Shown: in pieces, positions 1 through 64,000 of the stretch
How positions within the stretch are numbered: position 1 is the stretch's first letter
Layout of the letters: every line of letters begins with the position of its first letter
Source of the DNA: Tequatrovirus BCH953P2
Sequence record: OZ035785.1
Strand: one strand, 5' to 3'
Length of the DNA: 64,000 nucleotides
Position numbers and translations under genes: made by a program
Notes under the pieces: model-generated
What the model was told of the DNA's origin: nothing
Databases searched by the model: none
What the model saw: only the letters and a program-made list of their open reading frames with translations

Positions 1-335
1 CATTCATGTTTTTGTTTAAAAGAAATAACTCGGAAGTTATTAGTTAAATCTTTCATAAAAGTTCTTTGACCAGGAACGATTTCAATAAGTCCCCAATCTT
101 CTAACAGCCATGCAATCGAATCACGACGAACTTCATCTTCTTCTGTCATTTCAACTTGACGACCATCCATACGAAGCATTTCTTTAAAATGAACAATATA
201 GTATAGTCCTTTTTTCTGAAGAATATGACAGGACTGATACAGAACTTTATCTTTATTATTAGCAATTCCCATACGAGTCAAAGTTTCTTTTACTTTCAGA
301 AAATCTTCAGGTTTTTTAAGAGTAATTTCAATCAT
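1..335 (-). CDS. regA: Translational repressor RegA, C-terminal end cut by window edge
   Basis: Reverse complement of 301-335 reads ATGATTGAAATTACTCTTAAAAAACCTGAAGATTT = MIEITLKKPEDF, the remembered T4 RegA N-terminus; ORF runs off the window so it is absent from the ORF track. Confidence 0.85.
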   Translation of the reverse strand, partial: MIEITLKKPEDFLKVKETLTRMGIANNKDKVLYQSCHILQKKGLYYIVHFKEMLRMDGRQVEMTEEDEVRRDSIAWLLEDWGLIEIVPGQRTFMKDLTNNFRVISFKQKHE

Positions 336-336
336 T

Positions 337-900
337 TTACCATTCCAATGCTAGTTTTTTGAGTTGTTTCTGTTCTTTTACGTTCTTAGTCACTTCTTTC
401 AAAAAATCATCCGTGACTAATCCTTTTAGTTCTTTTAATACTAAAGGTAGTTTTCCATTTTTAGTAAGAATTGATTTATAGTTAATTGCATCATTTGTAT
501 TAACTTGATACCGCTTAGCAAGTAACTTAATAATCAATACTTCGGTGGAATCTTCAACCAGTTTTGCCCATTTACCATATCTTTTACCACGAGGAACTGC
601 AGCCATTAGATAATTAAAATGAGCTTCATCACTTAAACCTGATCCAATTAAATTCATAGCATATACAGCTGGCATGCACTCCGGAAATTGTGATAATGCA
701 TTTTCAACCATGAATTTTGAATAATCTTTTTGAGCAATAGAGCATTTAGTTTTATTATTGATAGCTCCAATTATTTCAAAAAATTCATTTTCAGCTTTTT
801 CTTTAAAAGAATCAGCAGCGGATTGGACAGCTGTCCAATCTTTTGAATACCAAGCAACTTGATGCTCGTTTAATTGAATATCATCTTCAAATAAGCTCAT
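337..900 (-). CDS. 62: Clamp loader small subunit gp62
   Basis: ORF 337..921 translation matches remembered T4 gp62 from internal Met MSLFEDDIQ (187 aa); sits immediately downstream of gene 44. Confidence 0.85.
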
Positions 901-901
901 A

Positions 902-1861
902 TCACTTCCACTGCATTTCACATGCTAATTGAATGAAAAGATAAGCTAGATGCAATTCAGTATTAGCTGCAATACCATGATACTGATTATTTTCGCCGAC
1001 AATTTCGTACATACGAATAATACTCTGTGGAGTTACACGTGAATAGATTTCTTCGGCAAGTTTACCAACGAACCACGAATAATCAGCTGCATATTTTGGT
1101 GCTAAAGCTCTGAGTTGTTTAACATCTTTATTTTTGAGAGACTCAAGAACATCATCAATAGCACCACGATCGTTAGTAACCAGTGATAAAATACCAGCAT
1201 CCAAAACACCTTTAGATGAATAACTATCGAGCTCGCCAATAGTTTTACGAAAATCAGGAAAATTCTTTTTAACCAAAGCTGCTACAACTTTCATATCAGC
1301 TATAGCAATTCCTTCATGCTTGCAGATTTCAGTCAATCGACGAATCATCTGCTTCATCATTTCAATTTTATCTTCATCGGTCGGTTGACCGAATGTAATA
1401 ACTCGGCAGCGTGACTGAAGCGGTTTAATAATACCATCAATATTGTTAGCAGTAATAATAATACTACAGTTTGAACTATAAGCTTCCATAAAGGAACGAA
1501 GATGTCGCTGAGACTCTGCTAGCCCTGAACGGTCAAATTCATCAATAACGATTACTTTTTGACGACCATCAAATGAAGCTGCACTGGCAAAATTAGTCAA
1601 AGGACCACGAACGAAATCAATTTTACAATCTGATCCATTCACAAACATCATATCAGCATTTACATCATGACACAATGCTTTCGCTACAGTCGTTTTACCT
1701 GTTCCTGGAGAAGGAGAATGAAGAATAATATGTGGAATCTTACCTTTACTTGTAATAGATTTAAAGGTTTCTTTATCAAAGGCGGGAAGAATACATTCAT
1801 CGATAGTAGATGGACGATATTTCTGTTCAAGAATGTGTTCTTTTTCATTTACAGTAATCAT
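902..1861 (-). CDS. 44: Clamp loader large subunit gp44 (AAA+ ATPase)
   Basis: Walker A GTGKTT, Walker B VIVIDEFD; matches remembered T4 gp44 from MITVNEKEH; start adjusted inward from the ORF-track start. Confidence 0.9.
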
Positions 1862-1912
1862 AATTTCCTCATTCAAGTTTTAGTGTAAATTATAAAGGGC
1901 CGAAGCCCTTTA

Positions 1913-2599
1913 TTAAAAATCGTGGGTAGAATCAGCTTCAAGAGCTACCACATAATTCGCGTGTTCACCTTCAAATTTAGCAGCACCTTGTTTACCTTTT
2001 GCCCAGAGCAGAAGTTTATAATTTCCTGGTTGCATTTTCATATTTGCCATATTGATAATGAAATTAAATGTATTTTCACCATCATAATCACCAAGAGTCA
2101 AAGAATATTTAACACGGGTCAGAGCAGAATCTTCTACTTTATTAAAACCGTTAATTACGATTTTACCTTCTTTTACTGTGATAGCAATTGTATCAATCTG
2201 CAGACCACGAGATACACGCAACAGCTGTTGAAGGTCTTCAGCTTTAATTTCGGTAACAACAGATGCTACCGGGAATGGAATTGGTTTATTAGGAGCAACT
2301 ACTGTACTCGGATCGGCTGCTGGCCAAAAAATTGTTGAGCGAGCATCTGCAATTTTGATATTTCCATCTTCTGATTGCGAAATTTCTGCATCATCATTAA
2401 CTAGAGACAGAATACCGAGAAAACCGTTCAAATCGTAAATTGCTACATCAAAATCAATAACGTCAGAAATATTTGCTTCCGCATAAGTTGTACCATTAAC
2501 TGCGCGAGTCATAATAAATTGACCGGATTTAAGCATAATACCAGAGTTAATAGTAGCGAAATTTTTAAGCAGAGCAGTAGTATCTTTAGACAGTTTCAT
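1913..2599 (-). CDS. 45: Sliding clamp gp45
   Basis: 228 aa, begins MKLSKDTTALLKNFATINSG as in T4 gp45; synteny with 44/62. Confidence 0.9.
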   Translation of the reverse strand: MKLSKDTTALLKNFATINSGIMLKSGQFIMTRAVNGTTYAEANISDVIDFDVAIYDLNGFLGILSLVNDDAEISQSEDGNIKIADARSTIFWPAADPSTVVAPNKPIPFPVASVVTEIKAEDLQQLLRVSRGLQIDTIAITVKEGKIVINGFNKVEDSALTRVKYSLTLGDYDGENTFNFIINMANMKMQPGNYKLLLWAKGKQGAAKFEGEHANYVVALEADSTHDF

Positions 2600-2654
2600 G
2601 TAATTTCCTTCAATTCAAATGAGATTTAATTTTATAACTAATTAAATAAAGCAA

Positions 2655-3044
2655 TTAACGATTAAAATCAGCTGCGATTGTTTCGGCAACAATTTGAGCA
2701 GCAACAATCAGACGTTCATCTGCATTGCCGCAATATTCATCTTCAAGGCGTTCACCACATGAAGTCATAATAAATTTAGCACCGGCGTTTAGGGATTCTG
2801 TAGTATGTTTGCGCATTAGTTCAATCCATTTATTACTTACTTCACGATCGATAGCTTCATAATACGCATGACGAGCAGGTGCAGATTTAATTTTGTTCTG
2901 AATAACTTCCATTGCGTTATCAGAAAGAGACAAAACCCATGCTCGACGAATTTTATTTTGGTTTTGTGGATTTGATTCAGAACGCACGTGTTTTGGCTGA
3001 ATATCTTTTACATCAACAGTATAATTCACAGTAATTTTAGTCAT
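2655..3044 (-). CDS. rpbA: RNA polymerase-binding protein RpbA
   Basis: 129 aa ORF in the T4 rpbA position between genes 45 and 46. Confidence 0.7.
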
Positions 3045-3053
3045 AATACACCT

Positions 3054-3242
3054 TTAGTCATAATAATCAGTAACAGTCCAAGCTTCATTTCTATTGGACA
3101 TTATTTTTGTATATTCTGCTTTAAATGCATTCCTAAGCATAGATTCAGTAACTATATGCTCTTCATTAGAAAAATTATTTCTCAGAATATATCGTTTTAT
3201 TTCAGGAATAGTTAATAGATGTTGTCCAGTTGAATATTCCAT
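3054..3242 (-). CDS. Hypothetical small protein (T4 45.2 position)
   Basis: 62 aa ORF, same strand, compact spacing. Confidence 0.4.
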   Translation of the reverse strand: MEYSTGQHLLTIPEIKRYILRNNFSNEEHIVTESMLRNAFKAEYTKIMSNRNEAWTVTDYYD

Positions 3243-3297
3243 GTTTTTCCTCCACAGAGATTATACTCTAATAAATTAAAGCATAATCTCTTATAAA

Positions 3298-4980
3298 TTA
3301 AACCATTACAGTAAATCGACCAACTTTCTTCATTTGAAGATGCTGACCATATGCTTGCGGGTCATGGTCTCTATGTGAAATAACAAAAACATTAGTATTT
3401 TTTAAACTATCTAAAATAGTTGAAATAGCTTTTACACCTTCAACGTCGGTCGCTGAATCAAAAACTTCATCAAGAATTAGTGTGTTTATTTTAACACCTG
3501 AAACTTTTTCAGCAATATCACGCCAAGTAAATAAAAGAGCAATATCAATTCGTGCTTTTTCACCTTGACTGAATGAAGCATAACTAAAATCTTCGCGACC
3601 ACGGGATTTAATTGTCTCATTAAATTCTTCATCTAATGTAAACACATAATCCGCTTCCATTATTTTAAGATAATGGTTAATCTGCTTATTAAATAATGGA
3701 ATGTACTTTTTAATAATAGCACCTTTAATACCAGAATCTTTGAGCATATCAGTCAAAATTCCTCGGTGGTATTTTTCCATTACTAAATTAGTTTTTGTCT
3801 TAACAATTTTATCAAGTTCTTCTTGAAGCAGTGCTATTTCATCAGCATGGTCAATAAACTCAGAAGATGCTTTTTCTATAGCTGCTTTAACTTTTTTGGC
3901 TTTATCTACCGTCGTGATTAGAGATTGCTTTTTATTGCGAATATCATTTGCCAACGACTGTTGGGTTTTAATATTATCTCGGTATTCATCAACAAGAACT
4001 TTTAAATTATCACGATGTGTTGAAAGCTGTTCAAACGAATGCGTACATTCAGAAACTTTATCTTTAATTTTAGAAACAACTTTATCACCGGAACTCAATT
4101 GTGACAAACAGGTTGGACATAATCCACCTTCGTGATACATATTAATGACTTTATTATACGAGTCAATTTTTGATTTAATTAAAAATGCTTCTTGACCGAT
4201 TTTATTAAATGCATCAGTCGGGTCTTCATCTAAAACAATATTAACTAATCTTTCATTAGCTTCTTCTATTTCCGATTTTAGCGTTCTAGCTTCTTTTGCC
4301 AAATCATCATACATATTTTGTAGACGAGTAAGGTTGTCACCCGTTAATTTTTTCTGGCGTTCAACGTTATCATTATATATTTTAATTTGTTGGATAATAC
4401 TATCTTTTTTAACATCAAGCACTTGGTTTTGTGAATTTAATTCACGTATTAGTGCTTTATTAAGCTTATCCATTTCAGCTAGTGTTCCTACCTCAAGCAG
4501 GTCTTCCACAAGCTTTCTTCGTGCAGGGGTCGACAAACCCATGAAAGGGGTATACCCTGCTGTACCAAGGACAACAATCTGCTTGAAACTGGCATATGAC
4601 ATTCCGATAAGCTGTTCAAATTCTGCTTGGAAATCTTTACTGCTGGCAGATTCATTAAGACGTGTACCGTTAACGGTGATTTCGAAAACGTTCGGTTTTT
4701 GTCCTCTTTTGATATAGTACTTTTTCTCATCATATTCCATCCACAGTTCAACTAAAAGTTCTTTCTTATTTGTGCTGTTTATTAATTGACCTTTCTTTAC
4801 ATCACGAAATGGCTTACCAAAAAGCCCAAATGTGATGGCTTCTAGCATAGTAGACTTACCACCGCCATTTCGTCCAGTAATAAGAGTTTTTTGAACCTTA
4901 TCTAATTGAATGTCAACTCCATTTTGACCAACTGACATTATATTTTTATATTTTACTCTATTAAGTTTAAAATTCTTCAC
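3298..4980 (-). CDS. 46: Recombination endonuclease subunit gp46 (SbcC/Rad50-like ATPase)
   Basis: 560 aa; N-terminal Walker A GRNGGGKST, long central coiled coil, C-terminal LILDEVFD motif. Confidence 0.9.
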   Translation of the reverse strand: MKNFKLNRVKYKNIMSVGQNGVDIQLDKVQKTLITGRNGGGKSTMLEAITFGLFGKPFRDVKKGQLINSTNKKELLVELWMEYDEKKYYIKRGQKPNVFEITVNGTRLNESASSKDFQAEFEQLIGMSYASFKQIVVLGTAGYTPFMGLSTPARRKLVEDLLEVGTLAEMDKLNKALIRELNSQNQVLDVKKDSIIQQIKIYNDNVERQKKLTGDNLTRLQNMYDDLAKEARTLKSEIEEANERLVNIVLDEDPTDAFNKIGQEAFLIKSKIDSYNKVINMYHEGGLCPTCLSQLSSGDKVVSKIKDKVSECTHSFEQLSTHRDNLKVLVDEYRDNIKTQQSLANDIRNKKQSLITTVDKAKKVKAAIEKASSEFIDHADEIALLQEELDKIVKTKTNLVMEKYHRGILTDMLKDSGIKGAIIKKYIPLFNKQINHYLKIMEADYVFTLDEEFNETIKSRGREDFSYASFSQGEKARIDIALLFTWRDIAEKVSGVKINTLILDEVFDSATDVEGVKAISTILDSLKNTNVFVISHRDHDPQAYGQHLQMKKVGRFTVMV

Positions 4981-5240
4981 AAAAGATTCCTTTTAATGTA
5001 TCTTTTAGACCATTCTATCATATCATCATAATCTAAAAAGTATTCATCAAATTCAGCCATGCAAACAACGCCTTGTGCTGCTTTTGATGTGATATAAATT
5101 ATTCCAACATATCTAGAATCTTCTTCGGTATAATCAATGTTTGCTATGAATTCATCATTAATGTCAAATGTCGAAAACTTCACAATACGCATCCTTAATA
5201 CAAGATACAGCCATATCTCGCAATGATTTAGGTGTGTCAT
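4977..5240 (-). CDS. Hypothetical protein (46.1 position)
   Basis: 87 aa ORF, stop overlaps gene 46 start. Confidence 0.4.
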   Translation of the reverse strand: MTHLNHCEIWLYLVLRMRIVKFSTFDINDEFIANIDYTEEDSRYVGIIYITSKAAQGVVCMAEFDEYFLDYDDMIEWSKRYIKRNLL

Positions 5241-5427
5241 TATCTAAAATGTTGAAGTTAAAAGATACAGCCCAATCTGTACAGACCGTAACCTTTTTAA
5301 TACAATTATCTTCAACCTCTAGCGGTTCAAACCAATATTCAATAATTTCTTTATGACCAATATCATCTTTTACTTCGCATTCAAAATGCTGACTCATCAT
5401 AACATTTTTAAATTCATCAAAAGTCAT
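5164..5427 (-). CDS. Hypothetical protein (46.2 position), start uncertain
   Basis: 87 aa ORF overlapping its neighbour in another frame; stop overlaps gene 47 start. Confidence 0.35.
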   Translation of the reverse strand: MTFDEFKNVMMSQHFECEVKDDIGHKEIIEYWFEPLEVEDNCIKKVTVCTDWAVSFNFNILDNDTPKSLRDMAVSCIKDAYCEVFDI

Positions 5428-6443
5428 TGTGTTGCCTCTACATATAACTGATTTGCATATTGAATAAGTGCTTCACGGTCAGAATCAGTGATGTCTGGAA
5501 TTGCATTAATGTATTCTTCCATCAACGTCTGAAGAGATTGAACTTCAACTTCTTCACTGTCATCTGACTCGACAGAGTTATCAATCTTTGACACAACTCG
5601 TAATGAATGCACAACTTTCTCTAGTTCAGATTCGAACTTCGTCAGATTTTTGTCTACTTCAGTTACTATAACACGTACTGATAGATTTGTAAAATCTTTA
5701 TAGTCAATTTTTCCTTTAAATGGATAATGAATTCTACGATGCCAGGTAGTATTGTTTGGAATAAATTCCATTCGTTCTGTTTCTGTATCAAACATCCAGA
5801 ACCCACGAGGGTCATTCTCGTCACCTGCAGTTAGTGTCCATGGTGTCCCAATATATCTGACATTAGCAGCCTCAGAAATAGTATGGAAGTGACCAGACCA
5901 CACTTCTTTATAAGTCTTAAGGAAATCAGGTTCAAGACCATGAGATTTCATTCCTTTATAAAAATAAAATCCATTCAGTTCCCAGTGACCAACACAAAAA
6001 GAAGCAGATGAAGTTTTGATGTGTTCAAGAATTTCACCAGTATTTTCTTCACACATCCAAGGAATTAAATCAATTAAACATCCGTCAAAATCTACCGTAG
6101 TAGGCTTATCATATACTTTAACATTAGGATATTTAGCCAAAAGCTCAGTAGAGGCATTTGGATGCATTACATTTTTGTAGTGGAGATCGTGATTTCCTAC
6201 AATAGTATGTAATGTGATTCCAGCATCATCAAGCATTTGAACTATTTCACGGGCAAACTCCATAGTTTTATGTGTGATCGCTTTTCGTACATCAAAAATA
6301 TCACCATATTGAATCCATACAGTAATTCCATTTTTCTTAGAATATTCTATCGCTTGTTTAATTCCATCAATTTGAATACCGCGAATCCACTCATCATCGG
6401 CTTTAACGCCTAAATGCCAATCACCTAAATTTAAAATTTTCAT
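5424..6443 (-). CDS. 47: Recombination endonuclease subunit gp47 (SbcD/Mre11-like phosphoesterase)
   Basis: 339 aa; calcineurin-like phosphoesterase motifs (GDWH, GDIFD, GNHD); adjacent to gene 46. Confidence 0.9.
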   Translation of the reverse strand: MKILNLGDWHLGVKADDEWIRGIQIDGIKQAIEYSKKNGITVWIQYGDIFDVRKAITHKTMEFAREIVQMLDDAGITLHTIVGNHDLHYKNVMHPNASTELLAKYPNVKVYDKPTTVDFDGCLIDLIPWMCEENTGEILEHIKTSSASFCVGHWELNGFYFYKGMKSHGLEPDFLKTYKEVWSGHFHTISEAANVRYIGTPWTLTAGDENDPRGFWMFDTETERMEFIPNNTTWHRRIHYPFKGKIDYKDFTNLSVRVIVTEVDKNLTKFESELEKVVHSLRVVSKIDNSVESDDSEEVEVQSLQTLMEEYINAIPDITDSDREALIQYANQLYVEATQ

Positions 6444-6580
6444 ATATCAAGAACCGTCATTGAAATGCAAAATAAAATTATTGAAATAAATCCATCTGGA
6501 GTGCTAAAGAACCCAATCCAACATGCTCTAGTGAATAGATAAAATGCAAGAAAAAGTATCACATATCCAAGAAATATCAT
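6440..6580 (-). CDS. Small hydrophobic protein (46 aa), not in ORF track
   Basis: Hand-translated MIFLGYVILFLAFYLFTRACWIGFFSTPDGFISIILFCISMTVLDI; its TGA overlaps the gene 47 ATG. Confidence 0.35.
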   Translation of the reverse strand: MIFLGYVILFLAFYLFTRACWIGFFSTPDGFISIILFCISMTVLDI

Positions 6581-6619
6581 TATATCAAACTCCGTATAAA
6601 GCTAAAGGGCCGAAGCCCT

Positions 6620-7822
6620 TTATTTTGTAATAATGTCAAACTGTTCTTTAAAGCAGAAGCTTGAATCTTGATGCTGATACAAAAATTCATATGCTTTTTC
6701 TCGCTCACGGTCATAAAGAGCTCGGTCAGATGACAGTTCTTTAATACGCTCGAATGTTGATTCCATGTCATTTTCATCAAACCAAACGATACCGCTATCA
6801 TGCGAGGTCAAAGGAGTATTATCAACACGGAATTTTAAATTTTCGCCAGTAGATTTCCAAAATACCGGAATTGTTCCACATGCACCAAGCTCGAGGTGAG
6901 TATATTCTAAAGAGCGCTGTAGATATTTTTTATCCAACTTACTCAACTGATAACCAAATCCAGATTTACTCATACGTTCAAGCATTTCGCTATTTACATA
7001 ACGATCGAGAATTTGCGTTGGTAAATTAGGAGCAATTTTAATTTGGTCTACTTGATGAAGACGATAATACTCGTATGGAATTCCTTTTTCTTTAATAGGA
7101 ATGAACGCTGGAGAACGTTCCAGACCTTCCATAATAGTACTTAGTCCTGCAGGTTTAAGATGTTTTTCGTGAAAATCAAACATCTGATAAAAACCTTTCC
7201 ATGTAGTCGTACGACCAATCCAACGGTTGATATTCATGTTAATTTCAGAAACATCTTTCCAGTAGGTTGATCGAACCTTCGCAATATCCATAGGAGGCTG
7301 AAAGTTGTATACGGTCGGTGCTTCTTCAATATCATCAAACAGAGAAACTGTTTCTGGATACCATTCTTTCATCAGAACTTTATTAAAATCGCCATTATCA
7401 GAATGGCTAAAAATAACATCAGCTCGACGAACAGTTTCTTCTAATCCCAAATTTCGACGCAAAGAAAGAGAAGAATGGTCATGTTGATAAACTACAACAC
7501 GAACCGAAGGTTTAATGTTATCAATAATTTTTTTATAGTTATTAATAGTGTCTTCTTCAACTGAAGTAGCAGGAACTGAATTGATAATTAGAATATCACA
7601 ATCATTTACCAGCTTAAGTGTTTTATCGTATTCTTTTGCCAATAAAACCGGAATTGAAAATGATTTATAATCATGCGCGCAATTACGGGTAAATGATTTA
7701 TCTTTAGCATAAACCAAAGTTACTTCATGACCATTTTTAATAAACCAATCACGCTGCTCAAGAGAAAATTTAGTTACACCACAACCTTCAAGACCTCGAG
7801 CCATAAAAATACATACTTTCAT
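6620..7822 (-). CDS. a-gt: DNA alpha-glucosyltransferase
   Basis: 400 aa; near-identical over most of its length to remembered T4 alpha-glucosyltransferase (CIFMARGLEGCGVTKFSLEQRDWFIKNGHEVTLVYAKDKSF). Confidence 0.9.
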   Translation of the reverse strand: MKVCIFMARGLEGCGVTKFSLEQRDWFIKNGHEVTLVYAKDKSFTRNCAHDYKSFSIPVLLAKEYDKTLKLVNDCDILIINSVPATSVEEDTINNYKKIIDNIKPSVRVVVYQHDHSSLSLRRNLGLEETVRRADVIFSHSDNGDFNKVLMKEWYPETVSLFDDIEEAPTVYNFQPPMDIAKVRSTYWKDVSEINMNINRWIGRTTTWKGFYQMFDFHEKHLKPAGLSTIMEGLERSPAFIPIKEKGIPYEYYRLHQVDQIKIAPNLPTQILDRYVNSEMLERMSKSGFGYQLSKLDKKYLQRSLEYTHLELGACGTIPVFWKSTGENLKFRVDNTPLTSHDSGIVWFDENDMESTFERIKELSSDRALYDREREKAYEFLYQHQDSSFCFKEQFDIITK

Positions 7823-8065
7823 TTAATATCCTCATTGTTTTGGTTTATTTTACCAAAAATTTATAAAGCAATATAGGAGCTGAAGCTCCTATCCGCATAA
7901 TACACCATACAGAGGCTCATTAGAGCTTCTAAATTTTATGCGCTTATATGTTATAGTTCCTTCTGCTTTAGCTTTATCATGAGACTCTTTAAAGAGTCTC
8001 ATGATTTCTACTTTAGAGGAACGAATTTTATTATAATCTATTTCAGAAGTCTGGGTGTTCATCTT

Positions 8066-8272
8066 TCATAACTGCCACCATTTTTTGACTTGATAAGAAT
8101 CAACCCACACTTTCATATTAGGGTCTGCTCTTACAATAGGAGGATTAACTTCTTTAATTGAACTATCATGGTATTCTTTTTCAGAAATTTTCACACAAAG
8201 ATGACCATTCAAAGATTCAGTAAATCCTGCATTAATTTTAAGACGCTTGAATTTTACGTGTGTAAGCATCAA
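8066..8272 (-). CDS. Hypothetical protein
   Basis: 68 aa ORF between a-gt and 55. Confidence 0.35.
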   Translation of the reverse strand: MMLTHVKFKRLKINAGFTESLNGHLCVKISEKEYHDSSIKEVNPPIVRADPNMKVWVDSYQVKKWWQL

Positions 8273-8555
8273 TCATATCCTCAATCTGCGATCTAGTAGT
8301 CTTCCAAAGAATACTGATGAGTTCATCGTTATATGGCTGTTTTAGAATATCCCGACTTTTCTTGATAGCATATTCGTATTGAGCAAAATTATTATTTTCA
8401 GCTGCGATCTGAGCATGCTTATAAAGACGATTCAGTTCGCGTTTGTTTTTAGACAATAACTTATTTGCTTTTCTTTCTGCTTCAAGACGGTTCTTTTCTT
8501 CAATAGAAGAAATAAGCTTTTCCACTTCATCATTAATTTCGGGTTTATCAGTCAT
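8238..8555 (-). CDS. Hypothetical protein
   Basis: 105 aa ORF, helical/charged composition. Confidence 0.4.
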   Translation of the reverse strand: MTDKPEINDEVEKLISSIEEKNRLEAERKANKLLSKNKRELNRLYKHAQIAAENNNFAQYEYAIKKSRDILKQPYNDELISILWKTTRSQIEDMIDAYTRKIQAS

Positions 8556-8556
8556 A

Positions 8557-8775
8557 TTATTTCTCTAATATAAAATAAAAATCATCATCTGTTAAATGAT
8601 ACCGATAGTTTAATTCTACACCATTAGATTTAAAAGCGGTATCATACGGATTTTCTGGATCAATATCAATGTCAAGAGCTAAAACTTCCCTGAGATACAT
8701 TTTAAGTAAATAGGGAATAGCTTCAACTTCAGGTATTTCTTCCAAGAATCCGGAGAGGTTAATCGTTAGCCTCAT
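8557..8775 (-). CDS. Hypothetical protein
   Basis: 72 aa ORF immediately downstream of gene 55. Confidence 0.4.
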
Positions 8776-9316
8776 ATAAAAAATCCAAACTAGGAGAATC
8801 GTCTACAACACTTTTCTTTTCAGCCCCCGGTGTTCTATAGGTTGATTCTTCGTAATGCGTCATTTTATCGTAGATGTCTTGAATAAAAGTTTCATCTACT
8901 AACGCAACCATATCGTCGTCACGACTGTCATAGACATTGTGAACGAAGTAACTATATTTCTTTGCAACTTCCTTACGTTCTTTTTTAATACGTTGGACGA
9001 ATGCATTAAAACAAGCTTGAGTTATATACGCATGTGGGTTTTTATATTTCGTTTCATCAAAATTATGAAGCCCCTTAATAGAAGCTTCTATACCATCTGC
9101 AATCATTTCTTGTTTCCAAGACTGGGTGTATCCTGAAAAGTTGAAACGTTTAGATAAGCCTTCTGCAATAAGCATAATGGCTAATCCGATAGTATCATTC
9201 TGACGAACTACTTTATTTGGGTCTTTATTATTTGCTAATTCTGTTTTCCAATCAATAATAGCTTGTAAAAGCTCTTTATTGTTTACGTAATTATATTTAG
9301 GCTTAGTTTCTGACAT
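8759..9316 (-). CDS. 55: Late-transcription sigma factor gp55
   Basis: Matches remembered T4 gp55 from [23 protein letters not shown]; start placed at that Met. Confidence 0.9.
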
Positions 9317-9398
9317 TTTCACCTCTTAGCTCAATTCATAGATCTATTATATCATAATATTTGAAGATCTATCTTAAAGCATAGAGGATGAATCAATT

Positions 9399-9614
9399 TC
9401 AAGAATTCATCAGCTTAGCCGCTTCAAGAGCTGCATCTAGTGAATCAAATTGGTCAACATATTCAATCAATTCGCCGTAATTGGCATATAACCACCATTG
9501 GCTAAATTCATACTCAAGGATGAATCCATTTCCTTCAATTTGAGTTAAACCAATGCCATTTGTATTTACTTCATATCCGGCAAGACGCAAATCGTTAATA
9601 AGAGCTTCGTTCAT
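9399..9614 (-). CDS. Hypothetical protein
   Basis: 71 aa ORF. Confidence 0.4.
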   Translation of the reverse strand: MNEALINDLRLAGYEVNTNGIGLTQIEGNGFILEYEFSQWWLYANYGELIEYVDQFDSLDAALEAAKLMNS

Positions 9615-9616
9615 AA

Positions 9617-9943
9617 TTATACCTTAGTAATTTTCAGGTCTGCAAATTTTTTCTTGCGTTGATTTTTCATACGACGAATAGTTTTATCGGAAATTTCATG
9701 CTTTTGATAAGCTTTAGATTCTACACCAAAAGCTTTAACATCAAATTCTGACAGGATATATTGAACCAACAATTCACGGATAGTATTGCGTCCAATTTTC
9801 TGATCATTCTGTTTCATCGTCTGATGAAGCTCTTTTTCCCATTTATCCAAAATTTGAGGAGTTACAATATCGCCTTTTTCTAGCAAAGAAACTACTTTAT
9901 CATATGCGTAAGAATTGATGGCGTTTTTAATTTGAATAGTCAT
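9617..9943 (-). CDS. Hypothetical protein
   Basis: 108 aa ORF. Confidence 0.4.
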   Translation of the reverse strand: MTIQIKNAINSYAYDKVVSLLEKGDIVTPQILDKWEKELHQTMKQNDQKIGRNTIRELLVQYILSEFDVKAFGVESKAYQKHEISDKTIRRMKNQRKKKFADLKITKV

Positions 9944-9995
9944 ACATTATCCTCAATTACGTTAAAATTTTATTATCCAAAAAGGGCCGAAGCCC

Positions 9996-10196
9996 TTAGC
10001 TAAACTTTTTGGCACCCTTCCAGCCTTCATACATCATTGCGGCTGATATTAATATTGCTCCTGAGCAACTTGAATATTTGTGATTCCAAAACCAGTTTAG
10101 AAAAACTTCATCATCAATACCTTGGGCTATCATATTTTCAAAGAACTGACGACGAGCTTCGGCAATTCGCTGCGATAATTTAGATTCAGGATTCAT
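9996..10196 (-). CDS. Hypothetical protein
   Basis: 66 aa ORF. Confidence 0.4.
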   Translation of the reverse strand: MNPESKLSQRIAEARRQFFENMIAQGIDDEVFLNWFWNHKYSSCSGAILISAAMMYEGWKGAKKFS

Positions 10197-10412
10197 TTAA
10201 ATTTTCCAATTACCGTTTTCATCAATGAATTTAATCCAGTCATTTACTGACCACTTAGTTGTATCACCTTTTGGAGTAACATTTAAAGTGTATAACCCCT
10301 GCTTAAAAAGCATTCGTTTGATATTCATATTTTCCTCAGCTGTAACGATAACACTCGTTTGATTTACGTTTAGCAACTCGTTGAGAAGTATTATAATCAA
10401 AATCATCGTCAA
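10197..10412 (-). CDS. Hypothetical protein
   Basis: 71 aa ORF. Confidence 0.4.
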   Translation of the reverse strand: MTMILIIILLNELLNVNQTSVIVTAEENMNIKRMLFKQGLYTLNVTPKGDTTKWSVNDWIKFIDENGNWKI

Positions 10413-10629
10413 TGTAAACTGATTTTTTCAACTTTCTTACTTCACCGCGTAATTGACGATTTAACTCATCTTTAACTTCTGAATCAATACCTTTCATTCT
10501 ACGCCATTTATCTGAGCGAAAAATGTTTTCAACCATATCTTTATGACTTACACCGTCTGGAGCTTTACGCTTTCCGAAATAGTCATAATCACGCACTTTT
10601 AAGTCTTTACGACGATACGTTTTACCCAT
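10336..10629 (-). CDS. Hypothetical basic protein, start set at internal MGKTY
   Basis: ORF 10336..10674; internal ATG overlaps the stop of the upstream ORF (ATGGGTAA). Confidence 0.35.
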   Translation of the reverse strand: MGKTYRRKDLKVRDYDYFGKRKAPDGVSHKDMVENIFRSDKWRRMKGIDSEVKDELNRQLRGEVRKLKKSVYIDDDFDYNTSQRVAKRKSNECYRYS

Positions 10630-10804
10630 GGAGTTTAATTTCCTTAGCAACTGAACTAAATACAGCACGATCACAAATCATACGTTTATGTAACTTGAGT
10701 ATAAGATAGTAAACATCAAAACCATTTACATAAGTAACACGAACAACATTACCATTAATAAAATAATACTGTCCCTTTTTAATTTCTTTATCAACCACAA
10801 CCAT
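10622..10804 (-). CDS. Hypothetical protein
   Basis: 60 aa ORF downstream of an early-promoter-like motif at 10835-10864. Confidence 0.4.
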   Translation of the reverse strand: MVVVDKEIKKGQYYFINGNVVRVTYVNGFDVYYLILKLHKRMICDRAVFSSVAKEIKLHG

Positions 10805-10834
10805 ATCAATTCCTCAAAGGTAATTCATATGTTA

Positions 10835-10864
10835 ATAATACCACAGTTTGAGCTCGTTGTAAAC
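10835..10864 (-). promoter_or_regulatory. Early sigma70-type promoter
   Basis: Minus-strand GTTTAC-N18-TATTAT upstream of 10622..10804. Confidence 0.45.
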
Positions 10865-10935
10865 AACTTTGTGAAAAATATTTTAGGGAATGATAAGAAA
10901 GGAACGATAGCTTAGAATGGTAATATACAGAATGT

Positions 10936-10958
10936 GAGAAAGAAAGGCCCAGAGGGCC
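10936..10958 (-). terminator. Rho-independent terminator after nrdH
   Basis: Hairpin GGCCC-AGA-GGGCC followed on the minus strand by a U-rich run. Confidence 0.5.
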
Positions 10959-10962
10959 CGTC

Positions 10963-11271
10963 TTAATCTTCTATGATATCTCTATCATATCCAAGTGAAA
11001 TGAGAGTTTCTTTGAAGTGTTTAATGTTCTTTTGTCTAGAATCATTAATGAAAATGACTGGATAACGAATGTTAAGAGATGTGAATCCAGCGCGTTTAGC
11101 AAGAGATACAATCAGTGGACGATCATACTCAATCTTACCATTATTTGTAAGAACTTTATAGAAAGTAAAAGGAGCATTGAGCTCCTTTAGAAGTTTTGTA
11201 ACTGATTGACATCCAGGACAACGACCTACTTCATCTGGAATTCCATAGACTTCAATCTTATTTTGTTTCAC
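10963..11271 (-). CDS. nrdH: NrdH-type glutaredoxin-like protein
   Basis: 102 aa with CPGC redox motif (VGRCPGCQSV); adjacent to nrdG/nrdD. Confidence 0.75.
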   Translation of the reverse strand: MKQNKIEVYGIPDEVGRCPGCQSVTKLLKELNAPFTFYKVLTNNGKIEYDRPLIVSLAKRAGFTSLNIRYPVIFINDSRQKNIKHFKETLISLGYDRDIIED

Positions 11272-11273
11272 AA

Positions 11274-11486
11274 CTATTCCTTACTAAGAGCAGCATTCAA
11301 CTTATTAGTAATTTTATCCAGACGCTCATTAAACTCACTAGAAGATAAGCCCTTTTCTGGAGAAATTAAACTAATCACGAAAAATATAGCAATAAAAGGA
11401 ATAAGGAAAATAGCTCCAACTGCCATAAACAGAAAGAATGTTACAGTTGTAAGAAAATCAGCTAAACCTTTACGAAATTTATACAT
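11274..11486 (-). CDS. Small membrane protein
   Basis: 70 aa with a strongly hydrophobic segment (FLTTVTFFLFMAVGAIFLIPFIAIFFVISLI). Confidence 0.45.
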   Translation of the reverse strand: MYKFRKGLADFLTTVTFFLFMAVGAIFLIPFIAIFFVISLISPEKGLSSSEFNERLDKITNKLNAALSKE

Positions 11487-11604
11487 TTACCTTTACCTTT
11501 AATTGATTAACCAAGCATTGATAAGCACTAAACTATATTGGGAATAAAATTCTGGACCAAAATGAAAAATCATATCATTTATAGTATCCATAATGTAATT
11601 CAAT

Positions 11605-12075
11605 TTAATCATGTTTCCACACCCCATCGGTATTTGACCAAAGTCGCTGATTATCTGATCCTCGCCACAGCTTTTTAGTCGGAAGATTTTTCTCATACTT
11701 CCCATCAATAATAACATCAACATATTTAAGCATTTCTAGTTGTTTAATATCTTCAAACTTATATCCTGTCCACAACCAAATGCTTTTATTGGGATAAAGA
11801 TTTTTTACTGTTTGAACAATGCAATGAATAACATCCCGGTTATCAGGATAGAGAGGGTCACCTCCGGTTATAGTCAATCCTTCTATATAATCATTATTCA
11901 AACATTCAATTAATTGTTCTAGTGTTTCACCAGTGAATGGAATACCATTTCTAACATTCCATGTTGATTTATTATAACACCCTTCGCATTTATGCAAACA
12001 ACCTGTAACGAAAAGAACGGTCCTGCAGCCAGGGCCATTCACAAAATCACAGGGATAAAATCTATCGTAATTCAT
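11605..12075 (-). CDS. nrdG: Anaerobic ribonucleotide reductase activase NrdG (radical SAM)
   Basis: 156 aa; cysteine cluster CRTVLFVTGCLHKCEGC; stop overlaps the nrdD start. Confidence 0.85.
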   Translation of the reverse strand: MNYDRFYPCDFVNGPGCRTVLFVTGCLHKCEGCYNKSTWNVRNGIPFTGETLEQLIECLNNDYIEGLTITGGDPLYPDNRDVIHCIVQTVKNLYPNKSIWLWTGYKFEDIKQLEMLKYVDVIIDGKYEKNLPTKKLWRGSDNQRLWSNTDGVWKHD

Positions 12076-13889
12076 TGATGCTTAACCCTATGCATGATTT
12101 CTTTATTTTTACCGAGATTAAATCCGCGTTCGTTCGGGTTTCCAAGATATCCGCATGTTCTTCTTATTGTGTTCATCTTTTTAGGATCAGTTTCTCCACA
12201 AATAGAACAAACAAATCCGTTTTCAGTAGGAGTCATTTCATGGGTACTTCCGCATGTAAAACATTTATCTACTGGCATGTTAACACCAAAATAATCTAAA
12301 TGTTGTGCAGCATAATCCCATACGGCCTCAAGACCTTTTAAGTTATTTTTCATATCAGGAAGTTCAACATAAGAAATGTGACCACCTGTCGCAATGAAAT
12401 GATACGGCGCTTCACGAGAAATCTTTTCAAACGGAGTAATATTTTCTTCTACTGAAACGTGGAAACTGTTAGTGTACCAGCCTTTATCGGTAACATCTTT
12501 TACGCTTCCATATTTTTCTGTATCGAGTTTACAGAAGCGATAACAAAGGTTTTCAGCAGGAGTAGAATATAAACTAAAAGCAAATCCGGTTCTTTCAGTC
12601 CACTGTTTAAGATGAGCATTCATTTTAGTTAAAATTTCTCGTCCAATATCACGACCGACAAGAATATTCAATTCGTGAATACCAATGTATCCTAGGGACA
12701 CTGAACTTCTACCGTTTTTAAATAACTCAATTATGTCGTCATCAGGTTTAAGACGAACCCCGAATGCACCTTCTTGGTAAAGAATAGGAGCAACAGTAGC
12801 TTTAACTCCTTTTAAGGAACTAATTCTACACATCAAAGCTTCAAAACACAAATCCATTCGTTCATTGAATAATTCAACAAATTTCTGTTCATTGAACTGT
12901 GTTCCAATATAAGAATCTAACGCGATGCGAGGAAGATTCAATGTTACAACACCAAGATTATTACGTCCATCAAGAATTTCATTACCAGTCGAATCTTTCC
13001 ATACGCTCAAGAAACTACGGCAACCCATTGGAGAAACAGGAACAGATGAACCAGTGATAGCTTTATTGTTCTTAGCTGAAATAATATCAGGATACATCCT
13101 TTTGCTTGCACACTCTAGAGCAAGCTGCTTAATATCATAGTTCGGATCGTCTTTGTAAAGATTAACGCCTTCTTCGACGAACATAACAAGCTTAGGGAAA
13201 ATAGGAGTTATCCCATCACGACCAAGACCTTTAATACGATTTTTCAGAATTGCTTTCTGAATCATTCGTTCAGTCCAGTCAGTTCCCGTACCAAATGTAA
13301 TTGTTACAAAAGGTGTTTGCCCGTTTGAACTAAAGAGAGTATTTACTTCATATTCATAAGCTTGGAATGCATCGTATACGTCTTTTTCTGTTTTAGATTG
13401 AGCATAATTCAACGCATCAGCGATTTGCCATTTTTCTGCATCTTCAATATGTTTTGCATAGGTGCGTTTAACATAAGGAGAAAGTACTTTATCTACATTC
13501 GCAAAAGTCGTTCCGCCATATTGATGGGAAGCAACCTGTGCAGTAATTTGTGCCATAATTGCAGTAGCAACACCGATTGATTTAGGAGTTTCAATCTGTG
13601 CATTACCGAGCTTAAATCCGTTCTCAAGCATTCCTTTTAAATCTACTAAACAACAATTAGTAAAAGGCAATGATATACTGTAATCTAAATCATGAAAATG
13701 AATTAACCCGGCATTATGAGCATTTACAATATGACTTGGAAGAATACTGCAAGCGATATGTTTAGAAACAATACCGGCCATTAAATCTCTTTTTGTTGGA
13801 AAGACACGAGAATCTTTGTTGGCGTTTTCGGTATTTAATTCTTTATCTTTATTTGAAATAAAATTTAAAACATCTTTCTCTAAAGACAT
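12072..13889 (-). CDS. nrdD: Anaerobic ribonucleoside-triphosphate reductase NrdD, uninterrupted
   Basis: 605 aa continuous ORF; C-terminal glycyl-radical motif RRTCGYLG and zinc-ribbon cysteines CFTCGS...CSIC. Confidence 0.9.
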   Translation of the reverse strand: MSLEKDVLNFISNKDKELNTENANKDSRVFPTKRDLMAGIVSKHIACSILPSHIVNAHNAGLIHFHDLDYSISLPFTNCCLVDLKGMLENGFKLGNAQIETPKSIGVATAIMAQITAQVASHQYGGTTFANVDKVLSPYVKRTYAKHIEDAEKWQIADALNYAQSKTEKDVYDAFQAYEYEVNTLFSSNGQTPFVTITFGTGTDWTERMIQKAILKNRIKGLGRDGITPIFPKLVMFVEEGVNLYKDDPNYDIKQLALECASKRMYPDIISAKNNKAITGSSVPVSPMGCRSFLSVWKDSTGNEILDGRNNLGVVTLNLPRIALDSYIGTQFNEQKFVELFNERMDLCFEALMCRISSLKGVKATVAPILYQEGAFGVRLKPDDDIIELFKNGRSSVSLGYIGIHELNILVGRDIGREILTKMNAHLKQWTERTGFAFSLYSTPAENLCYRFCKLDTEKYGSVKDVTDKGWYTNSFHVSVEENITPFEKISREAPYHFIATGGHISYVELPDMKNNLKGLEAVWDYAAQHLDYFGVNMPVDKCFTCGSTHEMTPTENGFVCSICGETDPKKMNTIRRTCGYLGNPNERGFNLGKNKEIMHRVKHQ

Positions 13890-14701
13890 AATTCTAATTT
13901 ATCCTTTTGAAATTCTTCGTCTAAATATGGGTTCCAACCCATTTTAAACCTTTTGATGAAATTATCAATTCTAAATTTCGGTAAGTTTAAATCCGCAAAA
14001 ATAGATGATTTACTTTTAAAATCTGGACCTAAATAATCATATAAAATTTCTGCGTATTTTAACCATAATATATAAGTACCAGATTTAATTGCTCTCGGAG
14101 TTTTCCAAGGTTTTACACCATACATCGGATTTCCACTTCCTTTATGCCTGATAGAAGATGAAATTCCAATTTTAATTTTAGCTTCCTCTGTATGCGAAAA
14201 TCCATGATGTGGATTTTCTTTCCAATATTTTTTAGAAGCTTCTGATATTTTCTTTCTGGCTAAATTAGTATGATGCTTTCCATAAAATCCATGATTTTTA
14301 CCTTTATTACGATTTCTTTTAATCATGGTTATTGATTGCTTTTTTCTAGTTTCTTTAGAAGGAGAAACACCGTACGTTGTAAATTGACCATCAGCATATG
14401 CTAAATTAAAATACTCTTTATTCCATATATCTTTTTCTATATTCTTTTGAAATTCAGCTTCAATGCTAGTTATTTGCTCATCTCCGACTAATTGAAAATA
14501 TAATATTTCAACTTTCGGCGTTTCTTTCAACAGGGCTTTTTGAAATTCGGAAGATGACGAAGACGAATAATAAAATTTACCATTTTTATCAATAATATTC
14601 GTTCCGTCAAAAGCGCAATTAGTTTTACTTCCAATGTAATAATATGGCGGGGTTTTAGCATTAATTCTATTAATAAATGATAGTTTATATACTACATTCA
14701 T
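13880..14701 (-). CDS. Free-standing GIY-YIG homing endonuclease-like protein (seg-like)
   Basis: N-terminal GIY-YIG signature (VYKLSF...YYYIGSK); repeated NUMOD-like modules (GKNHGFYGKHHT, HHGFSHTEEAKIKIG, GSGNPMYG); overlaps nrdD start and gene 49 stop. Confidence 0.65.
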   Translation of the reverse strand: MNVVYKLSFINRINAKTPPYYYIGSKTNCAFDGTNIIDKNGKFYYSSSSSSEFQKALLKETPKVEILYFQLVGDEQITSIEAEFQKNIEKDIWNKEYFNLAYADGQFTTYGVSPSKETRKKQSITMIKRNRNKGKNHGFYGKHHTNLARKKISEASKKYWKENPHHGFSHTEEAKIKIGISSSIRHKGSGNPMYGVKPWKTPRAIKSGTYILWLKYAEILYDYLGPDFKSKSSIFADLNLPKFRIDNFIKRFKMGWNPYLDEEFQKDKLELCL

Positions 14702-15171
14702 TTTAAACTCTTTCTAAGCTGCTTCTTAAATGAAGCTATTAATTGTGTTTTGGTGTCAGATTCATTATATTCAAATCCTCTTTGAAGCATCTCAGCCATC
14801 ATTTCCTCTTTTCCTAAACGAGAAAATTCCTTTGATTTATCTCCAACGAAGTTAGGGTGAATATTATTTTGGGTGTAATCGGATTTTAAATAAGTAAGTA
14901 AATTTTCTAACCATTCAAGATAATCAACACCTTGTCCCTTTAAGCCAGAACGATTAAATTTATGCTTCATTTGACCTTCTGCGGCATTGCAGAGATTACA
15001 AAGCAATCCACGTACCTTTCCTGCTTTTGGTCCATTTAATTCATGGTCATGGTCAAGGTGATTAGCTTGAACGTCAGGATTTAGTTCTCGTTGGCAAATT
15101 AAGCATTTACCATTTTGTGCATCATAAAATTTCTGTTTTTCTTCTTTATATAATTTGCCAGTCAATAACAT
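14698..15171 (-). CDS. 49: Endonuclease VII (Holliday junction resolvase)
   Basis: 157 aa matching remembered T4 endo VII (MLLTGKLYKEEKQKFYDAQNGKCLICQREL...HLDHDH). Confidence 0.9.
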   Translation of the reverse strand: MLLTGKLYKEEKQKFYDAQNGKCLICQRELNPDVQANHLDHDHELNGPKAGKVRGLLCNLCNAAEGQMKHKFNRSGLKGQGVDYLEWLENLLTYLKSDYTQNNIHPNFVGDKSKEFSRLGKEEMMAEMLQRGFEYNESDTKTQLIASFKKQLRKSLK

Positions 15172-15213
15172 AATAAAACCCTTACCTTAAATAGATAAGG
15201 GTATTTATTATTT

Positions 15214-15699
15214 TCAAGTATTGTAAAACATTTGATTCAATCGCTTATATTGCCGAATCTTTTGGTCAGAAAAAGAAATTTGGGTTTCAAGCCATTCAAT
15301 ATATTCTGCCGCAGCTTGCATCAAATTTCCTTCATAGCCATCGTTATTTTCTTGTGCAGCTAATTTAGCTAATGCGTATGAAATACGTTCACCTTGAAAA
15401 TCGGCTTTAGGTATTTGAACATCTTGACTAGTTCTCTCTACAACTTCTTCAATTTCGCCATTTTCAACGGATTCAGTATTCCATAAGCACCAATACGTAA
15501 TTGGCTTATCGTAGATGTTAATAATCTTTCCATCAGAAAGTTCAATTTCAATAATTCCAGTATCAGGTTCTATATCATCTTCGCATTCTTTTGCAAGTTC
15601 ACGAACTTTAAAGACAGTACCTGCACTAAGTTCCGGCCAGTAATTACATAGCCCTGTATCAGCACGATTAATTCTAAACCACTTATCTACTGTAATCAT
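15214..15699 (-). CDS. pin: Protease inhibitor Pin
   Basis: 161 aa from MITVDKWFRINRADTG, in the T4 pin position next to gene 49. Confidence 0.6.
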   Translation of the reverse strand: MITVDKWFRINRADTGLCNYWPELSAGTVFKVRELAKECEDDIEPDTGIIEIELSDGKIINIYDKPITYWCLWNTESVENGEIEEVVERTSQDVQIPKADFQGERISYALAKLAAQENNDGYEGNLMQAAAEYIEWLETQISFSDQKIRQYKRLNQMFYNT

Positions 15700-15822
15700 G
15701 TCCCATCTCCATATCAATTAAGTTATTTATCGTTGGTTCATTATATACTGTTTCTTCATCAGTGTAAACCGGTTCTTCCGGCTCTGGCTCTACAGTTTCC
15801 CATCTAGCCGCCCACCAAGGTT

Positions 15823-16143
15823 TTATAGCGTAATCCATTCTCGTACTGTCTGAGTTACTACACGTTCTCGAAGCTCAACCAGTTCAACGGTAGGAACTGC
15901 ATAATACCAGTCAGAATGGTAAGAACCTGAGCGAGATTCATTTACGGAAACATATACGTAGTGTTTTGGGCTAAAGTAAATTACTCGACGATATTGGCAT
16001 TTGCCTTGTTGAGTCCATTCTTCGGATTCAATCTGAATAAGATAGTCGGAAAAATCGAAATCATAGTTTTCCGAAAATGCATCATGGTCTTCGATGATTT
16101 CGCTCAGAACTGCATCAACATCTAATTTATTTTCAATAGTCAT
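15823..16143 (-). CDS. Hypothetical protein (49.1 position)
   Basis: 106 aa ORF. Confidence 0.4.
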   Translation of the reverse strand: MTIENKLDVDAVLSEIIEDHDAFSENYDFDFSDYLIQIESEEWTQQGKCQYRRVIYFSPKHYVYVSVNESRSGSYHSDWYYAVPTVELVELRERVVTQTVREWITL

Positions 16144-16154
16144 TTTTTCACCAA

Positions 16155-16349
16155 TTAATTTCGCAATTTATTAAGTTCTTCATAATCAATCCAGGATTCT
16201 AATCCTGATGGCAAATCAGATTCAATTTCCCAAAGAAGTTCTTCAATTTTATGAAGACGATCTAATTCTTCAGCTGGAATAGTAACCATTGATGGAGTTC
16301 TTGATACACTAATATCGTAAATCATATTTACCCCAGCTTGACCATGCAA
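16155..16349 (-). CDS. Hypothetical protein (49.2 position)
   Basis: 64 aa ORF. Confidence 0.4.
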   Translation of the reverse strand: MHGQAGVNMIYDISVSRTPSMVTIPAEELDRLHKIEELLWEIESDLPSGLESWIDYEELNKLRN

Positions 16350-16543
16350 TCACCGTATTTCCACTTAGAAATAGACTTTTCACCATTAGAATAATAAACT
16401 TCGAGTTTAGCACGATTATTTTTAATTTGAATAACCTTGGCTGTCATCAAAGTTCCATACCCATAGTAAACTGCAACTTCATCACCTACATATACCGCGC
16501 TTCCGCGGTAGTCATGGATATAATCAGTTCCTTCGAGAATCAT
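16328..16543 (-). CDS. Hypothetical protein (49.3 position)
   Basis: 71 aa ORF; stop overlaps nrdC start. Confidence 0.4.
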   Translation of the reverse strand: MILEGTDYIHDYRGSAVYVGDEVAVYYGYGTLMTAKVIQIKNNRAKLEVYYSNGEKSISKWKYGDCMVKLG

Positions 16544-16803
16544 TTAAAGTATTCCCGCAATTGGTCAAATCCACCAATATGACTTCCATCAGGAGCAAAT
16601 ACCTGAGGCATCGTCAATCCGATTTGAGTATCACGACCTAGTTTAGTCAGAAGCTCAGCGATTTTCTCATCATCAAAAACACCTTTTTCCGGCATAATGT
16701 TGATAAATTCAAACGGCTGTTTCTTCACGGTCAAAAGACGTTTTGCATTATCGCAGTACACACATTTGTGGATGTTGCTATCATAACCATATACTTTAAA
16801 CAT
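16540..16803 (-). CDS. nrdC: Thioredoxin/glutaredoxin NrdC
   Basis: 87 aa, CVYC active site (MFKVYGYDSNIHKCVYCDNAKRLL). Confidence 0.85.
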   Translation of the reverse strand: MFKVYGYDSNIHKCVYCDNAKRLLTVKKQPFEFINIMPEKGVFDDEKIAELLTKLGRDTQIGLTMPQVFAPDGSHIGGFDQLREYFK

Positions 16804-16804
16804 A

Positions 16805-17062
16805 TTATTCCTTAATTCCTAGTACTTGTTTAAAAGTCTCGTCGTAATCAAGACTTTGGCCCGTTTGTTCTTTATGTTTGTATATAATATCACTTACTTC
16901 TGATAGCATATTTTTATATGAACGAGTTAAAGCAGATTTAAGCACGCTGTATCTATCAGGAAATTTACCATGTTCATAATAATAAGCTATTGCTAATTCG
17001 CGGACTGCCATTTCAGCAGTCTTCATATATTCTTTACGCTTTGTCATTTTCTTCTCGGTCAA
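16805..17062 (-). CDS. Hypothetical protein (nrdC.1 position)
   Basis: 85 aa ORF. Confidence 0.45.
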
Positions 17063-17348
17063 ATCGGTGTTTACAATGACGACATTTATAACGAAGATTA
17101 CTAGTCTGCCAATGAACTAATTGTACCTGTTCAGTACCACACTCAGGACAATTAGGAACGTTTTTAGAAGCCCTTTCACGACGTTCAACCATGACCATTA
17201 CAGAATCCCAATTAACAGGAGGGCTATAATCATCACAACCATGAATCTTTCCACGCATTTCCAGATCGTCTTCTTCACCAGCCATAATAATTTTAATTAG
17301 ACTAGAATTACTTGAAGCTGCAATGTCTTCTAATAGACGCTTTTTCAT
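17034..17348 (-). CDS. Zinc-ribbon protein (nrdC.2 position)
   Basis: 104 aa; paired cysteines CPECGTEQ...CRHCKHRF. Confidence 0.45.
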
Positions 17349-18274
17349 TTCAATACCTCAATAGCATTACGTAAACCATTTGCTTTTGCATTAAGAGCTT
17401 TTAACAATTTGGTGTGTTCTGCAATTTGGGCTTCAACTTCAATCAAACGAGCATTGAGATATTCGCGTTCTTCACTCAGATTATCAGCCTTTTCTGCTTT
17501 AGGTTCTTTTACAACTTGCTTATATGTATTAGGGTTCTTCAGTTTAATTAGAATGCGTGAACTGTACAGCATTGAACCATTATCTTCGGTTTCGTCATAC
17601 ATTTCCACTACGTCCATCATCTCCACCATCGTGCAGAGTTTATAAGACAACGAACGAATAATTTTGTTGTGCTTATTAATTTCTCTAGCTGTCATGGTGC
17701 CGAGATTACGTGAGTAATAATAAGGAACCTGGATATTAATTAATACTGATGAACCACCTGGCTTGTGTGTTACTTCATCAGCAATAACCCAATCCTTAAC
17801 ATGAACTGTATTTGTACGGTCATCGCCCGCGGTAAATAGTTTACGAGCATGCTTAAAAAGCATATTCACTTGGTCATTGAATTGACAAGCGAATTTATCA
17901 GCAAATTTAGTTTCGGGAATGGTAGATAACCAATCAGCCAAATGGGTCTTTTTAACATCGTTAACAATAGTAAATTCAACCAAATCGGTTATAGATGTCT
18001 CAGATTTAATGAAGCTCGGCTTCATAAAGTTTTTAATGTTATCACTAGCTACAGTAGAAGATAACAGACGAGAACGTTTAAACCATTGAAGCAAATTGCC
18101 TAACGAATGAGAATAAGCGTTTTGAGTATCTTTACAGATATGATTTTCCTGGCCAACATATTGAAGGAAATCACGAAGAATATTATTGATTACTGCTCTG
18201 TGTCCTATCTGATAATTACGATGTTTAGTAATAAGACTGTCAAAATAATCAATATAATGTTTACGAGTTTTCAT
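17345..18274 (-). CDS. Hypothetical protein with C-terminal coiled coil (nrdC.3 position)
   Basis: 309 aa, starts MKTRKH, ends in heptad-like segment [33 protein letters not shown]. Confidence 0.5.
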   Translation of the reverse strand: MKTRKHYIDYFDSLITKHRNYQIGHRAVINNILRDFLQYVGQENHICKDTQNAYSHSLGNLLQWFKRSRLLSSTVASDNIKNFMKPSFIKSETSITDLVEFTIVNDVKKTHLADWLSTIPETKFADKFACQFNDQVNMLFKHARKLFTAGDDRTNTVHVKDWVIADEVTHKPGGSSVLINIQVPYYYSRNLGTMTAREINKHNKIIRSLSYKLCTMVEMMDVVEMYDETEDNGSMLYSSRILIKLKNPNTYKQVVKEPKAEKADNLSEEREYLNARLIEVEAQIAEHTKLLKALNAKANGLRNAIEVLK

Positions 18275-18326
18275 GTTCTTCTCACTTTGTTAATGATTTG
18301 TACTCCGAGCCATCCTTGGCTTTAAA

Positions 18327-19328
18327 TTACTTAATTAACTGTAAAGCTTGTTCAAGACGATCCAAGCGATTAACAGATTCTTCCCAAATCCTTTTAGCCC
18401 GCTCATATTCTTTCTGCGCTTTATTAGAAATTTCTAGAACTTCTTTATAAGCTTTTTCTAGTGCAATAACTTCTGGACGAATTTCTATCGGTTCAGGTGA
18501 ATCATCAAGACATTCCATTAGTTCCTCAAGGGTAGTTTCTTCTTTAGGAGTATTCACAATTTCATCACATTTTTGTTGGTAAATTTCTTTATCAGTCGGT
18601 GAGTACGCGCACTTTACTTCACGAAGACTAATTACAATTTTATATCCTTCCCAACCGCATATATTCTTAAAAGGATAAGTATGAATATTTTCTACTGTTT
18701 CCATACAAAGTAATGCGGTCTCTAATTGACGAGTTATAGTGCTAGCAATTGAGAAAAATTTATTAATATTCTTTTGGTTAGTTTCTGGTGTAAAAAATCC
18801 ATAATTCACAAAAATAGATACTTTATTTTTATCAAGTTCATATTCTTTTATGATAATCATATCAGAAGCCAAAGGATGAATTTGACGATAATCGCCATAA
18901 CATAATTTAGAAGCTGATTTTAGAATCTGTCCTTTGAAAAGTCTGAAATTACTAATCCAACGACGAGTAAAAATATTCTCAGGGTCTTCTTTATTATTAA
19001 GATGATAAGAATTAACATCACCGAACCAATTATATCCTACTACATCTTTGGTTCGTTTAATTTCTTTCCCAAAATTACCAAGAATATCCCGATTAACCAA
19101 ATATGAAAGAAGACGAGACTCTTTAAAGGTTTTCTTGATAACATCTTTATCTACACGGCTAGAAATTTTACGAATTTCATGAATAAATTTAGCAGAAGAA
19201 ACAATACCTGCATCAACACTATTGAGCCATTGATTGATAATAGAAAGAACGCTATTTTGGCCAAACATCGGTATAGCTTTATCATCAATAACGCTATTGA
19301 ATGATTTGATATATTCGTTACGAGTCAT
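18327..19328 (-). CDS. Hypothetical protein with C-terminal coiled coil (nrdC.4 position)
   Basis: Start set at MTRNEY, preceded by GAGGAG; C-terminal coiled coil. Confidence 0.5.
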   Translation of the reverse strand: MTRNEYIKSFNSVIDDKAIPMFGQNSVLSIINQWLNSVDAGIVSSAKFIHEIRKISSRVDKDVIKKTFKESRLLSYLVNRDILGNFGKEIKRTKDVVGYNWFGDVNSYHLNNKEDPENIFTRRWISNFRLFKGQILKSASKLCYGDYRQIHPLASDMIIIKEYELDKNKVSIFVNYGFFTPETNQKNINKFFSIASTITRQLETALLCMETVENIHTYPFKNICGWEGYKIVISLREVKCAYSPTDKEIYQQKCDEIVNTPKEETTLEELMECLDDSPEPIEIRPEVIALEKAYKEVLEISNKAQKEYERAKRIWEESVNRLDRLEQALQLIK

Positions 19329-19366
19329 ATTAATCTCCTCAGTAGAAAGTAAGAACATTATACCAC

Positions 19367-19386
19367 ATCCTTGTGGCAAAGTAAAC
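19367..19386 (-). promoter_or_regulatory. Early sigma70-type promoter, short spacer
   Basis: Minus-strand GTTTAC and TATAAT but only 8 nt apart, so weaker than the others; upstream of the 18327..19328 start. Confidence 0.3.
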
Positions 19387-20411
19387 TAGTTCAGTGCATT
19401 TAGTGCATTGTTCAGTTTAGAACGTTGCTTTGTCAGATTTTGAACCCTTGACTGAGCTTGTTCTAACGCCTTTTCAGCTTCTAGCACTTCATTGGTCGCT
19501 TTAACGAGTTCATCATCTACTGCCTTAAGGGACTTCTCAATCGCATCCGCGTGCCATTTTTCAACAGGTTTAAGACTCGGATTTTCAATAGGAAGAAAAT
19601 TCACTTTATTGAATTTCCATGCATCCTTATTACCTGAACTATACATCCAAAATTTAGGATCGTTTGATAAGTAATTGGATAAATTTAAATTTAAGTTATC
19701 TTGTACTTCTTGCTTTTTCTCTTGCGGGACTTCGTCCTTTCTCAAAAAATCATATTTAAATGAAACGATCATATCAAGTTCATATGATGTTGTATCTAAC
19801 TTAAATCGTTCAAAACGAGGTAAAATCTTAGATTGAACAGCAGCAACAACATCCATATACTTAAATGCTTCTGTCAACTGTGATTTAAGGCATTCACAAA
19901 TTGAAAGAGAATTTTTTGTATTAGGCTTAAAGCTAATTCGTGCAGTTCTATTATTTTCTTTTAATGGTCTTACTTCCATTTGAAGAGTATAACCATCAAA
20001 TTTCAGATTCTTTAAGTTAATATCAGAACCTTTTAATCGACTAGCAGTAGACAAAATTTGCTTTAATTGTTTACGGAATAGAGCAATAAATCTCCATTCA
20101 AGACGATAATGATTTGGATTAAAAAATCCTGTTGATAAATCGACCTTACTCTGACCAACGCCTTGAACAAATAGAGGATTTTTATAATCAATAGTTTTAC
20201 AGAAATCGGTGAGCTGCTCACGAGCAGTCATTTGTGTAATATACCCCGCTTTACTAAAATGACGTAACCATTCACTGCTATTCATATACTTAAAGTGAAT
20301 ATCACGATTAACTTTATCAGGGTCTAAATTATTTTGGCACAAAAATGTCATAACATCACGAGTATAGCTGGCATTACGAACCATATCTTCAATTTGAGAA
20401 CGAGTTTTCAT
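19386..20411 (-). CDS. Hypothetical protein with C-terminal coiled coil (nrdC.5 position)
   Basis: 341 aa, starts MKTRSQ, ends LEAEKALEQAQSRVQNLTKQRSKLNNALNALN. Confidence 0.5.
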   Translation of the reverse strand: MKTRSQIEDMVRNASYTRDVMTFLCQNNLDPDKVNRDIHFKYMNSSEWLRHFSKAGYITQMTAREQLTDFCKTIDYKNPLFVQGVGQSKVDLSTGFFNPNHYRLEWRFIALFRKQLKQILSTASRLKGSDINLKNLKFDGYTLQMEVRPLKENNRTARISFKPNTKNSLSICECLKSQLTEAFKYMDVVAAVQSKILPRFERFKLDTTSYELDMIVSFKYDFLRKDEVPQEKKQEVQDNLNLNLSNYLSNDPKFWMYSSGNKDAWKFNKVNFLPIENPSLKPVEKWHADAIEKSLKAVDDELVKATNEVLEAEKALEQAQSRVQNLTKQRSKLNNALNALN

Positions 20412-20419
20412 AGTGTTCC

Positions 20420-21322
20420 TTAAGATTTAAGTAAATCAACAATTTTAATTAACTTTTCACGCTCAGATTTAGCTTTACTACTCAATCCAGATAGTCTGAA
20501 AATTTCATCGTCATATTGTTGAATAGAAATATTCAGCTCTTCAATTTGCTTATTAAAATAATCAATTTGTTCAGAATGTTTTTCGTTACTACGAACTGGT
20601 GCAGGTTTTGTAGGTAATTTAGTTGAACTGGATTCATCCGGGCGATAAATTAAAATACAACTTGAACCAATCGGACATTTAGCACCAGACACATATTCTA
20701 ATGTTCCAGCTTCTTTTAAAATTTCAAAAGCTAAACAGAGATGATGACACATATTGACATAATCTGTAGAGTGAGCTCTGACGTAATAATCATCTCCACG
20801 AGTGCTAAATTTAAAGCATTTAAGGTCTTCTGTATTATTAGTTTTAAAAATCATTTGTTTATCTAGACCTTTAGCTAATCGAGCGCCTAATGCTAATAAT
20901 CGTCGTTGATTTTCCCACAAATCTGCGATCATTTGGTCAAATGATAATTTTGGCATTAGTCGACCATAAAGGTCATATCCTTTATTATAATTGCGAAGAA
21001 TTTCACTCGCGTTAATGCGAGACAACGCTCCAATTTTATTAAGGGCTTTCATGATGCGATTAGATAAAAGCATTCCAGACCCGTTTGTTCGTTGTAAATG
21101 TTTTTCTAATCCAAATCCAATATCAACTTTAAACTTATCTAAAATTTCGGCGTGAACATCTTTATCAATAACATTTAAATTTAGTACTGGGTTAAATTTA
21201 TGAAAAAATTTATCTGACTCGTCGCGTTGAAGTACAGTCCATTCATTTGATTTTTTATTAACTAAAGATTTAATTACTGCATTGACATTATTAATTGCTA
21301 CTGACATATTTTCCTCACTCAA
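20420..21322 (-). CDS. Hypothetical protein with C-terminal coiled coil (nrdC.6 position)
   Basis: 300 aa; C-terminal coiled coil; start uncertain. Confidence 0.5.
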   Translation of the reverse strand: MSEENMSVAINNVNAVIKSLVNKKSNEWTVLQRDESDKFFHKFNPVLNLNVIDKDVHAEILDKFKVDIGFGLEKHLQRTNGSGMLLSNRIMKALNKIGALSRINASEILRNYNKGYDLYGRLMPKLSFDQMIADLWENQRRLLALGARLAKGLDKQMIFKTNNTEDLKCFKFSTRGDDYYVRAHSTDYVNMCHHLCLAFEILKEAGTLEYVSGAKCPIGSSCILIYRPDESSSTKLPTKPAPVRSNEKHSEQIDYFNKQIEELNISIQQYDDEIFRLSGLSSKAKSEREKLIKIVDLLKS

Positions 21323-21723
21323 TTTTCAATTTTACTAAATACACAGAATATGATGGAAAAGACTATATAAGCACCGCATACAGATTGAACTAATACCATT
21401 CCAAAGAACCAAATAATATTATCAAACCATGTCTGTTTTACGTCGAAAGGACGTAAACTTACAGTAATATTATCACCTTTTTCTATTGAAGAATACATCT
21501 CTGGCGAAATATATTCGCTAAATCTATAACCGTCTTTGAGTTCATATACGGCAATAAACGATAAACTAGACCCCTTTCCTTGAGTTCCTGTAAGGGTATT
21601 AACTACAGTAACATCATAATCTTTATAATGCATATAATCATTAATAGCATAATAACCATATGCAATTACTATACATAAACAACATATCAATAAATTCAAT
21701 CTTTTAATTATCAACTGTTTCAT
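21319..21723 (-). CDS. Membrane protein (nrdC.7 position)
   Basis: 134 aa with hydrophobic N- and C-terminal segments. Confidence 0.45.
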   Translation of the reverse strand: MKQLIIKRLNLLICCLCIVIAYGYYAINDYMHYKDYDVTVVNTLTGTQGKGSSLSFIAVYELKDGYRFSEYISPEMYSSIEKGDNITVSLRPFDVKQTWFDNIIWFFGMVLVQSVCGAYIVFSIIFCVFSKIEN

Positions 21724-21778
21724 AATAATCTCAATTAAAAGGGCTTAGAACCATTATACCATCCTTGGTATAAAGCGG

Positions 21779-22306
21779 TTATGCGAGTACCGTCTTTAAC
21801 CGTTCTTCAAACTTCCGAAGAGTGTTCTGGCGTTCAGCTCTTTGCTTTTTGTAAGTTTCAATACGCTCTGAAATGAGAGTGTATCGTTCATTTACTGATT
21901 CTTTCATAAAATCAGGAATTTCACGAGAAGCTTTAATCTCATCAAATTTATCAATAACAGCTTGCTCTTCAGCAATTAAGTTATCATACATCAAAATATC
22001 TTTCTTGATGAACTCAATATCTTCTTGAGTTACACGAGATAATTTAGATGCTTTATCCTTTTTGTACTGTTCGTTAGTATCACGAGACCAGTGTAATGTA
22101 CGATTTTTATTCGTATTCTTGTAAATTTCTACAATACCAATCTCATCAATAATAACGATCCAATTCCAACGGGATTTGTAAATTTGTCCTCCATCAACAG
22201 TGATTTCACCTCCGATTGAGATGTCATTAAAGAACTTGCTTTGTGCTTCAGATTTAAATTTACCATCGTTGTAATTTACCAGGTTGAAAATATCTTTAGC
22301 GTTCAT
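21779..22306 (-). CDS. Hypothetical protein (nrdC.8 position)
   Basis: 175 aa; early-promoter-like motif at 22335-22364 upstream. Confidence 0.45.
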   Translation of the reverse strand: MNAKDIFNLVNYNDGKFKSEAQSKFFNDISIGGEITVDGGQIYKSRWNWIVIIDEIGIVEIYKNTNKNRTLHWSRDTNEQYKKDKASKLSRVTQEDIEFIKKDILMYDNLIAEEQAVIDKFDEIKASREIPDFMKESVNERYTLISERIETYKKQRAERQNTLRKFEERLKTVLA

Positions 22307-22334
22307 TTTGTGTTCCTCCGTAGTTGATAGGGTA

Positions 22335-22364
22335 ATAGTACCACGGAAGAACAGTCTTGTAAAC
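22335..22364 (-). promoter_or_regulatory. Early sigma70-type promoter
   Basis: Minus-strand GTTTAC-N18-TACTAT upstream of 21779..22306. Confidence 0.5.
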
Positions 22365-22366
22365 CA

Positions 22367-22681
22367 CTAAAAGAAACTTCTTTCACAATTTTTTCCACTG
22401 AACCAAGCGCTCACTGCTTTCTTAGTCTCAGGAGCAGTGTTATCCATAAACCATTCAAAGGCAGCCTTTTTATGATTCTGGAGGGCTTCTCGGGCTTTAA
22501 TCTGCTCACGGTCTATTAACACTAACATATGAGCCTTTCTTGTCACCAAGGGCTTCTTATGATTTTTTGAATACTCCCAATCATTTGTCCATCGCATCGT
22601 TGTTGCGAATTGAAGTACAGCTTCTTTAATTTTAGTTTCGTAAATTTCACGAGCCTTTGAGTATAACATCACTACCTCCAT
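22367..22681 (-). CDS. Hypothetical protein (nrdC.9 position)
   Basis: 104 aa ORF. Confidence 0.4.
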   Translation of the reverse strand: MEVVMLYSKAREIYETKIKEAVLQFATTMRWTNDWEYSKNHKKPLVTRKAHMLVLIDREQIKAREALQNHKKAAFEWFMDNTAPETKKAVSAWFSGKNCERSFF

Positions 22682-22771
22682 TTACCAGTTTAATTCTAGT
22701 CATCTTTTTGATGGCGGTCCATATAATCTATTTCTGAACTGCCTTTTTGTCATAGAAGTCCTCTTATGAAT

Positions 22772-23752
22772 TTATTTCAGAAGAGTAACCTCAGCGATTT
22801 CTTCCCAACCGTTTTTGTCGGTCATAATAAAGTCAGCAAGATAAAGAGCAGTACGCAGTGAAACATTGCGTAAACGATTAACATTGACTTTCATCCATGA
22901 TAATGCTTTATAAGTTTCTTCATCAGAAAGACCGCGCTTTTGCATCATGTCGGTTGAAAGAATAACATCTTCAACCCTGACCATAATTTCTTCATTAGTG
23001 TGAACACCCAAATCTAAATAAACTGAGCGGGACACTAATGCTTGTAAATGTGGAGCAAGTTTAGTACCACGGTCTAATTCGCGGTCAATGTCAACGTTTG
23101 TGATAAAAACAATCGTTCCTTTAAATTCAAACTCACGCTCAATGCCTTTTTCTTCTAAGTAAGAAGATGCAGTGCTCCAGCAGACTTTACGGGTCTCTCC
23201 AGTGTCCAGAGCAGCTTTTAGAAGATTAAGAATGTCCATATCAGAGAAAACATCCACATCATCAATCAAAAGGACAGAATTCTCTTCACGATTATTCCAA
23301 AGCTGTTCATAAAGACCAATACCAGAGATTTTACCATTAATGCTTTTATATTCAATGTATCCAATATCATTTGCTTTATTTAAAGCTTTATCTAAAGAAT
23401 GCGTTTTACCAATACCTGCTGCACCAGAGATAATTAATGAACGAATGTTTCCGTTAATAATACCATTCGTCATCATTCCCATAACATTAAATCTTTTATT
23501 AATGCGGGTTTTCATATCTTCATACGATTCTTTAACTTCTTCAACTTTTACACCATCATATGAAATGTCTGATTTGTAAACCCAAACACCGCGACGTTTA
23601 CCGTCAATTTCAACAAAAACTTTACCATCTCCTTGTGCATCTACCGGAGCATTATCTGGGAACCATTCACCTAAGAGCTCAAAAGTTCCAGAGATTTCTT
23701 TACCGAAGTAGATACCCTTATTGATAGTTACAGTTTTCATTTTATTCTCCAA
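22772..23752 (-). CDS. P-loop AAA+-type ATPase (nrdC.10 position)
   Basis: 326 aa; Walker A SGAAGIGKTHS and Walker B VLLIDDVD. Confidence 0.6.
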   Translation of the reverse strand: MENKMKTVTINKGIYFGKEISGTFELLGEWFPDNAPVDAQGDGKVFVEIDGKRRGVWVYKSDISYDGVKVEEVKESYEDMKTRINKRFNVMGMMTNGIINGNIRSLIISGAAGIGKTHSLDKALNKANDIGYIEYKSINGKISGIGLYEQLWNNREENSVLLIDDVDVFSDMDILNLLKAALDTGETRKVCWSTASSYLEEKGIEREFEFKGTIVFITNVDIDRELDRGTKLAPHLQALVSRSVYLDLGVHTNEEIMVRVEDVILSTDMMQKRGLSDEETYKALSWMKVNVNRLRNVSLRTALYLADFIMTDKNGWEEIAEVTLLK

Positions 23753-23774
23753 ATCTGTATCAGTTGATAGTTGT

Positions 23775-23804
23775 ATAGTACCATAAAGCTTTATGCTTGT
23801 AAAC
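23775..23804 (-). promoter_or_regulatory. Early sigma70-type promoter upstream of the AAA+ ATPase gene
   Basis: Minus-strand GTTTAC-N18-TACTAT about 23 nt upstream of the 22772..23752 start. Confidence 0.5.
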
Positions 23805-23826
23805 CGTTTTGTGAAAAATTTTTGAA

Positions 23827-23852
23827 ATAAAAAAGGGAGCCCGAAGGCTCCC
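23827..23852 (-). terminator. Rho-independent terminator after the nucleotidyltransferase gene
   Basis: Hairpin GGGAGCC-CGAA-GGCTCCC with a T tract on the minus strand (plus AAAAAA at 23827-23834). Confidence 0.6.
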
Positions 23853-23854
23853 TA

Positions 23855-24868
23855 TCATTTATAATAACTTCGGTGGTTTTCAAGATAAACCCTCTCAAGG
23901 AAGTCATCCCAGAAACCCATGTCTACTTTTTGCTGCATACCGTTCTTAGAAGCTTCAGTAGATGCTGCTTCTACTTGATCGACCACATCTTCCAAAAACT
24001 CTTGAACCATTTTAAATGGATGTTTACCCAACTTCACGTCGAGAATAAATGGAGCGTCTTGAAGTGGATAAACTAAGTCACCAGTTTTGTAAATTTCCAA
24101 TAGTTGAAGTCCACCACGGCAGGCATGGCTCAGAGCTTTCCAATCAATGCCTTCATTGGCTTCGGCCTTACGAGCACGTTCACCGTATTCAGCATCTAAT
24201 TTGTTCAGTGACTGCTTAAGCTCAATAAGAGAAAGCGTTGTCTGATATTTACGACCCAACACAGTGTAGAACGTTTGTGGGCCTGTTTTCTCATGATTAT
24301 GGAACACCCATTCACAGAATTCGTTTTCTGGAAGACGATGCTTAATATCTTCAACTTTAGTGCGACGCTGCTTAATAGAACCATCTTCTTGGTAATCAAC
24401 CCATTGCTCAGGGATTTGATTAACTACTTTCAATACATCACGTAATGCAGCCAAACGAGAACCCTTGACACCGTATTTAGAAGCTTGCTTGCGGACATAT
24501 CCTAAATATGATTTCATGTTAGTCGTATAAAAACGAGAACGGTTGTCTTGAATAAACTTCCACACATCAGGCAAATCAGATTTAACCACTAGTTCAGGTG
24601 GAGTATGAAGCATATCCAATGCTACAGTTTCACCATCTGCTGCTAATTTAAAGAAATACTTAAGACTATACAATTCGTGGTCAATATCATCTTTAGTGTT
24701 TTTAGATGATGTGTTGTTAGTGTTTTTACTCATATGCTCTTTAACATTTCCGATAAGAATATCACGAGCAGGAGGAACAAAAATTTCTTTAAAATCTACA
24801 TCAGATTCTGGGGTAGAAGTTCCATAAAGATGACTACCAAAATAGCTTTTCATTACTGTTTTCATCAT
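23855..24868 (-). CDS. Predicted Pol-beta-superfamily nucleotidyltransferase (nrdC.11 position)
   Basis: 337 aa; N-terminal GSHLYGTSTPESDVDF fits the GS-x(n)-DxD minimal nucleotidyltransferase signature; further acidic residues at DHELY and ALDMLH. Confidence 0.5.
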   Translation of the reverse strand: MMKTVMKSYFGSHLYGTSTPESDVDFKEIFVPPARDILIGNVKEHMSKNTNNTSSKNTKDDIDHELYSLKYFFKLAADGETVALDMLHTPPELVVKSDLPDVWKFIQDNRSRFYTTNMKSYLGYVRKQASKYGVKGSRLAALRDVLKVVNQIPEQWVDYQEDGSIKQRRTKVEDIKHRLPENEFCEWVFHNHEKTGPQTFYTVLGRKYQTTLSLIELKQSLNKLDAEYGERARKAEANEGIDWKALSHACRGGLQLLEIYKTGDLVYPLQDAPFILDVKLGKHPFKMVQEFLEDVVDQVEAASTEASKNGMQQKVDMGFWDDFLERVYLENHRSYYK

Positions 24869-25326
24869 TCAGCCTTATATTCAATAACAGGACATACTTT
24901 AGCTTTACGAGCTTTTAAAAATTCGACGATAATAGATTTCTTGGGTTGAATAGGAGGTAAACCTTTATACGCCCTATCAATATTTTCTACATGTAAAGCA
25001 TAATCCTTTTTCCATTTATAATCTTTATATTTTTCATGCAGTTGTACAGGAATAACAAATGAACCGATAATAAGTAAAACAAGCAAAATGGCAAGTATAA
25101 ATGCTGATGGAATAAGAGTCCATAAACTACCAAAAATAAGCCATTTCTGTATGATTTCTGCGCAGATGATAGTTAGACCTACGAGTATAGTACATCCGAA
25201 AAAAGAAACGAAAAATGTAGGGATAACAATAGACCAAAAGTATGCGCACAGCGTCTTAGGTCGTTGCCATTCATCGTTAAACAATTTGAATAATTTATAG
25301 TGCCAAGAGTTTTCATTAATAATCAT
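24865..25326 (-). CDS. Multi-pass membrane protein
   Basis: 153 aa with three hydrophobic stretches. Confidence 0.45.
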   Translation of the reverse strand: MIINENSWHYKLFKLFNDEWQRPKTLCAYFWSIVIPTFFVSFFGCTILVGLTIICAEIIQKWLIFGSLWTLIPSAFILAILLVLLIIGSFVIPVQLHEKYKDYKWKKDYALHVENIDRAYKGLPPIQPKKSIIVEFLKARKAKVCPVIEYKAE

Positions 25327-25328
25327 AA

Positions 25329-25850
25329 TTATCCTTTCATTGAAGGCGTAACGGTTGTTAAATACTTAATCATAGCTTCAGCTTCTGATTTTGATAATGA
25401 AATTTCTCCATTGTTTTGACGAATAGAAATAAAATCCGGATGACGGTCACCACCAGCTTTTAAAACACACATATAAGTATCAGTTTCACCTTCAATATTT
25501 GAAATGATTGAAGCAGTTCCGCATGAATGTGGTTTTTGATAAATCAATACAGCTTTTCTTCCACCATTTGACTGCTCATAGGCTTTTAATACATCAAACA
25601 AATCAGTTCTTTTATCAATAGCTAAGATGTTATTTTCATCTTCAATGTTAAATCCTTCGGATACTTCATAAAGCGTTACCCATAAATCACCGATGTCAAT
25701 AACAGCATTTACTTTTCCACGGCTTTCAAGAGTATGACAAATTTTCTTGATTTCATCATAACTCATTTTAATAATATCATCTCCTTGAATAAGGAAGATG
25801 TCATTTTTAAATTCAACGCGAATTAAACCGCTTCCACTTGAAATAAACAT
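25329..25850 (-). CDS. Hypothetical protein, tandem paralogue A
   Basis: 173 aa; C-terminus SKSEAEAMIKYLTTVTPSMKG resembles the neighbour's C-terminus. Confidence 0.45.
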   Translation of the reverse strand: MFISSGSGLIRVEFKNDIFLIQGDDIIKMSYDEIKKICHTLESRGKVNAVIDIGDLWVTLYEVSEGFNIEDENNILAIDKRTDLFDVLKAYEQSNGGRKAVLIYQKPHSCGTASIISNIEGETDTYMCVLKAGGDRHPDFISIRQNNGEISLSKSEAEAMIKYLTTVTPSMKG

Positions 25851-25856
25851 ATTTCC

Positions 25857-26390
25857 TCACTTTGAAATCATAGTTGGAATGACAGAATCAAGATAAGTCT
25901 TTAGCGCAATAGCTTCGTCTTTGTTTAATGTAATGATATGTGATCGAAAATCGTCAATTTGACGAATAGATACTACATCTCCCTCTTCATAGCATTTTGA
26001 CACATTTAAAATAGTTTCATCATTCTGATTACAGGAGTTAGTAATAATAGCATTACATTTTTTAAACCATTTTAAATTATGTTTTCTTTTAGTAGAATCA
26101 TAAAAATATTTAATCTTAGTTATAAAATTATCCCAATTATTAATTGATAAGCACATTGACTCACTTTTAATATTAAATCCTGGGCATGAAGAATAAAAAT
26201 GAATTTTGTGCTCATCATTGATGCTTACTATTTTATCAGTATAAGCATATTCAATTTGGGTTAAACGAACAATTTCACTAGGCGTAAAATATAACATATC
26301 ATCTTCTTGCGTCAAACGATACATATTATTTACTTTTTCTATAGCCAATTCACCAAAAAGTGAACTAACTTCTAATACTAATCGTTTCAT
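25857..26390 (-). CDS. Hypothetical protein, tandem paralogue B
   Basis: 177 aa; C-terminus NKDEAIALKTYLDSVIPTMISK. Confidence 0.45.
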   Translation of the reverse strand: MKRLVLEVSSLFGELAIEKVNNMYRLTQEDDMLYFTPSEIVRLTQIEYAYTDKIVSINDEHKIHFYSSCPGFNIKSESMCLSINNWDNFITKIKYFYDSTKRKHNLKWFKKCNAIITNSCNQNDETILNVSKCYEEGDVVSIRQIDDFRSHIITLNKDEAIALKTYLDSVIPTMISK

Positions 26391-26391
26391 A

Positions 26392-26670
26392 TTAATCCTT
26401 TTTATTTGCGCTGATTTGTTCTAAAATTTTAGAGTATTCCTTTTTATCGGATTTACGTACAATCGATACACAATAAGGCATACTGTCGGTGTCTTTAATA
26501 AAACGTTCTAAATGGCACTTTAATAAAATTTCTGGATTATAAAGAGTATACATCAAATTCCCAGTCGCTCCGCGATATTGACAAATTTCCACGGATTTGA
26601 CATCATTCCATAAATTTGTTAAAACTAAGTCACCTACTTCTAATTTAGGAAAACTCATATTATTCACCAA
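26392..26670 (-). CDS. Hypothetical protein
   Basis: 92 aa ORF. Confidence 0.4.
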   Translation of the reverse strand: MVNNMSFPKLEVGDLVLTNLWNDVKSVEICQYRGATGNLMYTLYNPEILLKCHLERFIKDTDSMPYCVSIVRKSDKKEYSKILEQISANKKD

Positions 26671-26842
26671 TTAAAGTTTCAACAAAATTCACTAAATCGT
26701 TCTGGCGAGCGTCAACCTGTTTTTCATAGAAATCAGCAGCGCCATCATTTACTGCGTGATAAGCCACATCATTTAAATCGGTATCGGCTTCACGTAAGTC
26801 ATGAATAAGGTCCATCAACTTATTGGCTTGTTCACGGGTCAT
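26660..26842 (-). CDS. Small helical protein, family member 1
   Basis: 60 aa, MTREQANKLMDLIHDLREAD...DLVNFVETLIGE. Confidence 0.45.
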   Translation of the reverse strand: MTREQANKLMDLIHDLREADTDLNDVAYHAVNDGAADFYEKQVDARQNDLVNFVETLIGE

Positions 26843-26974
26843 TACATACTCCTTTGAATAATATCAATAATGTTGTTCACCAGATTATAGGTAAACAAAG
26901 GATAATTATATTGAATCATCACATACACAACAAACAAAATTTTCATTCTCTTCTCCCCAGCAGTTGACAAGATT

Positions 26975-27004
26975 ACTATACCATAACCTTATCAACTTGT
27001 AAAC
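26975..27004 (-). promoter_or_regulatory. Early sigma70-type promoter
   Basis: Minus-strand GTTTAC-N18-TATAGT in the 26843-27006 intergenic gap. Confidence 0.45.
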
Positions 27005-27006
27005 CA

Positions 27007-27180
27007 TTAAATGACGTTTTCAATAAAATTCTGAAGCTTTGTGTGAGCATCAACCATGATTTTCATTTCTTCCTTTGCGAAAGCTGTACCTCTTTCCCGA
27101 GCAGAATACTCATAGTCAGAAACTGCATTAGCATATTCTTCAATTAGCTTCATTAAAAACATCTGCTTTTCAGTTTTCAT
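27007..27180 (-). CDS. Small helical protein, family member 2 (not in ORF track)
   Basis: Hand-translated 57 aa MKTEKQMFLMKLIEEYANAVSDYEYSARERGTAFAKEEMKIMVDAHTKLQNFIENVI; start overlaps the stop of the 27170..27364 ORF. Confidence 0.4.
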   Translation of the reverse strand: MKTEKQMFLMKLIEEYANAVSDYEYSARERGTAFAKEEMKIMVDAHTKLQNFIENVI

Positions 27181-27364
27181 TATTCCACCTAATCATTTCA
27201 AGATATTGAACTAATTTAGCTTTAGATTTATCCAAATCCCTTTTAGCTGCTTCTATACCATCGTATGAATATCCTTCACAATGCTCAACTGCTAATTGAT
27301 ATGAATCTATTTCAATATCACGTGCTAATTTAATGATTTTTTCAAACTGATCGCATGTTAGCAT
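27170..27364 (-). CDS. Small helical protein, family member 3
   Basis: 64 aa, MLTCDQFEKIIKLARDIEID...KLVQYLEMI. Confidence 0.45.
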   Translation of the reverse strand: MLTCDQFEKIIKLARDIEIDSYQLAVEHCEGYSYDGIEAAKRDLDKSKAKLVQYLEMIRWNNEN

Positions 27365-27366
27365 AC

Positions 27367-27570
27367 TTACACTCTCGTATTATGATCGATAATTTCATCA
27401 AGAAACATATCTAACGCTTCTAAAGCATTATCCACTTTAGTTTCAAAGTCTTTAATGCCTTTATTCGAAATACCCGATGAATACCAAGCAAAGTTAATGC
27501 GCTCCTCATCTGCTTTACGAATTAAAGCTACCAATTCCTTAATTTTATCAGCTTGTTCGATACTAATCAT
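27367..27570 (-). CDS. Small helical protein, family member 4
   Basis: Start set at [23 protein letters not shown]; TAATG overlap with the upstream gene. Confidence 0.45.
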   Translation of the reverse strand: MISIEQADKIKELVALIRKADEERINFAWYSSGISNKGIKDFETKVDNALEALDMFLDEIIDHNTRV

Positions 27571-27758
27571 TATTCCACCACATATGAAAGAGAGAATATT
27601 GCACACGCCATGTGAGTTGCAACTTCATCACACATATTATAACGTTTCTTAAGAAGTTCTACAAGTTCTTCACTAGTAACTTCATCCATGTCGACGAAAA
27701 AATCACCATTAATGATGACGTAGATATTTCCTTCTTGATTGAGTGCTTCAATTTTCAT
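27570..27758 (-). CDS. Hypothetical small protein
   Basis: 62 aa from [27 protein letters not shown] 8 nt upstream; early-promoter-like motif at 27787-27816. Confidence 0.45.
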
Positions 27759-27786
27759 GATGTTCTCCTCTTTATCCGATGGTTGT

Positions 27787-27816
27787 ATAGTACCACAGCT
27801 CAAACGGAAAGTAAAC
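27787..27816 (-). promoter_or_regulatory. Early sigma70-type promoter
   Basis: Minus-strand GTTTAC-N18-TACTAT upstream of the 27570..27758 ORF. Confidence 0.5.
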
Positions 27817-27824
27817 CGGTAAAA

Positions 27825-27847
27825 TGAAAAAGTCTCCCGAAGGAGAC
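27825..27847 (-). terminator. Rho-independent terminator
   Basis: Hairpin GTCTCC-CGAA-GGAGAC with minus-strand T tract, just after the 27853..28239 stop. Confidence 0.55.
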
Positions 27848-27852
27848 TAATG

Positions 27853-28239
27853 TTATTCGAGGGAAAGAAGATACTTACTCTGGTAAAACATTCCAGTAAT
27901 ATCATCTATCGTGCTTTGGATGGCTGGAGGCATTTCTTTATAAATGCTGTTAGATTGGTCTAGTATGCGATCAATCATTTTAATTGTGTCGGTAGGAAGT
28001 TTACTGGCATCTGGAATTGAAGGCGTGTATTTTCTACCAGAATACCCCAAATATTGCTCACCAAATTTATCAATCAAATCTGGCAACTCGGAGAAAATAA
28101 AATCGTATGCTTTGTGTCTAGCATAATTTTTAGTTTCAAAATGTGCAGAATGAAAATAAGCTTGTGCAGCCATTAATAAACCTAAGTATTCATCTGCCTT
28201 TGAAGGTTTTCCACTTTGTGAAAAGTCGCTGAATTTCAT
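27853..28239 (-). CDS. Hypothetical protein (rI.-1 position)
   Basis: 128 aa ORF immediately upstream of rI. Confidence 0.45.
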
Positions 28240-28529
28240 TCAGTCTCCAATTTAATGTTCATAATTCTAGCGTATGATTGTGCCATCTCCGTGCCTCGTT
28301 CTATACATTCAAAATCAGAAGAGCACGGGTCATTTTTATAGGTCGTTCTCATAAAACTATAGAATTGTTCAGACGATTCTACGCTTTTATTTTCAAAAAG
28401 CATATAAACGTGCCTAATACCAGATTCCATAAATTTATCAAAATGAGGATCGACATTCGCTTCAATCGATGGAGATAAAACAAATGACAATCCTAGCATG
28501 GCAAAAAGTGCCGTTGCTTTTAAGGCCAT
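28236..28529 (-). CDS. rI: Lysis-inhibition regulator RI
   Basis: 97 aa matching remembered T4 RI (MALKATALFAMLGLSFVLSPSIEANVDPHFDKFMESG), signal-anchor N-terminus. Confidence 0.85.
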   Translation of the reverse strand: MALKATALFAMLGLSFVLSPSIEANVDPHFDKFMESGIRHVYMLFENKSVESSEQFYSFMRTTYKNDPCSSDFECIERGTEMAQSYARIMNIKLETE

Positions 28530-28541
28530 AAAGGCCTCCTA

Positions 28542-28754
28542 TCATTTTTGTCCTGTATTTACTTTATGCCGATGCACGGCCTTAACTTTATCAAGGTATT
28601 TTTCAAAATTTCGCAATCTAGTATAGTCTGCCGGAGATTGGTTGAGTGATACTTCTCGACGCAAAGCTGAAATGATATTTCCAACTTCCCTACGAATTTC
28701 ATCTAATTGAAGCACAGTAAGATTGCGAAGTTGCTTTTCAGTTAATTGTAGCAT
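28542..28754 (-). CDS. Hypothetical protein (rI.1 position)
   Basis: 70 aa ORF. Confidence 0.4.
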
Positions 28755-28779
28755 ATATACCCCTTTAGTTAGATAAACC

Positions 28780-28787
28780 TATTTATA
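28780..28787 (-). promoter_or_regulatory. Late-promoter-like TATAAATA upstream of the rI.1/rI region
   Basis: Plus-strand TATTTATA 26 nt upstream of the 28542..28754 ORF start. Confidence 0.4.
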
Positions 28788-28796
28788 ACTTTTGCA

Positions 28797-29378
28797 CTAA
28801 CCAAGCTTTTTAGTTAATTCATTCCAATGTTTTCTACACAAAGAAACATAAATTTCATCACCAATACAGATTTGATTACCTTCTTTAACTGGTGTTCCAT
28901 CTTCCATTAATCGAGCTGTCATAATCGCTTTTTTACCGCAATGACAAACTGCCTTTAGTTCAATAAGTTTATCTGCAATCGCTAAAAGTTCTTTAGAACC
29001 TTCAAACAATTTTCCAGCGAAATCAGTCCTTAGCCCATAAGCCATAACAGGAACATTATATGTATCAACAATTCGACTTAATTGATGCACCTGTTCAGTT
29101 TTTAAAAACTGAGCTTCATCTACAAATACGCAATGAATATCTTTTTGTGCTTCAGCCCATTTATAGAACTCGAAAATATCCATATCATCTGTAATAATAT
29201 TCGCTTCCTGCTTAATTCCAATGCGAGAAACTACTTCACAGACAGAATCGCGAGTATCAATAGCAGGCTTAAGAACTAATACACTCATTCCGCGTTCTTT
29301 ATAATTATGTGCAGCAGTCAAAAGAGAAGCAGATTTTCCAGCATTCATTGCTGCATAAGTAAAAATTAAACTCGCCAT
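28797..29378 (-). CDS. tk: Thymidine kinase
   Basis: 193 aa; P-loop AAMNAGKSASLL and C-terminal zinc-binding cysteines typical of type II thymidine kinases. Confidence 0.85.
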   Translation of the reverse strand: MASLIFTYAAMNAGKSASLLTAAHNYKERGMSVLVLKPAIDTRDSVCEVVSRIGIKQEANIITDDMDIFEFYKWAEAQKDIHCVFVDEAQFLKTEQVHQLSRIVDTYNVPVMAYGLRTDFAGKLFEGSKELLAIADKLIELKAVCHCGKKAIMTARLMEDGTPVKEGNQICIGDEIYVSLCRKHWNELTKKLG

Positions 29379-29379
29379 C

Positions 29380-29568
29380 TTAGTCCTTAGTTAAATTTTC
29401 TAAATATGTTTCTAAATCATTTTCAGCTTTATCGATAGATTTTACTAATTCGTAATATGTTTCGGCATCTCCATAATCAGAAGATAATTCAAAAGACAAA
29501 TCCTTTTCTAAACTAATAATTTCACCAACTAAAAATAATATTTCGTTCTTTTGTTCGCGAGTAATCAT
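29380..29568 (-). CDS. Small helical protein, family member 5
   Basis: 62 aa, MITREQKNEILFLVGEIISLEKD...DLETYLENL. Confidence 0.45.
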   Translation of the reverse strand: MITREQKNEILFLVGEIISLEKDLSFELSSDYGDAETYYELVKSIDKAENDLETYLENLTKD

Positions 29569-29756
29569 AAGGAATTTATATAATTAATAAGTTCTTGTTC
29601 TTTATTATCGAATTCTTTAGAAAGTTCTTCGTACTCGTTTGCACTAAAAGGACCGCATTCATTACAAACTTTTTCCAATTCACTATTTTTATCCATAACT
29701 TCGTGGATAAGAGAAAAGAGTTTGTCTTTTTGTTCTTTGCTTAAACTCATAACCAT
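29565..29756 (-). CDS. Small helical protein, family member 6
   Basis: 63 aa, MVMSLSKEQKDKLFSLIHEVMDK...ELINYINSL. Confidence 0.45.
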   Translation of the reverse strand: MVMSLSKEQKDKLFSLIHEVMDKNSELEKVCNECGPFSANEYEELSKEFDNKEQELINYINSL

Positions 29757-29974
29757 GTCACCTTTAAGCAGTATTCTTCTACATGCTGTTTACGACCTTT
29801 CTTATCAATAAAGGTATATTCAACGAATGTTCCAATGTAGTCTTTATCTACATCATGTGGACTATTAATTGGACATTTAGTACGGCAAATGCGTTCCCAT
29901 TGACGAATAATTACTGCTTTATTCTTTGGGTCATATGGATGTGGATAATGTATATTCATAATAACGGTTCCCAA
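29747..29974 (-). CDS. Hypothetical protein
   Basis: 75 aa ORF. Confidence 0.4.
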   Translation of the reverse strand: MGTVIMNIHYPHPYDPKNKAVIIRQWERICRTKCPINSPHDVDKDYIGTFVEYTFIDKKGRKQHVEEYCLKVTWL

Positions 29975-30423
29975 TCAACAATCACAATTTCTAATTTAGA
30001 GGAATACGTATCTAAAATCCCCTCAATAATATCCCAGTTCCCTTTACCTATGCCTGCACCAATCCTAGGCATATAGATTGTAGGTTTAATTAGTTTATTT
30101 TCACCAAACTCATTTAATTCTAACATACAATTCATTAAAGCGGAATACTCAAAATTTGGCCCTGGTTGAAATTGAGTATAAAGATTAAAGCAATACGCTT
30201 TATGAGTCCTAAAGTATTTTTCATAGACTGAGTAAGAACCGAGTTTAGTTACATCACCCCATTCAGTCTGTGATTTATCAGCTTCCAAAATTTTAGGGAA
30301 AGCTTTAGTTAATTGACCTGCGACTCCAGCTTTCATCATGTGAAAACAATTACATCCATGCGCAATATTTTTACCTTCAGTGAAAAGGGCGACAATATCG
30401 CCCTTGATATATTTTACAATCAT
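29956..30423 (-). CDS. Macro-domain-like protein
   Basis: 155 aa; GDIV...NIAHGCNCFHMMKAGVAGQL and PRIGAGIGKGNW resemble the macro-domain motifs GDIT...VNAAN...GGGV.GAI and P.I.TG.YG as seen in E. coli YmdB. Confidence 0.5.
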   Translation of the reverse strand: MIVKYIKGDIVALFTEGKNIAHGCNCFHMMKAGVAGQLTKAFPKILEADKSQTEWGDVTKLGSYSVYEKYFRTHKAYCFNLYTQFQPGPNFEYSALMNCMLELNEFGENKLIKPTIYMPRIGAGIGKGNWDIIEGILDTYSSKLEIVIVDWEPLL

Positions 30424-30767
30424 CTAGTACTCAATCCTCGATTATAAGAATCTACCAAACGGTCAACCATTGAATGACAAGCGGCTTTATCTTTCTCCTC
30501 CGCAACTGAGCATTCTAAGGTATTCCACTTTTTAGCATATCGTTTTAATAATGTATCGTTTTTGTATCTGCTTGATTTATCTCTTTCTCCGTCTTTATAT
30601 GCATATATTAATTTCTGCGCAAATTCAGCTTGGCATGCTTTATTTTTCCCACAATAATCTGCCGCAGTGCGATTTACATATTCTCTAATTTCAGTATATG
30701 ATGTATCTGCTGACGCAGAAGCAGAAAATGAAATTAATCCTATACATAAAACCAAAATTTTAGTCAT
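30420..30767 (-). CDS. Secreted/periplasmic small protein (vs position)
   Basis: 115 aa with N-terminal signal peptide MTKILVLCIGLISFSASASA. Confidence 0.45.
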   Translation of the reverse strand: MTKILVLCIGLISFSASASADTSYTEIREYVNRTAADYCGKNKACQAEFAQKLIYAYKDGERDKSSRYKNDTLLKRYAKKWNTLECSVAEEKDKAACHSMVDRLVDSYNRGLSTR

Positions 30768-31305
30768 TTACTATTTCCAAAAGTTTATTATTTTTAAGGT
30801 AATTAGCCTTTTCTAGGACTTCAGAAGCATATTTAGAACCAGCTTTAACATTCCATCCCGAATTATAAGAGGATATTGCTTTTCTTATATCGCCCTTATG
30901 TATATTTAACCAATAAGAAAGTTCAATGTACGCCCAGGAAGCTGAATTGGATCGTTTATTCAACATTCTTTTTATTTCAGCATCGGTCATATTATAACCA
31001 AGTTCCTTAACTCTCGCTCGCATAGTAGGCAAATAATTTTGGAACATTCCGTAGGCGTGATGCTTTGGTTTAGATTTTAAATTAACTCCGCCAGAGCTTT
31101 CTTGCCATAAAATGGCTGCCATTATATGGCCCAATCCGCTCTTGTGGATGTTTTTGTGTGTTTTATATTTTCCATCCTTAGAAAATTGTTCCCCGAATTG
31201 ATATGCGTAGCGCATGTTATCGAGTTGGACATTACTGAAAGTATGCTCGGAGCTATGTGCCATCATTGAAATGGCCAATAGACCAGCGAGTAGTGCTTTT
31301 CTCAT
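30760..31305 (-). CDS. Periplasmic lytic transglycosylase-like protein
   Basis: 181 aa; signal peptide MRKALLAGLLAISMMAHS; ILWQESSGG...AYGMFQ resembles the SLT catalytic E-S...GLMQ motif. Confidence 0.5.
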   Translation of the reverse strand: MRKALLAGLLAISMMAHSSEHTFSNVQLDNMRYAYQFGEQFSKDGKYKTHKNIHKSGLGHIMAAILWQESSGGVNLKSKPKHHAYGMFQNYLPTMRARVKELGYNMTDAEIKRMLNKRSNSASWAYIELSYWLNIHKGDIRKAISSYNSGWNVKAGSKYASEVLEKANYLKNNKLLEIVND

Positions 31306-31312
31306 GCTTACC

Positions 31313-31774
31313 TCATTGAGTTTTAATTACTGCTTTAGAAGCCTTTCCTGGTAAACGACGACTGTTGATAATTGCCATCCTACATTGAAGCGACGGGTCT
31401 TTGAACTTCGCATTAGGTTTACAAACTGTAAATCCAAGCCAAAGATTTCCATCTGTGATTTCTAAACGTCCAGGGCGATATTCAACCCCATCAATAAAAT
31501 CCTCGTCAATGTCAGGACGCGGAGGCATACTCAGGAATTCATTAACTTCTAAAACATGGTCTTTTATTTTGTGGAATAATTCAAAAACATATGTCTCATC
31601 AATCTCCCGTTGAATTGCACGATCAAGAAGATGCTGAGAATATTTTAGATGAAACGATGAGACCCCTGCTGCTTTTGATGCCTCACGAATCTCATTGTTA
31701 ATTTGACGAAACTCCGACTCAAAGTGACGACGAAGCTTATTTCGACGGATAAAAACTTCTGTGTTGATAGTCAT
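31313..31774 (-). CDS. regB: Endoribonuclease RegB
   Basis: 153 aa matching remembered T4 RegB (MTINTEVFIRRNKLRRHFESEFRQINNEIREASKAAG). Confidence 0.85.
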   Translation of the reverse strand: MTINTEVFIRRNKLRRHFESEFRQINNEIREASKAAGVSSFHLKYSQHLLDRAIQREIDETYVFELFHKIKDHVLEVNEFLSMPPRPDIDEDFIDGVEYRPGRLEITDGNLWLGFTVCKPNAKFKDPSLQCRMAIINSRRLPGKASKAVIKTQ

Positions 31775-31801
31775 GTTATTCTCCTCTTAACTGATAGAAA
31801 A

Positions 31802-31831
31802 ATTATACCACAGTCAAGAGGAAAAGTAAAC
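31802..31831 (-). promoter_or_regulatory. Early sigma70-type promoter upstream of regB
   Basis: Minus-strand GTTTAC-N18-TATAAT about 28 nt upstream of the regB start. Confidence 0.55.
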
Positions 31832-31833
31832 AG

Positions 31834-32154
31834 TTATTCTTTAAATCTAATCAATTTATTCATAGACTTTGTAACTTCTGCACGAACCTCATGTAGATTT
31901 TTGAGCTGTTCAAGACGCTGCTCATAGTAAGCAATTTCATCTTCTTCGAGACAGTCCTGTGAATCTTCTTTAAGATAACGTGCATAGTCCTGGAAAGCGT
32001 TACGAACTACTTCCTGAAAGTCATCAAGACTTTGAATTTTCTTAGGAGCAACAGATACACGACGAGGGGCAGTATAATACTCATAACCAAACCCTGCGCT
32101 TAATTGAGCCATTAATATTTTTCCTCTGGTTGGAACACAGCACGACAAGCCCAC
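31834..32154 (-). CDS. Hypothetical protein (vs.3 position)
   Basis: 106 aa ORF. Confidence 0.4.
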
Positions 32155-32414
32155 ATACTGGCTTCTTTGAGTTTCGTTTTAGCAATAGTTAACTGATCGA
32201 GGCTTTCGGCATAATTCTTCGCGAATTCACAGTCTTCACAATTATCTAGTGCTTCCCAGAATTCATCGTATAAAGCATCAAAGATAAGTCCTAAACGAAC
32301 TTCAGCGTCTTTGATGGCATTCACTTTACCGATTTTCTTTTCAGTATGCGGCTTATAACCCTTAATATCTTCAATCATATTTGACTTCCTCACCAGTACA
32401 TAAATCATATTCAA
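32112..32414 (-). CDS. Hypothetical protein (vs.4 position; candidate Acb2-like cyclic-oligonucleotide sponge by position only)
   Basis: 100 aa ORF, third gene upstream of regB; assignment rests on synteny, not on a recognised motif; start uncertain. Confidence 0.35.
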
Positions 32415-32592
32415 CTAAACGAATAGGTTCATGAATGCCATATCCCTGAACAGAAATTTCTGTAGTAGGATAAATTCCATCAATATCACCCATGTTCCAT
32501 GCTTCGTTAAATTGCTGTTCGCCTGAATTACTAAACCATTCGGCAAAAGCATTTAGCACATCTTCAGAACCTTCAATAATTATCTTTGCCAT
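32371..32592 (-). CDS. Hypothetical protein (vs.5 position)
   Basis: 73 aa ORF. Confidence 0.4.
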   Translation of the reverse strand: MAKIIIEGSEDVLNAFAEWFSNSGEQQFNEAWNMGDIDGIYPTTEISVQGYGIHEPIRLVEYDLCTGEEVKYD

Positions 32593-32954
32593 TACAAACT
32601 CTCGGTAAAGGTACGAGCGATAACATCGCGCTGCTGTTCCGGAGTCAGAGAGTTAAAGCGAACTGCATAACCTGATACACGGATGGTCAGCTGCGGATAT
32701 TTTTCCGGATGCTTAACTGCATCTTCCAGAGTTTCACGACGCAGAACGTTAACGTTCAGGTGTTGACCACCTTCAATTTTAACTGTAGGCTGTTGCTCAA
32801 TTTCAATTTCACGGGCATGCAAACCGTAGAAAATTTCTGGGTCTACAAAAGAGTCCTCTTTAAAGGTTTTAGAGACAATAATTCGTGCTTGAATACCATC
32901 TTCAAAATAAATAGTACCTTTATGTGTGCCTTCAAGAATTTGATATGCTTTCAT
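32592..32954 (-). CDS. Autonomous glycyl-radical cofactor (GrcA/YfiD-like)
   Basis: 120 aa; C-terminal ~60 residues ([60 protein letters not shown]) match the remembered E. coli GrcA C-terminus including the radical glycine in RVSGYAV. Confidence 0.8.
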
Positions 32955-32961
32955 ATAAACC

Positions 32962-33342
32962 TCAATTAGAAAATAAATTTATCCAAGATTGTTCTTTAAT
33001 TAAAAATGGCTCAGAATCATATGCCATTAAACTCTGTGTGATTAGTCCTTTAAAAGGCCCATCAATAAATTCCATGGTAAAATATGGAATTTTATTCATT
33101 AGCCGTGCATTAGGAGCAGTACATAAAACTCTGCATCCTTTGAATACACCCTTTTGTAATTTGTATTGCTTGGGATAAAATTCGCTCAAAATGTTATTAT
33201 TCGCTAAAATTTCAAAATGATTCACCAATTTATTTTTAATAGTTTTTGGTGAAAAATAGAGATATTCGAAAAGCTGTGCGTCTGTCATCATTGCATTCCG
33301 ATTACGAAAAACTGTGGACGAGTAATACCACCAATGCAACAT
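32962..33342 (-). CDS. Hypothetical protein (vs.7 position)
   Basis: 126 aa ORF. Confidence 0.4.
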
Positions 33343-33827
33343 TTACTATTGCAACAGTACTGTACAGTGTCAATATGAGCATCATAAATCTTATCCATAT
33401 CAGGAGATTTGACAGGCTCATCAATTATATACAAAATTCGCGAAAGCGATAAACCTCTGAACTTGCTTCCTTTATTACCAATAAAACTGCGCACAGAATC
33501 AGTAAATAAACGAAAACGTATATCATCATTAGAATAACGCGAAAATTCCTTTTTAATGTTATTTGCAGAAATTTTAGCGTAAGCTGAAGTATTAGAAAGA
33601 ACAATAACTGTTCCACCGTCATACAACCAATTAGCGGCAAAATTAGTTACTGCAGTTGATTTACCGGATTGACGTCCACCATCTAGTCGAAGTGTGCAAT
33701 ACTGCTTAAGTAAGTCTTCAAATGGTGGGATATAATCGTTTTTACAAATTTCTTCTACTCTAGCGTCAGAATGGTGTGTAAAAGCATTCATCAGGGATAG
33801 ATAAGGACCAGTTAAAAATGTTCTCAT
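33288..33827 (-). CDS. P-loop NTPase-like protein
   Basis: 179 aa; Walker A GGRQSGKST and Walker B-like ILYIIDEP. Confidence 0.45.
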   Translation of the reverse strand: MRTFLTGPYLSLMNAFTHHSDARVEEICKNDYIPPFEDLLKQYCTLRLDGGRQSGKSTAVTNFAANWLYDGGTVIVLSNTSAYAKISANNIKKEFSRYSNDDIRFRLFTDSVRSFIGNKGSKFRGLSLSRILYIIDEPVKSPDMDKIYDAHIDTVQYCCNSKCCIGGITRPQFFVIGMQ

Positions 33828-33981
33828 TTTTGTTCTCTCTAGGTTTGGGCCATTCCATGGCGCATGAATTGTCCATTTCTGTATTTACCCATTACCGCAC
33901 TTGGGCTCGACCTTATTACAGGTTGGCGGGAATCCCTCACAGAATCATGAGGTCCAGCTTGTTCCCATATTTCTTATTTGC

Positions 33982-34455
33982 TTATTTGAATGATTTAACG
34001 TACTGAATAGAACCTTTACTATTCACAAAGGCAATTTTACCATTTTTGTTATACATGGTAGCAGTACGCTGATAGCCATAAGTTTGTTTACCAGATTGAT
34101 AACCAACTAATGCAAAATTATCTTCACCCATTTTATTCTGTTTAGCGCGAATGCGTTCATGGCCATGTGCCATAAGAACCTTAGCATCACCAGTTGCAAT
34201 GGATCTACGAGTTTTTTCATCTTCAACTGTATTAACAAAGTCGTCAAATGAATCAAATTTAGCATGAGATTTATTATACAGTTTTCCATCTACTGCATAA
34301 TTATATCCCTGTACATCCATCTCAACTTCTGTACCATCATCCAATACAGCAGTGATTTTTTGACCTTTTTTAAATTTCAAAAGATCAGTAAAAGATTCAG
34401 CAATAATTTGAGAATTAATAGCTGCTTCAGTGATAAATTCTTGATATGTTTTCAT
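33982..34455 (-). CDS. Internal (head-packaged) protein with capsid-targeting N-terminus
   Basis: 157 aa beginning MKTYQEFITEA, the conserved T4 internal-protein targeting sequence ending in Glu-Ala. Confidence 0.65.
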   Translation of the reverse strand: MKTYQEFITEAAINSQIIAESFTDLLKFKKGQKITAVLDDGTEVEMDVQGYNYAVDGKLYNKSHAKFDSFDDFVNTVEDEKTRRSIATGDAKVLMAHGHERIRAKQNKMGEDNFALVGYQSGKQTYGYQRTATMYNKNGKIAFVNSKGSIQYVKSFK

Positions 34456-34464
34456 ATGTTTCCT

Positions 34465-34881
34465 TTAAATGTAAATATTTTTACCGTAATACTTATACCA
34501 ATGTGGTTTCATTAAAATTTTTTCATCAAGTCGTTGTTGACTCAATTTAATAGCTGATTTGCATGGATTATAATCATTTTTCCATTCTACTGGAATATCG
34601 CTGATGTCAGGAACTTCAGTATCTTTTATACTGAACCCTCGTTTTAAGCATTCCGTTATAATGTCCGATTGACGCTTTCGCAAAAATTCTAACTTATCGT
34701 AAAAGAAAGTAACATGACCAGAACCTAAAATAAATTTAGAAGATATTTTAAAATCTTTAACGCGCTTACCATTTGCCACATGCTTACGAACTATACCAAA
34801 AACACGTGGCAATTCACGATATTCTGCGATTAAATGTTGATCAGCAAGTTCAGATACTAAAGTCAAATTAATACGAGTCAT
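34465..34881 (-). CDS. denV: Endonuclease V (pyrimidine-dimer DNA glycosylase)
   Basis: 138 aa matching remembered T4 endo V ([28 protein letters not shown]). Confidence 0.9.
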
Positions 34882-34906
34882 TTTATCCCTCCAAGTAACT
34901 GTGAAT

Positions 34907-34936
34907 ATACTATCACAATTCTAGGAGAAAGTAAAC
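34907..34936 (-). promoter_or_regulatory. Early sigma70-type promoter upstream of denV
   Basis: Minus-strand GTTTAC-N18-TAGTAT about 25 nt upstream of the denV start. Confidence 0.5.
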
Positions 34937-34940
34937 AACT

Positions 34941-35910
<970 letters not shown>

Positions 35911-35914
<4 letters not shown>

Positions 35915-36273
35915 TTTAATTTCCTGCAATCACTCACAAACTCTTTCATTGATTCATTTTCAATATAAGACATGTAGCTATTATATTCTTTTAATTGTAT
36001 TTTGTAATCCTTTTTTCTTTGCCAATTTATTTTAAAATTATCATAATGAAAATATAACATGGTACCAAAGAATGAAAATAATGAAATAATTTTAGTATAG
36101 TGAAGTTCACTCCAAACTTCTGTTATATTTACTGTGCCGTCGATGTTTAAAATAAGACAGTCAATTAACAATCCAAAAAGACTACCCGCAAGAGCTGCAG
36201 CCAACGCCACAGCAAAAATTAAAAATGACTCAGGAAGAGAATATTTGACTTTATTTAGTTTTGGCTTTTGCAT
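35911..36273 (-). CDS. Membrane protein, tandem paralogue 1
   Basis: 120 aa, two hydrophobic segments, C-terminus MKEFVSDCRKLK. Confidence 0.45.
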
Positions 36274-36647
36274 CGTGATTCCTTAACAAATTTCATAATT
36301 TCATCAAATTCGTATGCAGCAAGTTTAAGCTGGTGTTCCTTTTTAATCTTTTTACACTGTGCTTTCCAATCACGTACGCGTTTACGATAATGTCTTCCTT
36401 GATACCAGTATCCTACCCAATTTACCGGTACTAATAAAAGTGGAACTACCAATGGAAGAATTAGCATTAACACAAGTATTTCGCCAGAATCAATATCAGT
36501 CATAACATCTAAAACACCTCCAATAATCAATAGAATTACAAATGATATAAGTATAACAGGACCTATTAATACATCGGTAGAAATTATCTGGTGCTTTGAT
36601 TCATACTTCAAAGGTTTACTTGGAAGGTATAGTGATGGTTTTGACAT
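36255..36647 (-). CDS. Membrane protein, tandem paralogue 2
   Basis: Start set at MSKPSLYL; two hydrophobic segments, C-terminus IMKFVKESRCKSQN. Confidence 0.45.
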   Translation of the reverse strand: MSKPSLYLPSKPLKYESKHQIISTDVLIGPVILISFVILLIIGGVLDVMTDIDSGEILVLMLILPLVVPLLLVPVNWVGYWYQGRHYRKRVRDWKAQCKKIKKEHQLKLAAYEFDEIMKFVKESRCKSQN

Positions 36648-37227
36648 ATTCTCTACATTCCTTAACAAATTTTTCTAATAATAAATCGCTTTCAAAATTG
36701 GGGTTTTCTACGAATTTATCAAAAAGATCATCAACAATAGTTAAGATATTCTTTTTACTAAGAATACGTTTATTTTCATGCTTCGTTTCAGAATCAACTA
36801 TAAGAGTAAAGAAATATTTCTTTCCCTGAAATTTTACTGTAGTATCAATATAGAATAAATTTGACTTTTGTAAGTTACGTTTAAACCATGCGTCACTTAA
36901 ACTATAAACACCGAGATAATCAAAATCGTCGTTTAAATAACATACTGTCCATTCAGGAGAAATGAAATCAGTAAATTCAACATCAAAATCACACGTCAAT
37001 GAATGAATTGATTCAATACTGTTAATAAGTATTCCAGGACGTATTAAAGACTTTTTACCTCTAGAAAATCTTCCAAAAAGACTTTCATCAGTTTCATATG
37101 AAGAACCCCAATAATAATTACGTCCTTCTGCCATACGTTTAAGAGCATTTAATAATTGGTCTGGAACATCAACTTGTCTTTGGAATTCTTCAAACATTGA
37201 ATTGAAATCAATTTGCATTCTTCTCAT
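36616..37227 (-). CDS. Hypothetical protein
   Basis: 203 aa ORF. Confidence 0.45.
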   Translation of the reverse strand: MRRMQIDFNSMFEEFQRQVDVPDQLLNALKRMAEGRNYYWGSSYETDESLFGRFSRGKKSLIRPGILINSIESIHSLTCDFDVEFTDFISPEWTVCYLNDDFDYLGVYSLSDAWFKRNLQKSNLFYIDTTVKFQGKKYFFTLIVDSETKHENKRILSKKNILTIVDDLFDKFVENPNFESDLLLEKFVKECREYVKTITIPSK

Positions 37228-37268
37228 TCCTATTTACTCCAAGTAATAGGGGCCGAAGCCCCTTATCA

Positions 37269-37862
37269 TTATTTCAGAGAATTAATATATTCCTGAACAT
37301 CGGCAGAGGTAGTTTCAACCCCAGAAATATTACCGTTAAAGGTTTCAACTCGAGCAAGAGTATCTTCAATATCAACCTTAGTCAGCGCTGCAATTTCAAC
37401 TACATCATCGGCAGTACTAATTCCAAGGGCATTTGCTGCACGAGTTTCACGGATATATTCCAATTTAACTGCAAGTTCTTGGCGAGCATCATCCAATTCA
37501 ACTACTTTCTTGGCGATTTCAATTCGCATTTCAGCATAACCATCAGCTTTAGTAGTCAACTGTTCAGCTGTTCGACGATATAGCAAACCGAGTTTAGCAT
37601 GCATTGTTACATCTTGACCTTCAGAAAGAAGCTTGCGAATTTCACGCTCTTTTGATTCGGCCTGCTTATTCTTTTCAATAACAAGTTCACGAATACGTTT
37701 TTCTTCATTAATAGATTTAACAGAAGCAGTTTTTAGGTCTTTAATTTTATCAAGCAGTTTTGCTGCTGCGGCAGTATACTGTTCTTCAACAGATAGATTT
37801 TTAGCCATAGCAGAACCAAGTTTAGTGCGAATAAACTCAACAATTTTCTTCAGTGTGTTCAT
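37269..37862 (-). CDS. Coiled-coil protein
   Basis: 197 aa, extended charged helical sequence; hairpin GGGGCCGAAGCCCC just downstream. Confidence 0.45.
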
Positions 37863-38152
37863 AGTATTTCCTTTAGTTAATTAAGGGTTTTATAATCCGT
37901 GGGAGTATTATACTCCGGATAGTTTGTAAACTATTTCAACATCGCCTTTTGCTGCTTTATAACCTTCAGCCCAAGATACAACCGAGTTTTTATCCGAAGA
38001 TTCAAATTCTGGCATTGGGCTTTCGCCAATGTTCACGCAGTATGTTTCTTCATTTTCGTCGAACCAAATAATTAAAGTAGTCATTTATTTCTCCGTTTCT
38101 GTATTTGTTTTGATAAGTCTATAATAACACCGTCCTTGGTGTTTGTACACAA

Positions 38153-38428
38153 TTATTTCATATTATTGAAATATTCTTCTGCGATTTCGTCGTTATCATG
38201 GTAAACTTTAGAAGACAGTTTAACATAACTTTCAGCAGTGAACATGTTAATCACAACCTTTACAGTATACCACTGACCATCTTCATTACCCATTACTGCG
38301 TAAGTTTCAAACATCGGATGATCAGGACCGATAACTTTAATATCATTCACTGTACGACCGAAATCTTCTGAAACACATTTCATAAAGAAGTTGAACAGTT
38401 CGCCGTAATTATCCATTTCATTCTCCAA
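38153..38428 (-). CDS. Hypothetical protein
   Basis: 91 aa ORF downstream of an early-promoter-like motif at 38462-38491. Confidence 0.45.
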   Translation of the reverse strand: MENEMDNYGELFNFFMKCVSEDFGRTVNDIKVIGPDHPMFETYAVMGNEDGQWYTVKVVINMFTAESYVKLSSKVYHDNDEIAEEYFNNMK

Positions 38429-38461
38429 ATTGTTTTCTGTATCAGTAGTTGATAGTTGTAT

Positions 38462-38491
38462 AGTACCATGGAAGAACAGGGATGTAAACAG
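38462..38491 (-). promoter_or_regulatory. Early sigma70-type promoter
   Basis: Minus-strand GTTTAC-N18-TACTAT upstream of the 38153..38428 ORF. Confidence 0.5.
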
Positions 38492-38622
38492 TTTTGTGAA
38501 AAAATTTTTTAAAAAGTTTTAGGGAATTCTAGGGTCAGGAGGGACAATTAAAAGGTAGGATAATATATTATAAAGGGTATAAACTAAATGATGCCCAGAG
38601 AGGCCCGGAAAGGCCTAGATAC

Positions 38623-38655
38623 CAAAAAGCCCCAACCTTTCGGCTGGGGCTAAGA
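38623..38655 (-). terminator. Terminator hairpin (repeat copy 1) after the internal-protein-like gene
   Basis: AGCCCCAACC-TTTC-GGCTGGGGCT with minus-strand T5 tail. Confidence 0.6.
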
Positions 38656-38658
38656 ATG

Positions 38659-39132
38659 TTATTTGATTTGTTTAGCAGACCAAATGCGGTCTTTAATAAT
38701 TTTTTGGATGTCTTCAACATATTCAAGAGAGTGAACATGTGGGTTATCTTTGAAACTATAAGCACGAGCTAGCTTTTGGCCTTCAGTTTTGATTATCAAA
38801 AGTTCTTTAAGAATTGCTTCATACCTAGAGATAATTCCTTTAGCAATATTTTTTTCTTGTGCTGCTTTAGGATCAGCCTTAGGAGCAGGTTTACCTGAAG
38901 CCTTTGCAAAAGCAGCTCCAGTAGCAACTAAACTTTTCCAAGCCATACTAACTGCATTCCCTGTAAATCCTTCGGCTTTCATATCACGAGCAAATTGGAA
39001 TCGTGATTCATCGGAAGCATCTTTATAGGAATATTTACCCGCGGCAATGGCAGCTTTTGCAACAGCTTGAATTTCAGTGCTAGATGCTTCATTTAACACC
39101 GCTTCATTTAAAAATTGAGCATATGATTTCAT
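38659..39132 (-). CDS. Internal-protein-like protein with capsid-targeting N-terminus
   Basis: 157 aa beginning MKSYAQFLNEA; late promoter TATAAATA (plus 39169-39176) upstream; bracketed by two near-identical terminator hairpins. Confidence 0.55.
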   Translation of the reverse strand: MKSYAQFLNEAVLNEASSTEIQAVAKAAIAAGKYSYKDASDESRFQFARDMKAEGFTGNAVSMAWKSLVATGAAFAKASGKPAPKADPKAAQEKNIAKGIISRYEAILKELLIIKTEGQKLARAYSFKDNPHVHSLEYVEDIQKIIKDRIWSAKQIK

Positions 39133-39168
39133 CTTATTTCCTGTTTTAATTCGTGGTTTTAATATACT

Positions 39169-39176
39169 TATTTATA
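39169..39176 (-). promoter_or_regulatory. Late promoter for the internal-protein-like gene
   Basis: Plus-strand TATTTATA 37 nt upstream of the 38659..39132 start, immediately after a terminator hairpin. Confidence 0.55.
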
Positions 39177-39179
39177 CTA

Positions 39180-39212
39180 AAAAGCCCCAACCTTTCGGTC
39201 GGGGCTAAGCCT
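39180..39212 (-). terminator. Terminator hairpin (repeat copy 2) closing the tRNA/stable-RNA transcription unit
   Basis: AGCCCCAACC-TTTC-GGTCGGGGCT with minus-strand T tract; near-identical to the copy at 38623-38655. Confidence 0.6.
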
Positions 39213-39254
39213 TGCGGCAACCTTGTCGGGGTTCCACCTGCTAAGGCAAGTGTT

Positions 39255-39420
39255 TGTGCGAAACGCCGGGACTTGAACCCGGTTATTAAGTAGTTGACGC
39301 TACTCAATATTTTTAAAAGGCCATATCTCGACCATATCCGAACGTTCCGTCAAAAACGCTACTCGGCTTACGGCAAAGATATTTCCTCGAATCGATAATT
39401 CGGTGCGCCGTTTCTGCTGT
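39255..39420 (-). ncRNA. Candidate small stable RNA with tRNA-like T arm
   Basis: No ORF across 39213-39493; minus-strand T-arm-like CCGGG-TTCAAGT-CCCGG (plus 39266-39282) with possible acceptor pairing about 150 nt upstream; T4 makes two small stable RNAs from its tRNA region. Confidence 0.25.
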
Positions 39421-39493
39421 GATGTAAGAGGACATCAATAAACGCAAAGATTATTAACGCAATTCCTTACTCAGGGAACATCAGTCCGACGAC

Positions 39494-40048
39494 TTACCGG
39501 TAGCGACCCGGTTTCTCATTTGGTATTTCAAATTGTGTAGATTTAGTATCTAATTTTTTAACTATGGAACTTATGTCATGAAAGAAAAACCATTCACCAT
39601 TTATATGGTCCTGATTATAAATGCTGTGCATATATTTTTCAAGTTCTACTGCATCCTGGGAATATCTAAATGATACTATTTTAAAACTTTTAAACGGTGA
39701 AAATGTATTTGCTGTTATAACTCTAACATCAGGTTCTATACTTCTTCCTATTTTATAATAATTAGGATTTGTAGTATCTACCATTATGTATACGAAAGCC
39801 TGTCGATAGCTTTTTTCTATATCAAATTCATCTTTAAATTTCAAAAGATTTAGGGCGGCAGTCCTACAAAATACTTTCCATTTTGACAAGCGTTTGGCTT
39901 CAGTCATAGAAAAGAATTTTTTCTTATCTGTTATTTTAAGAAAAGCAACATTTTCAATTAGTTCTTGTGTTATTTCAAAATTACCATGGTATATTAATCC
40001 AGCTTTTATAGCCAAATTAATTTGGTCCCAGTCTACATCACTTCTCAT
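39494..40048 (-). CDS. GIY-YIG-like (T5orf172-type) domain protein embedded beside the tRNA genes
   Basis: 184 aa; central FVYIMVDTTNPNYYKIGRS followed by E and YNQDHINGEWFFF resembles the GIY-YIG/T5orf172 core; T4 carries the homing endonuclease segB in this neighbourhood. Confidence 0.45.
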   Translation of the reverse strand: MRSDVDWDQINLAIKAGLIYHGNFEITQELIENVAFLKITDKKKFFSMTEAKRLSKWKVFCRTAALNLLKFKDEFDIEKSYRQAFVYIMVDTTNPNYYKIGRSIEPDVRVITANTFSPFKSFKIVSFRYSQDAVELEKYMHSIYNQDHINGEWFFFHDISSIVKKLDTKSTQFEIPNEKPGRYR

Positions 40049-40069
40049 AATATTATTCTCTCAATAATT

Positions 40070-40146
40070 TGGTCAGGGTGAAAGGATTCTAACCTTTAAC
40101 CTGCGGTTTAGAGGACCGCTACTCTATACAATTGAGTTACACCCCG
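40070..40146 (-). tRNA. tRNA-like element, anticodon UCU (Arg) if folded as tRNA; atypical
   Basis: Hand fold: acceptor CGGGGTG/CACCCTG, anticodon stem GCGGT/ACCGC, loop CCUCUAA, T arm AAAGG-TTAGAAT-CCTTT, 3-prime CCA encoded; D loop lacks GG and position 33 is C. Confidence 0.35.
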
Positions 40147-40272
40147 TAATTAGTTCACAGCAATACCTACTCCAACAATCAAGATGTCTTCACACGAAAT
40201 TAAGAGAAGTGTGATCAGTTCAACCCCTATAATCGCGTCAAGTAGATATTAATGTGACAACTGTCACAAGTT

Positions 40273-40347
40273 TGGCGGACATGCATGGATTCGAACCATG
40301 GACCAATTGATTAACAGTCAACTGCTCTACCACTGAGCTACACATCC
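40273..40347 (-). tRNA. tRNA-Asn (anticodon GUU)
   Basis: Hand fold of reverse complement GGATGTGTAGCTCAGTGGTAGAGCAGTTGACTGTTAATCAATTGGTCCATGGTTCGAATCCATGCATGTCCGCCA; loop CUGUUAA; CCA encoded. Confidence 0.7.
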
Positions 40348-40351
40348 AAAT

Positions 40352-40438
40352 TGGTGGGGAGTGGTGGAGTCGAACCACCCGAGTCGCAATGACAATGAAT
40401 TTACAGTCCACCCCGCTACCCCTACCGGATAACTCCCC
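40352..40438 (-). tRNA. tRNA-Tyr (anticodon GUA), long variable arm
   Basis: Acceptor GGGGAGT/ACTCCCC, loop CUGUAAA, long variable arm, T arm GGTGG-TTCGACT-CCACC, CCA encoded; 5-prime end lies in a C12 run. Confidence 0.6.
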
Positions 40439-40458
40439 CCCCCCCCTAATTCTTAATT

Positions 40459-40533
40459 TGGTGGCCCTGGGTGGAATTGAACCACCATCTGGCGATTATG
40501 AGTCGCTTGCTTGAACCTTCCAGCTACAGGGCC
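40459..40533 (-). tRNA. tRNA with CAU anticodon (Ile2 lysidine-type or Met)
   Basis: Acceptor GGCCCTG/CAGGGCC, anticodon loop CUCAUAA, T arm GGTGG-TTCAATT-CCACC, CCA encoded. Confidence 0.6.
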
Positions 40534-40534
40534 T

Positions 40535-40610
40535 TGGTGCTGATTGACGGAATCGAACCGCCGACCTTCTCATTACAAGTGAGTTGCTCTACCTACTGAG
40601 CTAAATCAGC
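40535..40610 (-). tRNA. tRNA-Thr (anticodon UGU)
   Basis: Acceptor GCTGATT/AATCAGC, D arm GCTC-AGTAGGTA-GAGC, loop CUUGUAA, CCA encoded. Confidence 0.7.
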
Positions 40611-40615
40611 AAAAC

Positions 40616-40705
40616 TGGCGGAGGCGATAGGATTTGAACCTATGAGTCGCCGGAGCGACTGCCGGTTTTCAAGACCGGTGCATTAAACCACTCTGCCACG
40701 CCTCC
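40616..40705 (-). tRNA. tRNA-Ser (anticodon UGA), long variable arm
   Basis: Acceptor GGAGGCG/CGCCTCC, anticodon stem CCGGT/ACCGG with loop CUUGAAA, long variable arm, CCA encoded. Confidence 0.75.
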
Positions 40706-40707
40706 AG

Positions 40708-40781
40708 TCTCCGCGGCAGGATTTGAACCTACGACATTCTGCTCCCAAAGCAGACGCTCTACCAAACTGAGCTACACGGAG
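40708..40781 (-). tRNA. tRNA-Pro (anticodon UGG)
   Basis: Acceptor CTCCGTG/CGCGGAG, anticodon stem TCTGC/GCAGA, loop UUUGGGA; CCA not encoded; 2 nt spacer to tRNA-Ser. Confidence 0.7.
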
Positions 40782-40791
40782 TAAATTAAAT

Positions 40792-40865
<74 letters not shown>

Positions 40866-40870
40866 AAATT

Positions 40871-40957
40871 TGGTGCGAGAAGTGGGACTCGAACCCACAA
40901 GGAAATCATTCCGCAGCATTTTAAGTGCTGTGCCTTTACCAATTTGACCATTCTCGC
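40871..40957 (-). tRNA. tRNA-Leu (anticodon UAA), long variable arm
   Basis: Acceptor GCGAGAA/TTCTCGC, anticodon stem CAGCA/TGCTG with loop CUUAAAA, long variable arm, CCA encoded. Confidence 0.75.
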
Positions 40958-40958
40958 G

Positions 40959-41031
40959 CTGGGAATAAAGGACTCGAACCTTTGCATCTAGCAGTCAAAG
41001 TGCTATGCCTTACCAACTTGGCTAATTCCCA
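40959..41031 (-). tRNA. tRNA-Gln (anticodon UUG)
   Basis: Reverse complement begins TGGGAATTAGCCAAGTTGGTAAGGCATAGCACTTTGACTGCTAG, agreeing with remembered T4 tRNA-Gln; CCA not encoded; 1 nt spacer to tRNA-Leu. Confidence 0.8.
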
Positions 41032-41128
41032 ATTATTAACAAAGGCTCTCAAACAAGAACCCTTGATGATAGAGGGTATTAATCAGTGCGGTATGAGTTA
41101 ATAATAACAAATAATTCTTAAAGCATAT

Positions 41129-41416
41129 TTACCATTTATGATGATACATACTTACGATGCATTCAAGACCTAAAGGATTCTTGAAAATATCATATTCAAG
41201 AGGACCTTTTTCTGTTTCAATAAAGAAATCAAAATTTACTGTATTAAATTTACGGTCTTCCTTTACTAATTTAACTTGAGAAGATGAACGGTCAATGTAA
41301 ACCTTTTCAACTTCAAAACATGTTAAAACGCCATAATCATCAATCAAGGCTTTAGCTGCGTCTTGATCATATTTATATCCATTTTCAATGGATGATACTT
41401 TAGCATAAAGAATCAT
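41129..41416 (-). CDS. Hypothetical protein
   Basis: 95 aa ORF downstream of the tRNA cluster. Confidence 0.4.
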   Translation of the reverse strand: MILYAKVSSIENGYKYDQDAAKALIDDYGVLTCFEVEKVYIDRSSSQVKLVKEDRKFNTVNFDFFIETEKGPLEYDIFKNPLGLECIVSMYHHKW

Positions 41417-41418
41417 TA

Positions 41419-41799
41419 TCAGCCTTCATCAACAATAGTATGAGTGTGGGCATTTACAATTTGCCACCAATCAAAGCGATTAGAACCATACATCGGTTTG
41501 TTTTCATTTTCTTTGATAATATCACGGAGTTCATCTTCGGTAGCGGCTTTCGCGATTAAATCAGCATATCCACCACGAGGATAATAATTATCACCTGCAA
41601 AAAGTAAAAAGTTTGGTTTAATATTATTAAACTCTTCAAGAGTAATAACTGTTCCACCAGGTTGAACAATCTCTACATAACTATATCCTAATTTTTGAGC
41701 AGCATCTACTGCTTCAAGCAGGGTATCATGAGCCCATCCAATTTGGCAATCTGGCTTTTCAGATGGATTAGCCTGATAATCCGCGTACACTTTATACAT
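41419..41799 (-). CDS. Hypothetical protein
   Basis: Start set at MYKVYADYQ with AAAGGTGAA upstream; ORF track gives a longer 41419..41838 version. Confidence 0.4.
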   Translation of the reverse strand: MYKVYADYQANPSEKPDCQIGWAHDTLLEAVDAAQKLGYSYVEIVQPGGTVITLEEFNNIKPNFLLFAGDNYYPRGGYADLIAKAATEDELRDIIKENENKPMYGSNRFDWWQIVNAHTHTIVDEG

Positions 41800-41800
41800 T

Positions 41801-41986
41801 CTATTCACCTTTAGAAATTTTATCCATAACGATAGCAATTAAACCAATTAAAAATGCTACTACAAGTGAAAAAACATTTTCTGCTGTAGTCAATAATCCG
41901 CATATAAATCCAACAAACATTGAAAAACTAAAAGCGGAAGCAGAAATTGCAATAGCAACATTTCGAATTAATTCACAACGTTTCAT
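41801..41986 (-). CDS. Small membrane protein
   Basis: 61 aa, hydrophobic (FSMFVGFICGLLTTAENVFSLVVAFLIGLIAIV); early-promoter-like motif at 42015-42044. Confidence 0.4.
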   Translation of the reverse strand: MKRCELIRNVAIAISASAFSFSMFVGFICGLLTTAENVFSLVVAFLIGLIAIVMDKISKGE

Positions 41987-42014
41987 TTTATTCTCCTCAG
42001 TAGTAGATAGGGTA

Positions 42015-42044
42015 ATAGTATCACTACCCTATCTAAAAGTAAAC
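42015..42044 (-). promoter_or_regulatory. Early sigma70-type promoter
   Basis: Minus-strand GTTTAC-N18-TACTAT just downstream of the ipI stop. Confidence 0.5.
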
Positions 42045-42278
42045 TTATTTTTTACGAAAAATTGATTTATTTTCTGCTGCCCATTTTTCAATAACTGCAG
42101 CCGGACCAGTAACAACAATTTTATCACCGTAATCTTCTGCGGCGAGTTGACCGAAATTATCTAATGCATCACGAAGAACTCCATGAGGCATTTCACCCAT
42201 TTTATCTTTCTTGCCAGTGTAAATAAACTCAACTTTTACATCAGAAGATTCAGCGATAAATTCTTTAAACGTTTTCAT
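42045..42278 (-). CDS. ipI: Internal protein I (head-packaged anti-restriction protein)
   Basis: 77 aa beginning MKTFKEFIAES (capsid-targeting consensus), positioned before 57B/57A as in T4; early promoter at 42309-42338. Confidence 0.6.
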   Translation of the reverse strand: MKTFKEFIAESSDVKVEFIYTGKKDKMGEMPHGVLRDALDNFGQLAAEDYGDKIVVTGPAAVIEKWAAENKSIFRKK

Positions 42279-42308
42279 TTTATTTTCCTAATTAATTTTG
42301 ATGAGATA

Positions 42309-42338
42309 ATAGTATCACTACCTCATCAGCATGTAAAC
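42309..42338 (-). promoter_or_regulatory. Early sigma70-type promoter for ipI
   Basis: Minus-strand GTTTAC, 18 nt spacer, TACTAT, about 30 nt upstream of the ipI start. Confidence 0.55.
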
Positions 42339-42350
42339 AACTTTATGAAA

Positions 42351-43047
<697 letters not shown>

Positions 43048-43048
<1 letters not shown>

Positions 43049-43773
43049 TATAGTACCTTTAGTGTATTTTTAATTTTAGAAAAAAGTTCTTCAAGAGAAC
43101 CATCGTTTGTAATTACTAAATCGCCATCACGAATTGGCAATCCAGCTTCTGTAATATGTGTATCATTGGATTTTTGACCAGGACGAACTACATGAATTAC
43201 TGTAGCACCCATCGCCCTAGCCGCATCCATTTCATGATCTTGACGAGTATCAGGAACGATATAATAATCATAACCTGAGTTAAATTTATCAAGATAATCT
43301 AAAGCAAATAATTTTACCCAGTACATGCGATCGAAGTTATTAACAATCAAATCCGTACCTAGGGCTTGCATCAGACGACGGACTGACCATTGATCTTCAA
43401 TATTATTTATAACGTCAATAATCTTGTTAAACGCTACGGAATTAACTGATTCTTGTCCTTCGTCATCAAAAACAAACACACCTTTAATTGGGCTTTTACC
43501 ATTAAGATAGCAAAATGCTTGTTCCATAATCGTGATTACTTCTGATTTAGTCAGATTTAAATTAGTCTCACGATCATAGTCAATTCCTTCAAACTCTTTA
43601 CGAGTTAAGCAAGGATAGTCAGTGTTTTCTGCAAATACGCCCCATGCATAAGCCAATGCATCCTTAATAGGACCAGCAAGTTGGTATTTAACTGCAGAAT
43701 AATTGCTCATGATAAAATCAGCAGTAGTATCTTTTCCACTACGCTTTACACCGCTTAAAAAGATTAGTTTCAT
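43048..43773 (-). CDS. 1: Deoxynucleoside monophosphate kinase
   Basis: 241 aa from MKLIFLSGVKRSGKDTTADFI (P-loop), matching remembered T4 gp1; ORF track has a longer upstream version. Confidence 0.9.
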
Positions 43774-43822
43774 GTGTTTCTCCTCAAATTTAATTAAGAT
43801 TATAACACACAAAACTGAAGCA

Positions 43823-44353
43823 TTAAACTTCTGCTATAATTTTTCCATCTTTTTCTACTTGAAAATACGTATAAGGAATCGTTGCAGTACATACTAAAGC
43901 TGGGTCTGAATCTTCCGTATAGCTAAATTCTACTTCAGATAGGTCAGAAACCCAAGGCTTATAAAAATTTATTGACATCACGATTTCAGTTTTGCTATTA
44001 TCTAAAATGTAAAGCGTAATGTACTCAGGACCTGTTTTTTGGGCAGTATTTTCACCTGTAAGATAGTTGCTAGTTCCTAGCATCCATTCATACATTCCTA
44101 TCCACGACTTAAGTTCTTCATCAACTATAAATCTCACGATGAGTGGATCGTACTCAAATGTAGCACCCGGTCGTTGTGCTCGACCTAGTCCAAACGGCCC
44201 AGTCACGGTATCAGTAACAGGTATTCTAATTCCTGGAATAGGAACTGACTGAGCATTTAAAGTAAAAGCAGATGTAGTATTACTGTGTGGTATTGATACT
44301 ACAAAGTTAGTTGTATTTGCTTGGTTAAAAATTTGTTGCAGAGCTTGCGACAT
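43823..44353 (-). CDS. 3: Tail completion / sheath terminator gp3
   Basis: 176 aa from MSQALQQIFNQANTTNFVVSIP; T4 gene order 1-3-2-4. Confidence 0.8.
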   Translation of the reverse strand: MSQALQQIFNQANTTNFVVSIPHSNTTSAFTLNAQSVPIPGIRIPVTDTVTGPFGLGRAQRPGATFEYDPLIVRFIVDEELKSWIGMYEWMLGTSNYLTGENTAQKTGPEYITLYILDNSKTEIVMSINFYKPWVSDLSEVEFSYTEDSDPALVCTATIPYTYFQVEKDGKIIAEV

Positions 44354-44459
44354 ATATTCCTCATAATGCTTTATAATTGTTGGTGGTATAATGGGTCTAA
44401 GTCCCTTCCATTCAATTCCATTTAGAAAAAACAACAGAAAAGAATGGAAGATAATAGAA

Positions 44460-45284
44460 TTAAATATTTGACCAGACTTTGTTTGCAGAGAAACGTTTTC
44501 CTTTTGAAACGAACTGCTGAAGTGGCATCAACACAACGTTCGCCCAGTCTTTCGGGGCGATTTCAACAAGGCTACCCATAATATTACCAGGTATATATGC
44601 CTTAATCATTTGGTCTGCACCCCTAAATCCTTTCACTTGACTCCAATCAATTTTTAATTTCGTTTTATTAGTAATAGTAGGTGTATTTGCATATTGCTTT
44701 AAAAGCTCTTCTAGGAATTGCTGACGAGCTTTAGGTGGAATATAGTGCAAGTTTAATCCGTACATTAAATTATGCTTACCTAAACCAAGGTAAATTATCA
44801 AAGGAAATTTATCCCAGTAAGGAAGAGTTTCCTTGTGTTTAGCATCATAAGCAAAAGCATATATTCGTCCCGGCTGCGGGCGAACAACTTTATGTCCTTT
44901 TACTTGCTTAATAGTTTCAGCAAACCACTTTCTGGTTTTATTATTAATTGCTGCACCTTCATTACGAATTTTATCGCGCAATGTTTGCCTGAATGAATTT
45001 ATCATAAGCAGTTGTCTTTCTTGCTTATTGAGTTTATTCATTGGTTTTGATTCAAGTTTTTGAATCTTTTCAGCCGTTTTAATTCCTGAAGCATATTTTG
45101 ACATTGCCGAAGTAAACGTGGAGTATTTGATTCCTCTTTCTTCAGCAAATTGCTTTCCTGTCATTCCTTTTGCTTTGGCCTTTTTATATTCAAGACCTAT
45201 TTGAATCCATTTCTTTTCGTTTAATGATTGCTTAACCTTTGGAACTTGGGGAGTGCTTTCATTAATTATTTGAAAAATAGCCAT
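44460..45284 (-). CDS. 2: DNA end-protector protein gp2
   Basis: 274 aa ORF in the T4 gene 2 position. Confidence 0.8.
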
Positions 45285-45736
45285 TATGCCCCCTTAAAGC
45301 CAAGAGCTCGTAATCCATCTTCTGTTAGAATTCTAAATTTTATTCCACGCTTTTCAGCTAAAGATTGCGCTGCTTTCCATTTGTCGGTATTAACGGAATA
45401 TGTATAAATTTCATTCATAAATCTTTTCTTCGCTGCGGTTGTTAGATGCGCTGGTTTAACTGGTGGTTGTGTTTCTTTTTTAGGTTTTATTTCAATAAAA
45501 AATTCTTGTCCAGAAGAATCTTTCATCCAAATATCCATGAAGTATCTACGTTTTTTCCCTTCTGCATTACAAAAATAAGGAATTACTGCTGTTTCACTAC
45601 CCCATGCAATAATTTCTGGATTTTTATCTAACCATTCAAAAAAGAATTTTTCCCAATTTGATCTATACGTAATTTTTTTAGGGTCACCTCTATACTTTGA
45701 TATATTTTTAGGAACCCATTTTCCAGAATATGCCAT
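45284..45736 (-). CDS. 4: Head completion protein gp4
   Basis: 150 aa; minus-strand late promoter 27 nt upstream. Confidence 0.8.
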
Positions 45737-45747
45737 TGGATTCTCCT

Positions 45748-45755
45748 TATAAATA
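45748..45755 (+). promoter_or_regulatory. Late promoter TATAAATA for gene 53
   Basis: Exact TATAAATA about 28 nt upstream of the gene 53 ATG. Confidence 0.7.
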
Positions 45756-45762
45756 GATAATA

Positions 45763-45770
45763 TATTTATA
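45763..45770 (-). promoter_or_regulatory. Late promoter TATAAATA (minus strand) for genes 4-2-3
   Basis: Plus-strand TATTTATA about 27 nt upstream of the gene 4 start; divergent partner of the gene 53 promoter. Confidence 0.65.
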
Positions 45771-45783
45771 AACAGGAGGGCCC

Positions 45784-46374
45784 ATGCTCTTTACATTTTT
45801 TGATCCGATTGAATATGCGGCCAAAACGGTGAATAAAAACGCGCCGACTATTCCTATGACAGATATTTTTAGAAACTATAAAGACTATTTTAAACGCGCT
45901 CTTGCGGGATACCGCTTACGTACTTATTATATCAAAGGTTCACCACGCCCGGAAGAATTAGCAAATACTATATATGGAAATCCACAGTTGTATTGGGTTT
46001 TATTGATGTGTAATGATAATTATGATCCGTATTATGGATGGATTACTTCGCAAGAAGCTGCTTATCAAGCATCTATACAAAAATACAAAAATGTAGGTGG
46101 AGACCAAATAGTATATCATGTGAATGAGAACGGTGAAAAATTTTATAATTTAATATCATACGATGATAATCCATATGTTTGGTATGATAAAGGTGATAAA
46201 GCTAGAAAATATCCTCAATATGAAGGAGCACTTGCTGCTGTTAATACGTATGAAGATGCTGTTCTTGAAAATGAAAAACTTCGTCAAATAAAAATAATAG
46301 CAAAATCAGACATTAATTCATTTATGAACGACCTTATACGTATAATGGAGAAATCTTATGGAAATGATAAGTAA
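45784..46374 (+). CDS. 53: Baseplate wedge protein gp53
   Basis: 196 aa; plus-strand late promoter TATAAATA at 45748-45755; first gene of the plus-strand baseplate block. Confidence 0.85.
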   Translation: MLFTFFDPIEYAAKTVNKNAPTIPMTDIFRNYKDYFKRALAGYRLRTYYIKGSPRPEELANTIYGNPQLYWVLLMCNDNYDPYYGWITSQEAAYQASIQKYKNVGGDQIVYHVNENGEKFYNLISYDDNPYVWYDKGDKARKYPQYEGALAAVNTYEDAVLENEKLRQIKIIAKSDINSFMNDLIRIMEKSYGNDK

Positions 46375-48085
46375 TAACCTTAATTGGTTTGTTGGTGTTG
46401 TTGAAGATAGAATGGACCCATTAAAATTAGGTCGTGTTCGTGTTCGTGTGGTTGGTCTGCATCCACCTCAAAGAGCACAAGGTGATGTAATGGGTATTCC
46501 AACTGAAAAATTACCATGGATGTCAGTTATTCAACCTATAACTTCTGCAGCAATGTCTGGAATTGGAGGTTCTGTTACTGGACCGGTAGAAGGAACTAAA
46601 GTTTATGGTCATTTTTTAGACAAATGGAAAACTAACGGAATTGTCCTTGGCACGTATGGTGGAATAGTTCGCGAAAAACCGAATAGACTTGAAGGATTTT
46701 CTGACCCAACCGGGCAGTATCCTAGACGTTTAGGAAATGATACTAACGTACTAAACCAAGGCGGAGAAGTAGGATATGATTCCTCTTCTAATATTATCCA
46801 AGATAGTAACCTAGACACCGCAATAAATCCCGATGATAGACCACTATCAGAGATTCCAACCGATGATAATCCAAATATGTCAATGGCTGAAATGCTTCGC
46901 CGTGATGAAGGATTAAGACTAAAAGTTTATTGGGATACCGAAGGATATCCGACAATTGGTATTGGTCATCTTATCATGAAGCAGCCAGTTCGTGATATGG
47001 CTCAAATTAATAAAGTTTTATCGAAACAAGTTGGTCGTGAAATTACAGGAAATCCAGGTTCTATTACAATGGAAGAAGCGGTAACTTTATTTGAACGTGA
47101 TTTAGCTGATATGCAACGTGACATTAAATCACATTCTAAAGTAGGACCAGTCTGGCAAGCTGTCAACCGTTCTCGTCAAATGGCGTTAGAAAATATGGCA
47201 TTTCAGATGGGTGTTGGCGGTGTAGCTAAATTTAACACAATGTTAACTGCTATGTTAGCAGGAGATTGGGAAAAAGCATATAAAGCCGGTCGTGATTCAT
47301 TGTGGTATCAACAAACAAAAGGCCGTGCATCCCGTGTTACTATGATTATTCTTACGGGAAATTTGGAATCATATGGTGTTGAAGTGAAAACCCCAGCTAG
47401 GTCTCTATCAGCAATGGCTGCTACTGTAGCTAAATCTTCTGACCCTGCTGATCCTCCTATTCCAAATGACTCGAGAATTTTATTCAAAGAACCAGTTTCT
47501 TCATATAAAGGTGAATATCCTTATGTGCATACAATGGAAACTGAAAGCGGACATATTCAGGAATTTGATGATACCCCTGGGCAAGAACGATATAGATTAG
47601 TTCATCCAACTGGAACTTATGAAGAAGTATCACCGTCAGGAAGAAGAACAAGAAAAACTGTTGATAATTTGTATGATATAACCAACGCTGATGGTAATTT
47701 TTTGGTAGCCGGTGATAAAAAGACTAACGTCGGTGGTTCAGAAATTTATTATAACATGGATAATCGTCTTCACCAGATAGATGGAAGCAATACAATATTT
47801 GTGCGCGGCGATGAAACTAAGACGGTTGAAGGTAATGGAACTATCCTAGTTAAAGGTAATGTTACCATTGTAGTTGAAGGTAATGCTGACATTACAGTTA
47901 AAGGAGATGCTACCACTTTAGTTGAAGGAAATCAAACTAATACAGTAAATGGAAATCTTTCTTGGAAAGTTGCTGGGACAGTTGATTGGGACGTTGGTGG
48001 TGATTGGACAGAAAAAATGGCATCTATGAGTTCTATTTCATCTGGTCAATACACAATTGATGGATCGAGGATTGACATTGGCTAA
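46358..48085 (+). CDS. 5: Baseplate hub / tail lysozyme gp5
   Basis: 575 aa; central lysozyme domain MAEMLRRDEGLRLKVYWDTEGYPTIGIGHL parallels the e lysozyme; C-terminal VxGxxxxxV beta-helix repeats. Confidence 0.95.
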   Translation: MEMISNNLNWFVGVVEDRMDPLKLGRVRVRVVGLHPPQRAQGDVMGIPTEKLPWMSVIQPITSAAMSGIGGSVTGPVEGTKVYGHFLDKWKTNGIVLGTYGGIVREKPNRLEGFSDPTGQYPRRLGNDTNVLNQGGEVGYDSSSNIIQDSNLDTAINPDDRPLSEIPTDDNPNMSMAEMLRRDEGLRLKVYWDTEGYPTIGIGHLIMKQPVRDMAQINKVLSKQVGREITGNPGSITMEEAVTLFERDLADMQRDIKSHSKVGPVWQAVNRSRQMALENMAFQMGVGGVAKFNTMLTAMLAGDWEKAYKAGRDSLWYQQTKGRASRVTMIILTGNLESYGVEVKTPARSLSAMAATVAKSSDPADPPIPNDSRILFKEPVSSYKGEYPYVHTMETESGHIQEFDDTPGQERYRLVHPTGTYEEVSPSGRRTRKTVDNLYDITNADGNFLVAGDKKTNVGGSEIYYNMDNRLHQIDGSNTIFVRGDETKTVEGNGTILVKGNVTIVVEGNADITVKGDATTLVEGNQTNTVNGNLSWKVAGTVDWDVGGDWTEKMASMSSISSGQYTIDGSRIDIG

Positions 48086-48614
48086 TATACTTCCAATGAG
48101 CGCTGATTTAGGAGAATCCATGGAAGGTTCTTCTATCGACGTCACCTTTACCGCTCAATTAGAAACAGGTGAAACGTTAGTATCTATAAATATAACTAGT
48201 TACGAAGAAACTCCTGGGGTTTTAGTAGAAGAAAATCGCTTATATGGAACATATGAATCTGTATTTGGTTTCGGAAATGACGCGTTAAAATATCGTTTAG
48301 GTGATGAATTTAAAACTGCTGCTTCATGGGAAGAACTTCCTACTGATTCTGATACTCAGTTGTATTTGTGGAAAGCTCCTCAGAATCTCCAGAAGACATT
48401 CACTTACGAAGTAACATTAATATATGACTACCAAGAACAGAGTGAATCTGGAGGTTCTGGCAGTAATTCTAGGTCATCTTCTGATATTACTGAACCGACG
48501 AATCCTCCTGCTCCAGTAAGAAAAACTCTCGTTAAAAATTATACTAAAACTATAGTTGGAAATTGGAGTCGTTGGGCTAATAAATTGAGAAGCTATGTGT
48601 ATGAGAGGTCATAA
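48057..48614 (+). CDS. 5.1: gp5.1, start uncertain
   Basis: 185 aa ORF overlapping the gene 5 end; T4 gene order 5-5.1-5.4-6. Confidence 0.6.
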   Translation: MMDRGLTLANILPMSADLGESMEGSSIDVTFTAQLETGETLVSINITSYEETPGVLVEENRLYGTYESVFGFGNDALKYRLGDEFKTAASWEELPTDSDTQLYLWKAPQNLQKTFTYEVTLIYDYQEQSESGGSGSNSRSSSDITEPTNPPAPVRKTLVKNYTKTIVGNWSRWANKLRSYVYERS

Positions 48615-48908
48615 ATGCCAGGATTAAGTTATGATAAGTGTGTTACTGCTGGACATGAAGCATGGCCTCCAACAGTTGTGAATGCTACACAAAGTAAAGT
48701 ATTCACTGGAGGAATTGCTGTTCTCGTAGCAGGCGATCCAATTACAGAACATACAGAAATTAAAAAGCCATATGAAACACATGGCGGAGTGACACAACCT
48801 AGAACTTCTAAGGTATATGTCACTGGAAAGAAAGCTGTTCAAATGGCTGATCCAATATCATGCGGTGATACTGTGGCTCAGGCATCATCTAAAGTATTCA
48901 TTAAATAG
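48615..48908 (+). CDS. 5.4: Spike-tip protein gp5.4 (PAAR-like)
   Basis: 97 aa ORF with Cys/His residues, immediately before gene 6. Confidence 0.75.
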
Positions 48909-48916
48909 GATTTAAA

Positions 48917-50899
48917 ATGGCAAATACCCCTGTAAATTATCAATTAACAAGAACAGCAAATGCTATTCCCGAGATATTCGTCGGGGGTACGTTTGCTGAA
49001 ATAAAACAAAACCTCATTGAATGGCTTAATGGCCAAAATGAATTTTTGGATTATGATTTTGAAGGCTCAAGATTAAACGTTCTGTGCGACCTTTTGGCTT
49101 ATAATACATTATACATTCAGCAGTTTGGTAATGCTGCTGTGTATGAAAGCTTTATGCGTACTGCTAACTTACGAAGTTCAGTTGTTCAAGCTGCGCAAGA
49201 TAACGGATATTTACCTACTTCAAAATCCGCTGCGCAGACCGAAATTATGTTAACATGCACCGACGCATTGAATAGGAATTACATTACAATTCCTCGCGGA
49301 ACTCGCTTTTTAGCATATGCAAAAGATACTTCTGTTAATCCATATAACTTCGTTTCTACCGAAGACGTTATTGCTATTCGTGATAAAAATAACCAATATT
49401 TTCCGCGTTTAAAATTGGCCCAGGGACGTATAGTAAGAACTGAAATCATTTATGATAAATTAACACCTATTATCATTTATGATAAAAATATTGATAGAAA
49501 CCAGGTTAAATTATATGTTGATGGAGCGGAATGGATTAACTGGACGAGAAAGTCAATGGTTCATGCTGGTTCAACATCAACGATTTACTATATGCGTGAA
49601 ACTATTGATGGAAACACTGAATTTTATTTTGGCGAAGGTGAAATTTCTGTTAATGCTTCTGAAGGAGCTTTGACCGCTAATTATATCGGAGGTCTTAAAC
49701 CTACTCAGAACTCTACAATTGTTATTGAGTACATCAGTACTAATGGTGCTGACGCGAACGGAGCAGTCGGATTTTCATACGCAGATACATTAACAAATAT
49801 AACTGTCATCAATATTAATGAAAATCCAAACGATGACCCAGATTTTGTTGGGGCAGATGGCGGCGGTGATCCAGAAGATATTGAGCGTATTCGCGAATTG
49901 GGTACTATTAAACGCGAAACCCAGCAACGCTGCGTAACTGCAACTGACTATGATACATTCGTTTCAGAAAGATTTGGTTCTATTATTCAAGCAGTTCAGA
50001 CTTTCACTGATTCTACTAAACCTGGTTATGCATTTATTGCTGCTAAACCTAAATCAGGTCTGTATCTAACTACTGTACAACGTGAAGATATTAAAAATTA
50101 TCTCAAAGACTATAATTTAGCTCCTATTACGCCATCAATTATTTCTCCTAATTATCTTTTTATTAAGACTAATTTAAAAGTCACATATGCTTTAAATAAG
50201 CTACAAGAATCCGAACAGTGGCTTGAAGGTCAAATAATTGATAAAATTGATCGCTATTATACCGAAGATGTAGAAATTTTTAACTCGTCTTTTGCCAAGT
50301 CTAAGATGTTAACTTATGTAGATGATGCAGATCATTCTATAATTGGCTCATCGGCGACAATTCAAATGGTACGTGAAGTACAAAACTTCTATAAAACGCC
50401 TGAAGCAGGTATTAAATACAATAATCAAATAAAAGATCGTTCTATGGAATCTAATACGTTTTCATTTAATTCTGGGCGAAAGGTTGTAAATCCTGATACT
50501 GGTTTAGAAGAAGATGTATTATACGACGTTCGCATAGTATCAACAGACCGAGATTCTAAAGGAATTGGTAAAGTTATTATTGGTCCATTTGCTTCTGGTG
50601 ATGTTACAGAAAATGAAAACATTCAGCCGTATACAGGCAATGATTTTAACAAATTAGCAAATTCTGATGGACGCGACAAATACTATGTTATCGGTGAAAT
50701 AAATTATCCAGCTGACATGATTTATTGGAATATCGCTAAAATTAATTTAACATCTGAAAAATTTGAGGTTCAGACTATTGAATTATATTCTGACCCAACT
50801 GATGATGTTATCTTTACTCGCGATGGTTCACTGATTGTATTTGAAAATGACTTACGTCCACAATACTTAACTATCGATTTGGAGCCTATATCACAATGA
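48917..50899 (+). CDS. 6: Baseplate wedge protein gp6
   Basis: 660 aa, T4 length and position. Confidence 0.9.
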   Translation: MANTPVNYQLTRTANAIPEIFVGGTFAEIKQNLIEWLNGQNEFLDYDFEGSRLNVLCDLLAYNTLYIQQFGNAAVYESFMRTANLRSSVVQAAQDNGYLPTSKSAAQTEIMLTCTDALNRNYITIPRGTRFLAYAKDTSVNPYNFVSTEDVIAIRDKNNQYFPRLKLAQGRIVRTEIIYDKLTPIIIYDKNIDRNQVKLYVDGAEWINWTRKSMVHAGSTSTIYYMRETIDGNTEFYFGEGEISVNASEGALTANYIGGLKPTQNSTIVIEYISTNGADANGAVGFSYADTLTNITVININENPNDDPDFVGADGGGDPEDIERIRELGTIKRETQQRCVTATDYDTFVSERFGSIIQAVQTFTDSTKPGYAFIAAKPKSGLYLTTVQREDIKNYLKDYNLAPITPSIISPNYLFIKTNLKVTYALNKLQESEQWLEGQIIDKIDRYYTEDVEIFNSSFAKSKMLTYVDDADHSIIGSSATIQMVREVQNFYKTPEAGIKYNNQIKDRSMESNTFSFNSGRKVVNPDTGLEEDVLYDVRIVSTDRDSKGIGKVIIGPFASGDVTENENIQPYTGNDFNKLANSDGRDKYYVIGEINYPADMIYWNIAKINLTSEKFEVQTIELYSDPTDDVIFTRDGSLIVFENDLRPQYLTIDLEPISQ

Positions 50900-53800
50900 C
50901 AGTAAAAGCACCTTCAGTCACTAGTCTCAGAATTTCCAAGTTATCCGCAAATCAGGTGCAAGTACGCTGGGATGACGTTGGTGCTAATTTCTACTATTTT
51001 GTAGAAATCGCTGAGACAAAAACAAACTCGGGGGAAAATCTCCCGAGTAATCAATACAGATGGATTAACTTAGGATATACAGCAAATAATAGTTTCTTTT
51101 TTGATGATGCTGATCCATTAACAACATACATTATTAGAGTAGCTACAGCTGCGCAAGATTTTGAGCAGTCTGATTGGATTTATACCGAAGAGTTTGAAAC
51201 TTTTGCTACAAATGCTTATACATTTCAAAACATGATTGAAATGCAATTAGCTAATAAATTCATTCAGGAAAAATTTACTCTTAATAATTCTGATTATGTT
51301 AATTTTAATAATGACACTATAATGGCTGCATTGATGAATGAATCATTTCAATTCAGCCCATCATATGTTGATGTTTCATCAATCAGTAATTTTATTATTG
51401 GTGAAAATGAGTATCATGAAATACAAGGTTCCATTCAGCAAGTATGTAAGGATATTAACCGTGTTTATTTGATGGAATCAGAAGGGATTCTATATCTTTT
51501 TGAGCGTTATCAGCCTGTAGTTAAAGTATCTAATGATAAAGGACAAACCTGGAAAGCTGTAAAGCTCTTCAATGACCGTGTAGGATATCCTTTATCTAAG
51601 ACAGTATATTACCAATCTGCGAACACAACATACGTTCTAGGATACGACAAGATTTTCTATGGCCGCAAATCTACTGATGTTAGATGGTCAGCCGATGATG
51701 TCAGATTTAGTTCCCAGGATATAACATTTGCTAAACTTGGCGACCAGTTACATTTAGGATTTGATGTAGAAATCTTCGCTACTTATGCTACTTTACCAGC
51801 GAATGTATACCGTATAGCTGAGGCTATTACTTGCACGGATGATTATATCTATGTTGTTGCCAGAGATAAAGTTAGATACATAAAAACGAGTAATGCACCC
51901 ATAGATTCTGATCCATTATCCCCAACATATTCGGAAAGACTTTTTGAACCTGACACAATGACTATAACCGGAAATCCTAAAGCAGTATGCTATAAAATGG
52001 ATTCTGTTGGTGATAAAGTTTTTGCTCTTATTATTGGTGAAGTTGAAACATTAAATGCCAATCCGAGAACTTCAAAAATAATTGATTCCGCTGATAAAGG
52101 AATATATGTTTTAAATCATGACGAAAAGACATGGAAAAGAGTTTTCGGTAATACCGAAGAAGAAAGAAGACGTATTCAACCCGGATATGCGAATATGTCA
52201 ACTGATGGTAAATTAGTTTCTCTGTCTTCGAGTAATTTTAAATTTTTAAGTGATAATGTTGTTAATGACCCTGAAACTGTGGTGAAATATCAGTTAATCG
52301 GTGCTGTTAAATATGAATTTCCTCGTGAATGGTTAACTGATAAGCATTATCATATGATGGCATTTATAGCGGATGAAACATCTGATTGGGAGACTTTTAC
52401 TCCTCAACCAATGAAATACTACGCAGAACCATTCTTTAACTGGTCTAAAAAATCTAACACGCGTTGTTGGATAAACAACTCTGATAGAGTTGTAGTAGTT
52501 TATGCTGATTTAAAATACACCAAAGTTATAGAAAATATTCCGGAAACATCACCAGATAGATTAGTTCATGAATACTGGGATGATGGTGATTGCACTATAG
52601 TAATGCCAAATGTTAAATTCACTGGATTTAAAAAATACGCATCAGGAATGCTTTTCTACAAAGCCTCCGGTGAAATAATTTCTTACTATGATTTTAACTA
52701 TCGTGTGAGAGATACAGTAGAAATTATTTGGAAACCTACTGAAGTATTTTTGAAAGCATTTTTACAAAACCAAGAGCATGAGACTCCTTGGTCACCAGAA
52801 GAAGAGCGTGGACTAGCTGACCCCGATTTAAGACCATTAATTGGCACAATGATGCCTGATTCTTATTTGCTACAGGATTCGAATTTTGAAGCATTTTGCG
52901 AAGCATATATTCAGTATCTTTCTGATGGATATGGAACTCAATACAATAATTTACGAAATTTAATTCGTAACAAATATCCACGAGAAGAGCATGCATGGGA
53001 ATATTTGTGGTCAGAGATATATAAAAGAAACATTTATTTAAATGCTGATAAACGCGATGCTGTTGCGAGATTCTTTGAATCACGTAGCTACGATTTTTAT
53101 TCTACTAAAGGAATTGAAGCATCATACAAGTTTCTTTTTAAAGTTCTTTATAATGAAGAAGTTGAAATTGAAATTGAATCTGGGGCTGGTACTGAATATG
53201 ATATAATCGTTCAATCTGATTCTTTGACTGAAGATTTAGTAGGACAAACGATTTATACAGCTACAGGAAGATGTAATGTTACTTATATAGAAAGAAGCTA
53301 TTCTAATGGTAAATTGCAATGGACCGTAACTATTCATAATCTTTTGGGACGATTAATTGCTGGTCAAGAAGTTAAAGCAGAAAGACTCCCTAGTTTTGAA
53401 GGCGAAATTATTCGTGGCGTTAAAGGAAAGGATTTGCTTCAAAACAATATAGACTATATTAATAGAAGTAGATCATACTATGTAATGAAAATTAAATCCA
53501 ATTTACCTTCTTCCCGCTGGAAATCTGACGTTATTCGTTTTGTTCATCCAGTAGGATTTGGATTTATAGCAATTACCCTTTTAACAATGTTTATTAATGT
53601 TGGTTTAACTCTTAAACATACAGAGACTATAATTAATAAATACAAAAACTATAAATGGGATTCTGGATTGCCTACTGAATACGCTGATAGAGTAGCTAAA
53701 TTAACTCCAGCTGGTGAAATTGAACATGATCCAGTAACAGGCGAAGCAATTTATGAACCTGGTCCAAAGGCTGGTGTAAAATATCCTCTTCCTGATGACT

Positions 53801-53994
53801 ATAATGCTGAAAATAATAATTCAATATTTCAAGGTCAATTGCCGTCTGAACGACGTAAATTAATGAGTCCTTTATTTGATGCATCTGGAACAACATTTGC
53901 GCAATTTAGAGATTTAGTTAATAAACGTCTAAAAGATAATATAGGAAATCCAAGAGACCCTGAAAATCCAACACAGGTTAAAATAGATGAATGA
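50896..53994 (+). CDS. 7: Baseplate wedge protein gp7
   Basis: 1032 aa, T4 length and position; start overlaps gene 6 stop. Confidence 0.9.
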   Translation: MTVKAPSVTSLRISKLSANQVQVRWDDVGANFYYFVEIAETKTNSGENLPSNQYRWINLGYTANNSFFFDDADPLTTYIIRVATAAQDFEQSDWIYTEEFETFATNAYTFQNMIEMQLANKFIQEKFTLNNSDYVNFNNDTIMAALMNESFQFSPSYVDVSSISNFIIGENEYHEIQGSIQQVCKDINRVYLMESEGILYLFERYQPVVKVSNDKGQTWKAVKLFNDRVGYPLSKTVYYQSANTTYVLGYDKIFYGRKSTDVRWSADDVRFSSQDITFAKLGDQLHLGFDVEIFATYATLPANVYRIAEAITCTDDYIYVVARDKVRYIKTSNAPIDSDPLSPTYSERLFEPDTMTITGNPKAVCYKMDSVGDKVFALIIGEVETLNANPRTSKIIDSADKGIYVLNHDEKTWKRVFGNTEEERRRIQPGYANMSTDGKLVSLSSSNFKFLSDNVVNDPETVVKYQLIGAVKYEFPREWLTDKHYHMMAFIADETSDWETFTPQPMKYYAEPFFNWSKKSNTRCWINNSDRVVVVYADLKYTKVIENIPETSPDRLVHEYWDDGDCTIVMPNVKFTGFKKYASGMLFYKASGEIISYYDFNYRVRDTVEIIWKPTEVFLKAFLQNQEHETPWSPEEERGLADPDLRPLIGTMMPDSYLLQDSNFEAFCEAYIQYLSDGYGTQYNNLRNLIRNKYPREEHAWEYLWSEIYKRNIYLNADKRDAVARFFESRSYDFYSTKGIEASYKFLFKVLYNEEVEIEIESGAGTEYDIIVQSDSLTEDLVGQTIYTATGRCNVTYIERSYSNGKLQWTVTIHNLLGRLIAGQEVKAERLPSFEGEIIRGVKGKDLLQNNIDYINRSRSYYVMKIKSNLPSSRWKSDVIRFVHPVGFGFIAITLLTMFINVGLTLKHTETIINKYKNYKWDSGLPTEYADRVAKLTPAGEIEHDPVTGEAIYEPGPKAGVKYPLPDDYNAENNNSIFQGQLPSERRKLMSPLFDASGTTFAQFRDLVNKRLKDNIGNPRDPENPTQVKIDE

Positions 53995-54991
53995 TTCAAG
54001 TGTTATCTATCGTGCGATAGTTACTTCAAAATTTAGAACAGAAAAAATGTTGAATTTTTATAATTCAATTGGAAGTGGTCCGGATAAAAACACTATCTTT
54101 ATCACATTTGGAAGATCAGAACCGTGGTCATCAAATGAAAATGAGGTGGGCTTTGCCCCACCTTATCCAACCGATTCTGTATTAGGCGTAACTGACATGT
54201 GGACGCATATGATGGGAACAGTAAAAGTTCTTCCATCAATGCTTGATGCAGTTATTCCTCGTAGAGATTGGGGAGATACTCGATATCCTGATCCATACAC
54301 ATTTAGAATTAATGACATTGTAGTGTGTAACTCAGCTCCTTACAACGCTACTGAATCCGGCGCAGGCTGGTTAGTATATCGTTGTTTAGACGTTCCTGAT
54401 ACTGGAATGTGCTCAATAGCATCTTTAACTGATAAGGATGAATGCCTTAAATTAGGCGGAAAATGGACACCTTCTGTTAGATCAATGACTCCTCCTGAAG
54501 GTCGAGGAGATGCTGAAGGAACAATTGAACCCGGAGACGGGTATGTGTGGGAATATCTATTTGAGATTCCGCCTGATGTATCTATAAATAGATGCACGAA
54601 TGAATATATCGTGGTTCCTTGGCCTGAGGAATTAAAAGAAGACCCGACTAGATGGGGGTATGAAGATAATCTCACTTGGCAACAAGATGATTTTGGATTA
54701 ATTTACCGTGTTAAGGCAAATACTATCCGTTTTAAAGCATATTTAGATTCAGTTTATTTTCCTGAAGCTGCATTGCCAGGAAATAAAGGATTTAGACAAA
54801 TATCAATAATCACGAATCCTCTTGAAGCTAAAGCTCATCCAAATGACCCAAACGTTAAAGCTGAAAAGGATTATTATGATCCGGAAGATTTAATGAGGCA
54901 TTCGGGTGAAATGATTTATATGGAAAATAGGCCACCTATTATTATGGCAATGGATCAGACAGAAGAAATCAATATTCTGTTTACATTTTAA
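53987..54991 (+). CDS. 8: Baseplate wedge protein gp8
   Basis: 334 aa; followed by a terminator hairpin. Confidence 0.9.
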   Translation: MNDSSVIYRAIVTSKFRTEKMLNFYNSIGSGPDKNTIFITFGRSEPWSSNENEVGFAPPYPTDSVLGVTDMWTHMMGTVKVLPSMLDAVIPRRDWGDTRYPDPYTFRINDIVVCNSAPYNATESGAGWLVYRCLDVPDTGMCSIASLTDKDECLKLGGKWTPSVRSMTPPEGRGDAEGTIEPGDGYVWEYLFEIPPDVSINRCTNEYIVVPWPEELKEDPTRWGYEDNLTWQQDDFGLIYRVKANTIRFKAYLDSVYFPEAALPGNKGFRQISIITNPLEAKAHPNDPNVKAEKDYYDPEDLMRHSGEMIYMENRPPIIMAMDQTEEINILFTF

Positions 54992-54997
54992 ATTAAG

Positions 54998-55019
54998 GGA
55001 GCCCATGGGCTCCCTTTTT
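54998..55019 (+). terminator. Rho-independent terminator after gene 8
   Basis: GGGAGCCC-ATG-GGCTCCC hairpin followed by TTTTTC. Confidence 0.7.
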
Positions 55020-55022
55020 CTT

Positions 55023-55030
55023 TATAAATA
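55023..55030 (+). promoter_or_regulatory. Late promoter TATAAATA for gene 9
   Basis: Exact TATAAATA 25 nt upstream of the gene 9 ATG, after the gene 8 terminator. Confidence 0.7.
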
Positions 55031-55054
55031 CTATAAACTCATAAGGAAACCGCT

Positions 55055-55921
55055 ATGTTCATTCAAGAACCAAAGAAATTGATTGATACCGGCGAAATTG
55101 GTAACGCTTCTACTGGTGATATCTTATTCGACGGTGGTAATAAAATTAATAGTGATTTTAACGCAATTTATAATGCGTTTGGCGATCAACGTAAAATGGC
55201 AGTAGCAAATGGCACCGGAGCAGATGGTCAAATTATCCATGCTACTGGATATTATCAAAAACACTCTATTACAGAGTACGCAACTCCAGTGAAAGTTGGC
55301 ACTAGACATGATATTGATACCTCTACTGTAGGTGTTAAAGTTATCATTGAAAGAGGCGAACTTGGCGATTGTGTTGAATTTATTAACTCTAATGGATCAA
55401 TATCAGTTACTAATCCTTTGACAATTCAAGCTATTGATTCAATTAAAGGTGTTTCAGGTAATTTAGTAGTAACTAGCCCATATAGTAAAGTAACTTTACG
55501 CTGTATTTCATCTGATAATTCCACGTCGGTTTGGAATTATTCTATTGAAAGTATGTTTGGACAAAAGGAATCACCGGCTGAAGGTACATGGAATATTTCT
55601 ACATCTGGATCAGTTGATATTCCACTATTTCATCGCACTGAATACAATATGGCTAAATTGCTAGTTACATGCCAATCGGTAGATGGAAGAAAAATTAAAA
55701 CAGCAGAAATAAATATTCTTGTGGATACTGTCAATTCAGAGGTAATTTCTTCTGAATATGCTGTCATGCGAGTTGGGAATGAAACCGAAGAAGACGAAAT
55801 CGCTAATATTGCATTTAGTATTAAAGAAAATTATGTAACGGCGACTATAAGTTCTTCAACTGTCGGTATGAGAGCAGCAGTTAAAGTTATCGCTACGCAG
55901 AAAATCGGGGTGGCTCAATAA
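55055..55921 (+). CDS. 9: Baseplate protein gp9 (long tail fibre socket)
   Basis: 288 aa; late promoter TATAAATA at 55023-55030. Confidence 0.9.
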   Translation: MFIQEPKKLIDTGEIGNASTGDILFDGGNKINSDFNAIYNAFGDQRKMAVANGTGADGQIIHATGYYQKHSITEYATPVKVGTRHDIDTSTVGVKVIIERGELGDCVEFINSNGSISVTNPLTIQAIDSIKGVSGNLVVTSPYSKVTLRCISSDNSTSVWNYSIESMFGQKESPAEGTWNISTSGSVDIPLFHRTEYNMAKLLVTCQSVDGRKIKTAEINILVDTVNSEVISSEYAVMRVGNETEEDEIANIAFSIKENYVTATISSSTVGMRAAVKVIATQKIGVAQ

Positions 55922-57729
55922 TGAAACAAAATATTAATATCGGTAATGTTGTAGATGATGGTACCGGTGACTACCTGCGTAAAGGTGGTATAAAAATAAA
56001 TGAAAACTTTGATGAGCTTTATTATGAACTTGGTGATGGTGATGTTCCATATTCAGCCGGTGCCTGGAAAACTTATAATGCTTCATCAGGACAAACATTA
56101 ACAGCAGAATGGGGAAAATCATACGCTATTAATACATCTTCTGGAAGAGTGACTATAAATCTTCCAAAGGGTACAGTTAATGATTACAACAAGGTAATTA
56201 GAGCTAGAGACGTATTTGCTACATGGAACGTCAACCCAGTTACACTAGTAGCTGCTTCCGGCGATACGATTAAAGGGTCTGCAGTACCAGTTGAAATTAA
56301 TGTTCAATTCAGCGATTTAGAACTAGTGTATTGTGCCCCAGGACGTTGGGAATATGTCAAAAATAAACAAATTGACAAAATTACCAGTTCAGACATTAGT
56401 AATGTAGCTCGTAAAGAATTTTTAGTTGAAGTTCAAGGACAAACAGACTTTTTAGATGTTTTCCGTGGAACTAGTTATAATGTAAATAACATCAGAGTAA
56501 AACACCGCGGTAACGAATTGTATTACGGTGATGTATTTAGCGAAAACAGCGATTTTGGCTCTCCGGGCGAAAATGAAGGAGAACTAGTTCCTCTTGATGG
56601 ATTTAATATTCGATTAAGACAGCCTTGTAATATTGGTGACACTGTTCAAATTGAAACATTTATGGATGGTGTGTCGCAGTGGAGAAGTTCATATACAAGA
56701 CGTCAAATTAGATTGTTAGATTCAAAATTAACGTCAAAAACTTCTTTAGAAGGAAGTATTTACGTTACTGATTTATCAACAATGAAATCAATTCCGTTTT
56801 CTGCCTTTGGATTAATTCCAGGAGAACCTATTAATCCTAATTCTCTTGAGGTTCGTTTTAATGGAATTTTACAAGAATTGGCTGGAACAGTTGGAATGCC
56901 ATTATTTCATTGTGTTGGTGCCGATTCAGACGATGAAGTAGAATGCTCTGTTTTAGGTGGAACTTGGGAACAATCTCATACCGATTATTCAGTTGAAACT
57001 GATGAAAACGGCATACCAGAAATTTTACATTTCGATAGAGTATTTGAGCATGGTGACATTATCAATATCACCTGGTTTAATAATGATTTGGGTACATTAT
57101 TAACAAAAGACGAGATTATTGATGAAACTGATAATCTTTATGTATCGCAAGGGCCGGGAGTAGATATTTCTGGTGATGTAAATTTAACAGACTTCGATAA
57201 AATTGGTTGGCCAAATGTAGAAGCAGTTCAATCTTATCAACGCGAATTTAATGCTGTTTCAAATATCTTTGATACGATTTATCCTATTGGAACTATATAT
57301 GAAAACGCTGTTAATCCAAACAACCCTGTTACATATATGGGATTCGGCTCATGGAAATTATTTGGGCAAGGAAAAGTTTTAGTTGGATGGAATGAAGATA
57401 TTTCGGATCCGAATTTTGCTCTAAATAACAACGATTTAGATTCTGGTGGAAATCCTTCGCATACTGCGGGTGGAACAGGTGGTTCTACTTCTGTTACATT
57501 GGAAAATGCTAATCTTCCTGCAACTGAAACAGATGAAGAAGTTCTAATAGTTGATGAAAATGGATCAGTCATTGTTGGTGGGTGTCAATACGATCCAGAT
57601 GAATCCGGTCCAATTTATACTAAATACCGTGAAGCTAAAGCATCTACTAACTCTACTCACACTCCGCCAGCATCAATAACTAACATTCAACCATATATTA
57701 CAGTTTATCGTTGGATAAGGATTGCATAA
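55921..57729 (+). CDS. 10: Baseplate wedge / short tail fibre attachment protein gp10
   Basis: 602 aa; N-terminal module shared with gp9. Confidence 0.9.
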
Positions 57730-58388
57730 TGAGTTTACTTAATAACAAAGCGGGAGTTATTTCCCGCTTAGCCGATTTTCTTGGTTTTAGACCTAAAACT
57801 GGCGACATTGATGTAATGAATCGTCAATCAGTCGGGTCAGTGACAATATCTCAATTAGCGAAAGGATTTTATGAACCAAACGTAGAATCAGCTATTAATG
57901 ACGTTCATAATTTTTCTATAAAAGACGTTGGTACAATTATTACTAATAAAACTGGTGTTTCTCCTGAGGGTGTTTCTCAAACTGATTATTGGGCATTTTC
58001 TGGAACTGTAACAGACGATTCTCTTCCTCCAGGTTCTCCTGTTACGGTATTAGTATTTGGTCTTCCAGTTTCAGCAACTACTGGAATGACGGCAATTGAG
58101 TTTGTCGCCAAAGTTCGTGTTGCCCTTCAAGAAGCTATTGCGTCATTTACTGCTATCAACTCATATAAAGACCATCCAACAGATGGTAGTAAATTAGAAG
58201 TTACTTATTTAGATAATCAAAAACATGTATTAAGCACATATTCTACATATGGAATAACTATTTCGCAGGAAATTATTTCTGAGTCTAAACCTGGCTATGG
58301 TACATGGAATTTATTAGGCGCACAAACTGTAACTTTAGATAATCAGCAGACTCCTACAGTATTTTATCATTTTGAGAGAACAGCATGA
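57729..58388 (+). CDS. 11: Baseplate wedge protein gp11
   Basis: 219 aa from [20 protein letters not shown]; ATG overlaps the gene 10 TAA (TAATG). Confidence 0.85.
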
Positions 58389-59968
58389 GTAATAATACAT
58401 ATCAACACGTTTCTAATGAATCTCGTTATGTAAAATTTGATCCTACCGATACGAATTTTCCACCAGAGATTACTGATGTTCAGGCTGCTATAGCAGCCAT
58501 TTCTCCTGCTGGCGTAAATGGAGTTCCTGATGCATCGTCAACAACAAAGGGAATTTTATTTCTTGCCACTGAACAGGAAGTTATTGATGGAACTAATAAT
58601 ACCAAAGCAGTTACACCAGCAACGTTGGCAACAAGATTATCTTATCCAAATGCAACTGAAACTGTTTACGGATTAACAAGATATTCAACCAATGATGAAG
58701 CCATTGCCGGAGTTAATAATGAATCTTCTATAACTCCAGCTAAATTTACTGTTGCTCTTAATAATGCGTTTGAAACTCGTGTTTCAACTGAATCCTCGAA
58801 TGGTGTTATTAAAATTTCATCTCTACCGCAAGCATTAGCTGGTGCAGATGATACTACTGCAATGACTCCATTAAAAACACAGCAGTTAGCTATTAAATTA
58901 ATTGCGCAAATTGCTCCTTCTGAAACCACAGCTACTGAATCGGACCAAGGTGTTGTTCAATTAGCAACAGTAGCGCAGGTTCGTCAGGGAACTTTGAGAG
59001 AAGGCTATGCAATTTCTCCTTATACGTTTATGAATTCATCTGCTACTGAAGAATATAAAGGCGTAATTAAATTAGGAACACAATCAGAAGTTAACTCGAA
59101 TAATGCTTCTGTTGCGGTTACTGGCGCAACTCTTAATGGTCGTGGTTCTACAACGTCAATGAGAGGCGTAGTTAGATTAACAACAACGGCCGGTTCACAG
59201 AGTGGAGGAGATGCTTCATCAGCCTTAGCTTGGAATGCTGACGTTATCCACCAAAGAGGCGGTCAAACTATCAATGGAACACTTCGCATTAATAACACGC
59301 TTACAATAGCTTCAGGTGGAGCAAATATTACCGGAACAGTTAACATGACCGGTGGTTATATTCAAGGTAAGCGTGTCGTAACACAAAATGAAATTGATAG
59401 AACTATTCCTGTCGGAGCTATTATGATGTGGGCGGCTGATAGCCTTCCTAGTGATGCTTGGCGATTCTGTCATGGCGGAACTGTTTCAGCATCAGATTGT
59501 CCATTATATGCTTCTAGAATTGGAACAAGATATGGCGGAAGCTCATCAAATCCCGGATTACCTGACATGCGTGGTCTTTTTGTTCGTGGTTCTGGTCGTG
59601 GCTCTCACTTAACAAATCCAAATGTTAATGGTAATGACCAATTTGGTAAACCTAGATTAGGTGTAGGTTGTACTGGTGGATATGTTGGTGAAGTACAGAA
59701 ACAGCAGATGTCTTATCATAAACATGCTGGTGGATTTGGCGAACAGGATGATGCTGGAGCATTTGGTAATACCCGCAGATCAAATTTTGTCGGTACACGC
59801 AAAGGACTTGACTGGGATAACCGTTCATACTTCACTAATGACGGATATGAAATTGACCCAGAATCGCAGCGTAATTCCAAATATACATTAAATCGTCCTG
59901 AATTAATTGGAAATGAAACACGCCCATGGAACATTTCTTTAAACTACATAATTAAGGTAAAAGAATGA
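58385..59968 (+). CDS. 12: Short tail fibre protein gp12
   Basis: 527 aa, T4 length and position. Confidence 0.9.
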
Positions 59969-61428
59969 CAGATATTGTACTGAATGACTTACCATTCGTT
60001 GACGGCCCTCCTGCAGAGGGCCAGAGCCGCATTTCCTGGATTAAAAACGGCGAAGAAATATTAGGAGCTGACACACAGTATGGAAGTGAAGGTTCAATGA
60101 ATAGACCTACAGTTTCTGTACTAAGAAATGTTGAAGTTCTTGATAAAAATCTTGGAATACTTAAAACATCTTTAGAAACCGCACATAGTGATATTAAAAC
60201 AATTCAAGGTGTCTTAGATGTATCTGGCGATATTGAAGCTTTGACTCAAATAAGTATCAATAAAAAGGATATTTCTGACCTCAAAACGCTAACCAGTGAA
60301 CACACAGAAATATTAAATGGAACTAATAGCACGGTTGACAATATTCTTGCCGATATTGGTCCATTTAACGCCGAGGCTAACTCTGTATACAGAACGATCA
60401 GAAATGATTTACTATGGATAAAGCGTGAACTTGGACAATACCCAGGTCAAGATATTAATGGTCTTCCTGTTGTAGGAAATCCTAGTAGTGGAATAAAGCA
60501 TCGCATTATTAATAATACTGATGTCATTACTTCACAGGGAATACGTTTAAGCGAATTAGAAACAAAATTTATTGAATCTGATGTAGGTTCTTTGACTATT
60601 GAAGTTGGTAATCTTCGCGAAGAGCTTGGACCGAAACCGCCGTCATTTTCCCAAACTGTTTATAGTCGTTTAAATGAAATTGACACTAAACAAACAACAT
60701 TTGAATCTGACATTAGTGCTATTAAGACCTCAATAGGATATCCGGGAAATAATTCGATTATTACGAGTGTTAATACAAACACTGATAATATTGCATCTAT
60801 TAATTTAGAGCTAAATCAAAGTGGAGGTATTAAACAGCGTTTAACCGTTATTGAAACTTCTATTGGTTCAGATGATATTCCTTCGAGTATTAAAGGCCAA
60901 ATCAAAGATCATACAACTTTAATCGAATCTCTAAATGGAATCGTCGGTGAAAACACTTCATCTGGTTTAAGAGCGAATGTTTCATGGTTAAACCAAATTG
61001 TTGGAACTGATTCTAGCGGTGGACAACCTTCTCCTTCTGGGTCTCTTTTAAACCGAGTTTCTACAATTGAAACTTCTGTTTCAGGATTGAATAACGATGT
61101 TCAAAACCTACAAGTAGAGATTGGTAATAACAGCGCAGGAATTAAAGGGCAAGTTGTAGAGTTAAATACTTTAGTAAATGGAACTAATCCAAACGGTTCA
61201 ACTGTTGAAGAACGCGGATTAACCAATTCATTAAAAGCTAACGAAACTAACATTGCATCAGTTACACAAGAAGTGAATACAGCTAAAGGCAATATATCTT
61301 CTTTACAAGGCGATGTTCAAGCTCTCCAAGAAGCCGGTTATATTCCTGAAGCTCCAAGAGATGGGCAAGCTTACGTTCGTAAAGACGGCGAATGGGTATT
61401 GCTTTCTACCTTTTTATCACCAGCATAA
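59965..61428 (+). CDS. wac: Fibritin (whisker antigen control)
   Basis: 487 aa; repetitive coiled-coil segments and C-terminal foldon-like [27 protein letters not shown]. Confidence 0.95.
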
Positions 61429-61459
61429 CATGGGGCCGCAAGGCCCCAAAGGATTTTAA

Positions 61460-63161
<1,702 letters not shown>

Positions 63162-63202
63162 TAAATATTATAAACTAATTAAAGCCCAGATTAGGAGAAG
63201 TC

Positions 63203-64000
63203 ATGTTTGGTTATTTTTATAATTCGTCTTTTAGACGATATGCTACCTTGATGGGCGATTTGTTTTCAAATATCCAAATCAAACGTCAGTTAGAATCTGG
63301 TGATAAGTTTATACGTGTTCCTATTACATATGCGTCAAAGGAACACTTCATGATGAAATTAAATAAATGGACATCAATAAATTCACAAGAAGATGTAGCT
63401 AAAGTTGAAACTATTCTACCTCGTATAAATTTACATTTAGTTGATTTTAGCTATAATGCTCCATTTAAAACAAACATTTTAAATCAGAATTTACTGCAAA
63501 AAGGTGCAACTTCTGTAGTATCGCAGTATAATCCATCTCCTATTAAAATGATTTATGAATTGAGTATCTTTACTCGCTACGAAGATGATATGTTTCAAAT
63601 AGTTGAACAGATTCTTCCATATTTTCAACCTCATTTTAATACAACTATGTACGAGCAGTTTGGAAATGATATTCCATTTAAAAGGGATATTAAAATTGTA
63701 CTGATGTCTGCTGCTATAGACGAAGCTATAGATGGAGATAATTTATCTCGTCGTAGAATTGAATGGTCATTAACATTTGAAGTAAATGGATGGATGTATC
63801 CTCCAGTAGATGATGCAGAAGGATTAATTCGTACTACTTATACAGATTTTCATGCTAATACAAGAGATTTGCCTGATGGCGAAGGTGTTTTTGAATCTGT
63901 CGATAGCGAAGTTGTTCCTCGAGATATTGACCCAGAAGACTGGGATGGAACAGTAAAACAAACTTTCACTAGTAATGTAAATAGACCAACACCGCCAGAA
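63203..64000 (+). CDS. 15: Tail sheath stabiliser/terminator gp15, 3-prime end beyond window
   Basis: ATG at 63203 preceded by AGGAGAAG; open frame to window end; not in ORF track because no stop in window. Confidence 0.8.
   Translation, partial: MFGYFYNSSFRRYATLMGDLFSNIQIKRQLESGDKFIRVPITYASKEHFMMKLNKWTSINSQEDVAKVETILPRINLHLVDFSYNAPFKTNILNQNLLQKGATSVVSQYNPSPIKMIYELSIFTRYEDDMFQIVEQILPYFQPHFNTTMYEQFGNDIPFKRDIKIVLMSAAIDEAIDGDNLSRRRIEWSLTFEVNGWMYPPVDDAEGLIRTTYTDFHANTRDLPDGEGVFESVDSEVVPRDIDPEDWDGTVKQTFTSNVNRPTPPE

Follow-up and report, generated by a model that had tools for sequence, protein, structure and literature searches.

A GrcA-like gene of a T4-like phage with a 3′ half that matches the host gene and appears to track the host

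A small open reading frame (ORF) of a T4-like phage raises the question of how one half of a phage gene can come to be nearly identical, nucleotide for nucleotide, to a gene of its bacterial host, and where the other half of that gene belongs. The window, by which we mean the whole 64-kb stretch of DNA analysed, is part of a Tequatrovirus genome, and a 701-nt query around the gene retrieved 790 phage records, with at least 99% identity in 9 of them. The first-pass annotation had read the ORF as a host-derived gene segment fused to a phage-specific N-terminus. The comparisons described below uphold the host origin of the segment and replace the fusion with a different history: very probably, this is an old full-length phage homologue of grcA, encoding a spare part for pyruvate formate-lyase (PFL), in which the 3′ half has been overwritten recurrently from host grcA.

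An orthologue of T4 vs.6 between denV and regB

The ORF lies on the minus strand, encodes 120 aa, and has exactly the limits first proposed for it (Table 1). Nucleotide identity to Tequatrovirus vs.6 genes is 98–99.9%, that of T4 included (98.1% over 363 nt, with 488 records at 95% or more), and the encoded protein equals that of T4 in 119/120 residues, with Q54 here and P54 in T4. The orthologue is annotated as vs.6 or GrcA in phages PP01, RB14, RB69, and CC31. On the minus strand, vs.6 is preceded by e (35528..34941), denV (34881..34465), a gene for a DUF7412 protein, and two small ORFs, and is followed by three small ORFs, regB (31774..31313), and vs.1 (31305..30760). Gene order is identical in T4, PhiZZ30, PHB12, KpV477, and CC31, with vs.6 in an early-region position between denV and regB and tightly coupled to the flanking small ORFs. 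In the window, its ribosome-binding site overlaps the stop codon of an upstream vs.7-like ORF (33342..32962), while at its other end its stop codon and the start of the following ORF (32592..32371) share nucleotides in TAATG. A scan of positions 31200–35000 for promoters and terminators returned no more sites than were found in shuffled sequence.

The first-pass annotation had mentioned a T4 homologue, and the relationship proves closer than mere likeness: judged by nucleotide identity, the single residue difference, and the shared denV–regB position, we assign the ORF as the Tequatrovirus orthologue of T4 vs.6 (Y06I). Here we take Y06I to be the product of T4 vs.6, with which the position between regB and denV is consistent. 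Both the gene and its biochemical role have already been described for T4 vs.6/Y06I, and the result at this level is a confirmed annotation rather than a discovery.

Table 1 Features of the vs.6 gene in the 64-kb window (positions count from the first letter of the window)
Feature	Position	Strand	Evidence
vs.6 / Y06I-type CDS, phage GrcA-like autonomous glycyl radical protein, 120 aa	32592..32954	-	ORF call; Pfam Gly_radical; TIGR04365 154.9 bits; PDB 6owr (YfiD) E 9e-42
N-terminal half, codons 1–59	32778..32954	-	hhalign; blastp; dN/dS
Host-derived tract, 172 nt, 1 mismatch to E. coli grcA (GAT/GAC at 32625)	32605..32776	-	
RVSGYAV glycyl-radical motif, residues 92–98; G95 codon 32672–32670	32661..32681	-	
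Phage-type 3′ end, ACC GAG AGT TTG TAA (host ACT GAA AGC CTG TAA)	32592..32604	-	
GAGG ribosome-binding site, 5 nt upstream of ATG	32960..32963	-	read directly from sequence

Two halves with different affinities

As had been noticed at the outset, the last ~60 residues of the protein match E. coli GrcA, RVSGYAV included: residues 61–120 are 100% identical to GrcA residues 68–127, and residue 60 is I in the phage protein and V in GrcA. At the nucleotide level, 180/185 positions equal E. coli grcA (window 32776 to 32592), including an exact run of 151 nt (32776–32626); just upstream of the GAA codon of EGGQ, identity falls sharply to roughly the background level. The 3′ half found a match at 95–99% identity in 5426/5426 complete E. 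coli genomes, and nowhere else in the 64-kb window did megablast find a match in all of them. A search of the whole window for other host-identical stretches yielded none comparable, the remaining hits being tRNA-like matches on a few records and one 52-nt match in one genome.

The C-terminal coding stretch had also been described as GC-richer than its surroundings, and this is borne out by overall GC (0.47, vs 0.34 in the N-half), by GC3 (0.41 vs 0.22, with 0.23 across all long ORFs of the window), and by the 186-nt patch itself, which ranks at the 99.1th percentile when every window of that length in the 64 kb is considered. Among 60 codons for the same residue, 55 equal those of E. coli, where 24.4 would be expected from the codon usage of the window itself (P = 4.5e-22). 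Codon usage in the tract is of host type, with CGT/CGC for Arg and CCG for Pro, and dS between the tract (codons 61–116) and E. coli grcA is 0.024. A nucleotide identity no higher than amino-acid constraint would impose, combined with phage-typical codons, had been named in advance as the outcome that would speak against a host-derived segment; what was found is clearly the reverse. Because the nucleotide identity greatly exceeds the level that the protein sequence alone would set, and because the codons are those of the host and not of the phage, the data establish a host derivation for the 3′ half, from window position 32776 to about 32605.

The N-terminal half had been described as unrelated to GrcA, and this description did not survive profile comparison. 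When phage N-halves (n = 11) were aligned to bacterial GrcA N-halves (n = 14) with hhalign, 59 columns aligned colinearly from end to end with a probability of 95.8%, E 7.5e-9, and 27% identity. Pairwise blastp of the N-half against GrcA gave E 3e-5, at an identity of about 27–33%, and the NCBIfam GrcA model TIGR04365 (IPR011140) aligned to residues 20–120 (E 1.2e-45). This weak but significant similarity indicates that the N-half is a diverged homologue of the GrcA N-half. The phage N-half lacks the bacterial LLNSFWLLD signature and carries a phage-wide signature of its own (QIL.G..GTIY.EDG..AR.IVSKT..ED); mean column identity among bacterial GrcA N-halves is 82%. Among phage genera, dN/dS in the N-half is about 0.12 (vs Mosigvirus) and about 0.15 (vs Jiaodavirus), and the N-half is under purifying selection across many phage lineages.

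The gene family extends to 1515 phage records from T4-like genera, T5-like phages, Aeromonas phages, and jumbo phages. The versions found in Karamvirus CC31 and KMB17, in the jumbo phage Muenster, and in T5-like phages are phage-like in composition in both halves, are devoid of a host-like tract, and have no bacterial grcA closer than about 0.8. When recent host-matching tracts were sought among 81 bacterial grcA genes for Karamvirus, Krischvirus, Slopekvirus, Pseudotevenvirus, T5-like phages, Biquartavirus, and jumbo phages, the best values were only 0.70–0.84, a range to be read with the caveat that donors may be absent from the sampled bacteria. In Slopekvirus and Pseudotevenvirus, the GC of the C-half is intermediate. 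Given these lineages, phage-like in both halves, and given the homology of the N-half to its GrcA counterpart, phages probably had a grcA homologue of full length before the host-identical tract was acquired. Instead of a fusion to a phage-specific N-terminus, the full-length versions in Karamvirus, a jumbo phage, and T5-like phages thus point to replacement of the 3′ half within a pre-existing phage gene.

A second host-specific tract is found in Jiaodavirus (KpV477, IMG/VR L118 and L167, and metagenomic L181), where a phage-type N-half (72% nucleotide identity to the window, GC 0.35–0.37) is joined to a C-half with a GC of 0.55 that is 84–86% identical to the E. coli tract. An exact 32-mer from this C-half retrieved 24 full-length bacterial grcA genes on metagenome contigs of up to 620 kb, whose protein is exactly K. 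pneumoniae GrcA (GRCA_KLEP7) by exact protein look-up. L181 and L167 are 100% identical to a K. pneumoniae grcA allele for about 155 nt, starting at the GAA of EGGQ, and return to phage-type sequence in the last ~25 nt after the tract. The tract of KpV477 is divergent. The 5′ breakpoint is the same GAA codon as in the window. A match to K. pneumoniae grcA at 95–99% over 168–173 nt was also present in 106 phage records, most of which belong to Klebsiella phages. The labelled metagenome contigs with this grcA allele come mostly from human gut.

These comparisons bear directly on the reading closest to the original one, a one-off chimera in which illegitimate recombination joined a host grcA fragment to an unrelated phage N-terminal peptide, all present copies descending from that single event. 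A single event would suit the boundary, which is sharp and falls at one codon position (I60|E61) in every E. coli or Klebsiella phage examined, as well as the low similarity of the N-half to GrcA (27–33%). However, that N-half is colinearly and significantly homologous to its bacterial counterpart, the whole gene is phage-like with no host-like tract in CC31, KMB17, Muenster, and T5-like phages, and one event cannot yield both an E. coli tract and a K. pneumoniae tract behind the same N-half. Because one phage N-half is joined to two different host-specific 3′ halves, the data are incompatible with a single fusion, and we regard the one-off chimera as very improbable. The fixed 5′ breakpoint is in turn expected under homologous replacement, because the phage and host sequences upstream of it are too diverged to recombine.

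Host-specific tracts recur, then, with E. coli phages matching E. coli grcA (up to 178 nt exactly) and Jiaodavirus matching K. pneumoniae grcA (about 155 nt exactly), and the best reading of these sequences is a recurrent replacement of the 3′ half that tracks the host. Under such replacement, vs.6 would be an old full-length phage grcA homologue with an N-half that diverged and was conserved among phages, while an Escherichia host would have contributed the present 3′ half (32776 to about 32605) from its chromosomal grcA, through homologous recombination (gene conversion) that overwrote the phage sequence. In T4-like phages of Klebsiella, K. pneumoniae grcA would have replaced the 3′ half in the same way, from an identical 5′ breakpoint. 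An illegitimate fusion may nevertheless have been the first event, with homologous replacements following later.

The encoded protein and its likely target

The protein contains the Pfam domain Gly_radical (PF01228) at residues 60–101 (E 2.5e-18), and its C-terminal peptide is extremely conserved across all family members. The best PDB match is YfiD (6owr; phmmer, E 9e-42, residues 22–120), followed by PflB residues 697–759, to which residues 58–120 align with 94 bits (E 5e-26). A stand-alone protein of 120 aa with a C-terminal Gly_radical domain belongs with the GrcA/YfiD class (about 120–130 aa), and the alignment predicts that the C-domain structurally replaces PflB residues ~696–759. Because of its divergent N-half, the phage protein scores 154.9 bits against TIGR04365, below the equivalog cut-off of 170 bits (E. 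coli GrcA scores 234), and its behaviour therefore need not equal that of GrcA.

That GrcA repairs oxygen-damaged PFL, and that a T4 homologue has been described, had been stated in the first-pass annotation and agrees with the literature. One paper (PMC8683613, citing Wagner et al. 2001) presents T4 Y06I and E. coli YfiD/GrcA as the only two validated PFL spare parts, and reports for Y06I that the PFL-activating enzyme installs the radical, after which the activity of O2-cleaved PFL is restored. The NMR structure of the GrcA domain duplicates the PFL C-terminus, with YfiD residues 61–127 as the duplicated portion, and YfiD residues 1–60, although disordered, are required if YfiD is to bind cleaved PFL and to receive its radical efficiently (PMC8683613). 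It is to this region, implicated in the binding of cleaved PFL, that the phage N-half corresponds; since the latter is conserved but not of bacterial type, the phage protein may differ from GrcA in its binding to PFL or in its regulation.

By analogy with the published biochemistry of T4 Y06I, on which this assignment rests, the protein of the present phage would act as a PFL spare part. The host activase PflA would put the radical on G95, and the 60-residue C-terminal domain would dock into host PFL cleaved by O2 at Gly734, restoring activity. The conversion of pyruvate to acetyl-CoA and formate, and hence fermentative ATP, would in this way be kept running in a micro-oxic or anoxic infection after the shut-off of host gene expression. 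A host cell after shut-off would be unable to induce its own grcA, so the phage would supply a copy for PFL-dependent fermentation in the micro-oxic gut, and a C-domain identical to that of GrcA would guarantee the fit to host PFL and PflA. We know of no demonstration of an in vivo benefit of vs.6 to the phage.

A different client within the phage itself can be considered, namely NrdD, a glycyl radical enzyme that is likewise cleaved by O2 at its radical glycine and that vs.6 might serve in place of host PFL. In the Klebsiella jumbo phage Muenster, a homologue sits between nrdD and nrdG, and a role for vs.6 in nucleotide metabolism was suggested by Nolan et al. 2006 (PMC1524935). The first-pass annotation had set vs.6 alongside nrdD and nrdG, and both are indeed present in the window (nrdD 13889..12072, nrdG 12075..11605), but about 19 kb away. 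Moreover, the sequence of the C-domain is entirely that of GrcA and, as described above, aligns to PflB, whereas the C-terminus of the NrdD encoded in the window (…IRRTCGYLGNPNERGF…) is a different sequence context, and the published biochemistry (PMC8683613) has Y06I rescuing PFL. We therefore consider service to NrdD quite unlikely and retain host PFL as the probable target.

Direction, age, and significance of the exchange

Nucleotide identity might also be kept with no transfer from the host at all, by selection on the protein, on codon optimality, or on RNA structure. The extreme conservation of the peptide would fit this explanation, as would the high expression of grcA in the host and its optimal codons. 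However, genes encoding the same peptide in other Enterobacterales differ from E. coli at 12–35 of 62 codons, and those of phages Matisse and Taquito, which encode the identical 60–61 residues, at 27–28 codons. Bacterial grcA genes show high dS, at 0.40 between E. coli and Citrobacter, 0.62 to K. pneumoniae, and 1.2 to Salmonella. Tract codons are atypical for the phage, with CTG in 5/6 Leu codons compared with 5% of Leu codons phage-wide, and Klebsiella phages carry Klebsiella codons instead. Selection as the sole cause is excluded by this evidence. An assembly artefact or contamination with host reads can be dismissed, given that about 490 independent phage records, T4 among them, share these junctions at an identity of at least 95%, that phage-type sequence flanks the tract on both sides inside one ORF, and that neither the reading frame nor the overlap with the next start codon is disrupted.

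The features by which gene conversion is recognised are present together, namely a dS to the host far lower than in the flanking phage sequence or between related bacteria, host composition, and sharp boundaries. Because the tract has host composition, because bacterial grcA genes diverge in both halves in step with species, and because each phage tract groups with its own host genus, the sequences assign the transfer the direction host to phage. Transfer from phage to host was considered and rejected on the same three observations. Tracts of E. coli type occur in Tequatrovirus and Mosigvirus, and tracts of K. pneumoniae type in Jiaodavirus.

Between the window and Mosigvirus, dS is 0.38–0.43 in the N-half and 0.05–0.16 in the tract (Fisher p 0.012–0.0006). 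Exact runs to extant alleles are long: 178 nt between T4 and the grcA allele of E. coli SK1144, 175 nt between Mosigvirus L098 and the same allele, and 151 nt between the window and the allele of E. coli strain 503025. The SK1144 and 503025 alleles differ at one tract site, Ser94 TCA/TCC (window 32673), and close phage relatives segregate both states, with TCA in the window and L096 and TCC in T4, L093–L095, L097, and L098. Relatives also differ in where host identity ends on the 3′ side, with combinations of GAA/GAG, AGC/AGT, and CTG/TTG/CTA, and the AGT and GAG variants of the 3′ end in the window are shared with other phage lineages. Taken together, these points suggest a tract more recent than the divergence of the phage genera, or one that is repeatedly refreshed. 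Exchange is likely to be still ongoing within E. coli phages, a reading that draws on few sites (one shared polymorphism and 3–4 sites at the 3′ end). Repeated events in E. coli phages could be mimicked by parallel mutation or by phage–phage exchange of a single ancestral tract.

The recombination machinery of T4 can use homologies as short as these, as in marker rescue and with insertion/substitution vectors. We lean, with some reserve, towards vs.6 being a standing hotspot of host-to-phage gene conversion, in which the N-half is kept and the 3′ half is repeatedly overwritten by the grcA of the current enterobacterial host. No description of the nucleotide-level host identity of vs.6, or of its host-tracking conversion, was found in a search of open-access text, and an earlier description may exist elsewhere.

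What could matter here is the evolutionary pattern and not the gene: a strictly lytic phage, which destroys the DNA of its host, nevertheless shares exact stretches as long as 178 nt with an extant allele of that host. At this same junction, phages of a sister genus that infects Klebsiella have the Klebsiella sequence instead. Together, these observations provide clean, quantifiable evidence of recombination between virulent phages and the host chromosome at short homologous targets. In T4-like genomes, the tract might serve to mark which hosts were recently used; if the hotspot reading is true, it would be a datable nucleotide record of host use, and the locus would offer a natural system for measuring recombination of a virulent, host-DNA-degrading phage with the host chromosome. 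The protein appears separable into a catalytic half that is open to free exchange and an N-terminal half specific to phages, with binding or recognition of damaged PFL as a candidate role for the latter. The host-tracking pattern of conversion gives the locus moderate extra interest beyond that of the known gene.

Among known systems, T4 Vs.6 (Y06I) is the nearest, as an orthologue in the same denV–regB position with the same host-derived 3′ tract and breakpoint. It differs by a few synonymous changes in the tract, where the window has TCA at Ser94 and GAT at Asp110, and by the 3′ end of host identity, which in the window lies about 9 nt further upstream. E. coli GrcA (YfiD, 6owr) shares the two-part architecture, colinear homology over the whole length, and the last 60 residues with the radical Gly, as well as the presumed activase (PflA) and target (O2-cleaved PflB); the phage protein is 7 residues shorter, with an N-half only about 27–33% identical. 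The C-terminal glycyl radical domain of PflB (1cm5, 2pfl) aligns with residues 58–120 and is the piece removed or disabled by O2 cleavage, whereas the phage protein stands alone at 120 aa and has no catalytic barrel. Finally, cyanophage psbA is reportedly a phage copy of a host metabolic gene with host-like patches acquired by homologous exchange, and vs.6 resembles it in its patches of host-like nucleotide sequence and composition. In vs.6, unlike in psbA, the tract always takes up the same half of a very small gene, reaches 100% identity to extant host alleles over 155–178 nt, and ends at a domain boundary where phage–host homology becomes too low for recombination.

GrcA homologues in other phages and viral-catalogued contigs

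The host-like vs.6 tract of phage KpV477 (positions 1678-1863 of its sequence, L004) carries 13 mismatches to K. pneumoniae grcA, in the allele found in bacterial sequence L180 and others, and several of these (TAC, GTG, TTT, TCC, CCA) are states present in other Klebsiella/Raoultella grcA genes (sequences L035 and L051). These shared states suggest that the KpV477 tract came from a different Klebsiella-group donor, or that several conversions formed a mosaic.

A GrcA homologue is also encoded by one phage group among the IMG/VR contigs (L111-L116 and L123; 32-154 kb), apparently derived from host-associated metagenomes. Its N-half (…SIWLIEDNKARCLVAKE…EYREVEI…) is far nearer the bacterial type, and the closest grcA to its C-half is that of Haemophilus/Pasteurellaceae (0.81-0.83); the whole gene may have been captured more recently. 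Further IMG/VR sequences catalogued as viral (L121 and L162-L172) contain ordinary bacterial genes, namely a complete grcA of bacterial type (Yersinia-like, 0.91) and pflB 3′ ends. Such sequences probably represent flanking host DNA or contigs wrongly classified as viral, and were left out of the phage comparison.

Association with nrdD and nrdG

In the Klebsiella jumbo phage Muenster, nrdD and nrdG directly flank the vs.6/GrcA homologue (L011:1354-1716). This placement suggests an “anaerobic module”, or possibly a functional tie between the homologue and either the phage's ribonucleotide reductase, a glycyl-radical enzyme, or the activase of that enzyme. The nrdD neighbourhood of the window is listed in the table.

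Features of the nrdD region, the e-denV region and the stretch just upstream of vs.6 in the window
Feature	Position	Strand	Context
nrdD	13889..12072	-	single 605-aa ORF, uninterrupted
273-aa ORF with NUMOD3 motif, homing-endonuclease-like	13880-14701	-	between endonuclease VII gene and nrdD
Endonuclease VII gene	15171..14698	-	other side of NUMOD3 ORF from nrdD
Mechanical ORF, 126 aa	33342..32962	-	55-nt overlap with ORF 33827..33288
Mechanical ORF, 179 aa	33827..33288	-	within 32962-33827
DUF7412 protein gene	34455..33982	-	next after denV; annotated “internal virion protein” in relatives
denV	34881..34465	-	between e and DUF7412 protein gene
Lysozyme gene e	35528..34941	-	followed directly by denV

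Other matches to E. coli and gene order upstream of vs.6

Besides the vs.6 tract, megablast similarity of the 25-50 kb segment to E. coli records consisted of tRNA-like matches only; within the phage tRNA region, positions 40349-40438 matched an annotated tRNA-Tyr on a plasmid-sized E. coli O111:H8 record at 91%. A 52-nt stretch (23786-23837) matched an unannotated region of E. coli strain BE104 in two places at 96.2% and, BE104 aside, had no match in the 5426 complete E. coli genomes.

Upstream of vs.6, the counterpart of the 126-aa ORF is annotated as a shorter, 330-nt gene in relatives, so an internal ATG is probably its true start. The T4 record places a gene for an internal protein upstream of denV, whereas in the window the DUF7412 protein gene follows denV; by this comparison of gene order, the e-denV region (33982-35528, minus strand) is rearranged relative to T4.

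What the first reader, a model, noticed from the sequence alone, without database searches (positions are those of the whole stretch)
38600..39215. Internal-protein-like gene bracketed by near-identical terminator hairpins with its own late promoter
Seen in sequence: two copies of AAAGCCCCAACCTTTCGG(C/T)(T/C)GGGGCTAAG at 38623-38655 and 39180-39212 flank a 157 aa ORF whose N-terminus MKSYAQFLNEA resembles the capsid-targeting sequence of T4 internal proteins; a TATAAATA late promoter lies between the upstream hairpin and the start. Established: internal-protein loci are among the most variable in T-even phages, and repeated promoter/stem-loop elements have been proposed to mediate cassette shuffling. 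Inference: this is a modular insertion carrying a head-packaged effector of unknown target.
Basis: partly seen in the sequence, partly recalled or inferred. Interest (0 to 1): 0.6.

Follow-up and report, generated by a model that had tools for sequence, protein, structure and literature searches.

The report
Unrecognised third internal-protein cassette locus
A small late gene of a T4-like phage, bracketed by two copies of one terminator hairpin, most likely encodes a protein that is packed into the phage head and injected with the DNA; it sits in a gene slot that T2, T4 and T6 have lost, so databases call it only "hypothetical".

Summary
Two 36-nt copies of one terminator hairpin (38619-38654 and 39174-39209) flank a 157-aa minus-strand ORF (38659-39132). 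A perfect TATAAATA late promoter follows the upstream copy.

The window is a Tequatrovirus, 99.5% identical to phage teqskov. The site lies between e.8 and rnaC, downstream of the tRNA cluster. It is neither of the two recognised internal-protein (Ip) loci.

Related phages show four clean states with junctions at the hairpin:
- empty: T2, T4, T6, PST
- 157-aa gene only: this window
- a different 187-aa gene only: RB14
- both in tandem: G9062

Directly compared, the two proteins match only in their first 10-11 residues. That leader resembles the Ip capsid-targeting leader (MKTYQEFIAE) and ends in the prohead-protease motif L-x-E|A.

The mature protein is basic and evolves under purifying selection (dN/dS about 0.1). 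Its homologue in Yersinia phage fD1 was detected in purified virions, in a low-specificity dataset.

Synonymous divergence matches that of the flanking genes. The cassette is therefore old, and the empty sites are probably deletions between the hairpin repeats, not an insertion here.

Packaging, cleavage and target remain untested. I class it as a new member of known kinds: an Ip-like protein in a PeSL-like cassette.

The parts
39174..39209 (-). Upstream (rnaC-side) copy of the 36-nt repeat. It is an intrinsic terminator hairpin: stem-loop 39206-39183 (AGCCCCGACC GAAA GGTTGGGGCT), T-run 39182-39178. It ends the tRNA/rnaD/rnaC transcript.
   Evidence: The same hairpin is the single copy in T4 between e.8 and rnaC.
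39169..39176 (-). T4-type late promoter TATAAATA, 2 nt after the terminator T-run and 36 nt upstream of the ATG.
   Evidence: The junction GGGGCTTTTTAGTATAAATA is identical in Klebsiella phage KP1 upstream of its homologue. A perfect TATAAATA also directly follows the hairpin in ESh15 and PSD9.
39139..39142 (-). Shine-Dalgarno-like AGGA, 6 nt before the ATG.
   Evidence: Sequence read.
38659..39132 (-). 157-aa ORF (17.2 kDa, stop codon included), member of phrog_2280. Predicted all-helical: three-helix N-domain (residues 18-71), Pro/Ala/Lys linker (72-87), helical hairpin (88-154).
   Evidence: dN/dS 0.06-0.18. 511 phage records encode a relative, and every annotated record listed calls it hypothetical. 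The homologue fD1 g140 was detected in virions.
39088..39132 (-). Leader, codons 1-15: MKSYAQFLNE|AVLNE|A. It holds a putative capsid-targeting sequence and two L-x-E|A prohead-protease sites. The second site arose from a 15-nt tandem duplication.
   Evidence: The leader is the only part that aligns directly with the 187-aa cassette protein.
38619..38654 (-). Downstream (e.8-side) copy of the 36-nt repeat. It is the terminator of the ORF: stem-loop 38651-38628 (AGCCCCAGCC GAAA GGTTGGGGCT), T-run 38627-38623. It begins 7 nt after the stop codon.
39259..39519 (-). Context: rnaC (about 39259-39395) and rnaD (39402-39519), the stable RNAs at the end of the tRNA operon.
   Evidence: Alignment to annotated T4 rnaC and rnaD: 134 of 137 and 117 of 119 identical.
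38153..38488 (-). Context: e.8 (38153-38416) with its early-promoter-like site (38488-38460). This is the next transcription unit after the cassette.

Best explanation
The element is a self-contained late-gene cassette: terminator, TATAAATA promoter, ribosome-binding site, ORF, second copy of the same terminator. It occupies a hyperplastic slot between the end of the tRNA/rnaC operon and gene e.8 of a T4-like phage.

Proposed working of the protein:
- Its leader resembles the capsid-targeting leader of T-even internal proteins. I infer that the leader takes the protein into the prohead core.
- I infer that the gp21 prohead protease then removes the leader at L-N-E|A. This would leave a basic protein of about 15.5 kDa that is injected with the DNA.
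- By analogy with Ip1, Ip2 and Ip3, its most likely job is to neutralise a strain-specific host defence at the moment of DNA entry, for example a Type IV restriction (GmrSD-type) variant.

Proposed working of the DNA: the two 36-nt hairpin copies insulate the unit transcriptionally. They also provide direct-repeat homology. Recombination between them deletes the cassette and leaves one hairpin, which is the state in T2, T4, T6 and PST. Recombination with a co-infecting relative can restore or exchange cassettes.

Shown: the anatomy, the allelic states and their junctions, the locus specificity of the hairpin, purifying selection, conservation of the leader, and conserved synteny.

Inferred: packaging, cleavage, injection, anti-defence function, and the recombination mechanism.
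For: Cassette anatomy.

Four allelic states with junctions at the hairpin:
- empty in T4 and T6, PST and T2
- 157 aa only, in the window
- 187 aa only, in RB14
- both in tandem, in G9062 and in two IMG/VR contigs

Hairpin distribution: 1-2 places per genome in the rows listed (3 in two Mosigvirus records), 1184 places in 725 records.

Leader:
- PSSM rank 3 of 581, behind only the Ip4 and Ip6 homologues.
- Directly compared, the 157-aa and 187-aa proteins match only in residues 1-11 (BLASTP, hhalign). Sharing nothing but the leader is the stated hallmark of Ips (PMC12373910).
- The leader persists in relatives only 25-50% identical.
- Its codons differ synonymously (TAT/TAC, TTA/TTG, GCT/GCC). 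This points to selection on the peptide, not the DNA.

Other leader-bearing genes at the same site: Mosigvirus 206-208 aa, Gaprivervirus 127 aa, Jiaodavirus 177 aa.

Protein properties: mature pI 9.6, against 9.0-9.65 for T4 IpI*, IpII* and IpIII*. dN/dS 0.06-0.18.

Virion detection: fD1 g140 (96% identical) scored as particle-associated at the strict threshold (PMC8309999 Table S3).

Recombination model: direct repeats of stem-loop regulatory elements flanking single ORFs, and their excision as mini-circles, are documented for PeSLs (PMC2839356; PMC4122927).
Against: - No experiment shows packaging or cleavage of this protein.
- The fD1 virion preparation scored 113-137 of 277 phage proteins and 672 host proteins as particle-associated. 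These include DenV, NudE and lysozyme, so the specificity is low.
- The leader differs from the canonical one at positions 3, 5, 6, 8 and 9. Its PSSM score (9.2) is far below that of named Ips (35).
- Fold searches gave no informative match, so nothing supports any particular target.
- Strong purifying selection is not the signature of an arms-race gene, although Ips appear to vary by replacement rather than by substitution.
- In Dhakavirus PSD9 the same hairpin-promoter-hairpin slot carries a membrane protein with no leader. The slot is therefore not exclusive to Ip-like cargo.
- Named ip genes (ipI, ipII, ipIII) show no TATAAATA within 75 nt upstream, unlike this gene.
- Peptides of the Klebsiella-phage homologue were not found in the held supplements of a Jiaodavirus virion proteome. 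Those files may be truncated.
Confidence: 0.62

Rival explanations
1. The protein is an ordinary late, non-packaged accessory protein. On this view the N-terminal resemblance to Ip leaders reflects a shared, efficient translation-initiation region, or a recombination-homology patch at the 5' end of cassette genes. It would not reflect capsid targeting.
For: - The leader is a weak match to the canonical CTS: PSSM 9.2 against 35.
- The slot can carry non-Ip cargo, as in PSD9.
- The virion proteomics is unspecific.
- No fold or family assignment was obtained.
Against: - Leader codons vary synonymously while the peptide is kept.
- The leader ends in L-x-E|A exactly where the conserved domain begins, in every family member.
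- In the window, the leader pattern scan flagged only two other ORFs that carry the full leader, both homologues of named Ips.
- The protein is basic, like the Ips.
Confidence: 0.2
2. The protein is packaged through the leader but has a structural or DNA-condensing role in the head (core scaffold or charge neutralisation). It would not be an injected anti-defence effector.
For: - The mature protein is basic, with a Lys/Pro/Ala linker and a coiled-coil-like C-terminal hairpin.
- Purifying selection is strong.
- The gene has long residence at one locus across several genera.
Against: - The gene is dispensable in nature: T2, T4, T6 and PST lack it.
- All three T4 Ips, once suspected of a merely structural role, turned out to be specific GmrSD inhibitors (PMC12373910).
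Confidence: 0.12
3. The twin hairpins are only two independent terminators of common descent and have no role in gene flux. The presence/absence pattern would then arise from ordinary homologous recombination in the long conserved flanks (e.8 and rnaC).
For: - The flanks are more than 95% identical among Tequatroviruses, so exchange of whole alleles through them is easy.
- The 187-aa cassette carries a different distal hairpin.
- The hairpin occurs at only one locus per genome, unlike the dispersed PeSLs.
Against: - Empty sites keep exactly one hairpin, with the e.8-side flank on one side and the rnaC-side flank on the other. No scar is visible, in two genera.
- The tandem arrangement in G9062 has a hairpin at every cassette boundary.
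- A distant relative (L024) again shows hairpin plus GGTATCTA on both sides of its gene.
Confidence: 0.25

Closest known systems
T-even internal proteins (T4 IpI, IpII, IpIII; Ip4-Ip7 and others of T2, T6, PST, RB phages)
   Same: - About 10-residue N-terminal leader of the form M-K-(T/S)-(Y/F)-x-(E/Q)-F-(I/L)-x-E, followed by a small residue.
- L/I-x-E protease motif.
- Small, basic and dispensable.
- Bodies that match each other poorly or not at all behind a shared leader.
- Alternative genes at one locus in different phages.
- The window's own Ip4 and Ip6 homologues show the same leader.
   Different: - It lies in a third site (e.8|rnaC), not at ipI or ipII/ipIII.
- The leader has diverged (S3, A5, Q6, L8, N9).
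- It has a private TATAAATA promoter and terminators on both sides, whereas ipI-III show no TATAAATA within 75 nt.
- Every annotated record listed calls it hypothetical, and its PHROG (2280) has unknown function.
- Packaging, cleavage and target are untested.
PeSL / PmSL cassettes of T4-type phages (Arbiol 2010, PMC2839356; Comeau 2014, PMC4122927)
   Same: - Direct repeats of a stem-loop-containing regulatory element flank a single accessory ORF.
- A close relative has one element and no ORF.
- The element sits in a hyperplastic region.
- The same deletion and mini-circle logic applies.
   Different: - The repeated unit is only the terminator stem-loop plus T-run (36 nt).
- The associated promoter is the late TATAAATA, not a sigma-70-like early or Mot-dependent middle promoter.
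- There are two copies per genome at one locus, not a dispersed family.
- No mini-circle evidence exists here.
Terminator of the T4 tRNA/rnaD/rnaC operon
   Same: The upstream hairpin is the orthologue of the single T4 hairpin about 50 nt past rnaC.
   Different: Here it is duplicated, and the second copy terminates the cassette gene.

Membership tests
T-even internal protein (CTS-bearing, head-packaged) | N-terminal capsid-targeting leader of about 10 residues resembling MKT(Y/F)xEF(I)xE | tested here: met
   5 identical and 3 conservative positions of 10 against IpII/IpIII. PSSM rank 3 of 581 ORF starts, z about 3.9, though well below named Ips. The leader is conserved across the whole family.
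T-even internal protein (CTS-bearing, head-packaged) | Prohead protease (gp21) site L/I-x-E followed by a small residue at the end of the leader | tested here: met
   L8-N-E10|A and L13-N-E15|A. The only other L-x-E lies inside a predicted helix at 108-110. Sequence motif only; cleavage was not observed.
T-even internal protein (CTS-bearing, head-packaged) | Physically present in the mature head in processed form | tested here: inconclusive
   The homologue fD1 g140 is listed as particle-associated by LC-MS/MS. However, 113-137 of 277 phage proteins were also listed, and no N-terminal peptide data are given (PMC8309999). No peptides were found in the Jiaodavirus supplement.
T-even internal protein (CTS-bearing, head-packaged) | Injected into the host with the DNA | not testable with these tools
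   Needs labelled-virion or immunoblot experiments.
T-even internal protein (CTS-bearing, head-packaged) | Dispensable; varies between close relatives by replacement or loss; bodies share little or nothing beyond the leader | tested here: met
   Four allelic states. The 157-aa and 187-aa proteins align directly only over the leader. Weak transitive links and shared phrog_2280 membership suggest very distant common ancestry.
PeSL (promoter-early stem-loop) cassette | Composite element: stem-loop immediately followed by a sigma-70-like early promoter, SD and ATG | tested here: not met
   The stem-loop is present, but the promoter is the late TATAAATA. No -35/-10 pair lies between the hairpin and the ATG.
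PeSL (promoter-early stem-loop) cassette | Many dispersed copies concentrated in hyperplastic regions | tested here: not met
   Two copies in the 64-kb window. One or two places per genome in the rows listed (three in two Mosigvirus records) across 725 records.
PeSL (promoter-early stem-loop) cassette | Elements flank ORFs that are present or absent between close relatives, with one element left at empty sites | tested here: met
PeSL (promoter-early stem-loop) cassette | Excision as mini-circles during infection | not testable with these tools
   Needs inverse PCR on infected cells.
Intrinsic (rho-independent) terminator | G+C-rich stem-loop followed by a U-run on the transcribed strand, placed at the end of a transcription unit | tested here: met
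   10-bp stem, GAAA loop, U5. Folding energy -22.8 and -24.9 kcal/mol. One copy is 7 nt after the ORF stop, the other about 50 nt after rnaC. Termination itself was not measured.

The most novel reading that the evidence does not exclude
The e.8|rnaC slot is a third, previously unrecognised internal-protein locus of the Tevenvirinae. It would be ancestral to at least Tequatrovirus, Mosigvirus and Jiaodavirus, and lost from the three classical lab phages T2, T4 and T6. It would encode a modular family of injected proteins (phrog_2280: leader, helical N-domain, Pro/Lys linker, helical hairpin). Their targets would be host defences not yet matched to any phage inhibitor, either further GmrSD subtypes or a different class of early-acting immunity. 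The terminator-plus-late-promoter element would be a late-gene counterpart of the PeSL shuffling element.
Probability: 0.35. Interest if true: 0.65.

Novelty: new member of a known kind. Interest (0 to 1): 0.45.

Why it matters
In 2025 all three T4 internal proteins were shown to be specific inhibitors of different GmrSD Type IV restriction enzymes (PMC12373910). The authors predicted that the other proteins of "the two Ip loci" act on the same immune system. This work points to a further slot that carries leader-bearing proteins. Of 771 database records that match this stretch, 511 encode a relative of the 157-aa protein and 165 a relative of the 187-aa protein. The slot has gone unnoticed because T2, T4 and T6 are empty there.

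The slot supplies ready-made natural controls: empty, single and double alleles in otherwise near-identical phages. It also supplies candidate anti-defence genes that could be tested directly by the published screening approach. These proteins may help explain host-range differences among therapeutic T4-like phages.

The locus is also a clean example of terminator direct repeats marking the boundaries of gene gain and loss. It extends the PeSL idea to late transcription units.

Tried and rejected
- Pfam and NCBIfam gave no significant family for the 157-aa protein. PHROGs gave only phrog_2280, function unknown.
- The AlphaFold model (pLDDT 76.8, all-helical) was searched against the PDB and BFVD. 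It returned only self-family hits and non-significant helical bundles, so no function can be read from the fold.
- The profile search of 1.84 billion representatives found only 13 relatives, all phage-like.
- Rfam found nothing at the hairpins. It found only tRNAs and spurious antisense hits.
- Tryptic peptides of the Klebsiella-phage homologue were not found in the held supplements of a Jiaodavirus virion proteome.
- An IMG/VR scan with the rnaC-side flank returned only 6 loci, so allele frequencies rest on the GenBank phage collection.
- Repoila et al. 1994, the original Ip-locus paper, is not held. Whether it mentions this site could not be checked.
- I first read the 157-aa and 187-aa proteins as wholly unrelated, then softened this. 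Direct comparison shows only the leader. Intermediate sequences and shared PHROG membership suggest very distant homology. That BLAST was run without composition correction, so linker and coiled-coil bias is possible.
- A signal-peptide reading was rejected because the leader is not hydrophobic.
- 'Recent insertion into this phage' was rejected on the dS comparison.

Full report
**What is in the sequence.** The window is a Tequatrovirus. The 1.5 kb around the finding is 99.5% identical to Escherichia phage teqskov, and 771 phage records match it.

The ORF lies on the minus strand at 38659-39132. It encodes 157 aa starting MKSYAQFLNEA. The repeated motif occurs exactly twice in 64 kb, at 38626-38654 and 39181-39209, with none expected by chance even at 3 mismatches. 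In register the repeat is 36 nt, 92% identical, 555 nt apart.

On the transcribed (minus) strand each copy is a 10-bp G+C-rich stem with a GAAA loop and a run of five T. Both are called as terminators by the consensus scan. They fold at -22.8 and -24.9 kcal/mol. The two copies differ by an AG/GA swap in the stem that keeps all pairs.

TATAAATA sits at 39176-39169, 2 nt after the T-run of the upstream hairpin and 36 nt before the ATG. An AGGA lies 6 nt before the start. The downstream hairpin begins 7 nt after the stop codon. The unit is therefore a fully insulated, monocistronic late transcription unit.

**Where it sits.** Mapping against annotated T4 places the cassette between e.8 (38153-38416) and rnaC (about 39259-39395) and rnaD (39402-39519). 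This is the end of the tRNA operon; ten tRNA genes follow at 40070-41031.

This is not one of the two recognised internal-protein loci. The window's homologue of Ip4 lies at the ipII/ipIII position (33982-34455). Its homologue of Ip6 lies at the ipI position (42045-42278).

**The locus is polymorphic, with junctions at the hairpin.** T4 has one copy of the hairpin between e.8 and rnaC and nothing else. The window differs by exactly one 555-bp unit: promoter, ORF and a second hairpin. A five-way alignment shows four states:
- empty, in T4 and T6
- the 157-aa gene only, in the window
- a 187-aa gene only, in RB14 (ORF136c, MKTYAEFLTEA...), with its own different distal hairpin
- both genes in tandem, in G9062, with a hairpin at every boundary

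PST and T2 are also empty. Two IMG/VR contigs carry both genes. By their tblastn coordinates, PYps47T and PsgM02F also carry the two genes next to each other.

In the GenBank phage collection, 511 records encode a relative of the 157-aa protein and 165 encode the 187-aa protein. Every annotated record listed calls them hypothetical.

The hairpin is not a general terminator. A 46-nt query found 1184 places in 725 records. The rows listed show one or two places per genome, and three in two Mosigvirus records that I did not follow up.

**The slot is old and spans genera.**
- Mosigvirus AlbertHofmann carries a 154-aa orthologue at the same position, again between two hairpin copies. Mosigvirus LF82-4 is empty, with a single hairpin.
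- Jiaodavirus KP1 has a 177-aa relative downstream of its tRNAs. The junction GGGGCTTTTTAGTATAAATA is identical to the window's.
- Mosigvirus ESh15 and ST0 have a 206-208-aa leader-bearing gene after hairpin plus TATAAATA.
- Gaprivervirus TH55 has a 127-aa leader-bearing gene.
- Dhakavirus PSD9 has the same hairpin-TATAAATA-ORF-hairpin arrangement, but its cargo is a 184-aa membrane protein without the leader.
- More distant relatives from metagenomes also lie just downstream of tRNA genes.

Synonymous divergence of the 157-aa gene between the window and AlbertHofmann (dS 1.32) is like that of the flanking e.6 (1.09) and trna.2 (0.94). Against G9062 it is 0.16, compared with 0.19 for e.6. The cassette has therefore diverged in step with its flanks. 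The occupied state is best read as ancestral. The empty sites are best read as deletions between the direct repeats, not as an insertion in this phage.

**The protein.** dN/dS is 0.06-0.18, so this is a real gene under constraint. It has no Pfam or NCBIfam family, and its PHROG (2280) has unknown function.

The AlphaFold model (pLDDT 76.8) shows a three-helix N-domain, a Pro/Ala/Lys linker and a long helical hairpin. It has no informative match in the PDB or BFVD. The predicted mature protein is basic (pI 9.6), like T4 IpI*, IpII* and IpIII* (pI 9.0-9.65).

**The leader.** T4 IpII and IpIII begin MKTYQEFIAE|A. The ORF begins MKSYAQFLNE|AVLNE|A.
- A matrix built from six named Ip leaders ranks it third of 581 ORF starts in the window. 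Only the Ip4 and Ip6 homologues rank higher.
- In direct comparison, the 157-aa and 187-aa cassette proteins match only over residues 1-11 (BLASTP) or 1-10 (hhalign). This is how Ip1-3 are described: no homology other than the N-terminal leader that directs packaging (PMC12373910).
- Intermediate sequences and common PHROG membership hint at very distant common ancestry and domain shuffling within the family.
- The leader persists in relatives of 25-50% identity. It always ends in L-x-E just before the conserved domain.
- Its codons vary synonymously. This argues for selection on the peptide rather than on the DNA.
- A 15-nt tandem duplication gives this allele two L-N-E|A sites.

**Direct evidence for packaging is thin.** In Yersinia phage fD1 the 96%-identical g140 is listed as particle-associated by LC-MS/MS. 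So are DenV, NudE, lysozyme and about half of the proteome, plus 672 host proteins (PMC8309999). I count this as weak support. A peptide search in a Jiaodavirus virion proteome supplement found nothing.

**Mechanism proposed.**
- Shown: the terminator-promoter-ORF-terminator anatomy, the allele series, hairpin junctions, locus specificity, leader conservation, purifying selection and ancient synteny.
- Inferred for the protein: late synthesis; targeting to the prohead core through the leader; removal of 10 or 15 residues by gp21; injection with the DNA; and inhibition of a strain-specific defence. The last step is by analogy with Ip1, Ip2 and Ip3, each of which blocks one GmrSD variant (PMC12373910).
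- Inferred for the DNA: homologous recombination between the 36-nt repeats deletes the unit. Exchange with co-infecting relatives restores or swaps units. This is what was proposed, and shown by mini-circle detection, for PeSL elements (PMC2839356; PMC4122927).

**Comparison with the known.** The protein works like, and probably is, a T-even internal protein. It meets the sequence-level criteria, but the physical ones remain untested. The DNA arrangement works like a PeSL cassette but fails two defining features: it has a late rather than an early promoter, and two locus-bound copies rather than a dispersed family. It should therefore be called PeSL-like, not a PeSL.

The literature I could read speaks of two Ip loci (PMC12373910). 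It names Ip4-Ip7 only at those loci (records of T2, T6 and PST). I found no source that calls this site an Ip locus, but I could not read Repoila et al. 1994.

**Verdict.** This is a new member of known kinds. It has practical value because it adds testable candidate injected anti-defence proteins and natural allele series. Interest is moderate.

Noticed in passing
window 39494-40048 (-): A 184-aa ORF with a MUG113/T5orf172 (GIY-YIG-like) domain and weaker homing-endonuclease PHROG hits lies between rnaD and tRNA-Arg. T4 has no gene there, and its segB lies one tRNA further on. The ORF's 3' end overlaps the 5' end of rnaD by about 25 nt. It may be a different mobile endonuclease occupying the tRNA region.
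   Followed up: partly
window 39088-39117 (-): A 15-nt tandem duplication inside the leader (TTAAATGAAGCG GTG TTAAATGAAGC) gives LNEA-V-LNEA, that is, two candidate protease sites. Relatives such as the Mosigvirus 154-aa form have a single site.
   Followed up: partly
window 33982-34455 (-) and 42045-42278 (-): The pattern scan found only two other leader-bearing ORFs in the window. They are homologues of Ip4 (DUF7412, phrog_3155) and Ip6 (phrog_8111). No orthologue of T4 IpI, IpII or IpIII was picked up by that scan.
   Followed up: partly
L022 1418-1972 (Shigella phage PSD9, Dhakavirus): The same slot, with the same hairpin on both sides and a perfect TATAAATA, carries a 184-aa predicted membrane protein (phrog_2143) that lacks the Ip-like leader. 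The slot therefore accepts other late cargo.
   Followed up: partly
L005 and the LF82-2 record (Mosigvirus): Two Mosigvirus genomes show three places matching the 46-nt hairpin query, where other genomes show one or two. The extra sites were not located.
   Followed up: no
L002 3056-3529 (phage Aplg8, KT184308): The 157-aa ORF is intact in this record but has no CDS annotation, although rnaC, rnaD and a terminator are annotated next to it.
   Followed up: no
window 55023-55030 (+): One other TATAAATA of the 11 in the window also directly follows a hairpin plus T-run of different sequence. It lies upstream of a 288-aa ORF that I recognise from memory as gp9. Terminator followed by late promoter may be a recurrent arrangement.
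   Followed up: no
window 38600-38617: A second small inverted repeat (GGCCCGGAAAGGCC on the plus strand) lies just past the distal terminator. It is conserved with substitutions in T4, T6 and RB14. Its role is unknown.
   Followed up: no
window 40070-41031 (-): The window has ten tRNA genes, including Asn, Tyr and Met, against eight in T4. The content of the tRNA cluster varies among all the relatives examined.
   Followed up: no

What the first reader, a model, noticed from the sequence alone, without database searches (positions are those of the whole stretch)
39213..40048. GIY-YIG-like (T5orf172-type) gene plus 280-nt untranslated transcribed region beside the tRNAs
Seen in sequence: the 184 aa ORF has a central FVYIMVDTTNPNYYKIGRS...E motif resembling the GIY-YIG/T5orf172 core rather than an N-terminal GIY-YIG module. 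Downstream, 39213-39493 has no ORF, includes a T-arm-like CCGGG-TTCAAGT-CCCGG and ends at a terminator. Established: T4 has the homing endonuclease segB and two small stable RNAs in its tRNA region. Inference: a different endonuclease-like gene occupies the mobile-element slot here, and the untranslated region may encode stable RNAs.
Basis: partly seen in the sequence, partly recalled or inferred. Interest (0 to 1): 0.45.

Follow-up and report, generated by a model that had tools for sequence, protein, structure and literature searches.

The report
Selfish nuclease gene beside T4 rnaD/rnaC
In the tRNA cluster of this T4-like phage, a small, probably mobile nuclease gene sits directly upstream of the two stable RNAs (rnaD and rnaC) long known from phage T4, so each part is a known kind of thing, though this exact arrangement is uncommon.

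Summary
The window is a Tequatrovirus with its genes on the minus strand.

**The ORF.** ORF 39494-40048 (184 aa) passes the Pfam cut-offs for MUG113 and T5orf172. Its GIY-YIG-type core residues are invariant (Y87, Y98-K-I-G101, R109, E152). The AlphaFold2 model is confident (pLDDT 92) and matches T5orf172 proteins of T5-like phages over their full length.

**The "untranslated" stretch.** It is T4's own rnaD (39519-39402) and rnaC (39395-39257), 97-98% identical to T4, followed by the terminator at 39206-39183. The T-arm-like element is the 3' arm of rnaC. I show by covariation that rnaC is a cloverleaf-like RNA.

**Evidence that the ORF is a free-standing homing-endonuclease-type cassette:**
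- It is present in only about 14 of 763 related records.
- It is 94-96% identical to Gaprivervirus copies, while the backbone is about 80% identical.
- It starts 15-25 nt after a tRNA CCA in five genera.
- It takes its stop codon from whatever lies downstream; here that is 26 nt inside rnaD.
- Klebsiella relatives have a precise empty site.

Cleavage and homing are untested. My verdict is a new member of a known kind (T5orf172 homing endonuclease genes) plus already-known RNAs, of modest interest.

The parts
40070..40146 (-). tRNA-Arg(UCU), a variant form I call Arg'. It lies immediately upstream of the ORF and travels with it between Tequatrovirus and Gaprivervirus.
   Evidence: ARAGORN and Rfam tRNA at 60.7 bits. 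It has no blastn match to the T4 or Aplg8 tRNA-Arg and differs from VR7 at 1 of 77 positions. In Tequatrovirus records it is found only together with the ORF. It is non-canonical at positions 18, 33 and 56 (U18, C33, A56).
40049..40069 (-). Conserved 21-nt leader with a Shine-Dalgarno sequence (AAATTATTGAGAGAATAATATT-ATG), starting right after the tRNA's CCA.
   Evidence: The same leader (AATT(T)ATGAGnATAAnAnT) follows a tRNA CCA in VR7, VR26, ESh27, KpV477 and Muldoon.
39494..40048 (-). ORF184, a T5orf172/MUG113-family protein and putative free-standing homing endonuclease.
   Evidence: Pfam and phrog_5032 at 3e-59. AlphaFold2 pLDDT 91.9, pTM 0.86. BFVD matches at TM 0.68-0.74 to T5orf172 proteins. 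dN/dS about 0.11.
39824..40048 (-). N-terminal four-helix domain (residues 1-75). It has no family match and is presumed to be the nucleic-acid-recognition module.
   Evidence: Helices 7-15, 28-37, 42-47 and 50-73 in the model. The motif CRTAALNLLKFK is conserved. No Pfam hit. The whole domain is shared with homologues in T5-like phages.
39578..39802 (-). T5orf172 / GIY-YIG-like catalytic core (residues 83-157).
   Evidence: Invariant Y87, Y98-K-I-G101, S103, R109, E137, H141 and E152 across 17 homologues. The best matches among solved structures are the GIY-YIG nuclease Slx1, but they are weak (E about 0.8).
39520..40069 (-). The mobile module as delimited by comparison with three other contexts.
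   Evidence: VR26 shares window 39520-40147 and ESh27 shares 39521-40073, with different neighbours in each. The module ends without a stop codon of its own.
39402..39519 (-). rnaD (T4 species 2 RNA). Its first 26 nt are also the last 8 codons and the stop codon of ORF184.
   Evidence: Aligns end to end with T4 rnaD (NC_000866 71053-71171) with 2 differences. The consensus fold has a 5' hairpin, a closing stem and a variable apical hairpin, with 6 covarying pairs.
39257..39395 (-). rnaC (T4 species 1 RNA), a cloverleaf-like, tRNA-like stable RNA.
   Evidence: Differs from T4 rnaC at 4 of 139 positions. The minimum-free-energy fold has a z-score of -4.3. The consensus structure has 46 pairs, 23 of them with compensatory changes. 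95% of cells are paired, against about 45% when the partners are slid.
39266..39282 (-).
   Evidence: Helix 6 of the consensus, with CCGGG/CCCGG changing to CCUGG/CCAGG and CCAGG/CCUGG in other genera.
39183..39206 (-). Intrinsic terminator of the tRNA/rnaD/rnaC transcription unit.
   Evidence: A 10-bp stem with 7 G-C pairs followed by a T run. It is conserved in T4 and annotated as a terminator in Aplg8.
39614..39642 (-). Sigma-70-like promoter match (TTGAAA-17-TATAAT, 11 of 12) inside the ORF, about 95 nt upstream of rnaD. This is a weak lead only.
   Evidence: It is kept in VR7 and VR26, scores 11 of 12 in KpV477, and is degraded in ESh27 and Muldoon. It overlaps conserved codons (LEKYMHSIYN), so it may be a by-product of coding.

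Best explanation
The locus has two parts of different standing.

**(A) The RNA part.** 39519-39257 (minus strand) holds the T4 stable RNAs rnaD and rnaC, followed by their terminator. They are the conserved tail of the tRNA operon. rnaC is a tRNA-like cloverleaf. It has an acceptor-like closing stem, a long hairpin where the D arm would be, a 10-bp hairpin with an invariant CGUCAA loop, and a T arm. I infer that it is released from the precursor by the tRNA-processing enzymes. Its function remains unknown.

**(B) The ORF.** ORF184 is a compact free-standing homing-endonuclease-type gene of the T5orf172 branch of the GIY-YIG superfamily. It is a promoter-less and stop-less cassette: leader, Shine-Dalgarno sequence and ORF. 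It sits immediately 3' of a tRNA gene's CCA and reads on into whatever follows, here 26 nt into rnaD.

**Inferred mechanism.**
1. In a mixed infection the protein cuts tRNA-region DNA of a relative that lacks it.
2. Recombinational repair from the cassette-bearing genome then copies in the ORF together with its neighbours (tRNA-Arg', rnaD, rnaC).
3. This spreads that block within and between genera.

Because the gene lies inside a tRNA precursor, processing at the tRNA-Arg 3' end and the rnaD 5' end would cut its mRNA. That probably keeps expression low; this step is inference only.

**Shown here:** family membership, conserved catalytic-type residues, module boundaries, patchy distribution, an empty site, and cross-genus near-identity.
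**Inferred:** nuclease activity, the target site, and homing.
For: **Identity of the RNAs**
- T4 annotations and end-to-end alignments.
- 742 phage records carry rnaC, and 679 of them are 95-100% identical, including RB69.
- Covariation supports the rnaC fold.
- In Karamvirus, rnaC sits flush between tRNA-Trp and tRNA-Gly.

**Family of the ORF**
- Pfam MUG113 and T5orf172 above their cut-offs.
- Invariant Y87, YKIG98-101, R109 and E152.
- A confident model that matches T5orf172 proteins over their full length.
- T5orf172 genes are described as a homing-endonuclease family with glutamate-dependent nuclease activity (PMC10448857).

**Mobility signatures**
- Only 14 of 763 related records carry the ORF, and 15 records have at least 90% protein identity.
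- The cassette is 93.7-95.7% identical to Gaprivervirus VR7 and VR26, while the flanking syntenic genes are about 80% identical.
- The module boundaries are the same (39520/39521 and about 40070) next to three different right-hand neighbours.
- In Jiaodavirus, Kpn6N and UTI-K1 have tRNA-Arg and tRNA-Thr separated by 10 nt or less. KpV477 has the ORF inserted in that spacer, with ATTTA on both sides and its stop codon inside tRNA-Thr.
- Full-length homologues in T5-like phages also lie in tRNA clusters and overlap the 5' end of tRNA-Arg or tRNA-Lys.
- Truncated copies exist (68-aa and 55-aa fragments).
Against: - No nuclease activity, cleavage site or biased inheritance has been shown for any member of this subfamily.
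- The canonical GIY-YIG model does not reach significance (E=0.13). Similarity to solved GIY-YIG structures is weak (Slx1, E about 0.8).
- The protein lacks the Zn-finger (CapR, DUF723, DUF4397) DNA-binding repeats typical of characterised T5orf172 homing endonuclease genes. Its N-terminal domain has no known relatives.
- Strong purifying selection (dN/dS about 0.11) and retention next to tRNA-Arg(UCU) across genera at 55-59% identity could instead mean a useful, domesticated function.
- Within Tequatrovirus I found only a block replacement ([tRNA-His, tRNA-Arg, ORF116] replaced by [tRNA-Arg', ORF184]), not a clean insertion.
Confidence: 0.7

Rival explanations
1. ORF184 is a domesticated T5orf172 protein that no longer homes. 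It serves the phage in the tRNA region, for example as a DNA- or RNA-binding factor, as a recombination or amplification driver for tRNA cargo in the way recently shown for SegB, or as a counter-defence factor.
For: - dN/dS is about 0.11 in three comparisons.
- The same position, right after tRNA-Arg(UCU), is kept in four T4-like genera at 55-59% identity.
- T5orf172 domains have been co-opted before, as in CapR and Odn.
- SegB, another homing endonuclease of the tRNA cluster, promotes amplification of anti-defence tRNA genes (PMC13096335).
- Weak hits to the T5orf172 domain of defence proteins PD-Lambda-1 and PDC-S57.
Against: - The gene is absent from the great majority of close relatives, which do well without it.
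- It shows recent cross-genus transfer.
- The catalytic-type residues are all retained, which is not expected for a pure binding protein.
- Truncated copies occur.
Confidence: 0.2
2. ORF184 acts on RNA rather than DNA, as a tRNA- or precursor-processing or repair nuclease tied to tRNA-Arg and the rnaD/rnaC precursor.
For: - It is always embedded between tRNA or tRNA-like genes.
- It overlaps the 5' end of the downstream RNA gene.
- Its N-terminal domain is of unknown specificity.
Against: - Characterised T5orf172 and GIY-YIG enzymes are DNA nucleases (PMC2330249).
- The overlap is explained more simply by a stop-less cassette reading into its insertion site. The downstream partner differs in every lineage: rnaD, tRNA-Thr, tRNA-Arg, tRNA-Lys, a protein-coding gene.
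- Phages without the ORF keep the same tRNAs and rnaD/rnaC.
Confidence: 0.05
3. The 39213-39493 stretch is merely a 3' untranslated trailer of the ORF, or decayed tRNA remnants, with no product of its own.
For: - No Rfam family matches it.
- ARAGORN calls no tRNA there.
- The single-sequence fold of rnaD is no more stable than shuffled sequences (z = -0.8).
Against: - It is 97-98% identical to annotated, experimentally detected T4 rnaD and rnaC.
- rnaC is 95-100% conserved in 679 records and shows 23 compensatory pairs.
- The region exists unchanged in phages that lack the ORF.
Confidence: 0.02

Closest known systems
T4 SegB (GIY-YIG free-standing homing endonuclease of the tRNA cluster; PMC2330249)
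   Same: - It is a small nuclease-family gene wedged between tRNA genes of a T-even phage and missing from close relatives.
- Its neighbouring tRNA genes are co-inherited with it.
- SegB cuts at the 3' ends of tRNA genes, using the T-arm motif GGTTCRANTCC. ORF184 sits exactly at a tRNA 3' end.
   Different: - There is no detectable sequence relationship.
- The domain order is reversed: SegB has its GIY-YIG domain at the N terminus, while ORF184 has its T5orf172 core at the C terminus after a helical domain.
[quoted passage not shown]
- SegB's activity and homing are proven; ORF184's are not.
T5orf172 homing endonuclease genes of ICP1, T5-like and other phages (Barth et al. 2023, PMC10448857); Odn and CapR
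   Same: - The same Pfam domain with the conserved glutamate.
- Variable presence between isolates.
- Location at boundaries of genetic exchange ('HEG islands' that carry cargo).
   Different: - Those genes usually carry CapR, DUF723 or DUF4397 Zn-finger repeats and lie near terminase, ribonucleotide reductase or capsid genes.
- ORF184 has a four-helix N-terminal domain without Zn ligands and lives in tRNA arrays.
- That paper states that T4 has no T5orf172 genes. Here is one in the T4 genus.
ORFs of the tRNA regions of T5-like phages: BF23 ORF trn 2.12.1, and the RN29, My1, Stp1 and phiR2-01 homologues
   Same: - Full-length homology: 35-40% identity over both domains, TM 0.68-0.74.
- They also lie inside tRNA clusters, with the 3' end overlapping the next tRNA (tRNA-Arg UCU or tRNA-Lys).
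   Different: - They belong to a different virus family (Demerecviridae).
- There the ORF precedes tRNA-Arg rather than following it.
- All are uncharacterised.
T4 rnaC (species 1) and rnaD (species 2) stable RNAs
   Same: They are the same genes, in the same order, with the same terminator, at 97-98% identity.
   Different: In T4, rnaD abuts tRNA-Arg with a 1-nt spacer. Here the ORF184 cassette separates them and its reading frame ends inside rnaD. The rnaC T-loop is UUCAAGU here and UUCGAAU in T4.

Membership tests
T5orf172 (PF10544) / MUG113 (PF13455) | Profile match above the curated cut-off. | tested here: met
   MUG113 scores 38.0 bits against a cut-off of 22.3. T5orf172 scores 27.9 bits against a cut-off of 20. 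Both cover residues 85-155. All 16 database homologues carry both domains.
T5orf172 (PF10544) / MUG113 (PF13455) | Predicted fold like other family members. | tested here: met
   The AlphaFold2 model has pLDDT 91.9. Foldseek against BFVD gives E of 6e-11 to 1e-8 and TM 0.68-0.74 to proteins named as T5 Orf172 domain-containing or GIY-YIG nuclease family.
GIY-YIG nuclease superfamily | GIY...YIG motifs about 10-11 residues apart, then a conserved Arg and a downstream metal-binding Glu. | tested here: met
   V-Y87-I, then Y98-K-I-G101 (spacing of 11), R109 and E152 (in GEWF) are all invariant in 17 sequences. The assignment of roles to these residues follows I-TevI and is from general knowledge, not tested here.
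GIY-YIG nuclease superfamily | Significant match to the canonical GIY-YIG profile (PF01541) or to a solved GIY-YIG structure. | tested here: inconclusive
   PF01541 gives E=0.13 and 13.1 bits against a cut-off of 22.6. There is no PDB sequence hit, even with a profile. The top Foldseek PDB hits are repeatedly Slx1, but at E of 0.8-5 and probability of 0.66 or less.
GIY-YIG nuclease superfamily | Mg2+-dependent DNA cleavage. | not testable with these tools
   Needs purified protein and a cleavage assay.
Free-standing homing endonuclease gene (functional class) | Sporadic presence among otherwise collinear relatives. | tested here: met
   14 of 763 records cover the ORF. In the Klebsiella and Serratia group it is 7 of 179.
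Free-standing homing endonuclease gene (functional class) | A precise empty site in relatives, with discrete module boundaries. | tested here: met
   Kpn6N and UTI-K1 (empty) compared with KpV477 (occupied). The boundaries are the same in the window, VR26 and ESh27. In Tequatrovirus itself I saw only a block replacement.
Free-standing homing endonuclease gene (functional class) | Evidence of horizontal spread (cassette more similar than backbone). | tested here: met
   93.7-95.7% identity for the cassette against about 80% for flanking genes, window compared with Gaprivervirus VR7 and VR26.
Free-standing homing endonuclease gene (functional class) | Site-specific cleavage of the allele that lacks the gene, and super-Mendelian inheritance in co-infection. 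| not testable with these tools
   Needs in vitro cleavage mapping and phage crosses.
seg family (SegA-G of T4) | Sequence homology to Seg proteins, with an N-terminal GIY-YIG domain and a C-terminal DNA-binding domain. | tested here: not met
   hhalign of the family profile against SegB gives probability 0.1. tblastn of SegB against the window gives nothing below E=1.7. The domain order is reversed.
T4 rnaD / rnaC | Sequence identity and synteny with the annotated T4 genes (tRNA cluster, rnaD, rnaC, terminator). | tested here: met
   118 nt against 119 nt with 2 differences, and 139 nt against 139 nt with 4 differences. The terminator is shared.
T4 rnaD / rnaC | Accumulation as stable RNAs of about 120 and 140 nt in infected cells. 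| not testable with these tools
   Shown for T4 by Northern blot (PMC9697503), not for this phage.
tRNA (as a possible class for rnaC) | Match to tRNA covariance or heuristic models, including a D arm and a 7-nt anticodon loop. | tested here: not met
   Rfam tRNA gives no hit at E of 10 or less over 39257-39395, and ARAGORN calls nothing there. The consensus has a roughly 60-nt hairpin in place of the D arm and a 6-nt CGUCAA loop. The closing stem and T arm are tRNA-like, and some GenBank records call part of it tRNA-Lys or tRNA-Met.

The most novel reading that the evidence does not exclude
ORF184 may represent a distinct, compact lineage of T5orf172 endonucleases specialised for tRNA arrays. 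It would consist of a previously undescribed four-helix recognition domain plus the nuclease core, shared by T4-like and T5-like phages. It would insert exactly at tRNA 3'-CCA boundaries as a promoter-less, stop-less cassette and ferry tRNA and stable-RNA cargo (tRNA-Arg', rnaD, rnaC) between genera. That would make it a second, independently evolved counterpart of SegB. Its expression could be gated by tRNA-precursor processing, and like SegB it could reshuffle or amplify tRNA genes that counter tRNA-targeting host defences.
Probability: 0.3. Interest if true: 0.55.

Novelty: new member of a known kind. Interest (0 to 1): 0.33.

Why it matters
The RNA half of the finding is textbook T4 (rnaD and rnaC), so it adds no new object.

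Two things are still useful:

- **The ORF.** It shows that T5orf172-type homing-endonuclease genes, said to be absent from T4, do occur in the T4 genus, and in the same hyper-plastic tRNA region that hosts segB. Natural occupied and empty alleles are already available: KpV477 against Kpn6N, and the teqskov/REP2 group against Aplg8 or T4. Homing, target choice and co-conversion of tRNA cargo can therefore be tested directly. This is timely because phage tRNA clusters are now seen as counter-defence loci and SegB has been shown to remodel them.
- **rnaC.** The covariation-supported cloverleaf, with its invariant CGUCAA loop and near-total conservation across genera, gives a concrete structural handle on an RNA whose function has been unknown for fifty years.

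Tried and rejected
- **Rfam.** A scan of 38500-41300 at E of 10 or less found no family for rnaD or rnaC, so their identity had to come from homology to annotated T4 records.
- **PDB.** Sequence searches with the single protein and with the family profile found nothing.
- **NCBIfam.** No hit.
- **SegB.** hhalign of the family profile against SegB showed no relationship.
- **Wider protein search.** A profile re-search of the 5.8-billion-protein set added only four distant sequences. The exhaustive representative search found 2286 T5orf172-domain proteins, only 23 of them at E of 1e-10 or better.
- **PADLOC.** Only weak domain-level hits, to PD-Lambda-1 and PDC-S57. I did not read these as defence membership.
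- **Origin of tRNA-Arg'.** I considered that tRNA-Arg' plus the ORF came from T5-like phages and rejected it, because the T5-like tRNA-Arg sequences are unrelated.
- **ATACCA as a tRNA remnant.** I considered that the ATACCA before rnaD is a remnant of the T4-type tRNA-Arg 3' end. The same codons (F-E/D-I-P) are part of the ORF in ESh27 and KpV477, where no rnaD follows, so this is at most a 6-nt microhomology.
- **Internal promoter.** The sigma-70-like promoter inside the ORF (11 of 12) is not conserved in ESh27 or Muldoon, and the count of promoter-like sites in the region equals the chance expectation. I kept it only as a lead.
- **Late promoter.** A T4 late-promoter motif (TATAAATA) is not present upstream of the ORF or of rnaD. 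The nearest one, at 39169-39176, serves the next gene.
- **rnaD fold.** The single-sequence fold is not unusually stable (z = -0.8), and there is only modest covariation (6 pairs).
Full report
**Context.** The window is a Tequatrovirus, a member of the T4 genus. The 1.2 kb around the finding is 99.8% identical to phage teqskov and 99.5% identical to REP2 and REP3. Genes here run on the minus strand. Ten tRNA genes lie at 40070-41031, in the order Gln, Leu, Gly, Pro, Ser, Thr, Met, Tyr, Asn, then a 126-nt spacer, then Arg. They sit downstream of ipI-57B-57A-gene 1 homologues, as in T4.

**Checking the observation.**
- The 184-aa ORF lies at 39494-40048 and carries the motif FVYIMVDTTNPNYYKIGRS.
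- No real ORF lies in 39213-39493.
- The element CCGGG-TTCAAGT-CCCGG lies at 39282-39266.
- A strong intrinsic terminator lies at 39206-39183.

**The "untranslated transcribed region" is T4's rnaD and rnaC.**
- In T4 (NC_000866), tRNA-Arg (71173-71247) is followed after 1 nt by rnaD (species 2 RNA, 71053-71171) and then by rnaC (species 1 RNA, 70908-71046).
- Window 39526-39174 aligns to this stretch at 97% identity.
- End-to-end alignment places rnaD at 39519-39402 (118 nt, 2 differences) and rnaC at 39395-39257 (139 nt, 4 differences).
- Phage Aplg8, whose record annotates both RNAs and the terminator, is 98.4% identical over this stretch.
- Both RNAs are known from T4 but have unknown function (PMC3014915). 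They were detected by Northern blot as late RNAs (PMC9697503).
- Rfam has no family for either.

**Structure of rnaC.**
- The single-sequence fold is unusually stable (-50 kcal/mol, z = -4.3).
- I aligned eight homologues from Tequatrovirus, Karamvirus, Winklervirus and an unclassified Citrobacter phage.
- RNAalifold gives a cloverleaf-like consensus of 46 pairs, of which 23 show compensatory changes.
- 95.1% of cells are paired, against 38-46% when the 3' partners are slid. None of 500 shuffles reached any of the observed measures.
- The parts are a closing, acceptor-like stem with two conserved U-U mismatches, a roughly 60-nt hairpin where the D arm would be, a 10-bp hairpin with an invariant 6-nt loop CGUCAA, and a canonical T arm.
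- In Karamvirus the homologue sits flush between tRNA-Trp and tRNA-Gly.
- Some GenBank records annotate part of it as tRNA-Lys or tRNA-Met.
- It is not a tRNA by the Rfam or ARAGORN criteria.
- rnaC is 95-100% identical in 679 of 742 records, including RB69. That is far above backbone identity.

**Structure of rnaD.** rnaD has conserved ends, a 5' hairpin with one compensatory A-U to G-C change, a closing stem, and a variable apical hairpin that occurs in three sequence types. Only 6 pairs covary.

**The ORF belongs to the T5orf172 family.**
- Pfam MUG113 (2.6e-9) and T5orf172 (3.4e-6) both pass their cut-offs over residues 85-155. Canonical GIY-YIG does not (E = 0.13).
- PHROGs places the protein in phrog_5032, of unknown function, with weaker hits to "endonuclease" and "homing endonuclease" phrogs.
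- Seventeen homologues keep Y87, Y98-K-I-G101, S103, P106, R109, P118, E137, H141, E152 and F154 invariant. This is the GIY...YIG / Arg / Glu pattern.
- AlphaFold2 gives a confident two-domain model (pLDDT 91.9, pTM 0.86). Residues 1-75 form four helices, and residues 84-170 form an alpha/beta core.
- Among solved structures the best matches are repeatedly the GIY-YIG nuclease Slx1, but they are weak (E about 0.8).
- Among predicted viral structures the model matches T5orf172 proteins of T5-like phages and Aeromonas phage 44RR2.8t over their full length (TM 0.68-0.74, E down to 6e-11).
- The literature treats T5orf172 as a GIY-YIG subfamily of homing endonucleases. Nuclease activity depends on the conserved glutamate in at least one case, and the paper notes that T4 itself has none (PMC10448857).
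- The ORF is unrelated to segB.

**Evidence that the ORF is a mobile cassette.**

1. *Patchy distribution.* Of 763 related records, only 14 cover the ORF. Copies with at least 90% protein identity occur in 10 Tequatrovirus records and 5 Gaprivervirus records. Copies at 78% identity occur in 3 Mosigvirus-like records.
2. *Recent cross-genus transfer.* Against Gaprivervirus VR7 and VR26 the cassette is 93.7-95.7% identical, while the adjacent syntenic genes are about 80% identical. Sequence further out is unrelated.
3. *Constant module boundaries.* VR26 shares exactly window 39520-40147. ESh27 shares 39521-40073, then a different gene, and then rnaD.
4. *Same position in every T4-like lineage.* The ORF begins 15-25 nt after a tRNA's CCA, behind a conserved leader AATT(T)ATGAGnATAAnAnT. 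The tRNA is tRNA-Arg(UCU) in Tequatrovirus, Gaprivervirus, Jiaodavirus and Muldoonvirus, and tRNA-Met in the Mosigvirus ESh27.
5. *No stop codon of its own.* The reading frame runs into whatever lies downstream:
   - 26 nt into rnaD here and in VR7;
   - 10 nt into tRNA-Thr in KpV477;
   - 2 codons on in ESh27;
   - 43 codons on in VR26, where rnaD and rnaC are deleted;
   - into tRNA-Arg in the T5-like phages RN29 and My1, and into tRNA-Lys in BF23.
6. *A clean empty site.* Klebsiella phage Kpn6N has tRNA-Arg...CCA-AATTTAAATT-GCCGG (start of tRNA-Thr). KpV477 has about 535 bp inserted in that 10-nt spacer, with ATTTA on both sides.
7. *Decayed copies.* 55-68-aa N-terminal fragments occur.

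Within Tequatrovirus the event is a block replacement rather than a simple insertion. Aplg8-type phages have [tRNA-His, tRNA-Arg, ORF116] between the Asn-side spacer and rnaD. The window has [tRNA-Arg', ORF184] there. T4 has [tRNA-Ile, segB, tRNA-Arg]. This fits the known picture of the tRNA region as a hot spot of homing-driven exchange (PMC2330249).

**Mechanism, and what is inferred rather than shown.** By analogy with SegB and the characterised T5orf172 enzymes, the most likely mechanism has two steps. First, the protein makes a break in tRNA-region DNA of a co-infecting phage that lacks the cassette. Second, recombinational repair copies in the cassette together with its neighbours.

SegB recognises the T-arm motif GGTTCRANTCC and cuts at tRNA 3' ends. 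ORF184's invariable position at a tRNA 3' end makes a comparable target plausible, but the target is unknown.

Because the gene lies between tRNA-Arg' and rnaD in one precursor, processing should sever its mRNA. Cleavage at the rnaD 5' end would remove the last 8 codons and the stop codon. This would be a built-in limit on expression, and it is inference only.

**Caveats that keep a domesticated function alive.**
- Purifying selection is strong (dN/dS 0.11).
- The gene has been linked to tRNA-Arg(UCU) for a long time.
- It lacks the usual Zn-finger DNA-binding repeats.
- The N-terminal domain is unclassified.

SegB itself has recently been shown to benefit its phage by amplifying anti-defence tRNA genes (PMC13096335).

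**Verdict.** One half (rnaD and rnaC) is already known. The other half is a new member of a known kind: a T5orf172 homing-endonuclease-type gene in a genus where T4 itself has none, annotated only as "hypothetical protein" in the public records. Interest is modest. The most useful outcomes are the ready-made occupied and empty allele pairs for testing homing, and the covariation-supported tRNA-like fold of rnaC.

Noticed in passing
window 40070-40146 (-): The tRNA-Arg(UCU) next to the ORF deviates from near-universal tRNA positions. It has C33 instead of U33, U18 instead of G18 and A56 instead of C56 (T-loop UUAGAAU). It still scores 60.7 bits. Among Tequatrovirus records it occurs only together with ORF184. 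Its T-arm no longer fits SegB's core motif GGTTCRANTCC.
   Followed up: partly
window 38628-39206 (-): A 157-aa ORF (38659-39132, phrog_2280, function unknown) is bracketed by two nearly identical terminator hairpins (39183-39206 and 38628-38651). A late-promoter motif TATAAATA lies at 39169-39176. T4 has a single terminator and no such ORF, so this looks like another inserted cassette built on a duplicated stem-loop.
   Followed up: partly
window 40435-40446: There is a run of 12 C on the plus strand (G12 on the coding strand) at the 5' edge of tRNA-Tyr. Aplg8 has G4 at the same place. It is the only G or C homopolymer of 8 or more in the 64 kb. It could be a slippage-prone tract or a sequencing or assembly artefact.
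   Followed up: partly
window 39257-39395 (-) and loci L016-L021: rnaC is 95-100% identical in 679 of 742 phage records across genera whose backbones are only about 80% identical. Its 6-nt loop CGUCAA is invariant even in the most distant homologues. In Karamvirus it occupies a tRNA position, between tRNA-Trp and tRNA-Gly.
   Followed up: yes
window 39614-39642 (-): A sigma-70-like promoter match (TTGAAA-17-TATAAT, 11 of 12) lies inside the 3' part of ORF184, about 95 nt upstream of rnaD. It could restore transcription of rnaD and rnaC downstream of the insertion, but it overlaps conserved codons and is not kept in all homologues.
   Followed up: partly
L008 (phage VR26) 1704-2486: VR26 carries tRNA-Arg' and the ORF but has lost rnaD and rnaC. 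The ORF runs on for 43 extra codons into the trailer that normally follows rnaC. The two stable RNAs are therefore dispensable in at least one lineage.
   Followed up: partly
L019 (Erwinia phage Virsaitis27) 826-910: Immediately upstream of the rnaC homologue there is an unannotated tRNA-like sequence of about 80 nt (GGGAGTT...AGCTCCCACCA, with acceptor-type ends).
   Followed up: no
L011 (BF23 tRNA region): The tRNA region of the T5-like phage BF23 is annotated with several 'tRNA-like' and 'stable' RNAs of unknown function, next to a homologue of ORF184. This parallels the T4 arrangement of rnaC and rnaD.
   Followed up: no

Follow-up and report, generated by a model that had tools for sequence, protein, structure and literature searches.

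The stretch of DNA analysed here, which is 64 kb long and will be referred to in the following as the window, contains a cluster of ten tRNA genes on the minus strand (40070-41031). According to ARAGORN and Rfam, the genes follow each other in the order Gln, Leu, Gly, Pro, Ser, Thr, Met, Tyr, Asn and Arg. The cluster is homologous to the tRNA region of Tequatrovirus, the T4/T6-like coliphages, with matches in 841 phage records and best identities of 97-98%. Within it, tRNA-Tyr(GUA) occupies 40352-40438 (minus strand). ARAGORN and an alignment with E. coli tyrT describe it as a class II tRNA of the T6 type with a long variable arm, A73, an encoded CCA and an atypical D-arm. Upstream lies a tRNA with a CAT anticodon (40459-40533, minus strand), which is annotated as Met or Ile in relatives. 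Downstream, tRNA-Asn(GUU) (40273-40347, minus strand) begins 4 nt past the CCA of tRNA-Tyr. Directly downstream of tRNA-Arg follows a gene for a 184-aa protein with a T5orf172/MUG113 domain, which is GIY-YIG-superfamily-like (39494-40048, minus strand). In other relatives, this part of the cluster is occupied by the GIY-YIG endonuclease gene segB in place of the T5orf172/MUG113 gene; segB is absent from the window.

A mosaic cassette boundary is found at ~40462, where the 3' end of tRNA-Met lies; the tract described below is ~16 nt away. In the case of L104, L107, L108, L110 and L112, homology to the window ends at 40462 and segB is found there in place of Tyr-Asn. Some relatives show tRNA-Met followed directly by segB, with no Tyr. 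The order in T6 is Tyr-segB-Arg, and that of the window is Tyr-Asn-Arg followed by the T5orf172/MUG113 gene.

The tRNA with the CAT anticodon at 40459-40533 is called tRNA-Met in most records and tRNA-Ile in REP2, and as in T4 it may be an Ile2 tRNA that depends on lysidine. Sutha-like phages carry a divergent replacement allele of this gene. Rfam additionally reported 'Plastid-ycf2 5'UTR' matches on the antisense strand of tRNA-Thr/tRNA-Met (L071, 1547-1696; 30-41 bits against a threshold of 65.7). These and the tmRNA matches in the cluster were rejected as antisense or partial tRNA look-alikes below threshold. A metagenome contig of 32.5 kb (L093; ENA ERZ13617683 NODE_467) is 99.3% identical to 41943-58085 of the window. 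Its end lies ~0.9 kb beyond the right edge of the tRNA cluster and ~1.5 kb short of the tract, and this position near the tRNA region suggests strain heterogeneity or assembly breakage in that sample. Farther to the right, the GC skew flips its sign at ~45000-46500, being negative to the left and positive to the right. The flip falls where minus-strand genes give way to baseplate genes on the plus strand (gp53, gp5 onward).

At the 5' edge of tRNA-Tyr, the plus strand carries a run of twelve C's, CCCCCCCCCCCC, at 40435-40446, which is G12 in the RNA sense. The earlier note had described this homopolymer as supplying the GGGG of the tRNA-Tyr acceptor stem plus a leader of eight G's, and this description is exact. 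The gene ends given by ARAGORN (40352-40438) and Rfam (40355-40438) assign G1-G4 of the acceptor stem to 40435-40438. The eight extra G's, at 40439-40446 (minus strand), form positions -1 to -8 of the pre-tRNA-Tyr leader; in alignments they are present in no relative, and the nearest alleles have one extra G. A 12-nt spacer, AAUUAAGAAUUA (40447-40458, minus strand), separates the run from tRNA-Met/Ile2(CAU), with the mosaic boundary near 40462 being ~16 nt away. The tract is the sole C or G run longer than five in the window: C runs of length 4 occur 37 times, those of length 5 twice and that of length 12 once, and G runs reach a maximum length of 5. The five other C5/G5 runs of the window are not expanded. 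Over the window the G+C content is 0.32-0.40, and the expectation for a C 12-mer with one mismatch allowed was 0.00 in 100 dinucleotide-preserving shuffles. A role of the tract as promoter or terminator was dropped, as a scan of 39900-41300 returned no terminator-like site, and no promoter-like site near the tract.

The tRNA-Tyr gene itself is unusual within its cluster. The Rfam tRNA model (RF00005) matched 40355-40438 with 34.6 bits, just above the threshold of 29, and the neighbouring tRNAs scored 59-73 bits. In covariance models, the tRNA-Tyr genes of relatives scored 30.2 bits or fell below threshold, and that of KX130864 is classified as 'pseudo' by tRNAscan. Throughout the family the D-stem contains a conserved C.C mismatch. 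Infernal aligns the D-arm in an alternative, Sec-like register, and one compensatory change in the tRNA-Tyr of SE11 (T5-like) supports the canonical register. Homologues of this tRNA-Tyr were found in 1,284 phage records, including T5-like phages (Tequintavirus), Felixounavirus, Vequintavirus, Phapecoctavirus, Karamvirus and Jiaodavirus, and in ~200 records of E. coli phage-plasmids. Several anticodon-stem variants exist across the homologues (GUGGA/UCCAU, GUAGA/UCUAU, GCUGA/UCAGC, GCAGA/UCUGU and GGGGA/UCCCU). As such compensatory changes arose repeatedly across lineages, the comparison of sequences indicates that the tRNA-Tyr family is a constrained, functional RNA. Pseudogene decay was ruled out by these changes together with the conservation across genera. 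In T6, the tRNA-Tyr is expressed, and whether the phage escapes Septu, a nuclease that cleaves tRNA-Tyr, depends on the dosage of this tRNA (Chihara et al. 2026, PMC13096335).

Members of the family in unrelated phage groups all have the atypical D-arm, with scores near or below the thresholds of tRNA models. Non-mobilizable E. coli phage-plasmids of 90-110 kb (e.g. L100, NZ_CP022085.2, 8159-8405) carry a trio of Asn, Tyr and Thr tRNAs, and the phage-plasmid tRNA-Tyr is ~85% identical to the T-even copy. The 137.6-kb plasmid pRHB39-C03_2 (CP057073.1; L101, 460-558) has a cluster of seven tRNAs in which ARAGORN reports a 99-nt 'tRNA-???' with the four-base anticodon atcc, alongside a T-even-like tRNA-Tyr. 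The spread of the family over phage groups fits a horizontal transfer of a counter-defence tRNA.

To place the run length among relatives, the 5' edge of tRNA-Tyr was compared in ~40 related but distinct contigs (GenBank, ENA, Logan, IMG/VR and JGI). Among these, 39 sequences had G4 and six had G5, with none longer, and intermediate runs of 6-11 were absent from the ~40 contigs inspected. T6, NBG2 and four further contigs had G4 as well. In eleven homologues from other genera (at least seven) and from plasmids, the run did not exceed GGGG, and -1 was A, T or C. The six G5 contigs share the exact spacer of the window, AAGAAUUA, as well as the same anticodon-stem variant, and have a G at -1. Because of this shared spacer and variant, they can be regarded as the nearest alleles of the window, and since these nearest alleles are G5 with a G at -1, growth of the run seems to have already begun in this sub-lineage. 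With relatives having G4 or G5 only, the tract is neither conserved nor generally variable. The earlier note had set a slippage-prone tract that could vary in length against a homopolymer artefact; these are still the correct alternatives.

A wider survey was carried out with a degenerate pattern of 26 nt that demanded at least six C's at the tRNA-Tyr locus. It matched nothing in IMG/VR, in JGI metagenomes or in a GTDB set of one genome per species; with four C's, the pattern matched 8 and 15 loci. A gapped pattern scan of IMG/VR had returned mostly chance matches and was replaced by degenerate patterns of 24-26 nt. No other copy of the window allele was found in INPHARED phages, E. coli complete genomes or PLSDB plasmids. 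Likewise, no contig of the same strain spanning the tract was obtained via four flanking proteins or a 41-aa ORF across the tract. On the sequences compared, the tract thus appears as a private expansion, by seven bases relative to G5 or eight relative to G4, with no sampled intermediates.

The run is accompanied by changes within the tRNA. Compared to the nearest alleles, three substitutions lie within 27 nt downstream of the tract (RNA sense), and all of them are to G. The first, C13>G (40426, plus strand G>C), is private against 31 relatives and unique in the whole sampled tRNA family. The second, A18>G in the D-loop (40421, plus strand T>C), is a natural polymorphism, as G is also present in L068, L074, NBG2, REC and KP179. 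The third, U27>G at standard position 26 (40412, plus strand A>C), is private among T4-likes against 31 relatives, and G27 is also found in the phage-plasmid L100, in REC and in KP179. These three substitutions are the only differences to the tRNA-Tyr of T6 (84/87 identical). Read on the plus strand, each change extends a C run (CACC>CCCC, CCTC>CCCC, CG>CC and, for the tract itself, C5>C12). Comparison of the 3.5 kb surrounding the cluster with the 31 relatives showed no window-private changes apart from 40412, 40426 and the tract, all within 35 nt. A 37-nt query with all three substitutions had no megablast match in 50,697 phage records, and the window allele was present in none of the 1,284 phage records with this tRNA, where the closest reached at most 85/87. 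We estimate the probability that two of the substitutions match natural family states by chance at ~13% among G-adjacent sites. We had also considered that the three substitutions improve the tRNA structure, which rests on the Sec-like alignment of Infernal, where C13>G and U27>G look pair-forming. This argument was dropped because the change in SE11 speaks for the canonical register of the D-stem, where C13>G disrupts the C13-G23 pair.

To test the quality of the assembly, private differences were determined against REP2, 236Ecol005PP and UFV-AREG1 over the whole window, and at many local loci. Transitions accounted for 68% of the 503 private substitutions, and A>C and G>C together for 5%. 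Relative to the aligned relatives, the window had zero private deletions and no further homopolymer anomalies. Five other private insertion sites were short tandem or 1-3-base events outside homopolymers. Private insertions of in-frame length include a CAACCA tandem duplication (10792-10797), ACC (11489-11491) and TAA (17213-17215). Dense blocks of private substitutions are seen at ~3370-3485, 4917-4963, 10688-10784 and 21176-21228, as is typical of T-even mosaic patches. Several window proteins of 300-1000 aa are identical to database entries. Because of these exact protein matches and the lack of other homopolymer errors, the assembly does not resemble a noisy long-read consensus, and such a consensus on glucosyl-hmC DNA was ruled out as a general cause of the tract. 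A two-colour poly-G read end also fits poorly, since the sequence continues in register on both sides of the run and the scattered miscalls would be on the wrong side for a decaying G-strand read.

To describe possible consequences for the tRNA, the isolated spacer-Tyr-CCA segment was folded with ViennaRNA, which gives equilibrium predictions. The predicted probability of the acceptor stem was 0.98 for G4 and G5, 0.36 for G8 and 0.00 for G12. In the minimum-energy fold of G12, the G run is zipped onto CUCCACCACUCCCCACC, at -39 to -41 kcal/mol versus -32 to -34 kcal/mol for the tRNA-like fold, so that the misfold is predicted to be more stable by 5-8 kcal/mol. When the acceptor and T stems were enforced, C74/C75 were predicted to be 99% paired with leader G's at runs of at least six, and to be free at G4. 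Co-transcriptional folding of the T-arm could soften the global misfold, while the sequestration of the CCA should persist. Bacterial RNase P contacts the leader at -1 to -8 and prefers it unstructured; pairing of -1/-2 with 73/74 hinders the enzyme, which also requires the T stem-loop, a 12-bp stack of the acceptor and T stems and a 3' RCCA that is free (PMC8925977, PMC11143913). A predicted effect on precursor processing, as suggested by the earlier note, is thus backed by the modelled folds in combination with published RNase P rules.

Taken together, a possible sequence of events can be formulated. Replication slippage is the simplest origin of G12, and would have extended the G5 allele of the closest relatives. 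The setting would be a phage without mismatch repair of its own, with a tract that adjoins a recombination-prone cassette boundary, and break-induced recombination could also have contributed at this boundary near 40462. The T4 phage family does not rely on host mismatch repair either. In the polycistronic precursor, the eight extra G's would then sit at the leader contacts -1 to -8 of RNase P, where they would pair with C74/C75 of the encoded CCA and, at equilibrium, also with the C-rich 3' side of both the acceptor and the T stem over its whole length. Maturation of the 5' end would consequently be impaired or aberrant, and the output of tRNA-Tyr reduced or lost. Such a loss could be tolerated on ordinary hosts, because tRNA-Tyr matters mainly against host defences that cleave tRNA-Tyr, against which the loss would be costly. 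T4 tRNA genes are known to be dispensable on ordinary hosts. The G12 run itself would probably be highly unstable in length.

Overall, the evidence slightly favours a real private expansion over a local artefact. That G12 is a real, lineage-private slippage expansion in a natural-looking but divergent tRNA-Tyr allele has, in our estimation, about an even chance. This reading is favoured because the nearest alleles are already G5 in six contigs, because the assembly is otherwise clean with no private homopolymer indels elsewhere, and because the covariance score of the window allele is not below that of the relatives. The mosaic boundary ~16 nt away, with segB in other phages, points in the same direction, and so does, more modestly, the fact that two of the three G substitutions (G18 and G27) are natural family states. 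On the other side, the allele is a singleton, with no runs of at least six in three collections, no intermediates of 6-11 and no independent same-strain assembly found across the site. The linked private substitutions occur in 0 of the 1,284 phage records and are, together with the tract, the only private changes in 3.5 kb at a depth of 31. Two of the changes are of transversion types that are rare among the private substitutions, and all changes are toward the homopolymer base, as signal bleed in base calling would give. Finally, a lesion that destroys folding would be unexpected unless very recent, because tRNA-Tyr is conserved across genera with compensatory changes.

The main rival explanation is a local sequencing or assembly artefact, in which the true allele is G5 (or G4) and poor base calls became fixed in the consensus. 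We consider this a serious candidate, although its chance falls somewhat short of even. The artefact would have arisen in a C-rich and strongly structured segment laden with glucosyl-hydroxymethyl-C, where an over-called homopolymer was combined with miscalls toward the same base. Glucosyl-hmC reportedly hampers long-read sequencing of T-even DNA (PMC13096335). A unique allele lacking intermediates is what such an error would leave, and the packing of all private changes of 3.5 kb into 35 nt, the two private substitutions being transversions rare elsewhere in the window, and the harm to a conserved, functional tRNA are readily understood in the same way. All four differences enrich one base and lengthen C runs; this bias toward the homopolymer base is expected of an artefact and is also compatible with real change. 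However, the window is free of other homopolymer errors and of private frameshift-type indels, and many of its proteins match the database exactly. An over-call of +7 is far beyond the usual homopolymer error of +/-1-2, and the 'dark-cycle' poly-G read end of two-colour chemistry misfits a run with register kept on both sides and miscalls on the wrong side. That natural states of the family are matched by two out of three substitutions, at the chance level of ~13% given above, likewise speaks against miscalls.

Compared with these two readings, it is improbable that the G run and the substitutions are the scar of one recombination event at the cassette boundary. Such a scar could stem from a homing-endonuclease break misrepaired via G-rich microhomology, or from a patch co-converted from an unsampled, diverged tRNA-Tyr allele in which the run was already present. 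The boundary at ~40462 is only 16 nt off, segB, Tyr-segB and Tyr-Asn-Arg-T5orf172 architectures occur among relatives, and three substitutions plus an indel inside 35 nt fit a single patch, with G18 and G27 being present in other lineages. Nevertheless, a donor with G13 or a long run is absent from the 1,284 records and from three large collections, and gene conversion from a sampled donor is thereby ruled out. In addition, the sites matching the reported SegB motif (RAWTSGAAC) lie in T-arm sequences rather than at the 5' edge, T-even phages normally carry out homologous repair accurately, and the window has no segB.

Least probable, and to be given very little weight, is a selected functional element, be it a hypermutable ON/OFF or graded length switch acting on the maturation of a counter-defence tRNA via RNase P substrate quality, or an RNA/DNA G-quadruplex tuning maturation or transcription of tRNA-Tyr: the run length is within the range of known contingency tracts, the predicted acceptor stem is lost steeply with length (from G5 over G8 to G12), the minimum-energy fold computed with quadruplex terms has a leader G-quadruplex (-45.8 kcal/mol) and tRNA-Tyr dosage decides Septu escape in T6 (PMC13096335), but the tract is a singleton, with lengths of only 4-5 in ~40 contigs, no long run in the 11 homologues from at least seven genera and no second such tract in the window.

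In conclusion, G12 is a singleton homopolymer expansion or a local error, and its value hinges on read-level support. If the tract is real, it would be a natural experiment on a structured, G-rich 5' leader facing bacterial RNase P, and it would bear on the dispensability of the T-even tRNA-Tyr, a dosage-sensitive counter to tRNA-Tyr-cleaving defences (Septu, and retron-Eco7 for T5). In a phage lineage lacking mismatch repair, a real 12-nt G/C run would also act as a hot spot of slippage. If a length switch were true, short processable and long CCA-sequestering leaders would form a complement to the SegB-driven gene amplification of T6. If the tract is an artefact, a clean T-even assembly can hide a local error in a C-rich, structured tRNA gene with modified bases, which would be carried over into tRNA annotation.

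T4 is the classical system of homopolymer slippage (Streisinger). Like the slippage hot spots of T4, the tract is a mononucleotide run in a T-even genome, for which gain and loss of units are expected to rise with length. The T4 hot spots, however, are A/T runs of 5-6 in coding genes that were scored as frameshifts, whereas the window has a G/C run of 12 at the boundary of an RNA gene, at which slippage would be the presumed process. Contingency tracts of Campylobacter, Neisseria, Haemophilus and Helicobacter (PMC2823697) resemble the window in being G/C runs of at least eight that are placed to alter output. They differ in that several exist per genome, they are polymorphic among and within strains, and they act on reading frame or promoter spacing. 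The tract of the window is single, is non-polymorphic as sampled and would act on the folding of a tRNA precursor. As sampled, it is therefore not classed as a contingency tract, since it has the length of at least eight but neither the length polymorphism nor the multiplicity.

Regarding technical precedents, homopolymer and poly-G miscalls of two-colour Illumina sequencing (PMC11140927) similarly produce spurious G/C runs and substitutions near homopolymers. In contrast to the window, where +7/+8 is found in register within a clean assembly, they occur at read ends or amount to +/-1-2. A natural counterpart is the tRNA-Tyr of T6 beside segB (PMC13096335), which has, like the window, an upstream cluster of Gln-Leu-Gly...Thr-Met-Tyr. 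The T6 gene begins as AAUUA|GGGG, with no G leader and with segB directly downstream, whereas in the window the eight extra G's precede the gene, Asn-Arg-T5orf172 follows it and segB is missing. Finally, synthetic RNase P riboswitches on supF tRNA-Tyr (PMC8925977) and work on the interaction of RCCA with RNase P RNA (PMC11143913) show that cleavage drops or is misdirected when leader nucleotides are paired, as in G(-2):C74, or when the cleavage site is masked. The precedents for a leader-sequestering block of RNase P are thus synthetic only, and the window would correspond to them by analogy. In the riboswitches, the block is brought about by engineered upstream hairpins, whereas in the window C74/C75, at the 3' end of the tRNA itself, are the predicted pairing partners of the leader.
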